From Macrostomum lignano (lineage: Eukaryota), in assembly GCA_002269645.1 (NCBI GenBank), contig NIVC01000192.1, positions 9,217-73,216 on the forward strand: 64,000 bases of DNA, in the 5' to 3' direction. Of this stretch, positions 1-64,000 are shown piece by piece. Position 1 is the first letter of the stretch. Each line of letters begins with the position of its first letter. The position numbers were made by a program, and so were the translations under genes. The notes under the pieces are model-generated. The model was given only the letters and a program-made list of their open reading frames with translations, was not told the DNA's origin and searched no databases.

Positions 1-844
1 TAAATACACTGACGTCTAGCCAAACAGGCTCCCTGCCTGAGCCAACTTAATTACTTACTATCTCTGGCTCTGATCTCATTAAGATTAACTTAACTTATAT
101 TCTAATTATTCTATGACTATGTAATTGTAACATTCATTGTATGCCAGCATTACAGCATATTGTATGTCAAAATGAATGAACTAAGTGGACATTTACAGCT
201 AGTAGTAATGTTTTATCGTTTTGCATAGGGGATCTATGCCAATCATTGTCAAGTGTCAACCTCAGTAAAATGAATTAATGCCTAATAAGAATGGTTGCCT
301 TTTCTTCGTTTTCTATAACTAGACTAGGTAGTAAGTAAGCTAGGGGCCTGGGCCTATTTTATTTAACTAAAGTTTTCTTTTGACTCCATTGTCACAGTGT
401 CACATTAAGCTAGTGAGCTAGGCTTAATTAAATAACTTAGGGGCTATAAAATATTGTTCCTTATTTTCAATTTTTTGAACCTAGAACTTGATACATAAAG
501 ATTTGGCATTATTTTGTTAGATGATCCCCAAGCAGGTCAAGTTTCAATTTATGATCTCCATAAATTTTTTTCTAGAAGCACTATAGTATATTAAATAATT
601 GCATTAAAAAAATTTTTTTCATAGCATTTTATTTTTAGGCCTACTCATATATGCTTAACACCTATCTGAACTGGACAGGTAAAATGGCCGCCGGCCAAGG
701 TAAGTTGCAAAATCAAAAGTGGGAAAACAAAAAAATTAAGGGAAGAAAAAAAGGAGAGGAAGAGAAAAGGAAAAGAAAGGAGGAAGAAAATAGAGTAGAA
801 AGAGGAGAGAGAAGGATAAAGAGAAGAAAATAGAACAGAAAAAC

Positions 845-1670
845 TAAGTTGCAATCAGGAGGAACTAAGTTGCATTCGGGAGGAACTAAGTCACAATTAG
901 GAGGAACTAAGTTGCAATCAGGAGGAACTAAGTCGTATTCGAGAGGAACTAAGTCACAATTAGGAAGAACTAAGTTGCAATCAGGAGGAACTAAGTCACA
1001 ATTGAGAGGAACTAAGTCGCAACCAAGAGGAACTAAGTCCAGTGGTGTGATTCAGGCGCAAATTCTGGGGGTCTGGCGCAAAATTTTGTGGAACCATGGG
1101 CGCAAAAATTGCATTCTTATTTTCTGCTTTTTACACTTATTCTCTTGTCAGACAGTATGAAATACAAGAATGTCATAGCTTAGGAGATTAATCTAACAAA
1201 CTGAGTTCAATCTTTATCATTTTACTTCATGTCTTAGTCAATGTCGTCAATCACCAACACAAGCAGTCGTCTGCCTGCAGACATCGCCAACAAGAAATTC
1301 AGGCGGGACACGGCTAGGACTTGAGAGACATGCTAATTGGTAGCCAGACGCATAATCAAAAGTGTCATCAATTGACTTTTTTGGCTGTCAGTAGAATATT
1401 ATTGGCATGGCACTAAAATTTTTAGTCCGTGTGAAATTTGGCAAACTCCAATCACACCACTGACTAAGTCCCAATTGGGAGGAACTAAGTCGCAATTAGG
1501 AGAAACTAAGTTGCAATTAAGAGGAACTAAGTCACAATTAGGAGGAACTAAGTTGCAATCAAGAGGAACTAAGTCAATCGGGAGGAACTAAGTTGCAATC
1601 AGGAGGAACTAAGTCCCAATTAGGCAGAACTAAGTTGCAATCAAGAGAAACTAAGTCGCAATCAGGAGAT
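845..1670. repeat. 21-bp minisatellite (ggaggaactaagttgcaatca), split by an insertion at 1040-1462
   Basis: Tandem units visible at 845-1039 and 1463-1670. Confidence 0.85.
1040..1462. mobile_element. hAT-type MITE (423 bp) nested in the minisatellite
   Basis: Perfect 13-bp TIRs CAGTGGTGTGATT (1040-1052) / AATCACACCACTG (1450-1462). Identical 8-bp flanks ACTAAGTC at 1032-1039 and 1463-1470. Confidence 0.9.
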
Positions 1671-1744
1671 TTTTTGCCTGTCATCTAGGCATTGTAGTAG
1701 TGTATCTAGATGTTGTATATATGGCAAATTTTCAAAGGCATGAT

Positions 1745-2050
1745 ACATAGAAGGCTCCAATTTGTGTGCAGCACAATGGTGTTAGAAGAAATTTTTTCTT
1801 GCCTGTGGTTTTAGCAAACTTGTAAGTCCAACTCAACTTCCTGTCATCACAGATGCTTTATCTGTTGTAATGCCCTATAGACTTGCAAAACAACTATCAT
1901 AACTGTCACATCTTGAGTAAATAAATCTTTTAGCATATCATGCTTTGTCTTTTTTCTGTGACTGACAGTTGCTTAAATCTTTAGAAGTACATTATTGGTT
2001 TGCTCTTCTCAAGCATCCGGAAATATATCATTAGGTAACTATTTGTAACT
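1745..2050 (-). pseudogene. hAT-superfamily transposase relic
   Basis: One minus frame reads GITTDKASVMTGS*VGLTSLLKPQARKNFF*HHCAAHKLEP (1874 to 1752). This matches the hAT TDGA..MTG catalytic-Asp motif followed by the CxxH motif, with in-frame stops. Confidence 0.6.
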
Positions 2051-2789
2051 GTTTGTATAACTATATATCTTTTTCTTGGAGGACTCTCACTTCTTTGGCC
2101 ATCAGTCTCAGTCTCCGAATCTGAGTCCAAATGAATTGCTGTATGTGGTCATTGGATCCACGCTTCAATATCAGCATCAGTTGATGGGCAATATTCTATA
2201 GCAATATATTCAGCATGAGCATTGTGCCATCATAAAAATTCTGTCTCAAGACATCTAGTTTCTTCATTAATTTCAAAAACAGCTTCTATTTCAGCTGAAT
2301 TATTTGAGAAGAGCAATATATGTGGGTTGTTGCATCTGCACCATGAATCTTAATTTTTGAATTCTGCACAGATAGATCTCTATTAGAAGCAACAACCTGT
2401 GGATTTTGCACCGCCATTAACAGTCCCTCTCTATGTGAGCTTGCTGAACATTGTGATGGTGGTGCTTCTAGTTCCCTTGAATGTGCTGTAGCTGCACATT
2501 ACCTGATCCCCAGACTGCACTTAAGATTGCTAGTAAATTTTCTTCTAATATCCAATGCACACCAGAAAAATCATTACCTTCTCTAGGAGTTACATGACCA
2601 AGTTTCCATTGTGTAAGAGCAATGGCTTTTGCTCTTCAGCTGCAGAAAGAGGGGTACTGGTTGATAGATTAGTCTTCATGGCCTTTTTCATCCTATTCAC
2701 ATGCAGGATTCAGTAAACGAGAGCTAAGCAATAAGTTTCTGGGTGTGCATAGTTGAGGGGCAGCTGACAAAATCTGACACCATAGGTGT

Positions 2790-3218
2790 CAAGTACATTA
2801 GATAAGTACAATGTTTGTATACTTTCAATAAAAAATCAAGTCTTGTGCTATGCTTCCACACTGCATTTTCAATACTATGATGCAATTCAATTTAGTATCA
2901 AAATTCAGTCAGTATACAGATGAGAATTAAAAAGCATTTTGTGATGCAATCTATTTCAGAATCAGAATTCAACCAGTCAGTTTTTTGCTAGCATTCTTAC
3001 AATGCATTTTAAGTTTAAAGGGCTGCTTGACCTTTGTAAAAAACATGTTTTTCAAATATTTAATCCCTTTAGCATTGAGCAATTTCTTAGCCACATTGCA
3101 TGTATTGTCACAGAAAAAATTCTGATTGAATGGTGCAAGTTCGAAAAAAAGGGTTGAGCCATTTTTTCTTTAATTGATCACATGGATAGACACAGAGAGA
3201 CCATTTTTAGTATCTGGA
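2790..3218 (-). mobile_element. 5' portion of a non-autonomous Helitron-like element, inverted
   Basis: Reverse complement begins TCCAGATACTAAAAATGG at 3218, like TCCATATACTAAAAATGG at 9941, and continues through the shared head sequence. Confidence 0.65.
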
Positions 3219-3296
3219 GAAGATGGAGATGGGAGATGGAGACTAGTGTAAAAAATCACATGTGAGTATGTGATTTGGTATAATTTGTTATATAGG

Positions 3297-4479
3297 ACAT
3301 ATACTAATATAAATTGGCTCAACTGATTTTCTTTAAACTTGTACCATTCAATCAGAAATTTTCCTGGGATAGTACATGTATTGTGGCTAAGAAATTGCTC
3401 AATGTTAAAGGGATTAAATATTCGAAAAACATGCTTTTTTGCAAAGTTAAAGCAATTTTTTTGACTTAAAATGCAATTGTAAGAATTTTAGAGAAAAATC
3501 TAACTGATTGAATTTTAATTCTAATAAAGATAGCATCATAACAAGTTGAAAACAGTGCCAAAGAAATGCACACAAGACTTGATTTAAATTGCATAACCAA
3601 TATTGCTAACTTGAATTGAGACTGATACTGGCTGACTAAGAAATTCATTGTGTCATAACTTTTTACTGTAACTGACTTGCTATTAGAATTGAAGTATAAG
3701 GGCAACAGTTCATGTTCTCCAATTGAAAAGAGATAGCCTAGATGCAAACAGACTGGACTGCTAATGTAGCGACCTAGGTTCAAATTTTAGTAGTGCAAAA
3801 TGATTTTTTTATTAAAACACCTTAAAAACACAAAATGCTAAACATAAAAGAAGCACAATATCAAACAGAAAAGTGGCATGATGTCAAAAGTTATAGAGCT
3901 ACCATGTTAAACATAAAAGAGCCACTATGTCAAACAAAAAAGAGCCACCATGTCAAACATAAGAGCCTCCATCTCAAATGTAAAAGAGCCACCATGTCAA
4001 ACATAAAAGAGCTACTATGTCAAACATAAAAGAGCCACCACTTTAAACTTAAAGAGCCATCTATGAGGGGGTTGCTAGCTATCTATAAGGATTCTTTGTA
4101 TCCAGGGTTGCTTGCTATCTGGGTTATGCTTGCTATCTGGGGTTGCTTGCTATTGGGGGATGCTTGCTATCTGGGAGATGCTTGCTGTCTATGGGATGTT
4201 TGCTATTTAGGGGATGCTTGCTGTTTTGGGGATGTTTTCTATTAAGGGGGAATGTCTGTTATCTTTGTGAAAACTTTATTTTGTTGTCTTTCTATTAATT
4301 TAAAAAAGAGATTCATAGCAAAAATCTTTGTCCATAACAATTTTACTCAAATAAAGTGATTCTTAAAACTGAAACAGGAAATGTGCTTAAGAAAAAAGGT
4401 GCTTTTTTAATTGTTTTTCATAAATAATTTTTGCTCCTTACTTTTTTCATGCCCCAAAGAAAGGCACTAGAATTGCTAG
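3297..4479 (+). mobile_element. Non-autonomous Helitron-like element, copy A (diverged), with 23-bp satellite at 3835-4060
   Basis: Shared head, tRNA-like motif near 3735-3790, unit atgtcaaacataaaagagccacc, then gatgcttgctatctg repeats (4063-4245) and the shared tail. Ends in a decayed hairpin plus CTAG at 4476-4479, followed directly by TC. Confidence 0.65.
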
Positions 4480-5020
4480 TCTAATATACTAAAAATGAAA
4501 TGCTTGGTTGCTTGCTTGTAATTGATTTTCTCCCGAACGGCTCAACCGATTTTCTTCAAACTTGCACCATTCGATCAGAAATTTTCCCGGGACGGTACAT
4601 GCATATTGGCTAAGAAATTGCTCAATGTTAAAGGGATTAAATATTCGAAAAACATGATTTTTTGCAAAGGTCAAGCAGCTCTTTCGACCTGAAATGCATT
4701 GTAAGAATGCTAGAGAAAAATCTGACTGGTTGAATTCTGATTCTGAAATAGATTGCATCACAATACACTTTATTTATCGTCTGTGTACTGGCTGAATTTG
4801 ACACTCAATTGAATTGCGTCACAGCTTTGAGGGTGAAAGTATAGTGCAGTACTGAATTTATATTACGTAACCATATTGTTAACTTTCATAGACACTGGTA
4901 CTGACTTGCCTAAGAAATTGATTATGTCATAACTGCTTCGCGTGACTTTTTACTCTACCTGACTTGGTGTGAGTGTTGAATTAATTATATAAGTGGTACA
5001 AATTCACTGATAACTTCGAT

Positions 5021-5113
5021 GAGAGCTAGCCTAGAGCTGAGCAGACCAGACTGCTAATGCAGCGACCTGGGTTCGAATCTAAGTAGTTTAAAAGTAGTAG
5101 TGTAAAATTTTTT
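5021..5113 (+). ncRNA. tRNA-derived Pol III-like unit inside the Helitron head (other copies near 3735, 7338, 10495)
   Basis: A-box-like TAGCCTAGAGCTG, CTGCTAA loop as in tRNA-Ser(GCT), B box GGTTCGAATC and a T6 run at 5108-5113. There is no 3' acceptor strand, so it is not a tRNA gene. Transcription is inferred, not shown. Confidence 0.5.
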
Positions 5114-5151
5114 ATTAAAAGCTTTTATTAAAGGACTAAATAAAAACACTT

Positions 5152-7055
5152 AGATTACTGCACTCGATAAGCTAAGGATTATTGCTCTTGGCAAACCAAG
5201 GAATACTGCACTCGATAAGCCAAGGATTATTGCTCTTGGCAAACCAAGGATTACTGCACTCGATAAGCCATGGATTATTGCTATTAATAAACCAAGGATT
5301 ACTGCACTCGATAAGCCAAGGATTATTGCTATTAATAAACCATGAATTACTGCACTCGATAAGCCAAGGATTATTGCTATTAATAAACCAAGGATTACTG
5401 CACTCATAAGCCATGGATTATTGCTATTAATAAACCAAGGGTTACTGCACTCGATAAGCCAAGGATTATTGCTATTAATAAACCAAGGATTACTGCACTC
5501 GATAAACCAAGGATTATTGCTATTAATAAACCAATGATTACTGCACTCGATAAGCCAAGGACTATTGCTATTAATAAACCAAGGATTACTGCACTCAATA
5601 AACCAAGGACTATTGCTCTTGGCAAACCAAGGATTACTGCACTCGATAAGCCAAGGACTATTGCTCTTGGCAAACCAAGGATTACTGCACTCGATAAGCC
5701 ATGGATTATTGCTATTAATAAACCAAGGATTACTGCACTCGATAAGCCAAGGATTATTGCTATTAATAAACTAAGGATTACTGCACTCGATAAACCAAGG
5801 ATTATTGCTATTAATAAACCAAGGATTATGCACTTGGCAAACCAAGGATTACTGCAATCGATAAGCCAAGGATTATTGCTATTAATAAACCAAGCATTAC
5901 TGCACTCAATAAACCAAGGACTATTGCTATTAATAAACCAAGGATTACTGCACTCAAAAAACCAAGGACTATTGCTCTTGGCAAACCAAGGATTACTGCA
6001 CTCGATAAGCCAAGGATTATTGCTATTAATAAACCAAGGATTACTGCACTCGATAAGCCAAGGATTATTGCTATTAATAAACCAAGGATTAATGCACTCG
6101 ATAAACCAAGGATTATTGCTATTAATAAACCAAGGATTACTGCACTCGATAAGCCAAGGATTATTGCTATTAATAAACCAAGGATTATGCACTTGGCAAA
6201 CCAAGGATTACTGCACTCGATAAGCCAAGGATTATTGCTATTAATAAACCAAGGATTACTGCACTCAATAAACCAAGGACTATTGCTATTAATAAACCAA
6301 GGATTACTGCACTCAATAAACCAAGGACTATTGCTCTTGGCAAACCAAGGATTACTGCACTCGATAAGCCAAGGACTATTGCTCTTGGCAAACCAAGGAT
6401 TACTGCACTCGATAAGCCATGGATTATTGCTATTAATAAACCAAGGATTACTGCACTCGATAAGCCAAGGATTATTGCTATTAATAAACCAAGGATTACT
6501 GCACTCGATAAACCAAGGATTATGCACTTGGCAAACCAAGGATTACTGCACTCGATAAGCCAAGGATTATTGCTATTAATAAACCAAGGATTACTGCACT
6601 CAATAAACCAAGGACTATTGCTATTAATAAACCAAGGATTACTGCACTCAATAAACCAAGGACTATTGCTCTTGGCAAACCAAGGATTACTGCACTCGAT
6701 AAGCCAAGGACTATTGCTCTTGGCAAACCAAGGATTACTGCACTCGATAAGCCATGGATTATTGCTATTAATAAACCAAGGATTACTGCACTCGATAAGC
6801 CAAGGATTATTGCTATTAATAAACCAAGGATTACTGCACTCGATAAGGCATGGATTATTGCTATTAATAAACCAAGGATTACTGCACTCGATAAGCCAAG
6901 GATTATTGCTATTAATAAACCATGAATTACTGCACTCGATAAGCCAAGGATTATTGCTATTAATAAACCAAGGATTACTGCACTCGATAAGCCATGGATT
7001 ATTGCTATTAATAAACCAAGGATTACTGCACTCGATAGCCAAGGATTACTGCGCT
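5152..7055. repeat. 24-bp satellite, alternating dimer (ccaaggattactgcactcgataag / ccaaggattattgctattaataaa or ccaaggactattgctcttggcaaa)
   Basis: About 79 units, with 8-aa periodicity in all spurious ORFs across it. Confidence 0.95.
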
Positions 7056-7454
7056 TGATAAGCTTGGCTACATGTATAGGATTATTTCTATCCAGGGATG
7101 CTTGCTATTTAGGGATTCTTGCTATGTGCAGGATGCTTGCTATCTGGAAGGATGCTTCTACATTATTTGGGGTATGCTTGCTATCTGCAAGATGCTTGCT
7201 ATCTGCAAGATGCTTGCTATCTGCAGATGCTTGCTATCTGGGTGGATGCTTGCTAGGAGTATTAGGGGATGCTTGCTACTGGGGGATGCTTGCTGTCTTG
7301 GGAATATTTTCTATTTAGGGGTAATGACTAAAATTCATGAGAGCTAGCCTAGAGGTAAACAGACTAAACTGCTAAATGCAGGGACGATGGTTCGAATTTT
7401 TAGAGAGTAGAGTTTTTTTAATTAAAGCCTTTTAACGCCAAGACAAAAAAAATT

Positions 7455-8360
7455 ATGGAAGCGTCATGTAAACAATCATACAAGCGTCATGTAAACAATC
7501 ATAGAAGCGTCATGTAAACAATCATAGAAGCGTCATGTAAAAATCATAGAAGCGTCATGTAAAAATCATAGAAGCGTAATGTAAACAATCATAGAAGCGT
7601 CATGTTAAAATCATAAAAGCGTCATGTAAACAATCATACAAGCGTCATGTAAACAATCATAGAAGCGTCATGTAAAAAAATCATAGAAGCGTCATGTTAA
7701 AATCATAAAAGCGTCATAAAAAATCATAGAAGCGTCATGCAAGCAATCATAGAAGCGTAATGTAAACAATCATAGAAGCGTCATGTTAAAATCATACAAG
7801 CGTCATGTAAACAATCATACAAGCGTCATGTAAACAATCATAGAAGCGTCATGTAAAAAAATCATAGAAGCGTCATGTTAAAATCATAGAAGCGTCATGT
7901 AAACAATCATAGAAGCGTCATGTAAACAATCATAGAAGCGTCATGTAAAAATCATAGAAGCGTCATGTAAAAATCATAGAAGCGTCATGTAAACAATCAT
8001 AAAAGCGTCATGTAAACAATCATAGAAGCGTCATGTATACAATCATAGAAGCGTCATGTAAACAATCATAGAAGCGTCATGTATACAATCATAGAAGCGT
8101 CATGTAAACAATCATAGAAGCGTCATGTAAAAATCATAGAAGCGTCATGTAAAAATCATAGAAGCGTCATGTAAAAATCATAGAAGCGTCATGTAAAAAA
8201 TCATAGAAGCGTCATGTAAAAATCATAAAAGCGTCATGTAAAAAATCATAGAAGCGTCATGTAAACAATCATACAAGCGTCATGTAAACAATCATAGAAG
8301 CGTCATGTAAAAATCATACAAGCGTCATGTAAACAAGCATAGAAGCGTCATGAAAAAATT
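7455..8360. repeat. 22-23-bp satellite (aatcatagaagcgtcatgtaaac)
   Basis: About 39 tandem units that decay into degenerate copies towards 8500. Confidence 0.95.
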
Positions 8361-9322
8361 ATAGAAGCCTCATATAAAAACTAATGAAAGTGTGTCATTT
8401 AAAAAATTAAGGAGCATCATGGAAGAATAAAAGAAGCGTAACGTAAAAATCAAAAGAAGCGTCATGTCAGACATGAAAGAAATGTCATATAAAAATTAAA
8501 TGAAGCTATAGTACAGTGCTGTGCTGGGGAGAATTACTGAGACGTCAAGGCTCACAGAGAATAACTGAGATTACAGGGGGGTTTCTGAGATGTTAAAGCA
8601 AAAGTCAGAAGCTACTTCAAAGTACATGTACTTTACTTAAGTTTTTTATTGCATTCTTTGTTGGCTTGCCACGGTGGGGGGGAGGGCGCTGATAGAAGAA
8701 GAGTCATGTAAAAATAAAAGGAGCACTATGTATACATAAAATAAAAGTCATGTCAAAGTTAAAAGATTCATTTGGGAATTGCTACGATGTCAAAGCTTGG
8801 AGGGAATCGTTATAGTGCTGTGATTCTTAAAGAAGGAATCACTTAAATGCCAAGGCTTAGGGAAGAAGAATTGCTGTGATTTCAAGGCTTTAGGTTGGGT
8901 GAAAGTTAGGTTTACGTCAGGTTTGGGTTGAGGGTTAGATTTTAGCGCGTTTCAAGGTTAACAGGGGATTTTTTAGATTTCAAGGTTTATGGGGGGCATC
9001 GCTGACATGTCAAGGCTTACGAGGGGAATCTATCTATCTATCTATAGCTGAGATGTCAAGGCTCACGGGGAATAAATGAGATGTCAAGGCTAATGTCAGA
9101 AGCTACATGTAGTTTATTGGAAAAAAGTTATTACATTATTTGTTGGCTCCTCACGGGAGGGATCGCTGATAGAAAAAGCGTAATGTAAAAAAAAAAGAAG
9201 CTTCATGTCAAAGTTAAGAGATTCATTTGGGAATCCCTACGATGTCGAGGCTTGCAGGGAATCGCTATAATGCTGTAGTAGTGCTATAGACTCTTAGAGA
9301 GAATTACTGAAATTTCAATGCT

Positions 9323-9356
9323 TTAGGGTTAGGGTTAGGGTTAGGGTTAGGGTTAG
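9323..9356 (+). repeat. Interstitial telomere-like repeat (TTAGGG)5 TTAG
   Basis: Five perfect TTAGGG units plus a partial unit. Confidence 0.9.
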
Positions 9357-9940
9357 AAAATAGACAGATTTTTTAAGATTTCAAGGCTTGTGGGAGCATT
9401 GCTGAGATGTCAAGGGGGGAGTTGATATGTTAAGGCTTGTGGGGGGGGATTGCTGACATGTCAAGGCTTACAAGGGTACTGGTAGCGTACTGAAGCATAC
9501 TGGTAGAAGTAGCTCTGAAAGAAGGCAAGTATGGTTGAATTTCAATGTCTGTTATAAAATTCTGCACAAACATGTTTTATTGGTACATAAGCCTGGAATT
9601 AAAATGAAAATTCGATTCCTAGCCCCCCTCCCTAAGAATTTTTTTTTTCATTTAAAAGGATTCGTCCCTTGCTTATTGGCCACCCCGAAGGCCATTTTTT
9701 ATCAAAAATGATAAAAATAATTTTTATCAAACACGTTGACATATACAGGGCTCTAAACTAAAAACTGTAAAAAGTTGATAGTTTTGTTTTACCTAAAATG
9801 CGTTATTAACGATCTCCAAAAATTCCTATTTTAAGCTTAAGCTTAAGAAAAACACTTAAAGTACTCCTGCTAAAAGGTATATTATATTAGACGAATATTA
9901 ATTATTTCTGCTCCCCGAAGGGGGGCAATACTTTAGCTAG

Positions 9941-12900
9941 TCCATATACTAAAAATGGTCTGTCGGTATGTGTGTGTGTGTATGTGTGTGTGTGTGATCG
10001 ATTTTAGCAAAAACGGCTCAACCGATTTTCTTCGAACTTGCACTGTTCGATCAGAAATTTTCCCGTGACAGTACATGCATCGTGGCTAAGAAATTGCTTG
10101 ATGCTAAAGGGATTAAATATTCGAAAAACATGCTTTTTTGCAAAGGTCAAGCAGCTCTTTCGACTTGAAATGCATCGTAAGAATGCTAGCAGAAAAACTG
10201 ACTGGTTGAATTCTGATTCTGAAATAGATTGCATCACAATACACTTTATTTATCGTCTGTGTACTGGCTGAATTTGACACTCAATTGAATTGCGTCACAG
10301 CTTTGAGTGTGAAAGCATAGCGCAGTACTGAATTTATATTACGTAACCATATTGTAAACTTTCATAGACACTGGTACTGACTTGCCTAAGAAATTGATTA
10401 TGTCATAACTGCTTCGTGAGACTTTTTACTCTACCTGACTTGGTGTGAGTGTTGAATTATATAAGTGGTACAACATCACTGATAACTTCGATGAGAGCTA
10501 GCCTAGAGCTGAACAGACCAGACTGCTAATGCAGCGACCTAGGTTCGAATCTAAGTAGTTTAAAAGTAGTAGTGTAAATTTTTTTATTAAAAGGTTTTAT
10601 TAAAGGACTAAATAAAAACACTTAGATTACTGCACTCGATAAGCCAAGGATTATTGCTATTAATAAACCAAGGACTACTGCACTCGATAAACCAAGGACT
10701 ATTGCTCTTGGCAAACCAAGGATTACTGCACTCAAGAAGCCAAGGATTATTGCTATTAATAAACCAAGGATTACTGCACTTGGAAAACCAAGGATTACTG
10801 CACTCGATAAACCAAGGACTATTGCTCTTGGCAAACCAAGGATTACTGCACTCAAGAAGCCAAGGATTATTGCACTTGGAAAACCAAGGATTACTGCACT
10901 CGATAAACCAAGGACTATTGCTCTTGGCAAACCAAGGATTACTGCACTCAAGAAGCCAAGGATTATTGCTATTAATAAACCAAGGATTACTGCACTTGGA
11001 AAACCAAGGATTACTGCACTCGATAAACCAAGGACTATTGCTCTTGGCAAACCAAGGATTACTGCACTCAAGAAGCCAAGGATTATTGCACTTGGAAAAC
11101 CAAGGATTACTGCACTCGATAAACCAAGGACTATTGCACTTGATAAACCAAGGAATATTGCACTTGATAGGCCAAGGATTACTGCACTTGATAAACCAAG
11201 GATTATTGCACTTGATAGGCCAAAGATTACTGCGCTTGATAAACCAAGGATTATTGCACTTGATAAACCAAGGATTATTGCACTTGATAAGCCAAGGATT
11301 ACTGCGCTTGATAAACCAAGGATTATTGCACTTGATAAACAAAGGATTATTGCACTTGATAAACAAAGGATTATTGCACTTGATAAACAAAGGATTATTG
11401 CACTTGATAAACCAAGGATTATTGCACTTGATAAGCCAAGGATTATTGCACTTGATAAGCCATGGATTATTGCACTTGATAGTAAAGAATGTTGCACTTG
11501 ATAAGCCAAGGATTAATGCACTGGATTATTCAAGGATTATTGATATTAATAAACCAAGGACTACTCCACTCGATAAACCAAGGATTATTGCTCTTAATAA
11601 ACCAAGGATTACTGCACTTGGAAAACTAAGGATTACTGCACTCGATAAACCAAAGACTATTGCACTTGATAAACCAAGGATTATTGCACTTGATAGGCCA
11701 AGGATTACTGCACTTGATAAACCAAGGATTATTGCACTTGATAGGCCAAAAATTACTGCGCTTGATAAACCAAGGATTATTGCACTTGATAAACCAAGGA
11801 TTATTGCACTTGATAAGCCAAGGATTATTGCACTTGATAAACAAATGATTATTGCAGTTGATAAGCCAAGGATTATTGCATCTGATAAACCAAAGATTAT
11901 TGCACTTGATAAACCAAGGATTATTGCACTTGATAAACAAAGGATTATTGCACTTGATAGGCCAAAGATTACTGCGCTTGATAAACCAAGGATTATTGCA
12001 CTTGATAAACCAAGGATTATTGCACTTGATAAGCCAAGGATTATTGCACTTGATAAACCAAGGATTATTGCAGTTGATAAGCCAAGGATTATTGCATCTG
12101 ATAAACCAAGGATTATTGCACTTGATAAACCAAGGATTATTGCACTTGATAAACCAAGGATTATTGCACTTGATAAACCAAGGATTATTGCTCTTGGCAA
12201 ACCAAGGATTACTGCACTCGATAAGCCAAGGATTATTGCTCTTAATAAACCAAGGATTACTGCACTTGGAAAACTAAGGATTACTGCACTCGATAAACTA
12301 AGGATTATTGCTCTTGGCAAACCAAGGATTATTGCACTTGATAGGCCAAGGATTACTGCACTTGATAAACCAAGGATTATTGCACTTGATAAACCAAGGA
12401 TTATTGCACTTGATAAGCCAAGGATTATTGCACTTGATAGGCCAAGGATTACTGCGCTTGATAAACCAAGGATTATTGCACTTGATAAACCAAGGATTAT
12501 TGCAGTTGATAAGCCAAGGATTATTGCACTTGATAAACCAAGGATTATTACACTTGATAAACCAAGGATTATTGCACTTGATAAACCAAGGATTATTGCA
12601 CTTGATAGGCCAAGGATTACTGCACTTGATAAACCAAGGATTATTGCACTTGATAGGCCAAAGATTACTGCGCTTGATAAACCAAGGATTATTGCAGTTG
12701 ATAAGCCAAGGATTATTGCACTTGATAAACCAAGGATTATTTCACTTGATAAACCAAGGATTATTGCACTTGATAAACAAATATTGCACTTGATAAACCA
12801 AGGATTATTGCACCTGATAAGCCAAGGATTACTGCGCTAGATAAACCAAGGATTATTGCACTTAATAAACCAAGGATTATTGCACTTAATAAACCAAGGA

Positions 12901-13879
12901 TTATTGCACTTGATAAACCAAGGATTATTGCACTTGATAAACAAAGGATTATTGCACTTGATAAACCAAGGATTATTGCACTTTATAAGCCAAAGATTAC
13001 TGCACTTGATAAACCAAGGATTATTGCACTTGATAAACCAAGGATTATTGCACTTGATTAATCAAGGATTATTGCTATTAATAAACAAGGATTATTGCAC
13101 TAGCTGAGAAGCTGATTACTGCGCTGTCTAAAAAAGAGATTATTGCGCTCGCTGAGACGTGGATTGTTGCACAACCTGAGAAAGCGATTATTGCATTAGC
13201 GGAAGTAACATTTGCACTAGCTACTTGCTGTCTCGTGGATGCTTGCTCTCGAGGGGGGATACTTGCTATTTGGGAGAGGGGGTACTGGCTACATGCATGG
13301 GATTCTTTCTATCCAGGGATGCTTGCTATTCAGGGATTCTTGCTATCTGCAGGATGCTTGCTATTTAGGGATTCTTGCTATCTGCAGGATGCTTGCTATC
13401 TGGGTGGATGCTTCTATAATATCTGGGGGGTGCTTGCTATCTGCAGGATGCTTCTATAATATCTGGGGGTGCTTGCTATCTGCAGAATGCTTGCTATCTG
13501 GGTGGATGCTTCTATAATATCTGGGGGGTGCTTGCTAATCTGCAGATGCTTGCTATCTGTGGTGATTCTTGCTATGAGCATTAGAGGATGCTTGCTATCT
13601 GCGATTGTTCACTTTTGGAGGGGGTTGCTTGCTGTCTTGGGAATATTTTCTATTTAGGGAAACGATATTTTGTTGACTGTTTGTTAATTTTAGAGAAAAA
13701 GTGATTTTTTAATTTTGCAAACATCTTAGTCCGTGACAATTTTACACGAATAAGGTGATTTTTAAAATGTGAAGAAGGAATTAGTGTTTAAGAAAATGTG
13801 TTTTTTTATTGTTTTCCATGAACTATTTTTGCTCCTTTCTTATTGGGCGCCCCGAAGGGGGGCCGCACTAGATTGCTAG
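9941..13879 (+). mobile_element. Complete non-autonomous Helitron-like element, copy D (3939 bp)
   Basis: 5' TC plus CATATACTAAAAATGG and a (GT)n microsatellite, then head, tRNA-like motif, 24-bp satellite, gatgcttgctatct repeats (13225-13660) and tail. Ends with a CCCC-GAA-GGGG hairpin (13850-13860) and CTAG (13876-13879), followed by T. No TSD. Confidence 0.8.
10622..13200. repeat. 24-bp satellite, dimeric at the start then mostly the monomer ccaaggattattgcacttgataaa
   Basis: About 105 units. Source of the spurious 728-aa ORF. Confidence 0.95.
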
Positions 13880-14280
13880 TCAAGTGCTAAAAGTCCAAAT
13901 ATACTAAATGTCTAAGATCTGTCTGTCTGTCTGTCTGTCCATCTGTAACACTAGAGATTGCAATTCTAGACCAATTTCGATCACATTTTCACCAAATCAA
14001 GTGCTAAATGTACTGCTATTTTACTTTGAACAAGATTTCCAATGTATGCAAAAGTAACTATTTAACTATCAGTAATATGTTCAAAAAATAAAAGTAAAAT
14101 TATAGCAAATTTGCTCTTTTGTCTGTCTATTTTTTCATTTTGTTTAGTAGGCCTATACTATTTTAGGTCTAGGACAAAAAAGATAAGTATAAATTACTAG
14201 TCAAATTAAATAGCATTTATTAAATAATTAATGTTCCAAAATTTAATATTAGAATTGGGCCTTGAAAATTTCAGTTTTGA
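13880..14280 (+). mobile_element. 5' part of a further Helitron-like element (different subfamily)
   Basis: Begins TC directly after CTAG, with aatatactaaa and a (CTGT)n microsatellite typical of non-autonomous Helitron heads. The right boundary is uncertain. Confidence 0.5.
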
Positions 14281-14936
14281 TTTCAAATCTTTATGGCATC
14301 TATATTTTCCTTAAATGGAAATATAGATGCCATATAAGAAGCTGAAGGATTAAGATAATTTGAGATACAATCTACATATAAAATAGAAAAGAGATTAGAG
14401 ATAAAAGAACAAAAAGTAGAAAAAAAGGCTAAGGAGAGAGTGAGACAATAAAGGAAATAAGAAGAGTAGCAAATCCTCAGACTTAAGAAACACAAAGAAC
14501 CAAAATGTTAAATCAATATGCAGGGATAACTATAGATTGACTAATATTCTTTATGAATTAAATTCTTTTTTTCTTGTTTGTAAGGTTTTTTTACAATGTG
14601 CCATTTAGATTTATGATTCCTTTAGACTAAACAATGTGTTTTGCATATTACCATGCAATAATTCCTTTGGGTTTCCAGTTCCCACCTGTTTCTTTATTAG
14701 GCCTAGTCTTAGTCTACATATGCATCCGAGGTATACACATCCCATTTCTATTATCTTGATCTAGAATCCTATTAGTTGAGACTTTGTATCTCACCCACTG
14801 TCTAAAAAGCTACAATTTTAACAAATCTTAGATTTTAAAACCTTTAACCTATAGATTTAGTATATACACATATTGAGATTTACTAAACTGGATATTAGTA
14901 CATATTTAAAAATTCAGTATATAGCAATGTTAAAGC

Positions 14937-14995
14937 AATCTAGTGCAGCCCCCCTTCAGGGTGCCCAATAAGCAAGGACGCCCAATAAGCTTTTT
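14937..14995 (-). mobile_element. Helitron-like 3' terminus, inverted
   Basis: Reverse complement cttattgggcaccctgaaggggggctgcactagattgc matches the 3' end of copy D (13839-13876). Confidence 0.6.
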
Positions 14996-15409
14996 TGTCT
15001 CTGCTTCTTATCTTTTGATTGCATTGTTACCATTAGAAATATATTTAAAAAATTGACTTAAATTTTAATGTCAACTTACAAATCAGTTTGATCTATCTTT
15101 TGTATTAAATTAAAAAATGTTATTTAAATTTATATTTTATTTGCATTTTGATTACTTAAAGAATTACTCATACTTTTCTAGAATTTGTTAAAGTAAAAAA
15201 TGAACCTTGAGCATGAGACTCCTACTTTTTAAACCTATTTAGGAACTCAAAATCTTCTAGAAATGGCTCTATGAATGATAGGTGCTTCAAGTTAAATGCC
15301 ACAAAGACTGAAGCAAACACCATTTTGCACTCAAGGACTGAAGAGCTGCTTGAATTGCAATGTTGGACTCAGAAGCAACATGAATGGTCATATTCATCAG
15401 ATTAATAAA

Positions 15410-15732
15410 CATACATGCCCAAACTCAAAATTTTACCTGTCCAGTGAAACTTAGTTCCTCCCAATTGCAACTTAGTTCCTCTTGATTGCGACTTAGTTCC
15501 CCTGATTGCGACTTAATCTTCACTTTGTATATGACTTTTCTTGCCTTTTTCTCTTTTCTTCTCTTTCTCTCTCCTCTTTCCCCTCTCTCTTCTCCCTCCT
15601 TTCTTTTCCCTTTCCTCTCCTTTCTTTCCCCAATTTTTCCTTTTTTGTGTTTTTGATTTTGCAACTTACCTTGGCCGGCAGCCATTTCACCTGTCCAGTT
15701 CGGACTTGTCGGACAGGTGTTGGGCATGTATG
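15410..15732 (-). mobile_element. hAT-type MITE (323 bp)
   Basis: 13-bp TIRs CATACATGCCCAA / TTGGGCATGTATG and an exact 8-bp TSD TTAATAAA (15402-15409 and 15733-15740). Contains a few ggaactaag units and a CT-rich tract. Confidence 0.9.
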
Positions 15733-16654
15733 TTAATAAAGACTAGTTGGTGCTTGTCAAATGGCCTAGCTGAAGGTACCTTTAGCAAAACTAGTAAGTA
15801 AATTTAGGCCAACAAAATTGCTAAGGTTTAATGTTGACCTTTTGGCCTTTTTGAGTCCTTAGCTAAGTCCATTAGCTTCATTCTAAAATCTGCTTGATCA
15901 ATCTCATTTAGTGGGTTGCAGTTGCTCTTCTTAGGCTTCACATACAATGAGCTCATCATATAAGTCTCAATGAAAAGCAGCTTAGAAGTTTGTAGCAAGG
16001 GGAACTTTAACAACCTCTATCAAGGTGGCCTCCTATAGAATCCTGCTTTGGTTGAATCACAAGTACACTAGTGAATTTCACTTCAAATGGTTAAATCAGT
16101 CTCATTTCTTGAACAAATGAAGAAACATTTTTCTCCTTTGAACTTTTCTGGTAGACCTGGTTGAAGTAAATAAAAAAGTCAACAATACCCATAGCATGCA
16201 TTAATTTATGTGAGGGTCTATTTAAAATAGCAATTCTTTTGTTACAATCATGAAACTGTTTTGGCGCAATTACTGCTCTATTGAAGCAGTTCTTTTATAA
16301 CATTAGAAGGTCAGCCTGAGTTTGTAGCAATTGCTAATGCCCCTAATGCCAGTTGATACTAATTTCTTGTTCAGGGTATGTAGGTAGCTTGAGTGCGCCA
16401 GATATTATCTCTCTGACTGTGCCTCTAGTACTGTCATGTCACACCACACTGGCTGCTATCAGTACCCGCTATGTCTGTGGTTGGCCTTTCAGGTTGGGGT
16501 TGGCTGGGGGCGTGGCAAGGTGCTCTCTTTTATAAAAATACACGCAATAGCAACTATTACTTGCAGAGAGCGAGTTCTTCTTCAACTGTTGAACACAAAA
16601 TAGTAAAAGAAGAAAACAAAAAACCAGCAAAGGAACTTTTTGATTCTCTAAAGA

Positions 16655-19600
16655 ATGCTTTCACGCCGGCTTTTCAATTCCTCCTCCGCCATCGCGATGC
16701 GGCGCGGCAGCTGGCATCGATCGACGGCGGCTCTGTCCTCTGCAGCCGCCGCCGACGGTCAGGCTGAGCCGCCGTTCTTTGAGATGGTCGAGAAATTCTT
16801 CGACAAAGCGGCAGGCCTACTCGAGCCGAAACTAATTGACGAGATGCCGTCGAAAATACCAATTGAAGAGCGCAGCAAACGCGTTCGAGGCATTCTGAGC
16901 ACAGTGAAGCCTTGCAATCACGTGCTCGAGGTGACGTTCCCGGTTAGGCGCGACGACGGCCGATTTGAAATCATTCGCGGCTGGAGGGCGCAGCACTCGC
17001 TGCACAGGATTCCGTGCAAAGGCGGCATCCGCTGCGCCACGGATGTTAATAAGAACGAGGTTCGTGTCTAGTAATCCCGGTATGAATTGGGATCCTGATC
17101 CCGGAATCCCAGGATATCCGCAAAAATGGAGCTCCTGTTCCCGAAGTCCCGGGATATCCGCAAAAGTTAGGATCCTGATCCGGAAATCCTGGGATATCCG
17201 CAAAAACTGGGATCCTGATCCCGAAATCCTGGGATATCCGCAAAAACTGGGATCCTGATCCCGAAATCCTGGGATATCCGCAAAAACTGGGATCCTGATC
17301 CTGAAATCCCAGGATATCCGCAAAAATGGGCTCCTGTTCCCGAAGTCCCGGGATATCCGCAAAAATTGGGATCCTGATCCCGGAATCCCAGGATATCCGC
17401 AAAAATGGAGCTCCTGTTCCCGAAGTCCCGGGATATCCGCAAAAGTTAGGATCCTGATCCCGGAATCCCAGGATATCCGCAAAAATGGAGCTCCTGTTCC
17501 CGAAGTCCCAGGATATCCGCAAAAGTTAGGATCCTGATCCGGAAATCCTGGGATATCCGCAAAAACTGGGATCCTGATCCCGAAATCCAGGGATATCCGC
17601 AAAAATTGGGATCCTTAACCCGGAATCCCAAGATATCTGCAAAAATTGGAATCCTCATCCCGGAAACCCAAGATGTTCGCAAAAATTGGGATTCTGATCC
17701 TGAAATCCCAGGATATCCTCGAAAATTGGGATCCTGATCCCGGAATCCCAGGATATCCGAAAAAATTGGTTTTTGATCCGGAAATCCCAGAATTCCGCGA
17801 AAGTTGGGATTCTGATCCCGAACCCCCGCGATCCCTACTCCATTCCTGGTTGATGATGACCAAGACCTTACTAAAGACGCATTTTACACACACGTCAATC
17901 CAGGTGATGGCCCTGGCCGCTCTAATGACCTACAAGTGCGCCGTAGTTGACGTCCCATTTGGCGGCGCCAAGGCCGGCTTAGCCATCAACCCCAAGGACT
18001 ATTCGGAGAACGAATTAGAAAAAATCACCAGACGATTCACGGTCGAATTGGCTAAGAAAGGATTTATTGGGCCCGGCGTTGACGTGCCCGCGCCCGATAT
18101 GGGCACTGGAGAGCGGGAGATGAGCTGGATTGCCGACACTTACTCTAATACACACGGTGAGGCTGCTCAGGCTGGCTAATTTTTCGCTGATGGAATTCTA
18201 CTGTCCGTCTGTCTTCACTGTCTGCTTAGATTTTTTTCTGCTGTCTACTCGCGCTGTCGTACCCTCTTCGTGGTCTGCTGTACCCAGTCCGCTGTCTACT
18301 CTTCCCAGTCCGCTATCTACTCTTCCCAGTCCGCTGCATGTCTACTCTTCCCAGTCTGCTGTCTACTCTTCCCAGTCCGCTGTCTACTCTTCCCAGTCCG
18401 CTGTCAACTCTTCCCAGTCCGCTGTCTACTCTTCCCAGTCCGCTGTCTACTCTTCCCAGTCCACTGTCTACTCTTCCCAGTCCACTGTCTACTCTTCCCA
18501 GTCCACTGTCTATTCTTCCCATTCCACTGTCTACTCTTCCCAGTCCACTGTCTACTCTTCCCAGTCCACTGTCTACTTTTCCCATTCCACTGTCTACTCT
18601 TCCCAGTCCACTGTCTACTCTTGCCAGTCCGCTGTCTACTCTTCCCAGTCCACTGTCTACCCTTCCCAGGTCACTGTCTACTCTTCCCAGTCCACTGTCT
18701 AATCTTCCCAATCCGCTGTCTACCCTTCCCAGTTCACTGTCTACCCTTCCACAGTCTGTTTTCTACCCAGTCTATTGTCTACCCAAACGCTCACTTGTAT
18801 TAGGCTTCAAGGATCTGGACTCGTACGCCTGCGTCACTGGCAAGCCAATCTCTATGGGCGGCATTCACGGCCGGATTTCCGCCACCGGACGGGTGAGTAA
18901 GGGAGAACAATTTTATTTAACGGAGTAAACATTCAAATTTGACTACTTAAAGTAGAAATGGGACATTTCAAGCAGTATTTTATGTATTTCTATATTATGT
19001 ATAAAAAATCAGAAATTTCTACCTTCATAGTTTAAGTTATCGAACATACACAAAGATAAACGCCACATCAGTTTTAGTATATGTAGATTTATAACTATGA
19101 AAAAGTTTCCAGTATTCGAGCATCGCCGGATTCTTTATAAGCTATGAGCTAGCGGAAGTGACCAGGCCTAAAACACTTATAAAAGGTGAAATTTGAAGCT
19201 TGTAAGGCTATGAAAAATGTACATACTCAATTGCACAGGGCGTGTTCCACGGCATTGAGAACTTCATCAACGAGGCCAGCTACATGAGCCAGGTGGGCCT
19301 CACGCCCGGCTTTGGCGATAAGACCTTTATTATACAGGGCTTCGGCAATGTTGGCCTGCACTCCATGCGCTACCTGCACAGGGCCGGAGCCAAGTGCGTG
19401 GGCGTCATCGAGTTTGACGGAGCCATTTACAATCCTGACGGCATTGATCCCAAGGATTTAGAGAATTATAAAATTGTAAGTTGGGCAGCAGCGGCATTGT
19501 AAGTCGCGTATTATTGAACTAATGAGTCGGGTATTACTAAACTAAAGAGTCGGGGTATTACTAATGAGTCGGGGTATTACTAATGAGTCGGGGTATTACT

Positions 19601-20951
19601 AATGAGTCGGGGTATTACTAATGAGTCGGGGTATTACTAATGAGTCGGGTATTACTAATGAGTCGGGTATTACTAATGAGCCGGGAGTGTTACTAATGAG
19701 TCGGGGTATTACTAATGAGTCGGGGTATTACTAATGAGTCGGGTATTACTAATGAGTCGGGGTATTACTAATGAGTCGGGGTATTACTAATGAGTCGGGT
19801 ATTACTAATGAGTCGGGGTATTACTAATGAGCCAGGGGTATTACTAATGAGCCAGGGGTATTACTAATGAGTCGGGGTATTACTAATGAGTCGGGTATTA
19901 CTAATGAGCCGGGGGTATTACTAATGAGTCGGGTTATTACTAATGAGTCGGGGTATTACTAATGAGTCGGGTATTACTAATGAGTCGGGGTATTACTAAT
20001 GATTCTGGGTATTACTAATGAGTCGGGGGTATTACTAATGAGCCAGGGGTATTACCAATGAGTCGGGGTATTACTAATGAGTCGGGTATTACTAATGAGC
20101 CGGGGGTATTACTAATGAGTCGGGTTATTACTAATGAGTCGGGGTATTACTAATGAGTCGGGTATTACTAATGAGTCGGGTATTACTAATGAGTCGGGGT
20201 ATTACTAATGATTCTGGGTATTACTAATGAGGGGGGTATTACTAATGATTCGGGTACTACTAATGAGCCAGGGGTATTACTAATGAGCCAGGGGTATTAC
20301 TAATGAGCCGGGGGTATTACTTTACAGGAGCAGGGCAGCATCGTGGGCTTCCCCGGAGCCAAGGCCTACGAGCCCAAGGACGAGCTGATGTTCGAGAAAT
20401 GCGACATCCTGGTGCCGGCCGCGTCAGAAAAGGCCATCAATGCTGGCAACGCGGATCGAATCCAGGCCCGCATCATAGCCGAAGGCGCCAACGGTCCGAC
20501 CACAGGCGGAGCCGAGCAGATCCTGCGCGACAAGAATGTGCTGGTGATTCCGGATCTGTACCTGAACGCTGGCGGCGTCACCGTGTCCTATTTTGAATGG
20601 CTGAAGAATCTCAACCACGTGAGCTATGGCCGACTCACGTTCAAGTACGAGCGCGACTCCAACTACCAGCTGCTGGAGAGCGTGCAGCAGTCTCTAGAGC
20701 GCAAGTTCGGCCGTCACGGCGGCAAGATTCCCGTGACTCCCACTAGCGAATACGAGGCTAGAATGGCTGGCGCTAACGAGGTGGACATTGTCCACTCTGG
20801 CCTGGCCTACACAATGGCCAGATCGGCTAATAACATGATGCGAATTGGCATGAAATACAACCTGGGCCTGGACCTGCGCACTGCAGCCTTCATCGGAGCT
20901 ATTGAGAAGATCTATCAGGTTTACCGCACGTCTGGCATGCTGTTTATCTAA
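16655..20951 (+). CDS. GLUD1: Mitochondrial glutamate dehydrogenase (animal type with antenna), 535 aa
   Basis: Exons 16655-17059, 17904-18156, 18804-18892, 19239-19475 and 20328-20951 join via GT-AG in frame (1608 nt). Motifs [76 protein letters not shown] and antenna [11 protein letters not shown]. Arg/Ser-rich N-terminal targeting peptide. Confidence 0.97.
17085..17830. repeat. 40-bp minisatellite in GDH intron 1 (gggatcctgatcccggaatcccaggatatccgcaaaaatt)
   Basis: About 18 units with two or three subtypes, rich in GGATCC, GGATATCC and CCGG palindromes. Confidence 0.92.
18235..18790. repeat. 21-bp minisatellite in GDH intron 2 (ctactcttcccagtccgctgt)
   Basis: About 25 units with 7-aa periodicity in the spurious ORFs. 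Confidence 0.92.
19510..20322. repeat. 18-20-bp minisatellite in GDH intron 4 (tattactaatgagtcgggg)
   Basis: About 42 units running to within a few nt of the acceptor AG at 20326-20327. Confidence 0.93.
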
Positions 20952-21062
20952 TCGGATGTACTTTTATTGTCTATGTATGGTGTAGAATTATTGGTGTCTG
21001 AGGTATTCAGGCCAAATTGCTATGATAATTACTATTCCATATTTTAGTTTAAGATTCCTCTT

Positions 21063-21214
21063 ATCTCTGTATGAGATTTATCCCATCTCGCTCTGAGATT
21101 CACCCCCCCCCATCTCACAGTGAGATATTCTTCCCATCTCACTATGAGATGCATCCCATCTCATTGTGAGAGTCATCCAATCTCACTATGAGATTCATGC
21201 CATCTAACTGAGAT
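21063..21214 (+). repeat. Six spaced ATCTC-N5-GAGA(T/G) inverted repeats downstream of the GDH stop
   Basis: Copies start at 21063, 21085, 21112, 21136, 21158 and 21180. Confidence 0.75.
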
Positions 21215-22043
21215 TATGTGAGTCCTCCTATCTTTTGATATGCAATAGCAATCGTAGTGTGAGATTGTAATTTTTAAAAATATGTATCATCCAAGATCTT
21301 TTTTCATTTATCTCATCTGTCCAAGATTATCCCATTCGCTGTCGATGTAATTTATATTCTAAAAATTGGATTAACTTTACTGCTGGCTCTCTTAATATTA
21401 TAACTGGTGTACACGATAGACTACTGCAGTAGTATATAGCAAAGAGATAGTCTATTAAAACTATTGGAAATCTGCTGCAACAAACTAGTAAAGTCCTCAG
21501 TCTACTGTCTATTATTGCCCATATTTTCTTCAGACAATAAATCTCTTAGGTTGTACTTTTAAATGCATATTTGCTAATTCCTTTATTGCTTAGTTGAGCA
21601 GTATGCTCAGTCTAAATATAAATTAATTTTAGTTAATTTTTATTCTGTAGTCATTATTTTGCTAATTGGTTTGCATTTTTTGTTATTTGTTTAGTTCGAA
21701 CGAAGTTCTTAGAGATTACTGTGTTTTACTATTATTATTAGTTTATAATGAACATTCTAATCATTATTTCTCCTACATCTGCTGCTTTTGTCATGCCCCG
21801 ATGCAGTCATCTTTAAAAAATACAATTTTCTCTTTTTAATTGGCTTTAAACGGTAGCATAAAGCTTCTTAGTACTAATAGTAGTGTAAATTTATTTTGGA
21901 TTTGTTTAGTTTCAAGGTCAAATAAACGGAGACTTATTTTATGTTAGGTCTGTTCTTCTATGAGTTTCCATTTATTAACGCCATTAAATAGATTTGACGT
22001 GTTAGAAATGTTAGAAATCAAAGAGCATCATGTCCCATTAGTT

Positions 22044-23969
22044 CAGGGCTCGGCAAAATCTGGCCCACGAAGCCTCTCTCCGGCCCTCCGGTTCTTTGAT
22101 GCTTCACTATAGAAATCCGGTCCGCTCAAGGCTTGTGTCTTTTCTCAGCTCTCTTTTTTCTCCTCTCCTCATCTCCCCTCCTCTCTCCTCTGGCTCCCCT
22201 CTTCCCTCTCCTCTCCCATCTCCCCTCTCCTGTCTCCCTCTCCTCTCCCCTCTCTTGTCCCCCTCATTTCCCCTCTCCTCTGGCTCCCCTCATCTCCCCT
22301 CTCCTCTGGCTCCCCTCATCTCCCCTCTCCTCTGGCTCCCTTCATCTCCCCTTTCCTCTGGCTCCCTTCATCTCCCCTCTCCTCTGGCTCCCTTCATCTC
22401 CCCTTTCCTCTGGCTCCCCTCATCTCCCCTCTCCTCTGGCTCCCTTCATCTCCCCTCTCCTCTGGCTCCCCTCATCTCCCCTCTCCTCTGGCTCCCTTCA
22501 TCTCCCCTCTCCTCTGGCTCCCCTCCTCTCCCCTCTCCTCTGGCTCCCCTCATCTCCCCTCTTCTCTGGCTCCCCTCCTCTCCCCTCTCCTCTGTTTCTC
22601 TTCTCCCATCTCCCCTCTCCTGTCTCCCCTCCTCTCCCCTCTCTTGTCCCCCTCATCTCCCCTCTCCTCTTTCTCTTCTCTCCCATCTCTTGTCCCCCTC
22701 ATCTCCCCTCTCCTCTTTCTCTCCTCTCCCATCTCTTGTCCCCCTCCTCTCCCCTCTCCTCTGGCTTTCCTCCTCTCCCCTCTGCTCTGGCTCCCCTCAT
22801 CTCCCCTCTCCTCTGGCTCCCCTCCTCTCCCCTCTCCTCTGGCTCCCCTCATCTCCCCTCTCCTCTGGCTCCCCTCCTCTCCCCTCTCCTCTGTTTCTCT
22901 TCTCCCATCTCCCCTCTCCTGTCTCCCCTCCTCTCCCCTCTCTTGTCCCCCTCATCTCCCCTCTCCTCTTTCTCTTCTCTCCCATCTCTTGTCCCCCTCA
23001 TCTCCCCTCTCCTCTGGCTCCCCTCCTCTCCCCTCTCCTCTGGCTCCCCTCATCTCCCCTCTCCTCTGGCTCCCCTCCTCTCCCCTCTCCTCTGTTTCTC
23101 TTCTCCCATCTCCCCTCTCCTGTCTCCCCTCCTCTCCCCTCTCTTGTCCCCCTCATCTCCCCTCTCCTCTTTCTCTTCTCTCCCATCTCTTGTCCCCCTC
23201 ATCTCCCCTCTCCTCTTTCTCTCCTCTCCCATCTCTTGTCCCCCTCCTCTCCCCTCTCCTCTGGCTCCCCTCCTCTCCCCTCTCCTCTGGCTCCCCTCAT
23301 CTCCCCTCTCCTCTGGCTCCCCTCCTTTCCCCTCTCCTCTGGCTCCCCTCATCTCCCCTCTCCTCTGGCTCCCCTCCTCTCCCCTCTCCTCTGTTTCTCT
23401 TCTCCCATCTCCCCTCTCCTGTCTCCCCTCCTCTCCCCTCTCTTGTCCCCCTCATCTCCCCTCTCCTCTTTCTCTCCTCTCCCATCTCTTGTCCCCCTCC
23501 TCTCCCCTCTCCTCTGGCTCCCCTCCTCTCCCCTCTCCTGTGGCTCCTCTCATCTCCCCTCTCCTCTGGCTCCCCTCCTCTCCCCTCTCCTCTGGCTCCC
23601 CTCATCTCCCCTCTCCTCTGGCTCCCCTCCTCTCCCCTCTCCTCTGGCTCCCCTCATCTCCCCTCTCCTCTGGCTCCCCTCCTCTCCCCTCTCCTCTGGC
23701 TCCCCTCCTCTCCCCTCTCCTCTGGCTCCCCTCCTCTCCCCTCTCCTCTGGCTCCCCTCATCTACCCTATCCTCTGTTTCTCTTCTCCTATCTCCCCTCT
23801 CGTGTCCCCCTACTCCCCCCTCTCCTCTCTCATCTCACCTCTCTCTTCTCTACCCTCCTCTCCACTGTCCTTTCTCATATGCCCTCTCACCTTTCTTCTC
23901 TCTCTGACCCGCAGTCATGCGCTAGGTTCCATATCTCGTCCTTGAGTTGAAAATGTTTGCTGACCCCTG
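22044..23969 (+). mobile_element. hAT-type MITE inflated by a 1.75-kb CT-rich satellite
   Basis: Ends CAGGGCTCGGCAAA / TTTGCTGACCCCTG, with the subterminal ggcccacgaagcctctct..ggccctc block shared with 39400 and 57222. Interior 22140-23900 is CT-rich (ctcccctctcctctggctcccct) repeats. Flanks match only 5/8. Confidence 0.8.
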
Positions 23970-24522
23970 CCTTAGGAACAAAAATTATATTTCCCACCGC
24001 CTTTATTCATTTCAAAGATAACAATAGATTTATGTAGATTATGTACATTTTTATGTACGTTTAATAGGCCTGCTATTCACTTTTTTGTTGTTTTCTTTAT
24101 AGTCCCCACAATAGCAAGGGTTTAGTCTGCTGTAGGATTTCATCTTTTCATCAAGGTAGACATTTTGGTCTACCTCATGGCTCTGCGTGTGGAAGATCCG
24201 AAGAAGATCCGAAAGACCAAGTACACCCAGCAATATGTTAAAGTCACCGGAGCCGTCACAATTTGAACAAGTTGCTGAGTTCACATATGCATGCAATATT
24301 TACTCAGCAAAATAGTCACCCGCAGTTGATCCAGGATCCCCTTTTCTTCAACTCATCTTCGTTGGTGAACTTTTTCTTGGCCAAAAAGTAGGGTTAGGGA
24401 TAACAAATAAAAGTCAATCTCAAGAGGAGAAATGTTTGGGCTGCAAGCTCGATGCGAGAACAGCTCCCAGCCCCAGCTGTAGAAGCTACAGAACTTACAC
24501 AGAATGCTCAATCAGTCTACAT

Positions 24523-24700
24523 CAGGGCTCGGCAAACTTTTTTACGTCAAGTGTCAGATAGGGAACCTGTACATGTACCTGTACCTGTACATGTACGTGA
24601 ATTCGGGTCAGAGGACAGAGAAAAGAGAAGAGTGATGGGAGAAAGGAGAAGCGAGGGAATAAAAGGGAAGAGAGGAGAGAGAAGAAAGAAGATATTTTTA
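24523..24700 (-). mobile_element. Truncated MITE end of the CAGGG(C/G)TC family
   Basis: cagggctcggcaaa at 24523 followed by a GA-rich tract (the CT-rich interior in reverse). No second TIR found. Confidence 0.5.
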
Positions 24701-24829
24701 GTTAGTACTAGATAGTATTTTTCTAGCTCCATAAGTGTATAGCAATCAGTACTATTTTGCCTAAATTCGCAATGACTGCTTATTTGAAAGACGAATTTCA
24801 TGCATGCCCAGACCGGCTTACCTGGCAAC

Positions 24830-26803
24830 ATGGCACCTCCCGCTAAGCGCCCCGCTGCTGCTGCCGCTGCTGCAAAAAAGAAGCCGGCAGGTGTTAGCAA
24901 ACGAACGCCAGCCAAGATTCAATTGCCCGAAGGCACCCGCCTTGTCGACTTAAAGAAGCAAATCTGGCGAGTTGGTCGCGTCATCGGCGAGGGCGGCTTC
25001 GGCTTGGTGTACCTCGGCACCGGCGGTGGCGGCGAAGACGGCGCCCAGCCAATTGACTGCGTGATCAAAGCCGAGCCCAAGGGCAACGGGCCGCTGTTCT
25101 GCGAGATGCACTTTTATCAGCGTGCCGCCGACGGCAGCCGGGTTGGCGACTGGGCCGCCGCTAAGCGTCTCGACTATGTCGGCGTGCCGAGATTCTACGG
25201 CTGCGGCACCGCCAGCCATGCCGGTCAGGATCACAGGTTCCTGGCCATCGAACGGCTGGGCGAGGATCTTGAGAAGCAGTTCGACAAGCAGCGGGACAGT
25301 CTGGGCCGCGTGCCCGCTAGGCGCGCTTTTGCCGTGGCCGTTCGCGTGCTGGACGCTCTGGAGTTTGTTCACGACAGCGGCTACGCCCACGCCGATGTCA
25401 AGGCGTCCAATTTGTTAACGTCTGGCGCCGACCGGGTGTACCTGGCCGACTTTGGCCTGGCGTTTCGGTACTCAGCCGATGGTCGCTGGCTGAAGGAGGA
25501 GAAGGTTAGCAGCTCTGTTGCCCATCCGGCCTTACTGAAGTATTTCCCGATTTCTGTGTCGTGTGTGTGCCGGGGCTGAGCAGCTTAATGTGAATCTCTA
25601 GTGTGAATCTCTAGTGTGAATCTCACCTGCAGCCAATATAGAATCTAGTGTGAATCTCACCTGCAGCCAATGTAGAATGTAGTGTGAATATCACCTGTAG
25701 CCAATGTAGAATCTAGTGTGAATCTCACCTGTAGCCAATGTAGACTACAGTGTGAATCTCACCTGTAGCCAATGTAGACTACAGTGTGAATCTCACCTGT
25801 ATCCAAGGTAGAATCTATTGTGAATCTCACCTGTAGCCAATGTAGAATCTTGTGTGAATCTCACCTGTAGCCAATGTAGGATCTAGTGTGAATCTCACCT
25901 TTCTAACTTTTCCCCCCCGGCCGCACCGCCCAGGAGGACCCAAAGCGTCGTCACGACGGCACCTCCGAGTACTGCAGCCGCGACGCCCATCGCGGCCTCG
26001 CGCCGACGCCCCGCGCCGACCTTGAGAATCTTGGCTGGTGCCTGCTGGCTTGGCTGACTGGCGACCTGCCGTGGCAACAATATCGCAACGAAAACGAGCG
26101 GGTGCAGCGCGCGAAAGAGGCTGCCATGGCGGATCTGGCCGGCTTTCTCGGCCGCTGCCAATTTGCTAGAGGCTCCGCCGACGCCGAAGCCGTGGCCGAG
26201 GTGCTTCGCCACGCCGCCGGGCTGGGCTATCACGAGAGGCCGCAGTATGCCCGGCTGCGGGCCCTTCTGCAGCGGCGGGCCGACGCGTCTGCCGACAAAG
26301 TCGACTCTACTACTAGCAATGGCGTTGCCAAGGCGACAGCAAAAACTGCCGCAGCGGCGGCTTCTGCTAGGCCGAAGTCCGTTGCTAAGGCGCCTACTAA
26401 GTCAACAACGCCCGTTGCTAAGGCGTCTCCGAGGTCGAAAACGCCCGTTGCTAAGGCGTCTCCGAGGTCGAAAACGTCCGTTGCTAAGGCGTCTCCAAGG
26501 TCGAAAACGCCCGTTGCTAAGACAACTCCAAAATCAACGCGTGTTGCTAAGGCATCTCCAAGGTCAACAGCGCCTGTTGCTAAGGCCTCTTCATCGAATA
26601 CGAAATCGTCAGCAGTTGCTAGGGCGGCGGCATCGTCAAACAGTTCGTCATCGATAGTCGAAGAATCGGTTGCCATTAGCGACGGGGCCAACGGTGCCGC
26701 CGACGTTGCAACGATGGCTCGCAAGCGAAAGTCCGGCTGCTGTCAGACGTCGCCACATCTGCTGAAAGAGGCGAAGCGGCTGGCCCGAGCTGCCCGCAAG
26801 TGA
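24830..26803 (+). CDS. VRK1: Vaccinia-related kinase (VRK1/NHK-1-like, CK1 group), 514 aa, with basic repeat tail
   Basis: Exons 24830-25504 and 25934-26803 (alternative in-frame ATG at 24800). Motifs IGEGGFG, VIKAEP..NGPLFCEMHFYQRAA, HADVKASNLL, LADFGLAFRY, EDPKRRHDGT.EY.S.DAH, RADLENLG and WLTGDLPW are VRK-diagnostic. Confidence 0.93.
25590..25900. repeat. 34-bp minisatellite in the VRK intron (tagtgtgaatctcacctgtagccaatgtagaatc)
   Basis: About 9 units ending just before the ctaac branch-point-like site and the pyrimidine tract. Confidence 0.9.
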
Positions 26804-27464
26804 CGACCCATCCGATGACGGCAATCTGACGAAAAAATGACATCTCAACTTGATACTTTTCAAAATCAATTTTACTCCAGCTGGCGTTACCGGCAATCTT
26901 TGAAATCCGGTTTTTTTCAATGTAATTCAAACAAAACAAAATTTAAATTCGATTTATTTTAAAAAGCGACGCTCACGAGGATTGCGACTTTATTATTCAT
27001 TATTCTAAAAATGTGTATTTTTTCTGTCGGTTTTTTCAACTCAACTGTATCTGCTTAGTTGTTATTCCTGCAAACGCTTACTTATTACGTAACTCTGTGC
27101 TAGTTACGTAACTCGGAGCATTTTTGCAATCTTTTTGTGTTTTTGCATTTTTTTCGCTAGCTTATTTAGTTAACTGTACCGAATAATCTATAAAATTAGT
27201 GCTTGTATTTGTCTTCACCACAATTAAATTTGTTATTTTTTTATAGTCCATACTTGTCAGTACTTTAGTATAGTAGTGTCTACTCTTTAAATATCGGTGT
27301 GATGCTGTAATATTTATTTCATCATAAACTTATTTTCATATTTTATTCTCGAATTTTTTTAGCTGGGCTTGCTTTCCTGGCGTTTTTCCGGCTTTGAAAT
27401 TTTTTGTTTAATGAACAGCGGCTCCGGTTGAGAAATATGTTTATTTCTTAGAAACTAGCTTTTA

Positions 27465-27576
27465 TACTACTGCTGCTGCTACTACTACTACAACTACTAA
27501 TACAACAACAACTATTACTACTACTAATACTACTACTAATAATACTAATACAACAACAAAAACAACAACAACAACA

Positions 27577-27610
<34 letters not shown>

Positions 27611-27749
27611 ATACTAATACAACAACAAAAACAACAACTACTACTACTACTACTAATACTAATACAACAACAAAAACAACAACTACTACTACTACTACTA
27701 CTACTGCTACTGCTACTACTACAACTACTAATACAACAACAACAACAAC

Positions 27750-27799
<50 letters not shown>

Positions 27800-27918
27800 A
27801 TACAACAACAACTATTACTACTACTAATACTACTACTACTAATACTAATACAACAACAAAAACAACAACAACTACTACTACTACTAATACTAATACAACA
27901 ACAAAAACAACAACAACA

Positions 27919-27953
<35 letters not shown>

Positions 27954-27980
27954 AACTACTAATACAAAAACAACAACAAC

Positions 27981-28062
<82 letters not shown>

Positions 28063-28077
28063 GCTACTACTACTGCA

Positions 28078-28110
<33 letters not shown>

Positions 28111-28111
28111 G

Positions 28112-28146
<35 letters not shown>

Positions 28147-28147
28147 G

Positions 28148-28180
<33 letters not shown>

Positions 28181-28199
28181 TTACTACTACTACTACTAT

Positions 28200-28236
<37 letters not shown>

Positions 28237-28237
28237 G

Positions 28238-28282
<45 letters not shown>

Positions 28283-28283
28283 T

Positions 28284-28329
<46 letters not shown>

Positions 28330-28330
28330 G

Positions 28331-28378
<48 letters not shown>

Positions 28379-28379
28379 T

Positions 28380-28411
<32 letters not shown>

Positions 28412-28412
28412 T

Positions 28413-28462
<50 letters not shown>
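27465..28462. repeat. About 1-kb (ACT)n trinucleotide microsatellite with ACA/AAT variants
   Basis: Directly visible. Gives the spurious poly-Val ORF on the minus strand. Confidence 0.97.
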
Positions 28463-28664
28463 TAAGCCTAGGCCCTAAGGCATACATGTACATGGTATCG
28501 AATTGAATGCATTAGCGCTTTCAATTATCATGAAATCGTTAACGCATACAAGAAAAAATATGCAATGTTTAAGCATTAGCCTGTTTGCATTGGTTTCCGA
28601 AATTGATGCAGTGTTGAAGCAGTGGCGCACAAATAGCTAATAAAATAAGCGCTAGGCAGTCAGC

Positions 28665-29012
28665 ATGGGCCAGACGCTGATCTCGGAGCGGTTGCGTCAC
28701 TCCGTAGAGACAATTCGCTCGGCCGCGGACAACTCGGACAATGAGCAGTCGGACCCGATGGGCGGCGGTCTGCGCTGCTACTCCACCGCGCTGCAGCCTG
28801 GCAGCGACTATTTCGCCAGCTGGTACGCGGCCGCCACTCGCTGCCGGCAGGAGCACCCGTCTGGCGACTTGGCTAAGTGCTCCGACGTGCTGCGCCAGCT
28901 GGATCGACGGCAGGGCGACGCGCTGGCCGAACGGGAGGCCTGGCTGGCTCTGCTGGAGAACTGGCCGGCGGGGTTGGCCGAAGCTGACGTGTCCGCTGTT
29001 CAGCAACGGTGA
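28665..29012 (+). CDS. Hypothetical 115-aa protein (or first coding exon) of unknown function
   Basis: GC-rich island in AT-rich DNA with the same GC3-biased codon use as neighbouring exons and a good start context (cagcATGG). No family recognised. Confidence 0.6.
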   Translation: MGQTLISERLRHSVETIRSAADNSDNEQSDPMGGGLRCYSTALQPGSDYFASWYAAATRCRQEHPSGDLAKCSDVLRQLDRRQGDALAEREAWLALLENWPAGLAEADVSAVQQR

Positions 29013-29136
29013 CCTGGGCTGACCTTGCAATTGCTAAATGCTGCTGTGATGCTTTAAAGGGGATTTGAGCCCAAGTCTGGGATTCTCTTCAACTCAAGTC
29101 TCTAGAATTGAATTCGAAGTAAAGCTCCATCTAGCC

Positions 29137-29372
29137 TGCAGTGCTAAACTGGCGCTAAAATCTATTCTGCAGCGCTAAATTGGCGCTAAAATCTATTCTG
29201 CAGCGCTATATTGGCGCTAAAATCTATTCTGCAGCGCTAAATTGGCGCTAAAATCTATTCTGCAGCGCTAAATTGGCGCTAAAATCTATTCTGCAGCGCT
29301 AAATTGGCGCTAAAATCTATTCTGCAGCGCTAAATTTGCGCTAAAATCGATTCTGCAGCGCTAAACTGGCGC
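29137..29372. repeat. 31-bp minisatellite (ctgcagcgctaaattggcgctaaaatctatt)
   Basis: About 7.5 near-identical units. Confidence 0.92.
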
Positions 29373-31836
29373 TCTTCCGCGGCGAATGACTCTGTTACAA
29401 TGACATTAGCTATAGGTACTGTGGCTCTGGCTCGTGACCCGTCGCCCCAGATAAAAATCTTCGCTATACGCTACTAATTAATTGCAGTCTGTTCGGTTCA
29501 GAGCGTTACTTCGGACTCCATTGTAGCGCTTTTGTTGGCGTCCCATTTGTTATATATTTTAAGCAAATTTGTAAAATTTTCTTTTTAATAATATCTTATG
29601 CGATTACACTAACGCATTGTGTTTCATAGAGAGATCATTATATTGTTGAAAGCTCCCGCATCACTCTTATTTTAGAGAGCATATCTTTTCTTTCATATCA
29701 TGTGCTCCATGACTGGAAAAAAGCTACAGATTTTTTAGATTTTACTGCGAGTCAATTTGTACTTATATAAATAGCTCATTAAGCTTGTGAACCTGGTTGG
29801 CAAATCATTTTTCGTTGCTTAATATACTAATACCTAGAATGCAGTGTGTTGCTATGCTCTGAACACTGGGATTTTGTGTCACAGCGTGTCATTTGGACCC
29901 CAAAGTGTCACTCTGTATTTTTCTAATCTGAATTCCATTCAATTTAAGTATCAATTATTTTATAATATATTGGTATTCTTGGGATTTCAAGACTTCTTTC
30001 AATTATCAAATTTGAGAGTAATCTGTCAACATGGAGTCTGCAAGTATTTTATTTTATTTGTTTCCAGCTGGCATCCTTCGACCCCGCATGCTAAATGGCA
30101 CTGCAATTCTGACGCTAAAAAACCCTGCTCTAAACTCGTTCCTGTCTCGAACCAATACTCTTTATTTTGACTACTAATAGTAGGCATCGTTTGTTCGATA
30201 GGTCATAACTGTTAATTGTATGTTGCGCTCTTGAAAGAACTGCTTCTTAATCTCGCGCAGCTATGCAAGTAGTTTCGCTTGCTAAATTTTACTCATTTGA
30301 GAAATGCTTCCAAACTTCATTCAGTTGTTTTTGACTTTCGGAAATGATAGATGAAATACACAGTTTATTATTATTCAGTACCTTTTTTATCCGTGATCTT
30401 AGCTTACGCCGGGTGTCCAAAAAGTGATATTTTTGCCGATGTATCTTTTATTCGTGCCTGAAATTCAAAAGATTTATTAGAGACATTGGAAAGTGGATAA
30501 AAAATCTCATCTTTATTTTGGCAACAAACGTTTGTTTTTGTTAATTTTAAATCAAAATCTCAGCTCTCATCCCTGCAAACATTCATTTCAAGGACATGCA
30601 CGCAAGTGCTGCTCGGGATCCTCTTTGATATGCAATCTTCACTTCACAGGAAAATTGTCAAGTTAGCTACACAGCTAAAACAGATTGTACTTAAAGGAGA
30701 AATAACAGACAATTTAACTGTCATTGGTTTTGTTCCGAGCATATCTGGATAAAAAAGCGAAATCGGATCAAACAAAATCACAGAATTGTAGAGATCTCCA
30801 AAACATAGCAGACTACTAGTAGTAAGACAAAACTACGAAAAATACAAATTTTAAATGTCACGCGTGATTCATACTTCGTTTTTAGTAGTATCACATCACG
30901 AAAACAGCGAATGACTATTTCATTGTGTGGAACACGGTTCGCAACATTTAATTTTAGAACTCCCAAAAAATATGGTAAATGTTAACCTGAAATTGACCCT
31001 TAAGTTTCACCTTTTCTATTCAAAAATCCCACCTGTCAAATAATAAAATTCGTTTCTTGACATCATCAAAAAGACCGGTTGAGGCCAAGGTCGACTTAAA
31101 ACTGTGTATAAATACTCGTACAAGTAAATAATCCGAGCTGAAATCTCAGACTCGGAGCAGCCTCGAGGACTTGAGACCAACCAAGAACTAAGAGGCTACA
31201 TCTCAGAGAAGTTTATTCCGATCGTTAAGCCTTTGTCGAAGTCTTTGTTATTTGATTATTGAGAGCGGTGCCATTGCCGGCCGTTATTGATCAGTTGATT
31301 TCTATTAAGTTATTGAAATTTATGCCTCCCTATTCCTAAGGGATTGGATAGGATCCACTGGACCGTTTCCGATACTCTTAGACGAATTATTGATTTGAGT
31401 GATTTTAGTACCCTGGATTAACAGATAAGGGCACACGGCTCCGATTCCGTTATTTCTAGAAGAAGACGCCCTTTCTGGAGGACCTCGTTGTTATTAAAGA
31501 GTTGATTCTATTATTAGGGCGCATCCCGGATATCCCTGATTACTGATCACAAGGAATATATAGTAACGTCGATGGATTAAATTGTTACGTTCTCGGCTGA
31601 CTTCAGAATCCAACAAGCTCCGGAGAGAACATGGGCAAAAGATGTCAGCCGTGCATGACCACCTGATGATATGCAAAGAATGCTGTGACAGCCAAATTGA
31701 TAAAAAATTTCCACCATCCATACGTGTTCAAATGAGTGCAGACTAAAAGTGCTTGAGGCCCTGTACGAGTATATAAAATCGCGTAAACCAATCCTAAATA
31801 AGCAACTTGCCAATCATGTGCCAGTGCCCTCCTTAG

Positions 31837-33017
31837 CGGTGTTGGCCTGGCACTTCCGTTACCGAGTAACTTGCAAATGGTAACGCAAGTTACTTTTTTA
31901 TTTTAGTAACGGAGTAACGGGGGCCGGAGCCCAGCGGTAGCGCAGCTGCTCTGGTGTGCCGCGACCCAGGCTCGATTCCAAGTGCAGCCACATTAATTTG
32001 GGGCTGGATTGGAATCTTGGCTTGGCTCGCTTGTGCAATTAACGGCCTTGAGAGCCAACCCCCCAAGGCGCAGTGAAGTGTACAGGCCTAACAATTGATT
32101 AAGTTAGGGCCGCTGTACACTCCTGTGTGAGTGTGTGCCTGCGTAACGTATCCGCGCGCTTGTATGCCTGCTCAGGGGAGTCGGCGGAATGGGCAGTAAT
32201 GCCTCTCGCCGGTTGTGCCAATGACGCTTAAATTGCGCCAGGGTGCACACAACCCCCTGCCTCTGATAAAAATAATAAAAAAACGGTAAGTTACTCAAAT
32301 TTCGAAAGTCCGTTACAGTTACTTTGCAACAATCGCAATAATTAAATTCAAAACTGAAATGCTTAGCTAGTACGCCGCGGTTGTCACATGTTTTTTGCAT
32401 TTTTCATTCCTAAATTCAAAATTAAGTGAACAGTATCATATGGTATTGCGCTTAATTAATGAAGAAATACTTGAAACATGTTTTACTTTGTTAATTTCGG
32501 TAAAATATTTTCGTCTTTCATTTTTGTTACTAAAAATTTTCAAGTTTGATTCAAACAAACAACCAAAGAAAGAAATTCATCTGTAGCCTCCACAAGTCCC
32601 TCCACTGGCACTGCAGTACACTATACCATTTTATACAGTTCTATTTATTTTACTCTATTGAATTATTGATATTCGTTTATTTTATCATTTATAATTTTAA
32701 TTATTGATTGCCATTGCCCATTGGTCCTTCTACTTGCCTCACATCGTGTCGCCAATTCCTGTCTCTGTCTGTTAATCGGTTAATCCCAATGCCCAATGGC
32801 AAATTTCGGTAACAACAATGTGAAAAAATGTGCACTGTGAAAAAAGCAGAAAAATTTGTTAATAACATGGGTAACGGAAGTGAGTAACGGACAGTAACTT
32901 AAAAGTGACCAAGTTTTTGTCTAAAGTTACTAGGCTAACGTAAGTTACTTTTTAAAAATTGGTAACTTAAGTTACAGTAACGCAAGTTACTTTTTTTGAG
33001 TAACTTGCCCAACACTG
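31837..33017. mobile_element. Non-autonomous hAT element (1181 bp)
   Basis: Ends CGGTGTTGG / CCAACACTG and an exact 8-bp TSD CTCCTTAG (31829-31836 and 33018-33025). Many subterminal GTAAC/GTTAC motifs at both ends. Confidence 0.88.
31921..32283 (+). mobile_element. tRNA-derived SINE, family 2, nested in the hAT element
   Basis: A/B-box-like head (GGAGCCCAGCGG...GGCTCGATTCC) and an A-rich tail at 32265-32283. About 250 bp is shared with the inverted copy at 53326-53590. Confidence 0.7.
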
Positions 33018-33241
33018 CTCCTTAGAGTATTCTAGGTGTACACTCGAGCTCATCTCACTCTCTCTCTCTCCATCTCTCTCCCCCCTCATTGCAACTGTGT
33101 GCGTTCCACCGGACTGTGCAATCTTACTGTTGATTTACATACATTTTCTGACTTTTATCGACCCGTTTGTTGTCTAAATTGTTTAATATAAATATAAATA
33201 TAAATATAAATACAAATAAGTCGTTACTAATTTTTAAGAGC

Positions 33242-33273
33242 CTGACGGTGCCTGACGCGAGGCGAAACATGTC
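33242..33273 (+). ncRNA. Degenerate minimal type-I hammerhead ribozyme motif
   Basis: CTGACGG-T-GCCT-gacgcg-AGGC-GAAA-CAT-GTC: a 4-bp stem II, palindromic ACATGT stem III and a GUC cleavage triplet. The A9 position is G and stem I pairs poorly. Confidence 0.5.
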
Positions 33274-34016
33274 GCATAACAAAAAGTTATAGCGCTCACG
33301 TTCTTAATTTTGCTTTTCATCAGACGCGCAACTTTGCCACAAGATCACTAAATTCTGTTCCCAGACTTTCGGTCAGGAAGTGGGAGTTTTTGATTGACTG
33401 ATCACCACTATTAAACTCTTCAGAATTTAAGATTAATCTAAAAGTAAGAAAATCAAATACGTTTACTGTACGCGGAGCTAGGGATGCTATTCAGCATTTT
33501 TCATGTATTAGTACAAGTCTGAATAACAAGTCTACGTGTTAATTTCCGCGGCTTTTTAACCATCTTAATTTAAATGCAGTGTAAGACGTGGGTTGAAGTG
33601 AGCAAAAATAAGCGTGAGGAACTCCTAACTGGCGTGCACCCTGCCTTTATTTCGAGTAACTGTGTGGTTGGCGCAACCCATGGGTATAGCTCGTATGCAT
33701 GATCTATGGTGCCACCACCGCCAGAGTACGCATGCAAGATTTTTTTTATTTTTCGACGATGTAAAATTTCGAGCTTATGAAAACGCCCCCGAACTAGACC
33801 CGGTGTACCTAATGAGGGCCTGCCCGAATCGACCGACGAAATTATCTGGTTGTGTGACCCAGCACGTCATTTTGTTTACTTCTTAGCACCCCCCGTGCTA
33901 ACTACGAGTATAATTATTTTTGTTACATTCCCATAAACTAAACCAGATACAAAGTGCATTGCATCGCTTAACTGTTCAGTTTTTTACTATGCGTCGCCTG
34001 GTCTTTTCTCCCTTTT

Positions 34017-35217
34017 ATGGATAATATCCATTTTAACGCTGGTGACTCAGACAATGATATGTGCAACCATTACTCGTCATTCTCATTGCAGTTTTTATCG
34101 TATGCTACGGCAATTTCAAATATCACCGTAGTAACTGCGATCCTCGATTCAGGCGCTCCGGATTGGAAGGATGCGGCTGCAGAAGACTTTCAGTGTGCCG
34201 GCTTCAATACAGAGCATTCCGAACTCAACCGAACCGTCTTCAGCGTGCAAGTGAGGAAATCTGCCCGTCCCTTCGCGCTCCAAGGACTGGCTGCAGAGTA
34301 CTTTGCGCTACTCAAAGAGGGGGAAGCGCCATGGCACAAAGCAACTGTGCGAGAGTTCCTTGTATCCGACTTGAAAAAAATACGTTCAAACAGCCTTTCG
34401 TTCTTCTCAATACTTGCGAGATTCTTCAGGTAGCGACGTTTTTATTTCAGGAGTTCAACAGGTTGAATAAAATCGTACCAGTCGTCAAGCCTTTCACGAC
34501 TGCCGTCATCATTCCAAGGACGCGACGTGCAGGACTCGATCCAGCACTGCTATGCCCATTTCGATTTGAGAAACTTGCGGGAGCCAATCAATTTAACCTC
34601 AATGATGACGACTGGAATCCAGGCCAAGTGACATCAGCTACCCCCCTCAAATCTGATGCAAGACAGAATCATGATTCAGAGTCTGTCAGAAAAATATGCA
34701 ACTGCGAATCTGATCGCAGAGGTGCAGATGGTTTTGCACAATCAACTGCTGGAAACCCGTCCTCTAAGCAGGCGTCCCCGGGCTACATTGTTCATCGCCA
34801 AACATCACAAAGGTCCTCTGTGTCCTCACCTAAACGATTCAAGCTGGAGGAAACAAGCATACCCGTTCTCAACTGTTTTGCGCATTGGACACATTCTGTC
34901 ACTGGCGGCTATCTGATGATGGAAGACCTCGAGGTTTGTTAACGGACAAGAATTAGGTTCAAATTACAAGTACCTTTTTTCAGCTCAGGTGCATTCGTAG
35001 ACTATAACTCCCGTGATTTTTGCAGATATATTCCGAGTCGGTGCCCGACGAAGCAGGCGAGGCCCTGATAAAAAGTGCCAAGATTCACTGCCTGGATGTC
35101 ACTCGCTTTCTGCCATGGAACTTGGGCAAACCCGGCATCCGGAGGTACTTTCAGAAGCACAAGTGCAACAACTGGTGCAAGGATATGAGGCTGCAAAGAG
35201 TGCTTATCGAAAAGTAA
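34017..35217 (+). CDS. Alpha-kinase (eEF2K/MHCK/TRPM7-fold) family gene, probable pseudokinase, with one frame discontinuity near 34362-34393
   Basis: Motifs in order: VQVRKSARPFA, LQVATFLFQEFNR, FRFEK..NQFNLN, CFAHWTHSVTGGYLMMEDLE, then after intron 34934-35025 KSAKIH and NLGKPGIRRYFQKHKCNNWC (Zn site). The 5' end is uncertain. Confidence 0.75.
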
Positions 35218-36557
35218 ACACTTCTCAACTATTTGTAGTGTTTGTGGTGTTTTTGAAGTTTACCGATTTACGAGTAGTTACTGTCATAATTCATTAGCTT
35301 TAAATTAACTTATAGATCTTTTAACTGGCTAATTTTAAAATAGTTGAACAAGCGAGAACTAATATAATCTAAGCAAAGTACAAACAAGAGTCTGCTTAAA
35401 AAAATAATTAGCATAGTAAAATTAGTTTGAGATTTACTTTCGATTATTGCAGATTTAATATTAGACAAATAGACAGGTTTATGTACAAGTAAGTTGGCAT
35501 GCTACTTATTGTTTGTATCTTTTGAATTAGTTTAGTTTAATTTATTTTGGTATGCACTTTGCTAGTTTGATTTCATGTAGCTATATACGAGCGTAGTAAG
35601 AAATCGATCACATAGATACCTACCGACAAACCATATTTAGTATATGGATTTAAAAAGTAAAAACTTGCGAAATACTACTGTGTTGATTTTATAATAATTT
35701 TTTCTTTTTAGTAATGTAATACTTTATCCGAGGCATGTGTATTATGATTTTATTTAATTTTTCTAAGTACTTTCACTTCGTTTTATTGTCGGCTTGCAAG
35801 TGCCATTTCTTTTTTACAGCATATGAAAGTAACTTTTGCGACAAGCTTATTTTTAAAGAACGTAGTTTTAATTTTTGTAAAATCCCAGGTTGAAGAGCGA
35901 TAGCGGACGGTTCCTACATTAAGCTGCACAATATACTTTTACCAACCAGTTTATTAATTATACTGTGTTATTCTGCCCCTATCACTCTACTTGCAGTAGA
36001 GCTGACAGCAAAATCTTTTTACTCCTGTCGCTTGGCCAATCATTTTTGCACCCTGGGAAGGCAACAGCAGAGGGAGAAAGGAAGGAGTCGGCGAGCTTGG
36101 CTGCGACCTGCGCAGTCTTCCTTCCTGACATAATTATCTTGCTTGAGTTGGCGGTCTGCGTGACGCGGCCTTGCAGTGACATAGGCGGGCGGGAACGTGA
36201 ACTGAACTTTGCTGTGTTTAAGCACGGTGGATGATACGGGAAATTTGTTGTAATTTTTTACCTATTGTAATTATTTTAATCATCATATGTGATGGTTCTT
36301 CTCTGAGATGAATATTCATATGAGTTCTTACTTTAAAAATATATATAAAAACTTGAAGACTGACGATCGGAGGGAACGGACTATCTTCCTATAAAGTCGA
36401 ATTCAAAGAAATATCTCTATGTTTTGAACAGGAGATACAATACAAATACCGTATTGTTGTTATAACACGTGACGCAAAAATGATGCAACAGTATGTTTTA
36501 AGCAAGAAAGCTAAAAGAAACATGTCAATCAAAACTGACAAGTTGACAGTGTTGGGC

Positions 36558-36662
36558 AAGTACGCAGCCTTCAGATGCGCCGCGCAATAGCTGCGGCTGA
36601 GCCGTCGGTTGCACATCTGCCCATTGGGGCAGGTGTAATCAATTATTAATTATTAATTAATA
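36558..36662 (+). mobile_element. 5'-truncated tRNA-SINE, family 1
   Basis: 3' 100 bp of the family at 38118-38410 with an (ATTA)-type tail. Confidence 0.8.
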
Positions 36663-37278
36663 TTATGGTTTCTATGCACCTCCGCTTCGGAATCGCTGAA
36701 GACATAGACCTCGCTCGGGAAATCAGATACTTTTAAAAATTGAGTTGATTTCTCAGATTGAATTCTGCGTATTACAGCTTCAGAAGCATCACAGCTCACG
36801 CAAGTCTGGAATCGTGCAGAAAGAAACACCCGGGCGCAATCAACGGTAGAGCCACGAGAGACGAGACTAGTGAAAATTTCGAGTTCTCTCGCCTCCCCAA
36901 ATCTCCTTGACTCGCCTCGTCCGTCCCCTTCGAATTCGAAGGAGAGTCGCCCAACCTCTCTCACTCTCTCCGCTTGATTCGCTCAGACAGATTATGACGC
37001 TCAGGTGCGCGCTGGCGGGACGGGCAAAGGCGAAAAAGACGACTGCGGGGGGGGGTGGCGTGCGGCGTGCGCGATCCCCAAGATTCCGAGCTTCCCTTCC
37101 CAGACGTGCTCGGCCTCTGATGGGGGATTTATTCTCTCGCACGGCTGAGTCACGGTCGGGCGGAATCGGCCAGCAGGGAGGGACGGCAACGCTGAGTTCT
37201 TAGAAGCAGAAAATCGATTCGAATTGAAAACAAAGACTTCCGGGGGAGACGAATTTCTAATCGGATTTCACCGACATC

Positions 37279-40200
37279 ATGCTGATGCTGCTGCTGCTGT
37301 CTGCTGCCGTTGGCTTGTCGACCGCTGCCACTGTTGAAGTCTGGGTGCTGACTCAGGGCGACAACTGCGGCACCGTCAGGGTCAACTCCAGCAGCTTGAT
37401 CATTGGTGGCCTCTTCAACACCACCGCCTCGCTGATGCTGCCGCCAGCTGTCCCAGCCAGCTCGCTGACCGTCCGAGCCGTGCCGCTCACCTGCGACCCG
37501 GTGACCGGCCGGCCCGGCCGCGACTCCCTCGGCGCCGCCGTCGCCGATGTCCTCGCCCGTCGGGAGCCGCTGATCTGGCTGGGCTTTCCAGAGCCCGACC
37601 TCTGCCAGCTCGCCGCCTCGTGGACCGGCGTTGGCGCCGCCAATGCCACCGCCGTGTCGTGGAATTGCGTCGACCCGCCCGCGCCGGCGCTGCCGAGTCT
37701 GGCGCCGTCGCTGACGACGCTGGTCAGCGGCGCTGTGACCCTGCTGAGCCGGTTCCGCTGGCAGGGCCTGGCGGTGCTGTGGCAGTCTGGCTCGGACTAT
37801 TGGCAGCGGGCGGCCTACCAGCTCGGTGCGCAGCTGTCGCTGCTGGACTACGAGATCCCGGCGGCCGCCTTCCTCAGCGTCGGAGCCGACGGAGGGGCCG
37901 CTGCGGACGCGCTGGCCCGGCTAAGACGAGTGGCCAACGTCAAGGGTACAGCGGGCTGTTCGATGGCTGCATTTTGTAGCTGGGCAGAGCAGACCCTTCA
38001 AGCACCAGCTTGACAATACCCTTTTTTATTTTCATTAAAGTACCTCTAGAAGATACCCTCCATATACCCTTCTGTAAATGCCCTTACAACCGATTGGAGA
38101 TAATGTCACTTGCTTGAGGGGGTTATAGCCTAGTGGTTAGTGGAATTGAAGGTCTGGGTTCGATTCCCGTTCCCACTAGAAAATTTGTGTCCTTGAGCAA
38201 GACACAGTTACATTGCTTCAGCTTACCCAGCTGTAAAATGGTTGCCAGCATTAGCTGGGGTAATTGAGGGTGTGTGGCGACCCCCCAGTCCTTGGACTGA
38301 ACAGCCGTACGCAGCCTTCAGATGCGCCGCGCAAATAGCTGCGGCTGAGCTGTCGGTTGCACATCTGGCCCAATTGGGGAAGGTACAGTAATCAATTACT
38401 ATTACTATTGAAGCATCATGCGGATGTACCCTTCTTACACACTTTCAAAGACAGATAACTTCCATAAATACCCTCCATACACTCTCTTTCAAACGACACC
38501 CTTCCTTCAATCACAATGACTTATAAATTTTTACTATTTAGAGCCCATGTCTATGAATCGCTTCGTTAGTAAAAGAAAACAGCTTTAACTGAAAGCAGAG
38601 GCACAGGCGAAAGCACACAGCAAACGCTATAATCCGTGGCTTATCCTGCCCGATCCCTCCTCCCTCATCTTAACCGGCCGAGAGGAGAGCAATTATACCT
38701 GCGCCACCCAAGAGCTCATCGGTAATTAGCCACAGGGAGGTTCAGTCGTCCGTTTGTCCGCTCTGTTAAAAGGAAGCCAGCAATTTCCCGCCTTTTGCTG
38801 CTGCTGCTGCTGCTTTCTCTGCTTCCAGGAGACTCGCTAGCAAGGCCCTTCGCTCGGTTAAGAATCTCAAAAGACAAAATTCGCAACAAGTCGGCGCGAA
38901 CAAGAAGAAGACGAAGCAAGAGAAAAAATTGCGAGCAAACGCGACAAATGAGAAGGCAGAGCTTTGCGCTTCTAATCACGGGTTCCCGGCGGAGGGAGGG
39001 GAGTGGGGGGCGGCGGAAGGGGCACCCGAGCTACAGTTGGAATCCAGTTGCTCATTCGGATATCAAGATGGATACTCTCGCTTGCCTTTGAAATTTATCT
39101 ATCCTTGGCTTGAAATTTATTTCGCCCATAGCAACCAAGCGAAATTTGAGACGACTTGCATAGTAACCGAATTTCCTTTTTAAAACTGGGAGCCCACTGC
39201 TAGCACTGCCTTGCTACATGCCGAATGCATTGCTTCTGTGCATTCAGTTTGCATTGGTACTCATCTGTGAACCTTTTTCACACCGTACGCTCATTAAATA
39301 TCGACTCTCACGGCCGTGTGCTCCAGATATTATTCGGTATTTGAGATTGCAGAGAGTAGATTGGCATTGTTGGCAAAGGAGCAAATGATTAACTTAGAGC
39401 AGGGGTCAGAAAACTCCGGCCCACGAAGCCTCTCTATCCGGCCCTCGGGTACTTTGAAATTTCACAATAGCAATCCGGCCCGCTCAAGGTGTGTCTTTTC
39501 TCAGCCCCTAGTCGAATCTACTCTCTCCTCTCCTCTCCTCTCCTCTCCTCTCCTCTCCTCTCCTCTCCTCTCCTCTCTCCTCTCCTCTGTTCTCCTCTGT
39601 TCTCCTCTCCTCTCCTCTCCTCTCCTCTCCTCTCCTCTCCTCTCCTCTCCTCTCCTCTCCTCTTCCCTCCTCTTCGCTCCTCTCTCTTCTTTCCTCTCCT
39701 CTTCTCCTTTATTCCCTCGCCTCTCCCTTTTCCTATCTCTTTTCTCTATTCCCTCTCCTCTCTTTTCCCTCCTCTGGCCCACAGTAATGCGCTTTGTTTT
39801 CTATCTGGCCTTGAGGTAAAAAATTTCGCCGGTCCCTGACTTAGAGGGTAGAAAAGAACAGGCTTTTTGCAACTTTTAAAGCCACCCGCATCTGGCCCCG
39901 CAGTGGTCATCATGCTGATGGAGACCCCGGCAGCGGTTCGCACTATCCTGGAGACCAGGAGCCTGGGCTACACCGATGCCACCTACATATTTGTGCTAAT
40001 TAGCGACATCTTCCTTCTGCCGGATCTGAAGTTCACCTGGGACAGCCTGATGGCAGCTGGCGGTGATCTGACTGCGTCAGCCGCCGGGTCCCTGGTAATC
40101 CTCGGCGCCCTGCCCGCCGGCGCCAATGCGAGCGCCGTCTCCACTGACGGACGGGTCGGACAGGTGAGCCTCGGAGCAGCTGCTGGTTTGGCAGTTCGGG

Positions 40201-43200
40201 ATAGGAGGGAGTGAATTGAAACAGAAGATGGATCGAGAGGAATTAAGGGGAAGGGAGGGATCGAGAAGGGAATGGATTGAGAGGGGAAGGGATCGATGGG
40301 GAAGGGATCGATGGGGAAGGGATCGATGGGGAAGGAATCGATGGGGAAGAGATCGATGGGGAAGGGATCGATGGGGAAGGGATCGATCGGGAAGGGATCG
40401 ATGGGGAAGGGATCGATGGGGAAGGGATCGATGTGGAAGAGATCGAGAGGAGAAGGGATCGATGGGGAAGGGATCGAGAGGAGAAGGGATCGATGGGGAA
40501 GGGATCGATGGGGAAGGGATCGATGGGGAAGGGATCGATGGGGAAGGGATCGATGGGGAAGGGATCGAGAGGAGAAGGGATCGATGGGGAAGGGATCGAT
40601 GGGGAAGGGATCGAGAGGAGAAGGGATCGAGAGGGGAAGGGATCGAGAGGGGAAGGGATCGAGAGGGGAAGGGATCGAGAGGGGAAGGGATCGAGAGGGG
40701 AAGGGATCGAGAGGGGAAGGGATCGAGAGAGGAAGGATCGAGAGGAGAAAGGATCGAGAGGGGAAGGGATCGAGAGGGGAAGGGATCGAGAGGGGAAGGG
40801 ATCGAGAGAGGAAGGATCGAGAGGGGAAGGGATCGATGGGGAAGGGATCGAGAGGGGAAGGGATTGATGGGGAAGGGATCGAGAGGGGAAGAATCGAGAG
40901 GAGAAGGGATTGATGGGGAAGGGATCGATGGGGAAGGGATCGAGAGGAGAAGGGATCGAGAGGGGAAGGGATCGAGAGGGGAAGGGATCGAGAGGGGAAG
41001 GGATTGATGGGGAAGGGATCGATGGGGAAGGGATCGAGAGGAGAAGGGATCGAGAGGGGAAGGGATCGAGAGGGGAAGGGATTGATGGGGAAGGGATCGA
41101 TGGGGAAGGGATCGAGAGGAGAAGGGATCGAGAGGGGAAGGATTGCGGAAAGGTCCTTGGAGCCTCGTGAGCGAGCATGTCACATCTGAAGGTCATCAAA
41201 GGTATGTAGTCAATCGCAATAAAAAGAGAGTTGCTCACTTTCGCGATTCCAGCAGGTGCACTTCGGCATGCAGACCAGCGTAGCCTGGACCGCCTTGGCC
41301 AGCGCATCGCCGAGCTTTCCAGCTGTCGGCACCTTCGTCAACCTGACTGTTCCTCTGGCGAACTCCAGCTCCTTCGACCAGCTGGTCATTGACTCCGACG
41401 GTCAAGCGCTCCTAGACCTTGTGCTGCTAGATTACTGGCCTACCCGGAACCAGTTCATGCCAGTGCTCACCATTAACTGGCCTGCGTACAACTCAGTGCA
41501 GGCTTTGGCTAGCGAGCTGGGCGCTGTGCCGGGCGAGGACTCGTGCTTCCTCTCTGTTTGCCCGGAACCGGAAGTGGCGGGTAAGCCTGTGCCTTATTGA
41601 GCTACCTGTTCTAAGCCAAATTGGCTCGTACTCCTCATATTCCTACCCCACTACCGACAAACCCACTCCCCTCATTCCTACCCCACTATCGACAACCCCA
41701 CTCCTCGCATTCCTACCCCACTAGCGACAACCCCACTCCTCGCATTCCTACCCCACTACCGACAACCCCACTCCCCTCATTCCTACACCACTACCGACAA
41801 CCCCACTCCCCTCATTCCTACACCACTACCGACAATCCCACTCCCCTCATTCCTACCCCACTACCGACAACCCCACTCCCTCATTCCTACCCCACTACCG
41901 ACAACCCCACTCCCCTCATTCCTACACCACTACCGACAACCCCACTCCCCACATTCCTACCCCACTACCGACAACCCCACTCCTCGCATTCCTACCCCAC
42001 TACCGACAACCCCACTCCCCACATTCCTACCCCACTACCGACAACCCCACTCCCCACATTCCTACCCCACTACCGACAATTCCACTCCTTGCATTCCTAC
42101 CCCACTACCGACAATTCCAATCCTTGCATTCCTACCCAAGTACCGACAACCTACTCCCGTGATTATAAATGTACAGAATTATTCTAGATTGCTCTATTGC
42201 AAACTTATTTTGAAGGAACGGAACAGACAAATATTCAAGCAATTTCATCTGGTGCCTTTACCGATTCTAAATGCGTGATGAGTGATTAAATCAGCCAAGT
42301 CCCGCCTTTGACTCCCAGGTGGATTTACGGCAATGCACGGCGTGATTCTCCTGGCTTCGCTCCTCTTCGTTGCCGGCGCCGGATTTGTTATTTTCCTGCT
42401 GGTCAGGTGAGCCAAACATCCAAGGTGGGGCTTGTGGGATCCGACAGAGCTCAGGTGCGTAACGGCTTAAACACTAGCACTGCTTTCGCTGGAAAACCAT
42501 CATCATCATCAAGAGCCTAATTCTTGATTTCTTGAGTCCATCGCGTGCTCCGAGACGTTAAAAGGGCGGATGAAGATATCAAAACTGAAGCAACTAATGC
42601 AGGCAGACAGAAATCCGATTTTCGGGCTCCGGGCGGTGCTCGGGGGCCTCGCTTTTTAGTTTTGAATCTGCATTATGAACTAAAGATCGCTAATCTGATG
42701 AGGAACGGGAAAATCCCTTTTTTGCAAACCTTCTCCAGGCGATACCAAAGCCGGAAGGAGCTGGCCAAGGGGCCCAACAAGATGCTGCTCTATCCCATGG
42801 ATGTGGAGTTCCAGAAGAACCGAATCAACAAGAGCGTTCCGGTGAGCATTGGTTTGAGACTGTTCGGCCATTAATTGATTTGAAATATGTTGCTGCATGC
42901 ATCAAATGCTGAGGGCTGTGGTACCCTGTTCTACTGCAGCCCAGAGCTGCTACCAAGGACCACTGTAGTATAACAGTACGTAAAACTCAAAGAGTATGCA
43001 ATTTTTAGGAGGCCGATTTCCTAGAAAAGTACACTGCGGAGATAAGAAAAAATCATTTTATTCATCAAAAATCAATGATTGCATTTGAACTGGGGCTGAG
43101 AAAGCTACCTTTTCTTAATTTAGCATGCACAACATGTTACTCTGTTGTACTCGTATTTTATATAGTCGTGTAGTGAAAGTTTCATTTTCATATTGTTTTC

Positions 43201-46200
43201 TAGCTATTTCATAAGCCCCAGCTAAATTTGTAAATACTCACAAGTGAAATTTGCGTTCTTGGCTTCAAAATTGATAGATATCGAAAAAGTCAACAATGAG
43301 AAAAGATAATTGGTAAACGTTGTCTACATAAAATTATTTAGACAAACAAAAATTTAATTATTTAAGGGCTTGTCTAGACAGGTCTAGGAATACCTAAACA
43401 TATGCATTTGAATGGAACTATACCTACAATAATGCCTAAATTAAAAAAGTAATCTTCACTGCCCCAAATCAAATGCAAAATCTTTGATTTTGTGATGAAA
43501 AAAATGACAAATGATTTTTCCTATCTCCTTAATGTATTTTTTTCAAGGAAATCGGCCTCCTTAAACTTACACACTCTTTGAGTTTTACGTCCTGTTATTC
43601 TACAGTGGTCCTTGGCTGATGAACGCTAAACGCTAAATAAACGCTGATTTTTGCAGAGTCTGAAGGCGGCGGACGTCACAGTGGCAGAGGTGGCCCTGCC
43701 AGGACTGCTGCAGAACCAAAACCACCAGGCTGAGACGCTCCGGAACGCTGTGGCCGAGAGGCGCTCGCTGAAGAGCCCGACCAGCGAGAACGAGGCCACG
43801 GACTCCAACACTGCGAAGTACAATGTGAGAGCTCCCTTTAATACTTTTAACGCACCGTGTAGGGCACTGATAAAGCTTGTGCATTTACTATCTATTCTTC
43901 ATTTTCAGGGAGATTTCATTCACGTTAGCTACCTGCAGTTGCCCGGTCACTCTGTGAAGAGCCGAATGATGTCGTACATTCGGATGCTGAGAGAAATCCG
44001 CAACGAAAATGTCAATCCGTTTGTTGGCTTACTGGTTGACATGGAGTACCTGGCCATGGTTTGGGATCACTGCACCAGGGGTAGCCTGAAGGTGCGTTTT
44101 GACAAACAATATTTGATAATAATGAACAATTGATTACACCTGCCCCAATTGGGCCTTATGTGCAACCGACAGCTCAGCCGCAGCTATCGCGCGGCGCATC
44201 TGAAGGCTGCGTACGGCTGTTCAGTCCAAGGACTGGGGGGTCGCCACACACACCCTCAATTACCCCAGCTAATGCTGGCACCCATTTTACAGCTGGGTTA
44301 ACTGAAGCAATGCAGAGTTATATCTTGTTCAAGGACACAAATTATTCCAATAAGATCGGGAATCGAACTCCCGACCTTCCAGTCGTAAGTCCGACGCTCT
44401 CACCACTAGGGTACAACCGCCGCAAACAAGCATACATGTGCATTAGTTGAACCAGTAGCTCTCAGTGATCAAAATCTCTCAACTCTCTCGCCTCCCAGGA
44501 CATCATCAACAACCCATCGGTGAATCTTGACTGGGAGTTCAAGCTGTCACTGCTAACGGATTTGGTCAGGGTGAGTCTTGTTGTCCATGGTAAATCTGGT
44601 AAAGCTATTCACTTCTGCTCTTTGTAAGGTAAAAAGATGCTGATCTCTCTTTCAGGGCCTTCGCTACCTGCACCACAGTCCCGTGTCAGTGCACGGAAGC
44701 CTCAACTCCAGCAACTGCGTAGTGGACGGGCGCTGGGTGCTGAAGCTGACTGACTACGGCCTAAATCAGGTGTACAACATCTACAACCATCGGCCGCAGC
44801 TTACTGACGAGCAGATGCTCTGGACGGCTCCTGAGCTGCTTCGCGAGCCGCCACCGCCCACCGGCACGCATCCGGGCTCGCAGAAGGCCGACGTCTACGC
44901 GTTCGCCATCGTCATGCAGGAGATCATCACGCGGGACTCGCCCTTCGGCATGATGGGCATGTCGGCCGAAGAGATTCTTCGTAAAGTGCGCAAGCCTCCG
45001 CCGCTTTGCCGACCGCAGGTCACTCAAAGCGAGGCGCCGCCAGCCTATATTCAGGTAAAATTGACGATGCCTCAAAACACCTGTGACTGGAGACACGTGT
45101 GTCTCGTAAAGCTCTTTTGTCTAAGCACCAGAAAGCGTCAATACGCTGTCTTGTTTTTGTCTCATCCAGGTGTTAAAACAGGCCTGGGCTGAGAATCCAG
45201 AGATGCGGCCAGACATGGACTCAGTCTACCAGACATTCAAGAGTCTCCTGCAGGGACGCAAGATGAACATCGTGGACCACATGTTCAAAATGATGGAGAA
45301 GTACTCGGCAGATTTGGAGGAGACTGTGCGGGAAAGAACAACGGAACTTGAGGTTGAAAAAAAGAAGACCGAGATGCTGATTGCTCGAATGCTACCAAAG
45401 TAAGTTTTCCGCTTCCAGATTACATGAGCATCCTGCTGTCCCAGTAGCCAAGTATCCCGCTGTTCCATTAGCCAAGTATCCCGCTGTTCCATTAGCCAAG
45501 TATCCTGCTGTTCCATTAGCCAAGCATCCTGCTGTTCAATTAGCCAAGTATCCTGCTGTTCCATTAGCCAGGTGTCCTGCTGTTCCATTAGCCAAGTATC
45601 CCGCTGTTCCATTAGCCAAGTATCCTGCTGTTCCATTAGCCAAGCATCCTGCTGTTCAATTAGCCAAGTATCCTGCTGTTCCATTAGCCAGGTGTCCTGC
45701 TGTTCAATTAGCCAAGTATCCTGCTGTTCCATTAGCCAAGTATCCCGCTGTTCCATTAGCCAAGTATCCTGCTGTTCCATTAGCCAAGCATCCTGCTGTT
45801 CAATTAGCCAAGCATCCTGCTGTTCCATTAGCCAAGTATCCTGCTGTTCCATTAGCCAAGTATCCTGCTGTTCCATTAGCCAAGTATCCCGCTGTTCAAT
45901 TAGCCAAGTATCCTGCTGTTCCATTAGCCAAGTATCCTGCTGTTCAATTAGCCAAGTATCCCGCTGTTCCATTAGCCAAGTATCCCGCTGTTCCATTAGC
46001 TAAGTATTCCGCTGTTCCATTAGCCAAATATCCTGCTGTCCCAGTTAGCCAAGTATCCTGCTGTTCCATTAGCCAAGTATCCCGCTGTTCCATTAGCCAA
46101 GTATCCCTCTGTTCCATTAGCCAGGTGTCCTGCTGTTCCATTAGCCAAGTATCCCGCTGTTCCATTAGCCAGGTGTCCCGCTGTTCCATTAGCCAAGCAT

Positions 46201-49200
46201 CCTGCTGTTCCATTAGCCAAGTATCCTGCTGTTCAATTAGCCAAGTATCCCGCTGTTCCATTAGCCAAGTATCCCGCTGTTCCATTAGCCAAATATCCTG
46301 CTGTCCCAGTTAGCCAAGTATCCCGCTGTTCCATTAGCCAAGTATCCCTCTGTTCCATTAGCCAGGTGTCCTGCTGTTCCATTAGCCAAGTATCCCGCTG
46401 TTCCATTAGCCAAGTATCCCTCTGTTCCATTAGCCAGGTGTCCTGCTGTTCCATTAGCCAAGTATCCCGCTGTTCAATTAGCCAAGTATCCCGCTGTTCA
46501 ATTAGCCAAGTATCCTGCTGTTCCATTAGCCAAGTATCCTGCTGTCCCAGTTAGCCAAGTAATCCGTTGTTCCATTAGCCAAGTATCCTGCTGTTCCATT
46601 AGCCAAGTAATCCGTTGTTCCATTAGCCAAGTATCCTGCTGCCTCAGTAGCCTGTTGTTGTTAGCAGACTGCTGTCTAGTAACTAAGTATTGAGATTTTT
46701 TAATAAAAATATCAGGTAAATCTCAATCAGCCATGAAATACTGGTGAGGGTTCATTGAGTACCCTGACTGTACAGTAGTAGAGTTAAGCATTCATAGTTG
46801 CCCAATTAATTAGGATATCTGTCTGAACTCCAATTGTTTATTGAACTATCGAACAAAGGGGTGGGACGCACCTGTGAACTCACGATTCTCCTAACCTTCA
46901 CTCCTCTTTCACTTCCTCAGTATTTTTTCTTGAAAAGTGTAAAAAAAAACACTGGCGAAAGAAAACAGACATCGAATATTTGAGGCCTATATTTTTAATT
47001 AACTCTATCCTTACCTGACGACCTTGAGACAGCAAAAATTTTTCCCGTTGACCATCGTGAGAATCAGTGTTCAAGATGAATTTTGCTACGTGGGATGCAA
47101 GCCGTCTCTCCCCCCCCCTTGCCAGTCGCTCTGTTTGTTTCTGTACTGGCCAGCCAGCACCACCCCCGCTAGATCGGACGAATGCACGATGCATCAGCCC
47201 GAGCTCTACACTGCCAGCTTAATCAGTTCAGGAAGGCTTTGAGCGGGCGATCGGCCTGTCCGTTTTGATAGCGCTGGGCAGGTGCTGGCTTGAACGGCAG
47301 GAGAGAACTCGCAGTTTGATTTCCGGCCCCAGTTATGAAATAGAAACCGGGATCGAGTCGTTTAACATTCCCCCATCAGCGAGTACAGAGACTGAGTCGG
47401 CTAAACTGCAGCAGGTCGAAATTTAGCCTTGCTTTTTAAACTAGCGTATGCGTCTCCAGCTAATTAGTGCATCTACTATCCTATTAGAGATTCCCAGTAT
47501 AAACTCGTTACAGAAACTTTCGCATTGCCCGAGCTCTTTAACTCAAAGAGTTCCTCAGTCCACTAGCCATGGTCATTAGCCGTTGGACTGACGAATAAGT
47601 AGAATAAGCCTGCAAGGAGTGTAGGATCACGGCCCTAGGCGAAGGCGCTGGAGATGCAACGCACGAGGTGACGCGTAGTGGCTTATATGGCTGTGAGGCT
47701 GGCAGAGAGGAGGGAGGACGTCAGTAGCGAGGAAGATTAGAGCGCCACGGCGAAGCGCGGACGAGCAGCGCCTCTCGCCTTGAAATTTGAGCCGGGCAAA
47801 GAAGGAAAAGGCACGACCAGAGGATGGAAGATAGCTCAGTGAGGACGAAGAGGAACTCCTAACTGACTGAGATCGGGAGAGTAGTTGCGAACCTGCTAAT
47901 TACCAGGCGAAGCGAGAGGTGCTTATGCTTAGTGACTTTCGCCAGCAGCTAAGAAGTTGCAGCTGGATGGGATGAAGCAAACGAGGGGAAAATTATCAAG
48001 TAAAAATCTTTTCCCTTGACTGATTAAACCGCTCATTTCTGCATCCCATGATGCCATTGTCCAGCCGAATGCTGCAAAACACTTTGTTGGACAGAAACTC
48101 AGAAACCTGTCACAAACCGCCACCACTCCGATCTCGCGCAGAATCGTGGCGAAAAGCCTCATGGAGGGCCAGGCTGTGGAACCGGAGGAGTTCGACGAGG
48201 TGACCATCTACTTCAGCGACATCGTCGGCTTCACAACAATCTCGGCGCTGAGCACGCCACTGCAGGTGGTTGACCTGCTCAACGATCTGTACACAATGTT
48301 CGACGAGACCTTGGAGGAGTACGATGTGTACAAGGTAATCAAGTACGCTAGGGGGGCAACTTGTTTGTAACCACCTCTTTGTCTTGCACCTCTTGCACCT
48401 CTTTGCACTGGTGCATTTTTCTCAAAACCAATGTATCTTTAGACAGTCTTCCTACTGAGCGAAGTAACTTGATCAGTCAGTTTTAGCCAGCTGTTCTGCG
48501 CCCTGTCTGACTAACCCAGATACGCTTTATAACTCTAAGGCTTTACTGTAATACTTCAGTTGACCTTGAAGTTTTCTTGAAGTGAGACTCATTTTAAACT
48601 CTGCTTCAGACCATACGGAGTCGAAGCCATTCTCAAACAGCAGCCAAATAACTTTTTAGAGAACTTTTTTGCGCTAGCATGGATATACTCGTACAAAGTT
48701 GAAGTTCAGGTGTTTCTGTGTTCTAAACGTATTACTTTTCAAGTTGTTTCGAACTGAATGAAAGTTCATTAGCAATTTGACGATCATTATTCACATTTTT
48801 AATGCAGAACAATCCATTACTACAAACAATGCATTGTCTGTAGGATCGTCATTACTACAAACAATGCATTGTCTGTAGGATCGTCATTACTACAAACAAT
48901 GCATTGTCTGTAGGATCGTCATTACTACAAACAATGCATTGTCTGTAGGATCGTCAAACAGAAAAACAATGCAAAGAATCAGCGGTCGCAGCACGTGACA
49001 ACGATTGTCTGGCGAGCGCCGGATTTATCCATTGCTTCTCACTTTCTGTAGGATACCTAAAAGAGTAAAAAAGCTAAATCATCGTCACAAATTTAATTCT
49101 GCATGATGACGTTTTCAAGTACGACTTGAAGTAGTTTCAAGTAATAACACAGGTCGTCACACCGTTGAATATTGGCAAATTTCGAAAAGACCGATTGGAT

Positions 49201-52200
49201 TCAATGTGTCTGAATGAAGCTTTAGTAGTCTTTACACCTTAAGAAAACGAAGACTAGTGTAATTCAAAGTGGCATTTCGAAATCTAGAAATATATTCGGA
49301 AGTGCAACATCCTGTGTTCTGAAGCTGTCTTAGTACATTTTATGCTCGTAAGGGTCTCTGGCCTATTTCCGCATACAAGAAGCTCAACCAAGAAACAGGA
49401 AACGCCGTTGGGATCGCCACGCTAAATCTCTCTCAGGTCACGACTGAAATCCAGCTCTATCTGTAGCATTTTCCCTACAGACAGCATTATAACAGCAGAT
49501 CGTTCAACTCCACTCCTGCTTACCTGCCCAGGTGGAGACCATCGGCGACGCCTACATGGTCGTCTCCGGCCTGCCAACCCGCAACGGAAACCGGCACGCG
49601 GGCGAGATTTCCACTGTGGCGCTGGACCTGCTGTCCCGGTGCGGCAGCTTCACCATTCGCCACATGCCGGATATACCGCTGCGACTGCGCATCGGCCTGC
49701 ACAGCGGCAGTTGCGTGGCTGGGGTGGTTGGACTCACCATGCCCAGGTGAGCGACGGCTGAACCCGCTATTCACGTTAGCCGAGTTCACCTCTTTTTGCT
49801 CGAATTTCCTTTTGAGAAAGTTATGCTAACAGGATGCAACGGTGCACTGCGGCACGACAGTTGCACCAATTACAATCAAATCACATTCCACAGCCGTTCC
49901 TCCTAATAATTCCTCCTGTAATTTTTAACAATTGGTATAGCATTTTACAGTTCATTTGGGCTTACGCGCATTTAATTTAGTCCAAGATACGTTTGCCAAA
50001 GAAACGGAGCTTTTGTCTATGGTAGCAAGGCTGGCACAGCGGCATCTGATTTGGTCCAACAAGCATCAATTTGGTCCAAACACTAGTGAGTCATTCGGAA
50101 GCTCTTGAATTCTCGCGACTGTCTGCAGGTTGTTGTGTACCGCTGGAATGTCAGCGTCTCTACCGAATATTTTCAGTCGCTTTTCCAGAGCTCTGCTGAT
50201 AGTCGAAATCTGATAACCAACTGGAACTGTTCCTTCAACTTCTGCTGTATTTTCTGCAATATCGAGTAGCAGCTGGACTTGAGGCTCTTGAGCAACTTGC
50301 CTTGGCGATTGCCACCCTTTCGCAGGCGACCGGCAGTGGTTCAACGCGCTGATGGATGCTGGAAACCAATTTTCTTTTCCATTCAGCAGCCTTGCAATGT
50401 CCTTTTGTGTGTTCACCTCTGCCGAGTGCTTCGATCACAAGCCAATGGCATTCATTCGACAGCCTAGCATATGATCAACAATCATGGGGCTGATCTTGCT
50501 CCTCCGCAGCAGTTGCAAATTAAGCTATGGACCAAATTGATGCTTGTTAGACCAAATCAATTGCCGCGTAAGCCTGAATGGGCTGCAAAAAGCTATATTT
50601 GCTAACTGTTGAATGCTACCTAAATACCTTGTCCAGTTTAAAAACATATTCCGAATGGCAGTAGCCCTGACTACCCTGTCTACGTTGCAAATCCTTGGCA
50701 ACAGTCTGTACAAGGTTTGGCCATAGACATGACAGTTTCCAGACTTCGTTAACTTCGTTGTCTATGGCCCAACCAATCTTTATTCTATACTGCTTTCAAC
50801 TTAGCATGACAAAAACAATAATTTTAATTTTACGTGACAAAGTGACAGCAGTAAAAAACTGGGTGGCTCATACGTCCTTGCCTCATGTAGCTGTCAAATT
50901 GTCACTCATCACTCTCCAATTGTGAAAACTTCACTGGATGCCGGTTTTTGTCTGTTATGTAACTCAAACTATTAAGGATTACCTTCTGAGTTTCCGAATT
51001 ACAAATATAGCAAACTTGTGTTTTTCCGCGAGGCTGATTCACAAGTTAGAATAGTTTATAAAAGTTAATCAGTATTTCTTTTGTCAGTCAAGCTTATAAC
51101 TAAGCCGATTAAGTAAAGAATCCAAAATTTTCTTGGATTTTCTTGGATATAACTAAGCCGATTAAGTAAAGAATCCAAATTTTTCTTGGAAGAAGCCACT
51201 GCCGCAGAACTGCACTCGGCCATAGACAATACAGCCAATCAAGTTAATAAAAAGCCAATGATTTGGACAGCTCGCAATGGCAGCCACTGCCGCAGAACTG
51301 CACTCGGCCATAGACAATACAGCCAATCAAGTTAATAAAAAGCCTATGAATTGGACAGCTCGCAACAGAAGCCACTGCCAAAGAACTGCACTCGGCCATA
51401 GACAATACAGCCAATCAAGTTAATAAAAAGCCATTGAATTGGACAGCTCGCAATGGCAGCCACTGCCGCAGAACTGCACTCGGCCATAGACAATACAGCC
51501 AATCAAGTTAATAAAAAGCCAATGAATTGGACAGCTCGCAATGGCAGCCACTGCCGCAGAACTGCACTCGGCCATAGACAATACAGCCAATCAAGTTAAT
51601 AAAAAGCCAATGAATTGGACAGCTCGCAACAGAAGCCACTGCCACAGAACTGCACTCGGCCATGGACAATACAGCCAATCAAGTTAATAAAAAGCCAATG
51701 AATTGGACAGCTCGCAACAGAAGCCACTGCCACAGAACTGCACTCGGCCATAGACAATACAGCCAATCAAGTTAATAAAAAGCCATTGAATTGGACAGCT
51801 CACATTTCACCTTTAGAAGATTTAGTTGAGAAAATTCCACAAAAGACGCAATAAAGGAATAACTGGTGTTAATTATGATTGCCAGCGGTTCCCAATCTAA
51901 TCTGTAGGCTCTGTAAAGCATGGAAATCTTTTTGTCTTTCAGGTACTGCCTCTTCGGAGACACGGTGAACACTGCAAGCCGCATGGAGTCCACCGGAGCG
52001 GCTTTCCGTATCCACGTGAGCCCGTTTACTAAGGCCATCCTTGACCAGCTGGGCGGCTATCACCTGCAGCTGCGAGGCGAGGTCGAACTGAAGGGCCGCG
52101 GCATGGTGAAGTCGTACTGGCTGGTTGGCAAGGACAACTTCAATAAGCCGCTGCCGGAACCGCCTGAAATTGTTGAAGGGACCGATAATCACGGGTGAGC

Positions 52201-54350
52201 GGCGGGGACGGAGCCATTTTGTTTAAGTGGGCGCCATTTCACTTGAGTGAGTGCCATTTTACTTGAGTAGGCGCCATTTCACTTGAGTGAGTGCCATTTT
52301 ACTTGAGTAGGCGCCATTTCACTTGAGTGAGTGACATTTTACTTGAGTGAGTGCCATTTTACTTGAGTAGGCGCCATTTCACTTGAGTGAGTGCCATTTT
52401 ACTTGAGTAGGCGCCATTTCACTTGAGTGAGTGCCATTTTACTTGAGTAGGCGCCATTTCACTTGAGTGGGCGCCATTTCACTTGAGCGGGCACTTTATT
52501 TTGTCAGTAGGGGTCAGAAAAATTCAGTACTCAGAGAGAAGTTTCATTTTAACTGAATTCTTGTCCTGCTGATAAAATGAATGATAATAATTGGAGTTTC
52601 AAACAGTAAAAAGCAGTTTCTAAAACTTATATATACTTGAATATTTTAATGAAAATTCTTCAACTTAAGCAGACTCAGCGTTTTCAAAAATAATATGAAT
52701 TTGAGATAATAAAAGCATAGTACAGAGAGAACTCTTTCGGCTCCAAACAAGCATTATTTTAAATCAACCCTGGAAACTGCAGTAGCAAAGTTTAGTGAGA
52801 GACGCAACTGATGAGGCTCGAGCTGCAGCTTCCAATTAAAAAACAGCCTACTTTTTCTTGCTCATGCCTTTCTAATTTTATCGAATGTCTAGGCTGCAAA
52901 ACCTAAGCAGGTCTGTCTGCCTATCCCTTCCCAGCTATAATGCCTTACCTTACCTGCCTGTGAATCAGGTAATTGAGCACAAACGGTGACGTGACTCGGC
53001 TTACATCACGCCAGCGAGCAGCCGGGATGGGCGGTTGAGTTGATTCGCACATTCAGGGCCGCGGCTGTAGCAGGGCTGGCTGGGGTGTTGATGTGCGAGG
53101 ATTTAATTAGATTTAACATTCTCCGACTCCCTGCTCCCTTGATCTTCCCCTCTCTGCCTCTTCTTTTATCCCTTTTAGTCTTGTTCCCCTTCAGTAGCTT
53201 TAGTATCCTCTTCCCTACAAAGCGGGTCAAAGCTGCTCTGAAATAATCAACCAATATAAGGCAGGATGGAAGAGCATTAAGCCATGTATTAAAATTCGAT
53301 AAAACCATACATAAATTGGTTCTAATCCCCTTGAGCAGGCACACAAGCGCGCGGATACGTACGCAGTCATACGCACAGGCACACACTCACACAGGAGTGT
53401 ACAGCGGCCCTAACTTTATTTATCGTTAGGCATGTACACTTCACTGTGCCTTGGTCCCCTTGGTCCCCTCAAGGGCGTTAATTGCACGTGCAGAGCCAAG
53501 CCGAGATTCCAATTTAGCGCCTGCACTTGGAATCGAGCCAGGGCCGCTGGCACATCAGAGCGCCGCACTAGACCACTGGGCTACGGCCCGCCTTTCAAGT
53601 CAATTTACTAAGTCGGGATTCATTTGGACAGAAAAATAATTCGGTTTCACCTTGATGCTTAGGCTGAACTGGTCATTAGGATGGCTGTGAGGGCTTGAGC
53701 AAGACAGACAGCTTACTGTTTGGCTTACAGGCTTATCTGGGATACTCTGAGCTGCTCCATTCAAAGAGCAGAGTGAGATGCGGGCTTTCAATGCGCGATT
53801 GTTTCAGCCTAGCAGTGGCGAGAGAGGCAGCTGGGAGACTGCGTGGGGGAGCGAGCTGCAGCCAGGCCGTGCTTAATGAGGCCTTTCCCGCGGTCTTCCC
53901 TCGAGCAGGGGTAGGGTATTCGGGAATTTGTTAAATTGGGATCTCGGAAGAAGCTGATATCACTGCGAAGATTACTCGCATTCTTGCCAGGATTCGTGGC
54001 GAATCGCTGCTCCCCTAATTTTGATCCCCTCGCTCGCTCTGCACCCCAGCCTGGCCTCCCTCGGTCTGAAGAAGCCGCCGCCCCCCACTGCGGAAGCGAA
54101 ACCGGACAACCCGGACCGGAAAATTGACGACAACGAAGCTCGGACTGAGACGGAGTCGCCTGAAAAGCAGCAACTGCAGAAGCAGAAGCAACATCAAGGG
54201 AATCAGAAGCAACAGCATCAGGAGCATGAGCAGCAGTCGACCAACTTGACCGCCTCGGAGAGCAACGACTCCGGCTTCGTGGGAGGAGCAACTGTGGCCA
54301 ATGGCAAAGTGGCGCAGAGCTCGCTGCCCCCGATTGAAACTGACGCCTAG
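37279..54350 (+). CDS. Receptor (transmembrane) guanylyl cyclase, natriuretic-peptide-receptor-like architecture, about 1151 aa
   Basis: Exons 37279-37945, 39904-40163, 41256-41580, 42319-42406, 42739-42841, 43657-43824, 43909-44091, 44499-44570, 44656-45054, 45170-45399, 48142-48334, 49532-49746, 51943-52194 and 54050-54350 all join GT-AG with matching phases (3456 nt). Signal peptide, TM ([22 protein letters not shown]), kinase-homology domain ([22 protein letters not shown]), helix (MEKYSADLE) and cyclase motifs [21 protein letters not shown] and [17 protein letters not shown] (Glu/Cys for GTP specificity). Confidence 0.95.
38118..38410 (+). mobile_element. tRNA-SINE family 1 with CORE-like central domain
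   Basis: TAGCCTAGTGG / GGTTCGATTCC boxes, then gtgtccttgagcaagacac...cccagctgtaaaatgg and an (ATTACT)n tail. Confidence 0.85.
39400..39838 (+). mobile_element. hAT-type MITE (439 bp) with internal (CTCCT)n
   Basis: Ends CAGGGGTC.. / ..GGTCCCTG and an exact 8-bp TSD ACTTAGAG (39392-39399 and 39839-39846). Same family as 22044-23969. Confidence 0.9.
40225..41140. repeat. 15-bp purine-rich minisatellite in cyclase intron 2 (gggaagggatcgatg / gggaagggatcgaga)
   Basis: About 60 units with G-tracts on the sense strand. Confidence 0.95.
41628..42160. repeat. 35-bp C-rich minisatellite in cyclase intron 3 (ttcctaccccactaccgacaaccccactcccctca)
   Basis: About 15 units. Confidence 0.93.
42953..43615. 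mobile_element. MITE with about 105-bp imperfect TIRs in cyclase intron 5
   Basis: ccaaggaccactgtagtataacagtacgtaaaactcaaagagt... is mirrored by ...actctttgagttttacgtcctgttattctacagtggtccttgg. No clean TSD, so the superfamily is unassigned. Confidence 0.8.
44130..44420 (-). mobile_element. tRNA-SINE family 1
   Basis: Reverse complement of the 38118-38410 family. Confidence 0.85.
45430..46650. repeat. 24-bp minisatellite in cyclase intron 10 (ccattagccaagtatcctgctgtt)
   Basis: About 50 units starting about 30 nt after the donor. Confidence 0.95.
48826..48955. repeat. 35-bp tandem repeat with palindromic core in cyclase intron 11
   Basis: About 3.7 identical units of cattactacaaacaatgcattgtctgtaggatcgt. 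Confidence 0.9.
51194..51801. repeat. 88-bp tandem repeat in cyclase intron 12
   Basis: 7 units (last incomplete) at 88-bp spacing, each with two GCCAAT motifs in most copies. Confidence 0.93.
52222..52490. repeat. 20-bp dimeric minisatellite in cyclase intron 13 (gccatttcacttgagtgagt / gccattttacttgagtaggc)
   Basis: About 13 units starting shortly after the donor at 52195. Confidence 0.9.
53326..53590 (-). mobile_element. tRNA-derived SINE, family 2
   Basis: Reverse complement reads gggccgtagcccagtggtctagtgcgg...ggctcgattccaagtgcagg and shares its body with 31921-32175. Confidence 0.75.
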
Positions 54351-55346
54351 ACTGCCAAGCCACAGCCAATCAGAATGCGGAGTGGGGTTGCTGTATGAGA
54401 GTGGAATGAGGCGGGCGACCATTGTACATTTACCAGACTGAATAGTGATGTACACACTGACCTTTTGCATTGCATGTGAGCAAAAATTGGAGAATAAGGT
54501 ACTCATAATTGACCTTTTGCACCCTTTAATTCACAGAGAATCCTGCGTGGATGGCATTGCAAGCCCAGATATTCCCTGTGAGCAAAGCTTGATGAAGCAC
54601 GCGCCACTTCACTTGGAATTCCCTGCACTTTTATGATCGCTAATTTTTTTTGCTTTCAGCACCGAAAGAGTTGCAACTAAACTCTCATGAGCAAGCTTTG
54701 AGCACTATTTTTTTATAATTAGAGTATTGTTTCCCTTGTGGTCCATTTCAATTTTTTTGAACCATGAATTCTGCGCACACTGGGTGTCTCACCTTCTGTC
54801 GACTGCTACTCACTACTCGCGAGTAGTCAGTTCGGATATTGTATGCCGACGAGTTATCACAGAGCAGGGGGACTCGACCAATGCTAGGCTATCAAAGGGA
54901 GAAATTTATTATTTTGTCGTTACACACCTGACTGATTGCTTTCGCATTAGTTTGTATTAATTATGCAAGGATTGTCTTTGTTTCAGAGCATTATTTTTTC
55001 TAGGATTGCACAGATTGCTATGCAATTTTCACGACAGCATGCCCGTTTTGACCTATGAGCTCGCGATTCTTCAATGCCATTCGTAATTGAGCCAGACACA
55101 GTTTTTGTTGAATAGCAAAGTAACTTTGTTGTCTAAGTCTTAAATCTAGTTTGTATGTCTTATTTTTTTCATTTCTAGACTACTGTGTGAAGAAATATTT
55201 TTAAGCCGGAAACATTGAAGTTTGAAGTTAGTGAACGTAATCTTGAATAGATTATTATCAAATATTTTTTATGTTTAAACATTTTTTGAAATGCACATGA
55301 AAACGTACGGTCCATATGATACATACATTTGATCCATACGATACAT

Positions 55347-55876
55347 GGAGATGATGTGTCATCTCCCACTGTGTCATCTCCCACTGTGTCATCTCTCACT
55401 GTGTCATCTCCCACTGTGTCATCTCCCACTGTGTCATCTCCCACTGTGTCATCTCCCACTGTGTCATCTCCCACTGTGTCATCTCCCACTGTGTCATCTC
55501 CCACTGTGTCATCTCCCACTGTGTCATCTCCCACTGTGTCATCTCCCACTGTGTCATCTCCCACTGTGTCATCTCCCACTGTGTCATCTCCCACTGTGTC
55601 ATCTCCCACTGTGTCATCTCCCACTGTGTCATCTCCCACTGTGTCATCTCCCACTGTGTCATCTCCCACTGTGTCATCTCCCACTGTGTCATCTCCCACT
55701 GTGTCATCTCCCACTGTGTCATCTCCCACTGTGTCATCTCCCACTGTGTCATCTCCCACTGTGTCATCTCCCACTGTGTCATCTCCCACTGTGTCATCTC
55801 CCACTGTGTCATCTCCCACTGTGTCATCTCCCACTGTGTCATCTCCCACTGTGTCATCTCCCACTGTGTCATCTCC
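55347..55876. repeat. Near-perfect 15-bp tandem array (gtgtcatctcccact)x35
   Basis: Only one variant unit seen (near 55396). Confidence 0.97.
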
Positions 55877-58800
55877 CAGCAAGAACTCGCTGCACCTCAA
55901 AGTCATCGTCGATGTAAAAATCGTCCATCGACACCGGCTCGAAGCGGGTTGCCAGACCGGCTGAAGCCTCCGCGGCAGCCGCTGCAGCGGCAGCCGTCGC
56001 TGTGGGTGCCAGAGACGAATAGCCGTCATCGTCTCGAGCTGGAGCTGCTGCCGCACATTCGCGATCATCTCCGCAGTCATTGATAGCATCCCCTCCGACG
56101 TTGAGCTCCACACTGCAGTTCAGGCTGGATGAGCAGCTCAGGTCTTCGGGGTCGCAACCGGCCTGCTCCAGGTTCACCAGTCGAGTCAGCGCAGCCACCG
56201 CCGCGGCCAGTTGGCGACTTCGCTGCTCCGTCTCGTCCAGGCGCAGCCGCAGGTAGCGGCTCTGCTCGGTGAGACTCTGAAACCGGTCGGCTGTCGCCTC
56301 TTGATTTTCGGCAGTGCCAGAGCCCCTTGCGGCAGTTAACTAACTGAAAGAGTGTCCTCCCATCAATTGAGTCCTAAAATCGCACGAATGGTGTACAAAT
56401 CAATGAAAAAAATGCTGCCTCTTGTCATCCCCTCCTGCGCAGAGCCCTCCTTAGGCTGAACCAGAGGTACCTCAAAGTAGTCAGCACGGCCCTCCATCCG
56501 TTTCTTCCATGGCTTGAGCGGTGTCTCGTCTGCGGCTCAAGCAGTGAAAACTGTGAACAATTTTTATCAGCCGTTTTTCAGCAAGGCCAGGCTCAATCAC
56601 CTCTCCGAGGTTTGCAGGCCCGAGTGCATACCGCTAACGTCCGGTACCTCAGGGACACGGAAGGAGCCAGCTTCTTCCCAACCGCTGGTGAGGAGGACCG
56701 CGCTGCAGGCGAGACAGACGGGTCTCCCTGAGCGGAATCACATTTGCTGGAAGTCTTTGGTCACGAGACGCGACCAAAATTCGGTTCGATCACGTGACTT
56801 GTACTCGGATCCGTGCGATTCAATGACTCATTTGATGGAGTTGTAAACAAACATTAATAGGGAACTTAAAAAAGCTTTAATTTAGACAATTTTATTCTCT
56901 TCTGAAAGCAGACCTTGTGCGCCAGAGAGTTGCAGACAATCTGATTGGCCAGCTGGTCAGTGTTGCGGCTGGTTCGCAGCAGGTCGCGGCGCAGTCGGCG
57001 GCTGTCCAGCTCCAAGGCGGCCAGCCGACGCTCACAGCCGGCCTCCTCGAGGCTTTCCAGCCGGCTGAACAGCTGATCGGCCTGCGATTGGCTGGCCTGG
57101 GCGCGGGCGGGTTGGGTGCGAAAGCAGGTTCGCTTTTGGAAACTCGAAACTTCACAAGCTTGCAATTTCATATCGTCAGCATCTTTAAGTTTTGAGCTGG
57201 CTAAAGTGACTACTGACTAAACAAGGGTATAGTCACAGGCCACATGCGACCCGCAAGCCTCTCTCTGGCCCTCGGGTCCTTTGAAACTTCGCAATAGCAA
57301 TTCGGCCCGCTCAAGGTTTGTGTCTTCTCAACTGTCTTCTCTCTCATTTCCTCTCCTCTCCTCTTCTCTCCTCTCCTCTCCTTTCCTCTCATTCTCTTCT
57401 CTCCATTCTCCTCTGCCTTCTCTCCTATTTCATCTCTTCTCTCCTCTCGTCTCCTCTCTTTTCGCCTTGCCTCGCCAATCCCTCCTCGACTCTCTTTTCT
57501 CCTATCTATCATCTCTCAGCTCTCTTCTCTATTCCCTCTCCTCTCTCCTCTCCTCGAGCCTGCAGTCATGCTCTAGGTTCTCTATCTGACCCTTGAAATA
57601 AAACAATTTCCGAACCCTGCTGTCGCGACTTTCCTAGTCATTTCTTAGTTCACCTTCACTTGTCTCTGTTTACTCCGTTTTCTCTCTCTGTCTAGCTCAA
57701 TCTTGTTATTCTTATCTCTCTCTCCCTTGCTGCGTTCTGATTGGCTCTCCGTTCTCGCCTCTTTCCTCAGTCGCGCACTCCACCCCCTCTCTTTATTATT
57801 CTGGGCTCAACCCCCCAAAGTAAAATGTTCTATAAATATATCGGTTTGGGCCGTGCGCCCACTTACTGCTCCTTCTGCTCCTTCAATTTAACTCCAATTA
57901 AATAGTCTTTAGTTTAGTATTTTTTCTACATGGCGCCCAATGTAAAATAATTAAGTCAATTCAGTAAGGCTGGCAAAGGCCATGCCATCGTCATAGTCGT
58001 AGCCCTCCACCAGTCATCTCGTCATTTCGTCTGTCGGCCTCATCGCTTCGTCTGTCGGCCTCATCGCTTCGTCTGTCGGCCTCATCGCTTCGTCTGTCGG
58101 CCTCATCGATTCGTCTGCCGGGGGTGCGTCCTGCGGTGTCCTCGGTCTCTCTCGGTTTCAAATTCTCGGCCGGGGCGCCTCGGGCTCGCCTGCCGGATCG
58201 TCTCTTCGCTCATCGCCTGCCAGATCGCCTCGTTAATTCGTCATTCAATTTTTTCTTTCACCATGTAGTCACAATGTAAAAAATTAAATTAATTTTTTAG
58301 GGGGGAGAGTAGATGTAGTCAGTTTTCATTTGGTTGTAACAATTTATTCATTAAAATCGCACACGTGAAATTTCTTGGTCAAATTTGCATTCACTCTAGT
58401 CTCCACAGGTTTTGTATTGAAATTCTTAGTCGAATTTGTACACCATTGTTAAATTTGCTTTAAAGTTGTTTCTTGAACTCTAATTCATAATTCTATTGGT
58501 ACTCGGGGGTGTCGCGACTTTCCTAGTCATTTCTTAGTTCACCTTCACTTGTCTCTGTTTACTCCGTTTTCTCTCTCTGTCTAGCTCAATCTTGTTATTC
58601 TTATCTCTCTCTCCCTTGCTGCGTTCTGATTGGCTCTCCGTTCTCGCCTCTTTCCTCAGTCGCGCACTCCACCCCCTCTCTTTATTATTCTGGGCTCAAC
58701 CCCCCAAAGTTAAATGTTCTATAAATATATCGGTTTGGGCCCTGCGCCCACTTACTGCTCCTTCTGCTCCTTCAATTTAACTCCAATTAAATAGTCTTTA

Positions 58801-61800
58801 GTTTAGTATTTTTTCTACACCTGCACTAGTAATTCGACGACGTAAAATTTTGAGCATAAAGAAAAGTTCTCAAATTAAAGATAAAAAACTCGTTCATTGC
58901 TACTGAAGCAAGTAGGTAGAGAAATAGGCGTAATTTAATTTCACAGAAAACTATATGATTCCCCTAAGTTTTGAAATATAGAAAAATAAAATGTTAGAAA
59001 AATAACCGAACAGCTCCGCTCTCGGCCTGCGATTGGCTGGGCTGGGGTGAAGTTTAACGAAGATATTATATCATAGATAAAAACTCCTCCATTGGTGATT
59101 AGAAGTCTTTAACTTTCAAACTTTCCCCAGCTGTAATTCTCTACTTCAGATAGAAGTTCTTCTAAGTATCTGAATTCCCGAACAGCGGGAGGGCATAGCA
59201 GTAGTTGGTACGCTGAAGGAACTCTGCCTGTACCCAGTGTAATACATGCGCTTAACTAGATGGGAGAAATCTTCGACTCTCATCACTGCCTGCTTCTCCG
59301 CCACTCCCCCCCCCCCTGACGCTCATTCCCAACGGACTTTATGCAGCTCTGCTGCTGCCGTCTCTCATTTCTGAATTAAAGATCGATATTCGACTTCCCA
59401 GCTCTTCAGCTGGCTCTCTATTTTCATCCCGGCGCTTTCTGTTTCTGTTCCACTGTTCGACTGATAGATTGAGTTCTTGGCTGTCTGATTTCAGTTCTCT
59501 TCTCTGCGATGTCATTGAGATATTTCTGGATCGGCTGAACTCTTTAGCAAGATTGAGATGGGATTTCAGAGATGGGATATGGAATGTGTGAGATTAGATA
59601 TGATGATGAAAAATGGAATCTGTGAAATGTGCTATTAGATATCTGTGAGATTAGATATCGGAGATGGAATCTGGAATCTGTGAGATTAGATATCAGAGAT
59701 GGGATCTGGAATCTGTGAGATTAGATATCGGAGATGGGATCTGGAATCTGTGAGATTAGATATGATGATGAAAAATGGAATCTGTGAAATGTGCTATTAG
59801 ATATCTGAGCTGGGATTTGGAACCTGTGAGATTAGATAATAGGAAATGGAATCTAGAATCTTTCAGATTAGATATGACGATGAAAAATGGAATCTGTGTG
59901 ATTAGATATTGGTGATCGGAGATGGAATCTGTGAGATTAGATATCGGAGATGAGTAGCTGGGTGATCAAATCGGCGAGATTAGATAATAGGAGATGGGAT
60001 CTAGAATCTGTGAGATTAGATATTTGAACTGGGCGATGGAACCTGGGAGATTAGAGATCTGAGATGGGAGTTGGGAGTTGAAATCTGTGAGACTAGATAT
60101 CAGAATTGGCCTCTGGATGTGTGAGATTAGATATCTGACATGGGATATGGGAGACAAAAGACTAGAGATAAAAACCTATAGGCGAGACGGAACAAAAATA
60201 TAAGCATGAAAGAATCTGCAAAATTCTCTGTCAGGGAAACAATCGGCACACTTGCGCTAGGTTCAGTGATGTCGGTGGCCCAGCAGTTGACAGCCGCCTT
60301 ACTCTTATCTGTAGCACAAGCACTTTCACTTTGTCGGCTCCAATAAAAGCAGAAAAATACAAGCCAGTCTGCCCTCGACTTCCCCGTTGTCAACCGTTGT
60401 CTAGTCGGCGGCGAAGATCAAAGCCCAGCATTGATGGCGAAGTGACCAGGGCGGAGGGGGGAGTAAAAAAGTATCGCGCCAGATTCGAGCAATTAATCAC
60501 GGGCGTCGGCAGCCCCAGCCGCTGCCACTATCGCATCTTGCTGTCCTCCTGGCCCCAGCGCCTCAAGCTAATGGGCTCTCAAGAAAAACTATCTGCGTCT
60601 TGCTCCCGGCTTACGGTCAGAGTTGATCTGATGCTGTCAGCGTCTCTCTCCAGGACTTCGATTCTGCACACAGCCTGGTCTAGCACGACTTCCGTCCTGC
60701 AGCGTGGGGTGTGAGAAGTACACTTAAAGTACAGCCTGCTCAACTCTAGTTTCTTGCGACGGCTAGTGAAATTGCGTGTAAGAGGCTGTGTCACCCCCAG
60801 CCTGTGTCAGCCCCATCCTGTGTCTCCCCCAGCCTGTGTCACCCAGCCTGTGTCACCCCCAGCCTGTGTCACCCACAGCCTGTGTCACTCCCAACCTGTG
60901 TCACCCCCAGCCTGTGTCACCCCCAGCCTGTTTCGCCCCCAGCCTGTGTCACCCACAGCCTGTGTCACCCCAGCCTCTGTCACCCCCAGCCTGTGTCACC
61001 CCCAGCCTGTGTCTCCCCCAGCCTGTGTCACCCCCAGCCTCTGTCACCCCAGCCTGTGTCACCCCCAGCCTGTGTCTCCCCCAGCCTGTGTCACCCCCAG
61101 CCTGTGTCTCCCCCAGCCTGTGTCACCCCCAGCCTCTGTCACCCCCAGCCTGTGTCACCCCAGCCTGTGTCTCCCCAGCCTGTGTCACCCACAGACTTAC
61201 CTGGAGCTTTGCCCTCGCCGCAACTTAGATGGAGAATCTTGTAAGACGGATTTCGTCGCCTGTTTCTTCACTTGACGCTGGGGCGAACTCTGAGGCTCAT
61301 CTCTGGCTGCTGTGGGCGGCTGTTTGCGACCCTGCTTACGAATTGTGAACTTTTACGTTTAATTTTTTTAAACGTAAATTTACGTTTAAATTTCACAGAT
61401 TTAGAGTTTTAACTGTCTAACTAACATAATTTTAACCAAGAACTACTTAGTTTTACAGTGTAACTTAATGGCCTAAAGTTAAAGTATTGCTGTTTTGCAA
61501 TGATGCATATAAATTCCAAAATCTAAACATATAAATCCCCTTATTTATTACGAGTACAAAGAAAGGTTTACAAACAATCAATGAACCACTGAAGTAGCCA
61601 TTAATAATAATAATAATAACAATAACAATAATATCTGATTACACCTGCCACAGTTGGGCCAGATATGCAACCGACAGCTCAGCCGCAGCTATTGCGCGGC
61701 GCATTTGAAGGCTGCGTACGGCTGTTCAGTCCAAGGACTGGGGGTCGCCACACACCCTCAATTACTCCAGCTAAAGCTGGCACCCATTTTACAGCTGGGT

Positions 61801-62102
61801 GAACTGAAGCAATGCAGAGAGGGTAAAGTGTCTTGCTCAAGGACACAAATTTTTCTAGTGGGGTCGAGAATCGAACCCCCGACCTTTCAGTCGTAAGTCC
61901 GACGCTCTAACCACGAGGCTACCACCCCCCATAAGATATGAAAGTCATGTTAAAAGCATTAACTTTAGATCTGTTTCCAATAAAAGTAAAAAATGAAATT
62001 CCCATCCAACTACATACATGTAGTTGGTTTTTGGCTTCAACTGCCAAAACTCTGGTTTCATTGCCTTACCTGCAGCCCCGATCTCAAAGCACTGGTTGCC
62101 AT
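55869..62102 (-). CDS. Uncharacterised coiled-coil protein, about 299 aa
   Basis: Proposed exons 62102-62070, 61331-61201, 60696-60615, 57096-56914 and 56339-55869 join GT-AG with matching phases (900 nt). Heptad-like segments EVVLDQAVCRIEVLERDADSIRSTL, LFSRLESLEE and LRLRLDETEQRSRQL. The start codon and both ends of the model are uncertain. Confidence 0.65.
57222..57595 (+). mobile_element. hAT-type MITE (374 bp), third full copy of the CT-rich family
   Basis: Ends CAAGGGT / ACCCTTG, with subterminal blocks shared with 22044 and 39400. TSD not preserved. Confidence 0.75.
57621..58819 (+). mobile_element. TRIM (terminal-repeat retrotransposon in miniature), 1199 bp
   Basis: 310-bp direct repeats 57621-57930 and 58510-58819, each TG...CA, with two substitutions seen. 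PBS TGGCGCCCAA at 57931, a short G-tract before the 3' LTR, and an exact 5-bp TSD CCTGC. TATA (tataaata) and ATTGG motifs in the LTR. The 579-bp interior has no long ORF. Confidence 0.93.
59555..60145. repeat. Degenerate about 34-bp tandem repeat (gagatgggatctggaatctgtgagattagatatc)
   Basis: Recurrent aatctgtgagattagatat core. Confidence 0.8.
60785..61195. repeat. 16-bp minisatellite (agcctgtgtcaccccc) filling most of an intron of the minus-strand gene
   Basis: About 25 units abutting the GTAAGT donor at 61200. Confidence 0.92.
61600..61930 (-). mobile_element. tRNA-SINE family 1, full length with (ATT)n tail
   Basis: Reverse complement has tagcctcgtggttag / gggttcgattc boxes, the CORE-like block and an attatt tail. 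Confidence 0.88.
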
Positions 62103-62504
62103 CTCCCAGCCTGTCGCAGCCCGCCTGTCTCCTTCGCTCACAGAAAGCAGGATCAACAGCAAAAGCAGAAAATCCGAGTATTAAAACATCTCTACTAGAA
62201 GCATTCGATTGGCCAGCATCTGGTTCGATGATGGGAGCTGCCCCCCCCCCTCAGCACTCACAAGGTCTTTCGCCAGGGTAAAGTAATCGAATTTCTGCGG
62301 ATCAAATTTCCTTCCTCATCATGTTGAACTGCTGAGATCGGTGCATCGGCCTCGGGATTCTGATCACTTGCTTACCAGAGTTCAGTTTATAGGGATTCAG
62401 TACTGACTGCTTGTGCTGTAAACTGCTCTATACTACTGGTCTGTATCAGTAGCAGATTTTGGTAAAAATGCGAATATGCAGTTTATACACAATGGATTAT
62501 TTTA

Positions 62505-62796
62505 ATTGATTACACCTGCCCCAATTGGGGCCAGATGTGCAACCGACAACTCAGCCGCAGCTATTGCGCGCGCATCTGAAGGCTGCGTACGGCTGTTCAG
62601 TCCAAGGACTGGGGGGGGGGTCGCCACACACTCTCAATTACCCAGTTAATGCTGGCACCCATTTTACAGCTGGGTGAACTGAAGCAATGCAGAGTTAAGT
62701 GTCTTGCTTAGGACACAAATTGTTCCGAGTGAGATTGGGAATCGAACCCCCGACTTCAAGTCGCGAGTCGACGCTCTAACCCTAGGCTACAGCCCC
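62505..62796 (-). mobile_element. tRNA-SINE family 1
   Basis: Near-identical to 61637-61930. Confidence 0.88.
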
Positions 62797-64000
62797 GTCA
62801 GAATTTATATACAATAAAATAATTTTATACAGTTCTTTGCCAATGAGATCTATCTCAATAGTCTGAATAATTCTGTATCTATTTATCTAAGCCTGTATCA
62901 TCTTTATAAGCCTGTAGAAGTTTGTATAAGCTTCTACCAGTCTGTATAAGCCTGTATCCATCTGTGTAAGCCTATCAGTCTGTATAATCCTGTATCAGCG
63001 TGTATAAGCCTGTATCAGTCTCTACTAGCCTCTATCAGACTGTAACCAGTGTAACAGCCTTTATAAGCTGTAGAAGCTTCTATAAGTCGTTATCTTCAAT
63101 ATTTTCTATAGGGTCAACTGCAGCAAAATACAGTTTACAGGTAATCAAATGGTCAACTTACCTTCAACGCGAATTTGGTACTTCTGGAATCATTTCTTGC
63201 TGCATCTGACTGACAGAACCCTGACAGCTAGCAAGGAAGCTGTAGTATTTTATGCTTGGAATTTGCTTACAACAGCTTGTTAATATCTGCCTCACAGGAG
63301 CACTCATTGCTCAACCAATCAGATTAGAGGTGAGGGGATAAGAAGGCGGGGTACGGGCTAAATTCGAGGGAGAAAAATGAAGCAGATCAGATTAAAGAAA
63401 CATCAGTTGTTGCAAAGATGCTCAGGAACAGGCTTATGGAATGAATTTTTTCACTGAAGACTTTCCTGCAGTGAGAACGGCGGGGTCTAAAATGATTGGA
63501 GCGCCTCAGGGAAGGCGATGTGCCATGAGGTTTTTGGCACTGAGCCAAGCGTATGCTCCGTTCTCCCCTCTCGATGCCCGGCCCCCTGTTCCACTGGAGA
63601 ATCTCTTCTGAAGACACTCAACATTTCCGCTTGAGAAAATCTTGCGTGTCTTTGACTGACAGAAAAATTAGGCAAACACCCTTCATCTCAGTCTGCCGTA
63701 TTTCGGGCTGCTCCATACAAACAGTTGCCTGCCTTATAGCTTCGATTTTTTATGAGAAAAACATTTATAGTTTTCTGTCTGGTCTTGACACGCAAGGATT
63801 TTCTCTGATACTGCAGAAAGCCGGTATGATAGGCAAAGTGTTTTGAATAACTAGGGCTTTAAGCAGATTGTGTTTCCATGAAATTCTGCAGCTGGTCATT
63901 TCAACTGAATCGCGTCATTGTTTTACTGAGTTCTTCCAAAAACAAAAGGTGAAAGTAGTTCATAAAAAATAGATTTCCTCAGGTTTCTATTTCAAAAATC

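What the first reader, a model, noticed from the sequence alone, without database searches (positions are those of the whole stretch)
57621..58819. Intact, very young animal TRIM with a Lys-type primer-binding site
Seen: 310-bp TG..CA LTRs differing at two positions by eye, a CCTGC TSD, PBS TGGCGCCCAA immediately after the 5' LTR, a G-rich tract before the 3' LTR, TATA, ATTGG and ATTAAA motifs in the LTR, and a 579-bp non-coding interior with a 21-bp x3.5 repeat. It is antisense to its host intron. Known: TGGCGCCCAA matches the start of the tRNA-Lys1,2 PBS. TRIMs are mainly described in plants, with few animal cases (e.g. taeniid tapeworms, where one is highly expressed in stem cells). Inference: a recently mobile non-autonomous LTR element that needs a Gypsy-like helper.
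Basis: partly seen in the sequence, partly recalled or inferred. Interest (0 to 1): 0.75.

Follow-up and report, generated by a model that had tools for sequence, protein, structure and literature searches.

The report
Small non-coding LTR retrotransposon, single copy
This is a real, recently inserted 1.2-kb LTR retrotransposon with no genes of its own, a known kind of element in animals, but nothing available here could show whether it belongs to a multi-copy mobile family.

Summary
The described structure is present at exactly the stated coordinates.
- The two LTRs are 310 bp each (57621-57930 and 58510-58819), have TG..CA ends and differ by 2 substitutions.
- A CCTGC 5-bp target-site duplication flanks the element.
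- TGGCGCCCAA lies directly after the 5' LTR. It matches the first 10 nt of the tRNA-Lys1,2 complement.
- The LTR carries ATTGG, TATAAA and ATTAAA.
- The 579-bp interior has no protein-family match and no known RNA-family match.

Corrections: the 21-bp repeat has 4.6 copies, not 3.5. The tract before the 3' LTR is only GGGGG. The only long purine run (AGGGGGGAGAG) lies 200 bp further upstream.

It is a genuine LTR-retroelement insertion, at the 3' end of an older dispersed repeat. At 1,199 bp with 310-bp LTRs it exceeds the classical TRIM limits (under 1,000 bp, repeats of 100-250 bp). It fits the looser limit of under 1,500 bp.

The decisive criterion, further copies with different target-site duplications, could not be tested. 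The host genome is in none of the searchable collections, and every indirect search was empty. The Gypsy helper, recent family activity and intronic position remain inferences.

TRIM-like elements are already reported in ants, bees, tapeworms, bivalves, fish and nemerteans. This is a new member of a known kind, of low to moderate interest.

The parts
57616..57620 (.). Left copy of the 5-bp target-site duplication, CCTGC
57621..57930 (+). 5' LTR, 310 bp, TGT...ACA ends, 71% pyrimidine on the + strand
57740..57744 (+). ATTGG within CTGATTGGCTC, a CCAAT box read on the other strand; possible U3 promoter element (inferred)
   Evidence: read directly
57831..57836 (+). TATAAA box in the 5' LTR. It predicts a transcription start near 57860-57866 (inferred)
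57897..57902 (+). ATTAAA poly(A)-signal candidate. The copy in the 3' LTR is at 58786-58791. It predicts an R region of about 50-60 nt and a very short U5 (inferred)
57931..57943 (+). Primer-binding site TGGCGCCCAAtGT. Ten contiguous nt are complementary to the tRNA-Lys1,2 3' end, or 13 nt if position 11 forms a G.U wobble
   Evidence: PMC1084362, PMC1635307
57931..58509 (+). Non-coding interior, 579 bp
58026..58121 (+). 21-bp tandem array (TTCGTCTGTCGGCCTCATCGC), 4.6 copies, 97% matches. It is followed by a GC-rich stretch at 58122-58240 (65% GC)
58299..58309 (+). AGGGGGGAGAG preceded by a T-run. This is the only canonical-looking polypurine tract, but it lies 200 bp upstream of the 3' LTR. 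Its role is unexplained
58505..58509 (+). GGGGG directly before the 3' LTR; a short polypurine-tract candidate
58510..58819 (+). 3' LTR, 310 bp
58820..58824 (.). Right copy of the target-site duplication, CCTGC
57255..57620 (+). Older dispersed repeat (head, CT-rich minisatellite, tail) into whose last bases the element inserted. Paralogous copies are at about 22038-23990 and 39394-39850

Best explanation
This is one complete, evolutionarily recent integration of a small non-coding LTR retroelement (1,199 bp) in an animal-type genome. It encodes nothing, so it must have been copied in trans.

Proposed cycle:
1. RNA polymerase II starts about 30 nt downstream of the LTR TATAAA box and terminates after the ATTAAA in the 3' LTR. 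This gives an R-to-R RNA of roughly 0.9 kb.
2. That RNA is packaged by the Gag of an autonomous LTR element.
3. tRNA-Lys(CUU) anneals to the primer-binding site at the LTR edge and primes minus-strand synthesis.
4. A purine run primes the plus strand.
5. The helper's integrase joins the TG..CA ends into the target and makes the 5-bp CCTGC duplication.

Shown here: the anatomy, the lack of coding capacity and the insertion signature.

Inferred: the promoter and poly(A) sites, the U3/R/U5 borders, the primer tRNA in this host, and the existence and type of the helper.

I think it more likely than not that the element belongs to a multi-copy TRIM-like non-autonomous family rather than being a one-off, but this was not testable.

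Confidence is about 0.9 that it is a genuine non-coding LTR-retroelement insertion. It is about 0.6 for the full statement, including family membership.
For: - The two 310-bp LTRs are 99.35% identical with exact TG..CA borders.
- The 5-bp target-site duplication is present.
- The only exact TGGCGCCCAA in 64 kb sits at the first base after the 5' LTR. It matches the published tRNA-Lys1,2 complement over 10 nt.
- TATAAA lies upstream of ATTAAA in the LTR, in the order needed for an R region.
- Ten of the longest stop-free frames gave no significant Pfam match.
- No tRNA, 5S or ribozyme match was found.
- With one duplication copy removed, the joined flanks continue the alignment with two paralogous copies of the surrounding older repeat for about 6 nt past the junction: CCCTGC|ACTAG against CCCTGCCTTAG and CCCTGACTTAG. 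This is modest support for a simple insertion.
- All other dispersed repeats in the window are 93% identical or less. This LTR pair is the youngest repeat there.
Against: - No second copy, solo LTR or related element was found in the window, the viral contigs (14, 15), the metagenome contigs (16, 18), the prokaryotic genome contigs (17, 18), exact look-ups of its ORFs (12, 50-52), or the 5.8-billion-protein database searched with its concatenated frame translations (59). These negatives are weak, because the host genome itself is absent from those collections.
- The polypurine tract next to the 3' LTR is only 5 G.
- The canonical-looking tract lies 200 bp upstream.
- No unusual RNA structure that might mark a packaging signal was seen (z = -0.40 and +0.76).
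Confidence: 0.6

Rival explanations
1. It is a one-off, internally deleted copy of an autonomous LTR retrotransposon or endogenous retrovirus-like element. The coding region was lost by template switching during reverse transcription or by deletion after integration. There has been no independent propagation of the short form.
For: - Only one copy was seen in everything that could be searched.
- The interior looks like a patchwork of compositionally different blocks: 47% GC leader, 62-65% GC repeat block, and a 27-32% GC 3' part.
- A canonical T-run plus purine tract is stranded 200 bp from the LTR. This would fit a rearranged remnant.
- At 1.2 kb with 310-bp LTRs it is larger than classical TRIMs.
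Against: - No trace of gag, pol or env remains in the ten long frames scanned.
- The primer-binding site and LTR ends are intact.
- Non-autonomous LTR families of this size are common in animals. Helenus, for example, spans 311-1263 bp (PMC10886601).
- The absence of other copies is uninformative without the host genome.
Confidence: 0.28
2. It is not a retroelement. The structure would be a local segmental duplication of a 310-bp segment in a genome very rich in tandem repeats, and the retroelement-like features would be coincidental.
For: The window is extremely rich in mini- and microsatellites. The element carries a 21-bp array and sits beside a CT-rich array.
Against: - The repeat is exactly 310 bp, and the sequence differs immediately outside both borders.
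- A period-889 duplication predicts no flanking 5-bp duplication, no TG..CA ends, and no tRNA-complementary 10-mer at the first base after the repeat.
- The joint chance probability is far below 1e-8.
Confidence: 0.02
3. It is an assembly artefact. A solo LTR or a longer element would have been collapsed or mis-joined into an LTR-interior-LTR structure.
For: None directly. Repeat-rich regions are prone to misassembly, and no reads could be examined.
Against: - The two LTRs differ at two positions.
- The flanks carry a clean duplication and continue an older repeat's alignment.
- There are no Ns in the window.
Confidence: 0.03

Closest known systems
[quoted passage not shown]
   Same: Two direct terminal repeats, a primer-binding site at the start of a non-coding interior, a purine run at its end, a 5-bp target-site duplication (plant TRIMs also make 5 bp, PMC3532108), and no protein.
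   Different: The element is 1,199 bp with 310-bp LTRs. The classical limits are under 1,000 bp and 100-250 bp. Plant TRIMs use a tRNA-Met primer site and this one matches tRNA-Lys. Copy number is unknown here.
ta-TRIM of taeniid tapeworms (PMC4558846)
   Same: An animal non-autonomous LTR element with TATA and poly(A) signals in the LTR, a tRNA primer site next to the 5' LTR, and a proposed Gypsy-type helper that shares LTR ends and primer site.
   Different: ta-TRIM uses tRNA-Leu (8-9 nt), makes mostly 4-bp duplications, and has more than 1,000 loci with proven massive stem-cell expression. None of this is known here. Sequence similarity was not compared.
PbTRIM of ants (PMC3532108)
   Same: A small non-coding LTR element in an animal with young LTR pairs, often near or in genes.
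   Different: PbTRIM is 480-781 bp with LTRs of 152-184 bp. It has a ~15-nt tRNA-Leu primer site, a ~15-nt polypurine tract and 4-bp AT-rich duplications.
biv-TRIM of bivalves (PMC6934838)
   Same: An animal TRIM with a short G-rich polypurine tract (GGGGAGA) and no identified helper.
   Different: biv-TRIM has 202-218-bp repeats, a 77-80-bp interior and no canonical primer-binding site. The element here has a clear one.
[quoted passage not shown]
   Same: Comparable size range (Helenus 311-1263 bp). Some animal Helenus families also use tRNA-Lys. Ajax also makes 5-bp duplications.
   Different: Those families carry a tRNA- or 5S-derived sequence in the LTR. None is detectable here. The LTR has a TATA box instead.
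Drosophila Gypsy (PMC1635307)
   Same: An 11-nt primer site, TGGCGCCCAAC, for tRNA-Lys,2 directly after the 5' LTR. The element shares its first 10 nt.
   Different: Gypsy is autonomous (gag, pol, env). The shared primer site is also found in other retroelement groups, so it does not identify the helper.

Membership tests
LTR retroelement (structural definition) | Two direct long terminal repeats ending TG...CA | tested here: met
   310-bp LTRs, 99.35% identical, TGT...ACA ends
LTR retroelement (structural definition) | Target-site duplication of 4-6 bp | tested here: met
   CCTGC on both sides
LTR retroelement (structural definition) | Primer-binding site complementary to a tRNA 3' end, next to the 5' LTR | tested here: met
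   TGGCGCCCAA at offset 0, unique in the window. It equals the first 10 nt of the tRNA-Lys1,2 complement. The host's own tRNA was not available
LTR retroelement (structural definition) | Polypurine tract directly upstream of the 3' LTR | tested here: inconclusive
   Only GGGGG abuts the LTR. The 11-nt purine run lies 200 bp upstream
TRIM, classical definition (as stated in PMC6934838 and PMC4717578) | Total length under 1,000 bp | tested here: not met
   1,199 bp
TRIM, classical definition (as stated in PMC6934838 and PMC4717578) | Terminal repeats of 100-250 bp | tested here: not met
   310 bp
TRIM, operational criteria of Gao et al. 2016 (PMC4717578) | Element under 1,500 bp without gaps | tested here: met
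   1,199 bp, no N
TRIM, operational criteria of Gao et al. 2016 (PMC4717578) | No retrotransposon proteins | tested here: met
   Ten of the longest stop-free frames scanned, with no Pfam match better than E = 0.04, all unrelated families. The longest start-to-stop ORF is 62 aa
TRIM, operational criteria of Gao et al. 2016 (PMC4717578) | [quoted passage not shown] | not testable with these tools
   The host genome is not in any searchable collection. All indirect searches were empty
Cassandra, Helenus and Ajax (TRIMs with a polymerase III promoter) | 5S rRNA- or tRNA-derived sequence inside the LTR | tested here: not met
   ARAGORN found none. Rfam found none at gathering score and none at E <= 10 over 57400-59050
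Retrozyme | Hammerhead ribozyme in the terminal repeats | tested here: not met
   No ribozyme family reached significance. The best match was RAGATH-13 at 22.8 bits against a cutoff of 80
Gypsy-dependent non-autonomous element | An autonomous Gypsy element in the same genome sharing LTR termini, primer-binding site and duplication length | not testable with these tools
   No reverse transcriptase or integrase ORF was noticed among the window's ORFs of 90 aa or more. These were not scanned against Pfam. The host genome is unavailable

The most novel reading that the evidence does not exclude
The element is the visible tip of a currently active, polymerase II-driven TRIM-like family in an animal lineage with no close relative in public protein data. 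The family would be primed by tRNA-Lys and mobilised by an unrelated-looking Gypsy or errantivirus-type helper. As in taeniid tapeworms, it would be abundantly transcribed and would donate promoters to nearby genes. The stranded internal T-run plus purine tract would then be a functional second (central) plus-strand primer, which has not been described for a TRIM.
Probability: 0.1. Interest if true: 0.45.

Novelty: new member of a known kind. Interest (0 to 1): 0.25.

Why it matters
If the family is multi-copy, it adds one more animal lineage to the short but growing list of hosts with TRIM-type elements. It would also indicate that LTR-retrotransposition machinery using a tRNA-Lys primer has been active recently in this genome.

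The insertion lies a few hundred bases from GC-rich minus-strand ORFs, so its LTR promoter could influence a neighbouring gene. The empty and filled site would make a convenient polymorphism marker.

None of this changes current understanding of how such elements work.

Tried and rejected
1. **Other copies in the window.** BLASTN of the LTR and of the interior, plus an all-against-all self-comparison, found none.
2. **Exact-pattern scans.** I scanned the LTR-end/primer-site junction and the LTR start in viral contigs and found nothing. The junction pattern in metagenome and prokaryotic genome contigs gave 11 loci. All were 19-23-nt chance matches in bacterial contigs with no further similarity.
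3. **Exact look-ups of ORFs.** Four ORFs from the LTR and interior were looked up in the assembly index and none was found.
4. **Protein database search.** One search of the 5.8-billion-protein database used the element's concatenated frame translations. It gave no hit at E <= 0.001.
5. **Host identification.** The VRK-like exon had a best match of 45% identity. The GDH exon had a best match of 72%, about equal to a mollusc, an annelid, an arthropod, a hemichordate and vertebrates. Metagenomic contigs with a similar exon gave no clue. The lineage stays unresolved.
6. **RNA features.**
   - Rfam and ARAGORN found no small-RNA modules in the LTR.
   - Folding of the leader and the 3' part gave z-scores of -0.40 and +0.76, so there is no evidence of special structure.
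7. **Is the 3' part of the interior a degenerate LTR fragment?** Local alignment scored no better than shuffles.
8. **Host gene.** Pfam scans of neighbouring ORFs on both strands did not define a gene, so intron versus upstream position stays open. The only match was a below-cutoff DUF3491 hit in a repeat-derived frame.
9. **Literature search** with a motif from the 300-bp dispersed repeat found no papers.
Full report
**1. Observation**

- The 5' LTR is 57621-57930 and the 3' LTR is 58510-58819. Both are 310 bp.
- They differ at LTR position 202 (A/T) and position 233 (G/C). Both changes are transversions.
- Similarity stops exactly at the TG and CA ends.
- CCTGC lies immediately outside both ends.
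- TGGCGCCCAA begins at the first base after the 5' LTR. It is the only exact copy of that 10-mer on either strand of the window.
- The LTR contains ATTGG (position 120, inside CTGATTGGCTC), TATAAA (211), CCAAT (274) and ATTAAA (277).
- The interior is 579 bp.

Two details need correcting. The 21-bp array has 4.6 copies. The 'G-rich tract' abutting the 3' LTR is only GGGGG. The single long purine run, AGGGGGGAGAG preceded by a T-run, lies at 58299-58309, 200 bp upstream of the LTR.

**2. What it is**

The combination of features is the signature of integration by a retroviral-type integrase after tRNA-primed reverse transcription. Those features are exact 310-bp repeats, TG..CA ends, a 5-bp flanking duplication and a tRNA-complementary 10-mer at offset zero. 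A local duplication in this repeat-rich genome would predict none of the last three.

Published sequences give the 18-nt complement of tRNA-Lys1,2 as TGGCGCCCAACGTGGGGC (PMC1084362). The functional Drosophila Gypsy primer site is the 11-nt TGGCGCCCAAC (PMC1635307). The element reads TGGCGCCCAATGTAAAAT. That is 10 contiguous matches, then a T where C is expected (a G.U wobble in RNA), then GT, then no match. A 10-11-nt site is demonstrably sufficient in Gypsy.

The element encodes nothing.

- The longest start-to-stop ORF is 62 aa.
- Ten of the longest stop-free frames, from both strands, gave only insignificant Pfam matches to unrelated families.
- There is no tRNA, 5S, hammerhead or other Rfam family in or around it, even at E <= 10. 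It is therefore not of the Cassandra, Helenus, Ajax or retrozyme types.
- RNA folding of the leader and of the 3' part is no more stable than shuffled controls.
- The interior has no detectable similarity to the LTR.

**3. Surroundings**

The window is eukaryotic and animal-like. On the + strand it carries:

- a mitochondrial-type glutamate dehydrogenase gene;
- a VRK-like kinase gene;
- a receptor guanylate cyclase gene, with ANF-receptor (weak match), kinase-homology and cyclase domains, ending at 52198.

The host has no close relative in the protein database. The best identities were 45% for the VRK exon and 72% for the GDH exon, spread evenly over several phyla. I could not name the lineage.

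The element sits at the very end of an older dispersed repeat. That repeat has a conserved head, a CT-rich minisatellite and a conserved tail (57255-57620). Two paralogous copies lie at about 22.0-24.0 kb and 39.4-39.85 kb. When the two flanks are joined with one CCTGC, the paralogue alignment runs through the junction for about six more bases before the older repeat ends. This is modest but independent support for a simple insertion.

Minus-strand ORFs with a coiled-coil-like, GC-rich character lie at 55872-56339 and 56869-57216. The second is preceded by a plausible splice acceptor. No domain or homologue evidence defines a gene. Whether the element is in an intron or upstream of that gene cannot be decided.

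**4. Search for relatives**

Everything reachable was negative.

- No other LTR or interior fragment is in the window. The LTR pair is the only ~99% identical dispersed repeat there.
- Viral contigs gave nothing.
- Metagenome and prokaryotic genome contigs gave only 19-23-nt chance matches.
- No exact ORF products are on record.
- No protein in the 5.8-billion-sequence database resembles any frame of the element.

The host's own 259-aa VRK ORF is also absent from these resources. These negatives therefore say little about copy number in the host.

**5. Mechanism (inferred)**

- The TATAAA at LTR position 211 predicts a start near position 241-247.
- The ATTAAA at position 277 predicts cleavage near the LTR end.
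- This gives an R region of about 50-60 nt, a very short U5, and an R-to-R RNA of about 0.9 kb.
- Both LTR differences fall in the predicted U3.
- The RNA would be packaged and reverse-transcribed by proteins of an autonomous element using tRNA-Lys(CUU). It would then be integrated with a 5-bp staggered cut.
- The plus-strand primer is uncertain. For this copy, priming must have occurred at or next to the GGGGG, because the 5' LTR does not include the 199 bp that follow the internal purine tract. That internal tract may be a second (central) primer or a relic.

The helper's superfamily cannot be inferred. The tRNA-Lys1,2 site is used by Gypsy elements (PMC1635307, PMC10886601) and also by spumaviruses (PMC3386198). 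Five-bp duplications occur in several superfamilies, and the animal Helenus families thought to depend on Gypsy make 4 bp (PMC10886601).

**6. Age**

Two differences in 310 bp give K = 0.0065. The Poisson 95% range is about 0.0008-0.023. With an assumed neutral rate of 1-5 x 10^-9 per site per year, this corresponds to roughly 0.6-3 million years. The rate for this host is unknown. 'Young' is justified relative to the other repeats in the window (93% identity or less). 'Very young' or 'currently mobile' is not shown.

**7. Comparison with known families**

- By the classical definition (under 1,000 bp, repeats of 100-250 bp; PMC6934838, PMC4717578) the element is too large to be a TRIM.
- By the operational criteria of Gao et al. 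2016 (PMC4717578) it passes two of three: under 1,500 bp and no retrotransposon protein. The third, multiple copies with different duplications, is untested.
- It differs from ta-TRIM and PbTRIM, which use tRNA-Leu and make 4-bp duplications.
- It differs from biv-TRIM, which has no canonical primer site and an ~80-bp interior.
- It differs from Helenus, Ajax and Cassandra, which carry a small-RNA module in the LTR.
- TRIM-type elements are now documented in Hymenoptera, taeniid cestodes, bivalves, fish and nemerteans (PMC10886601). An animal example is no longer exceptional.

**8. Verdict**

The element is a genuine, structurally complete, non-coding LTR retroelement of recent origin. Calling it an active TRIM family with a Gypsy helper goes beyond the evidence. 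It is best filed as a new member of a known kind, with low to moderate interest, pending a copy count in the host genome.

Noticed in passing
window 58272-58321: A canonical-looking T-run plus purine tract (TTTTTTAGGGGGGAGAG) sits 200 bp upstream of the 3' LTR. It is preceded by CAATGTAAAAAATTAA, which resembles the sequence just after the primer-binding site (CAATGTAAAATAATTAA, family D10, 75%). It is bracketed by two ATGTAGTCA 9-mers. It looks like the remnant of a minimal 'primer site - spacer - purine tract' interior that was later expanded, or a central plus-strand primer.
   Followed up: partly
window 57255-57620, about 22038-23990, about 39394-39850: A dispersed repeat with a conserved ~100-bp head, a long CT-rich minisatellite core (26/52-bp units at 22.2-23.8 kb) and a conserved ~70-bp tail. 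The element studied here inserted into the last bases of one copy.
   Followed up: partly
window 36560-36666, 38146-38410, 44108-44422, 61613-61929, 62503-62797: A ~300-bp dispersed repeat with five copies or fragments at 86-93% identity on both strands. By eye, one end has box A/box B-like motifs (GAGTTCGATTCCC), suggesting a tRNA-derived SINE. Neither ARAGORN nor Rfam recognises a tRNA there.
   Followed up: partly
window 57077-57101 and 59022-59046: A 25-nt motif, TCGGCCTGCGATTGGCTGG[C/G]CTGGG (24/25 identical, containing a CCAAT box on the other strand), lies on both sides of the element. The two copies would be about 740 bp apart in the empty site. The first copy lies inside the minus-strand ORF 56869-57216 (family D9).
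   Followed up: no
window 5153-7057 and 10625-13101: Two large arrays of a 24-bp satellite (GATTATTGCACTTGATAAACCAAG; 48- and 359-bp higher-order periods). They are bordered by 17-18-bp GGATGCTTGCTATCTG arrays and by ~300-bp repeats in inverted orientation at 2878-3182, 4536-4821 and 9993-10297.
   Followed up: no
window 27465-28462: A 1-kb (TAC)n microsatellite with about 333 copies, just downstream of the VRK-like gene. Overall, TRF reports 61 rows for the 64-kb window, many of them overlapping descriptions of the same array, and many arrays lie in introns of the guanylate cyclase gene.
   Followed up: no
window 16655-20951, 24800-26803, 37279-52198 (+ strand): Three animal-type genes lie in tandem orientation: glutamate dehydrogenase (last exon about 200 aa), a VRK-like kinase with a long first coding exon, and a receptor guanylate cyclase. 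None has a close relative in the protein database (best 72% and 45% identity for the two tested), so the host lineage is poorly sampled.
   Followed up: partly
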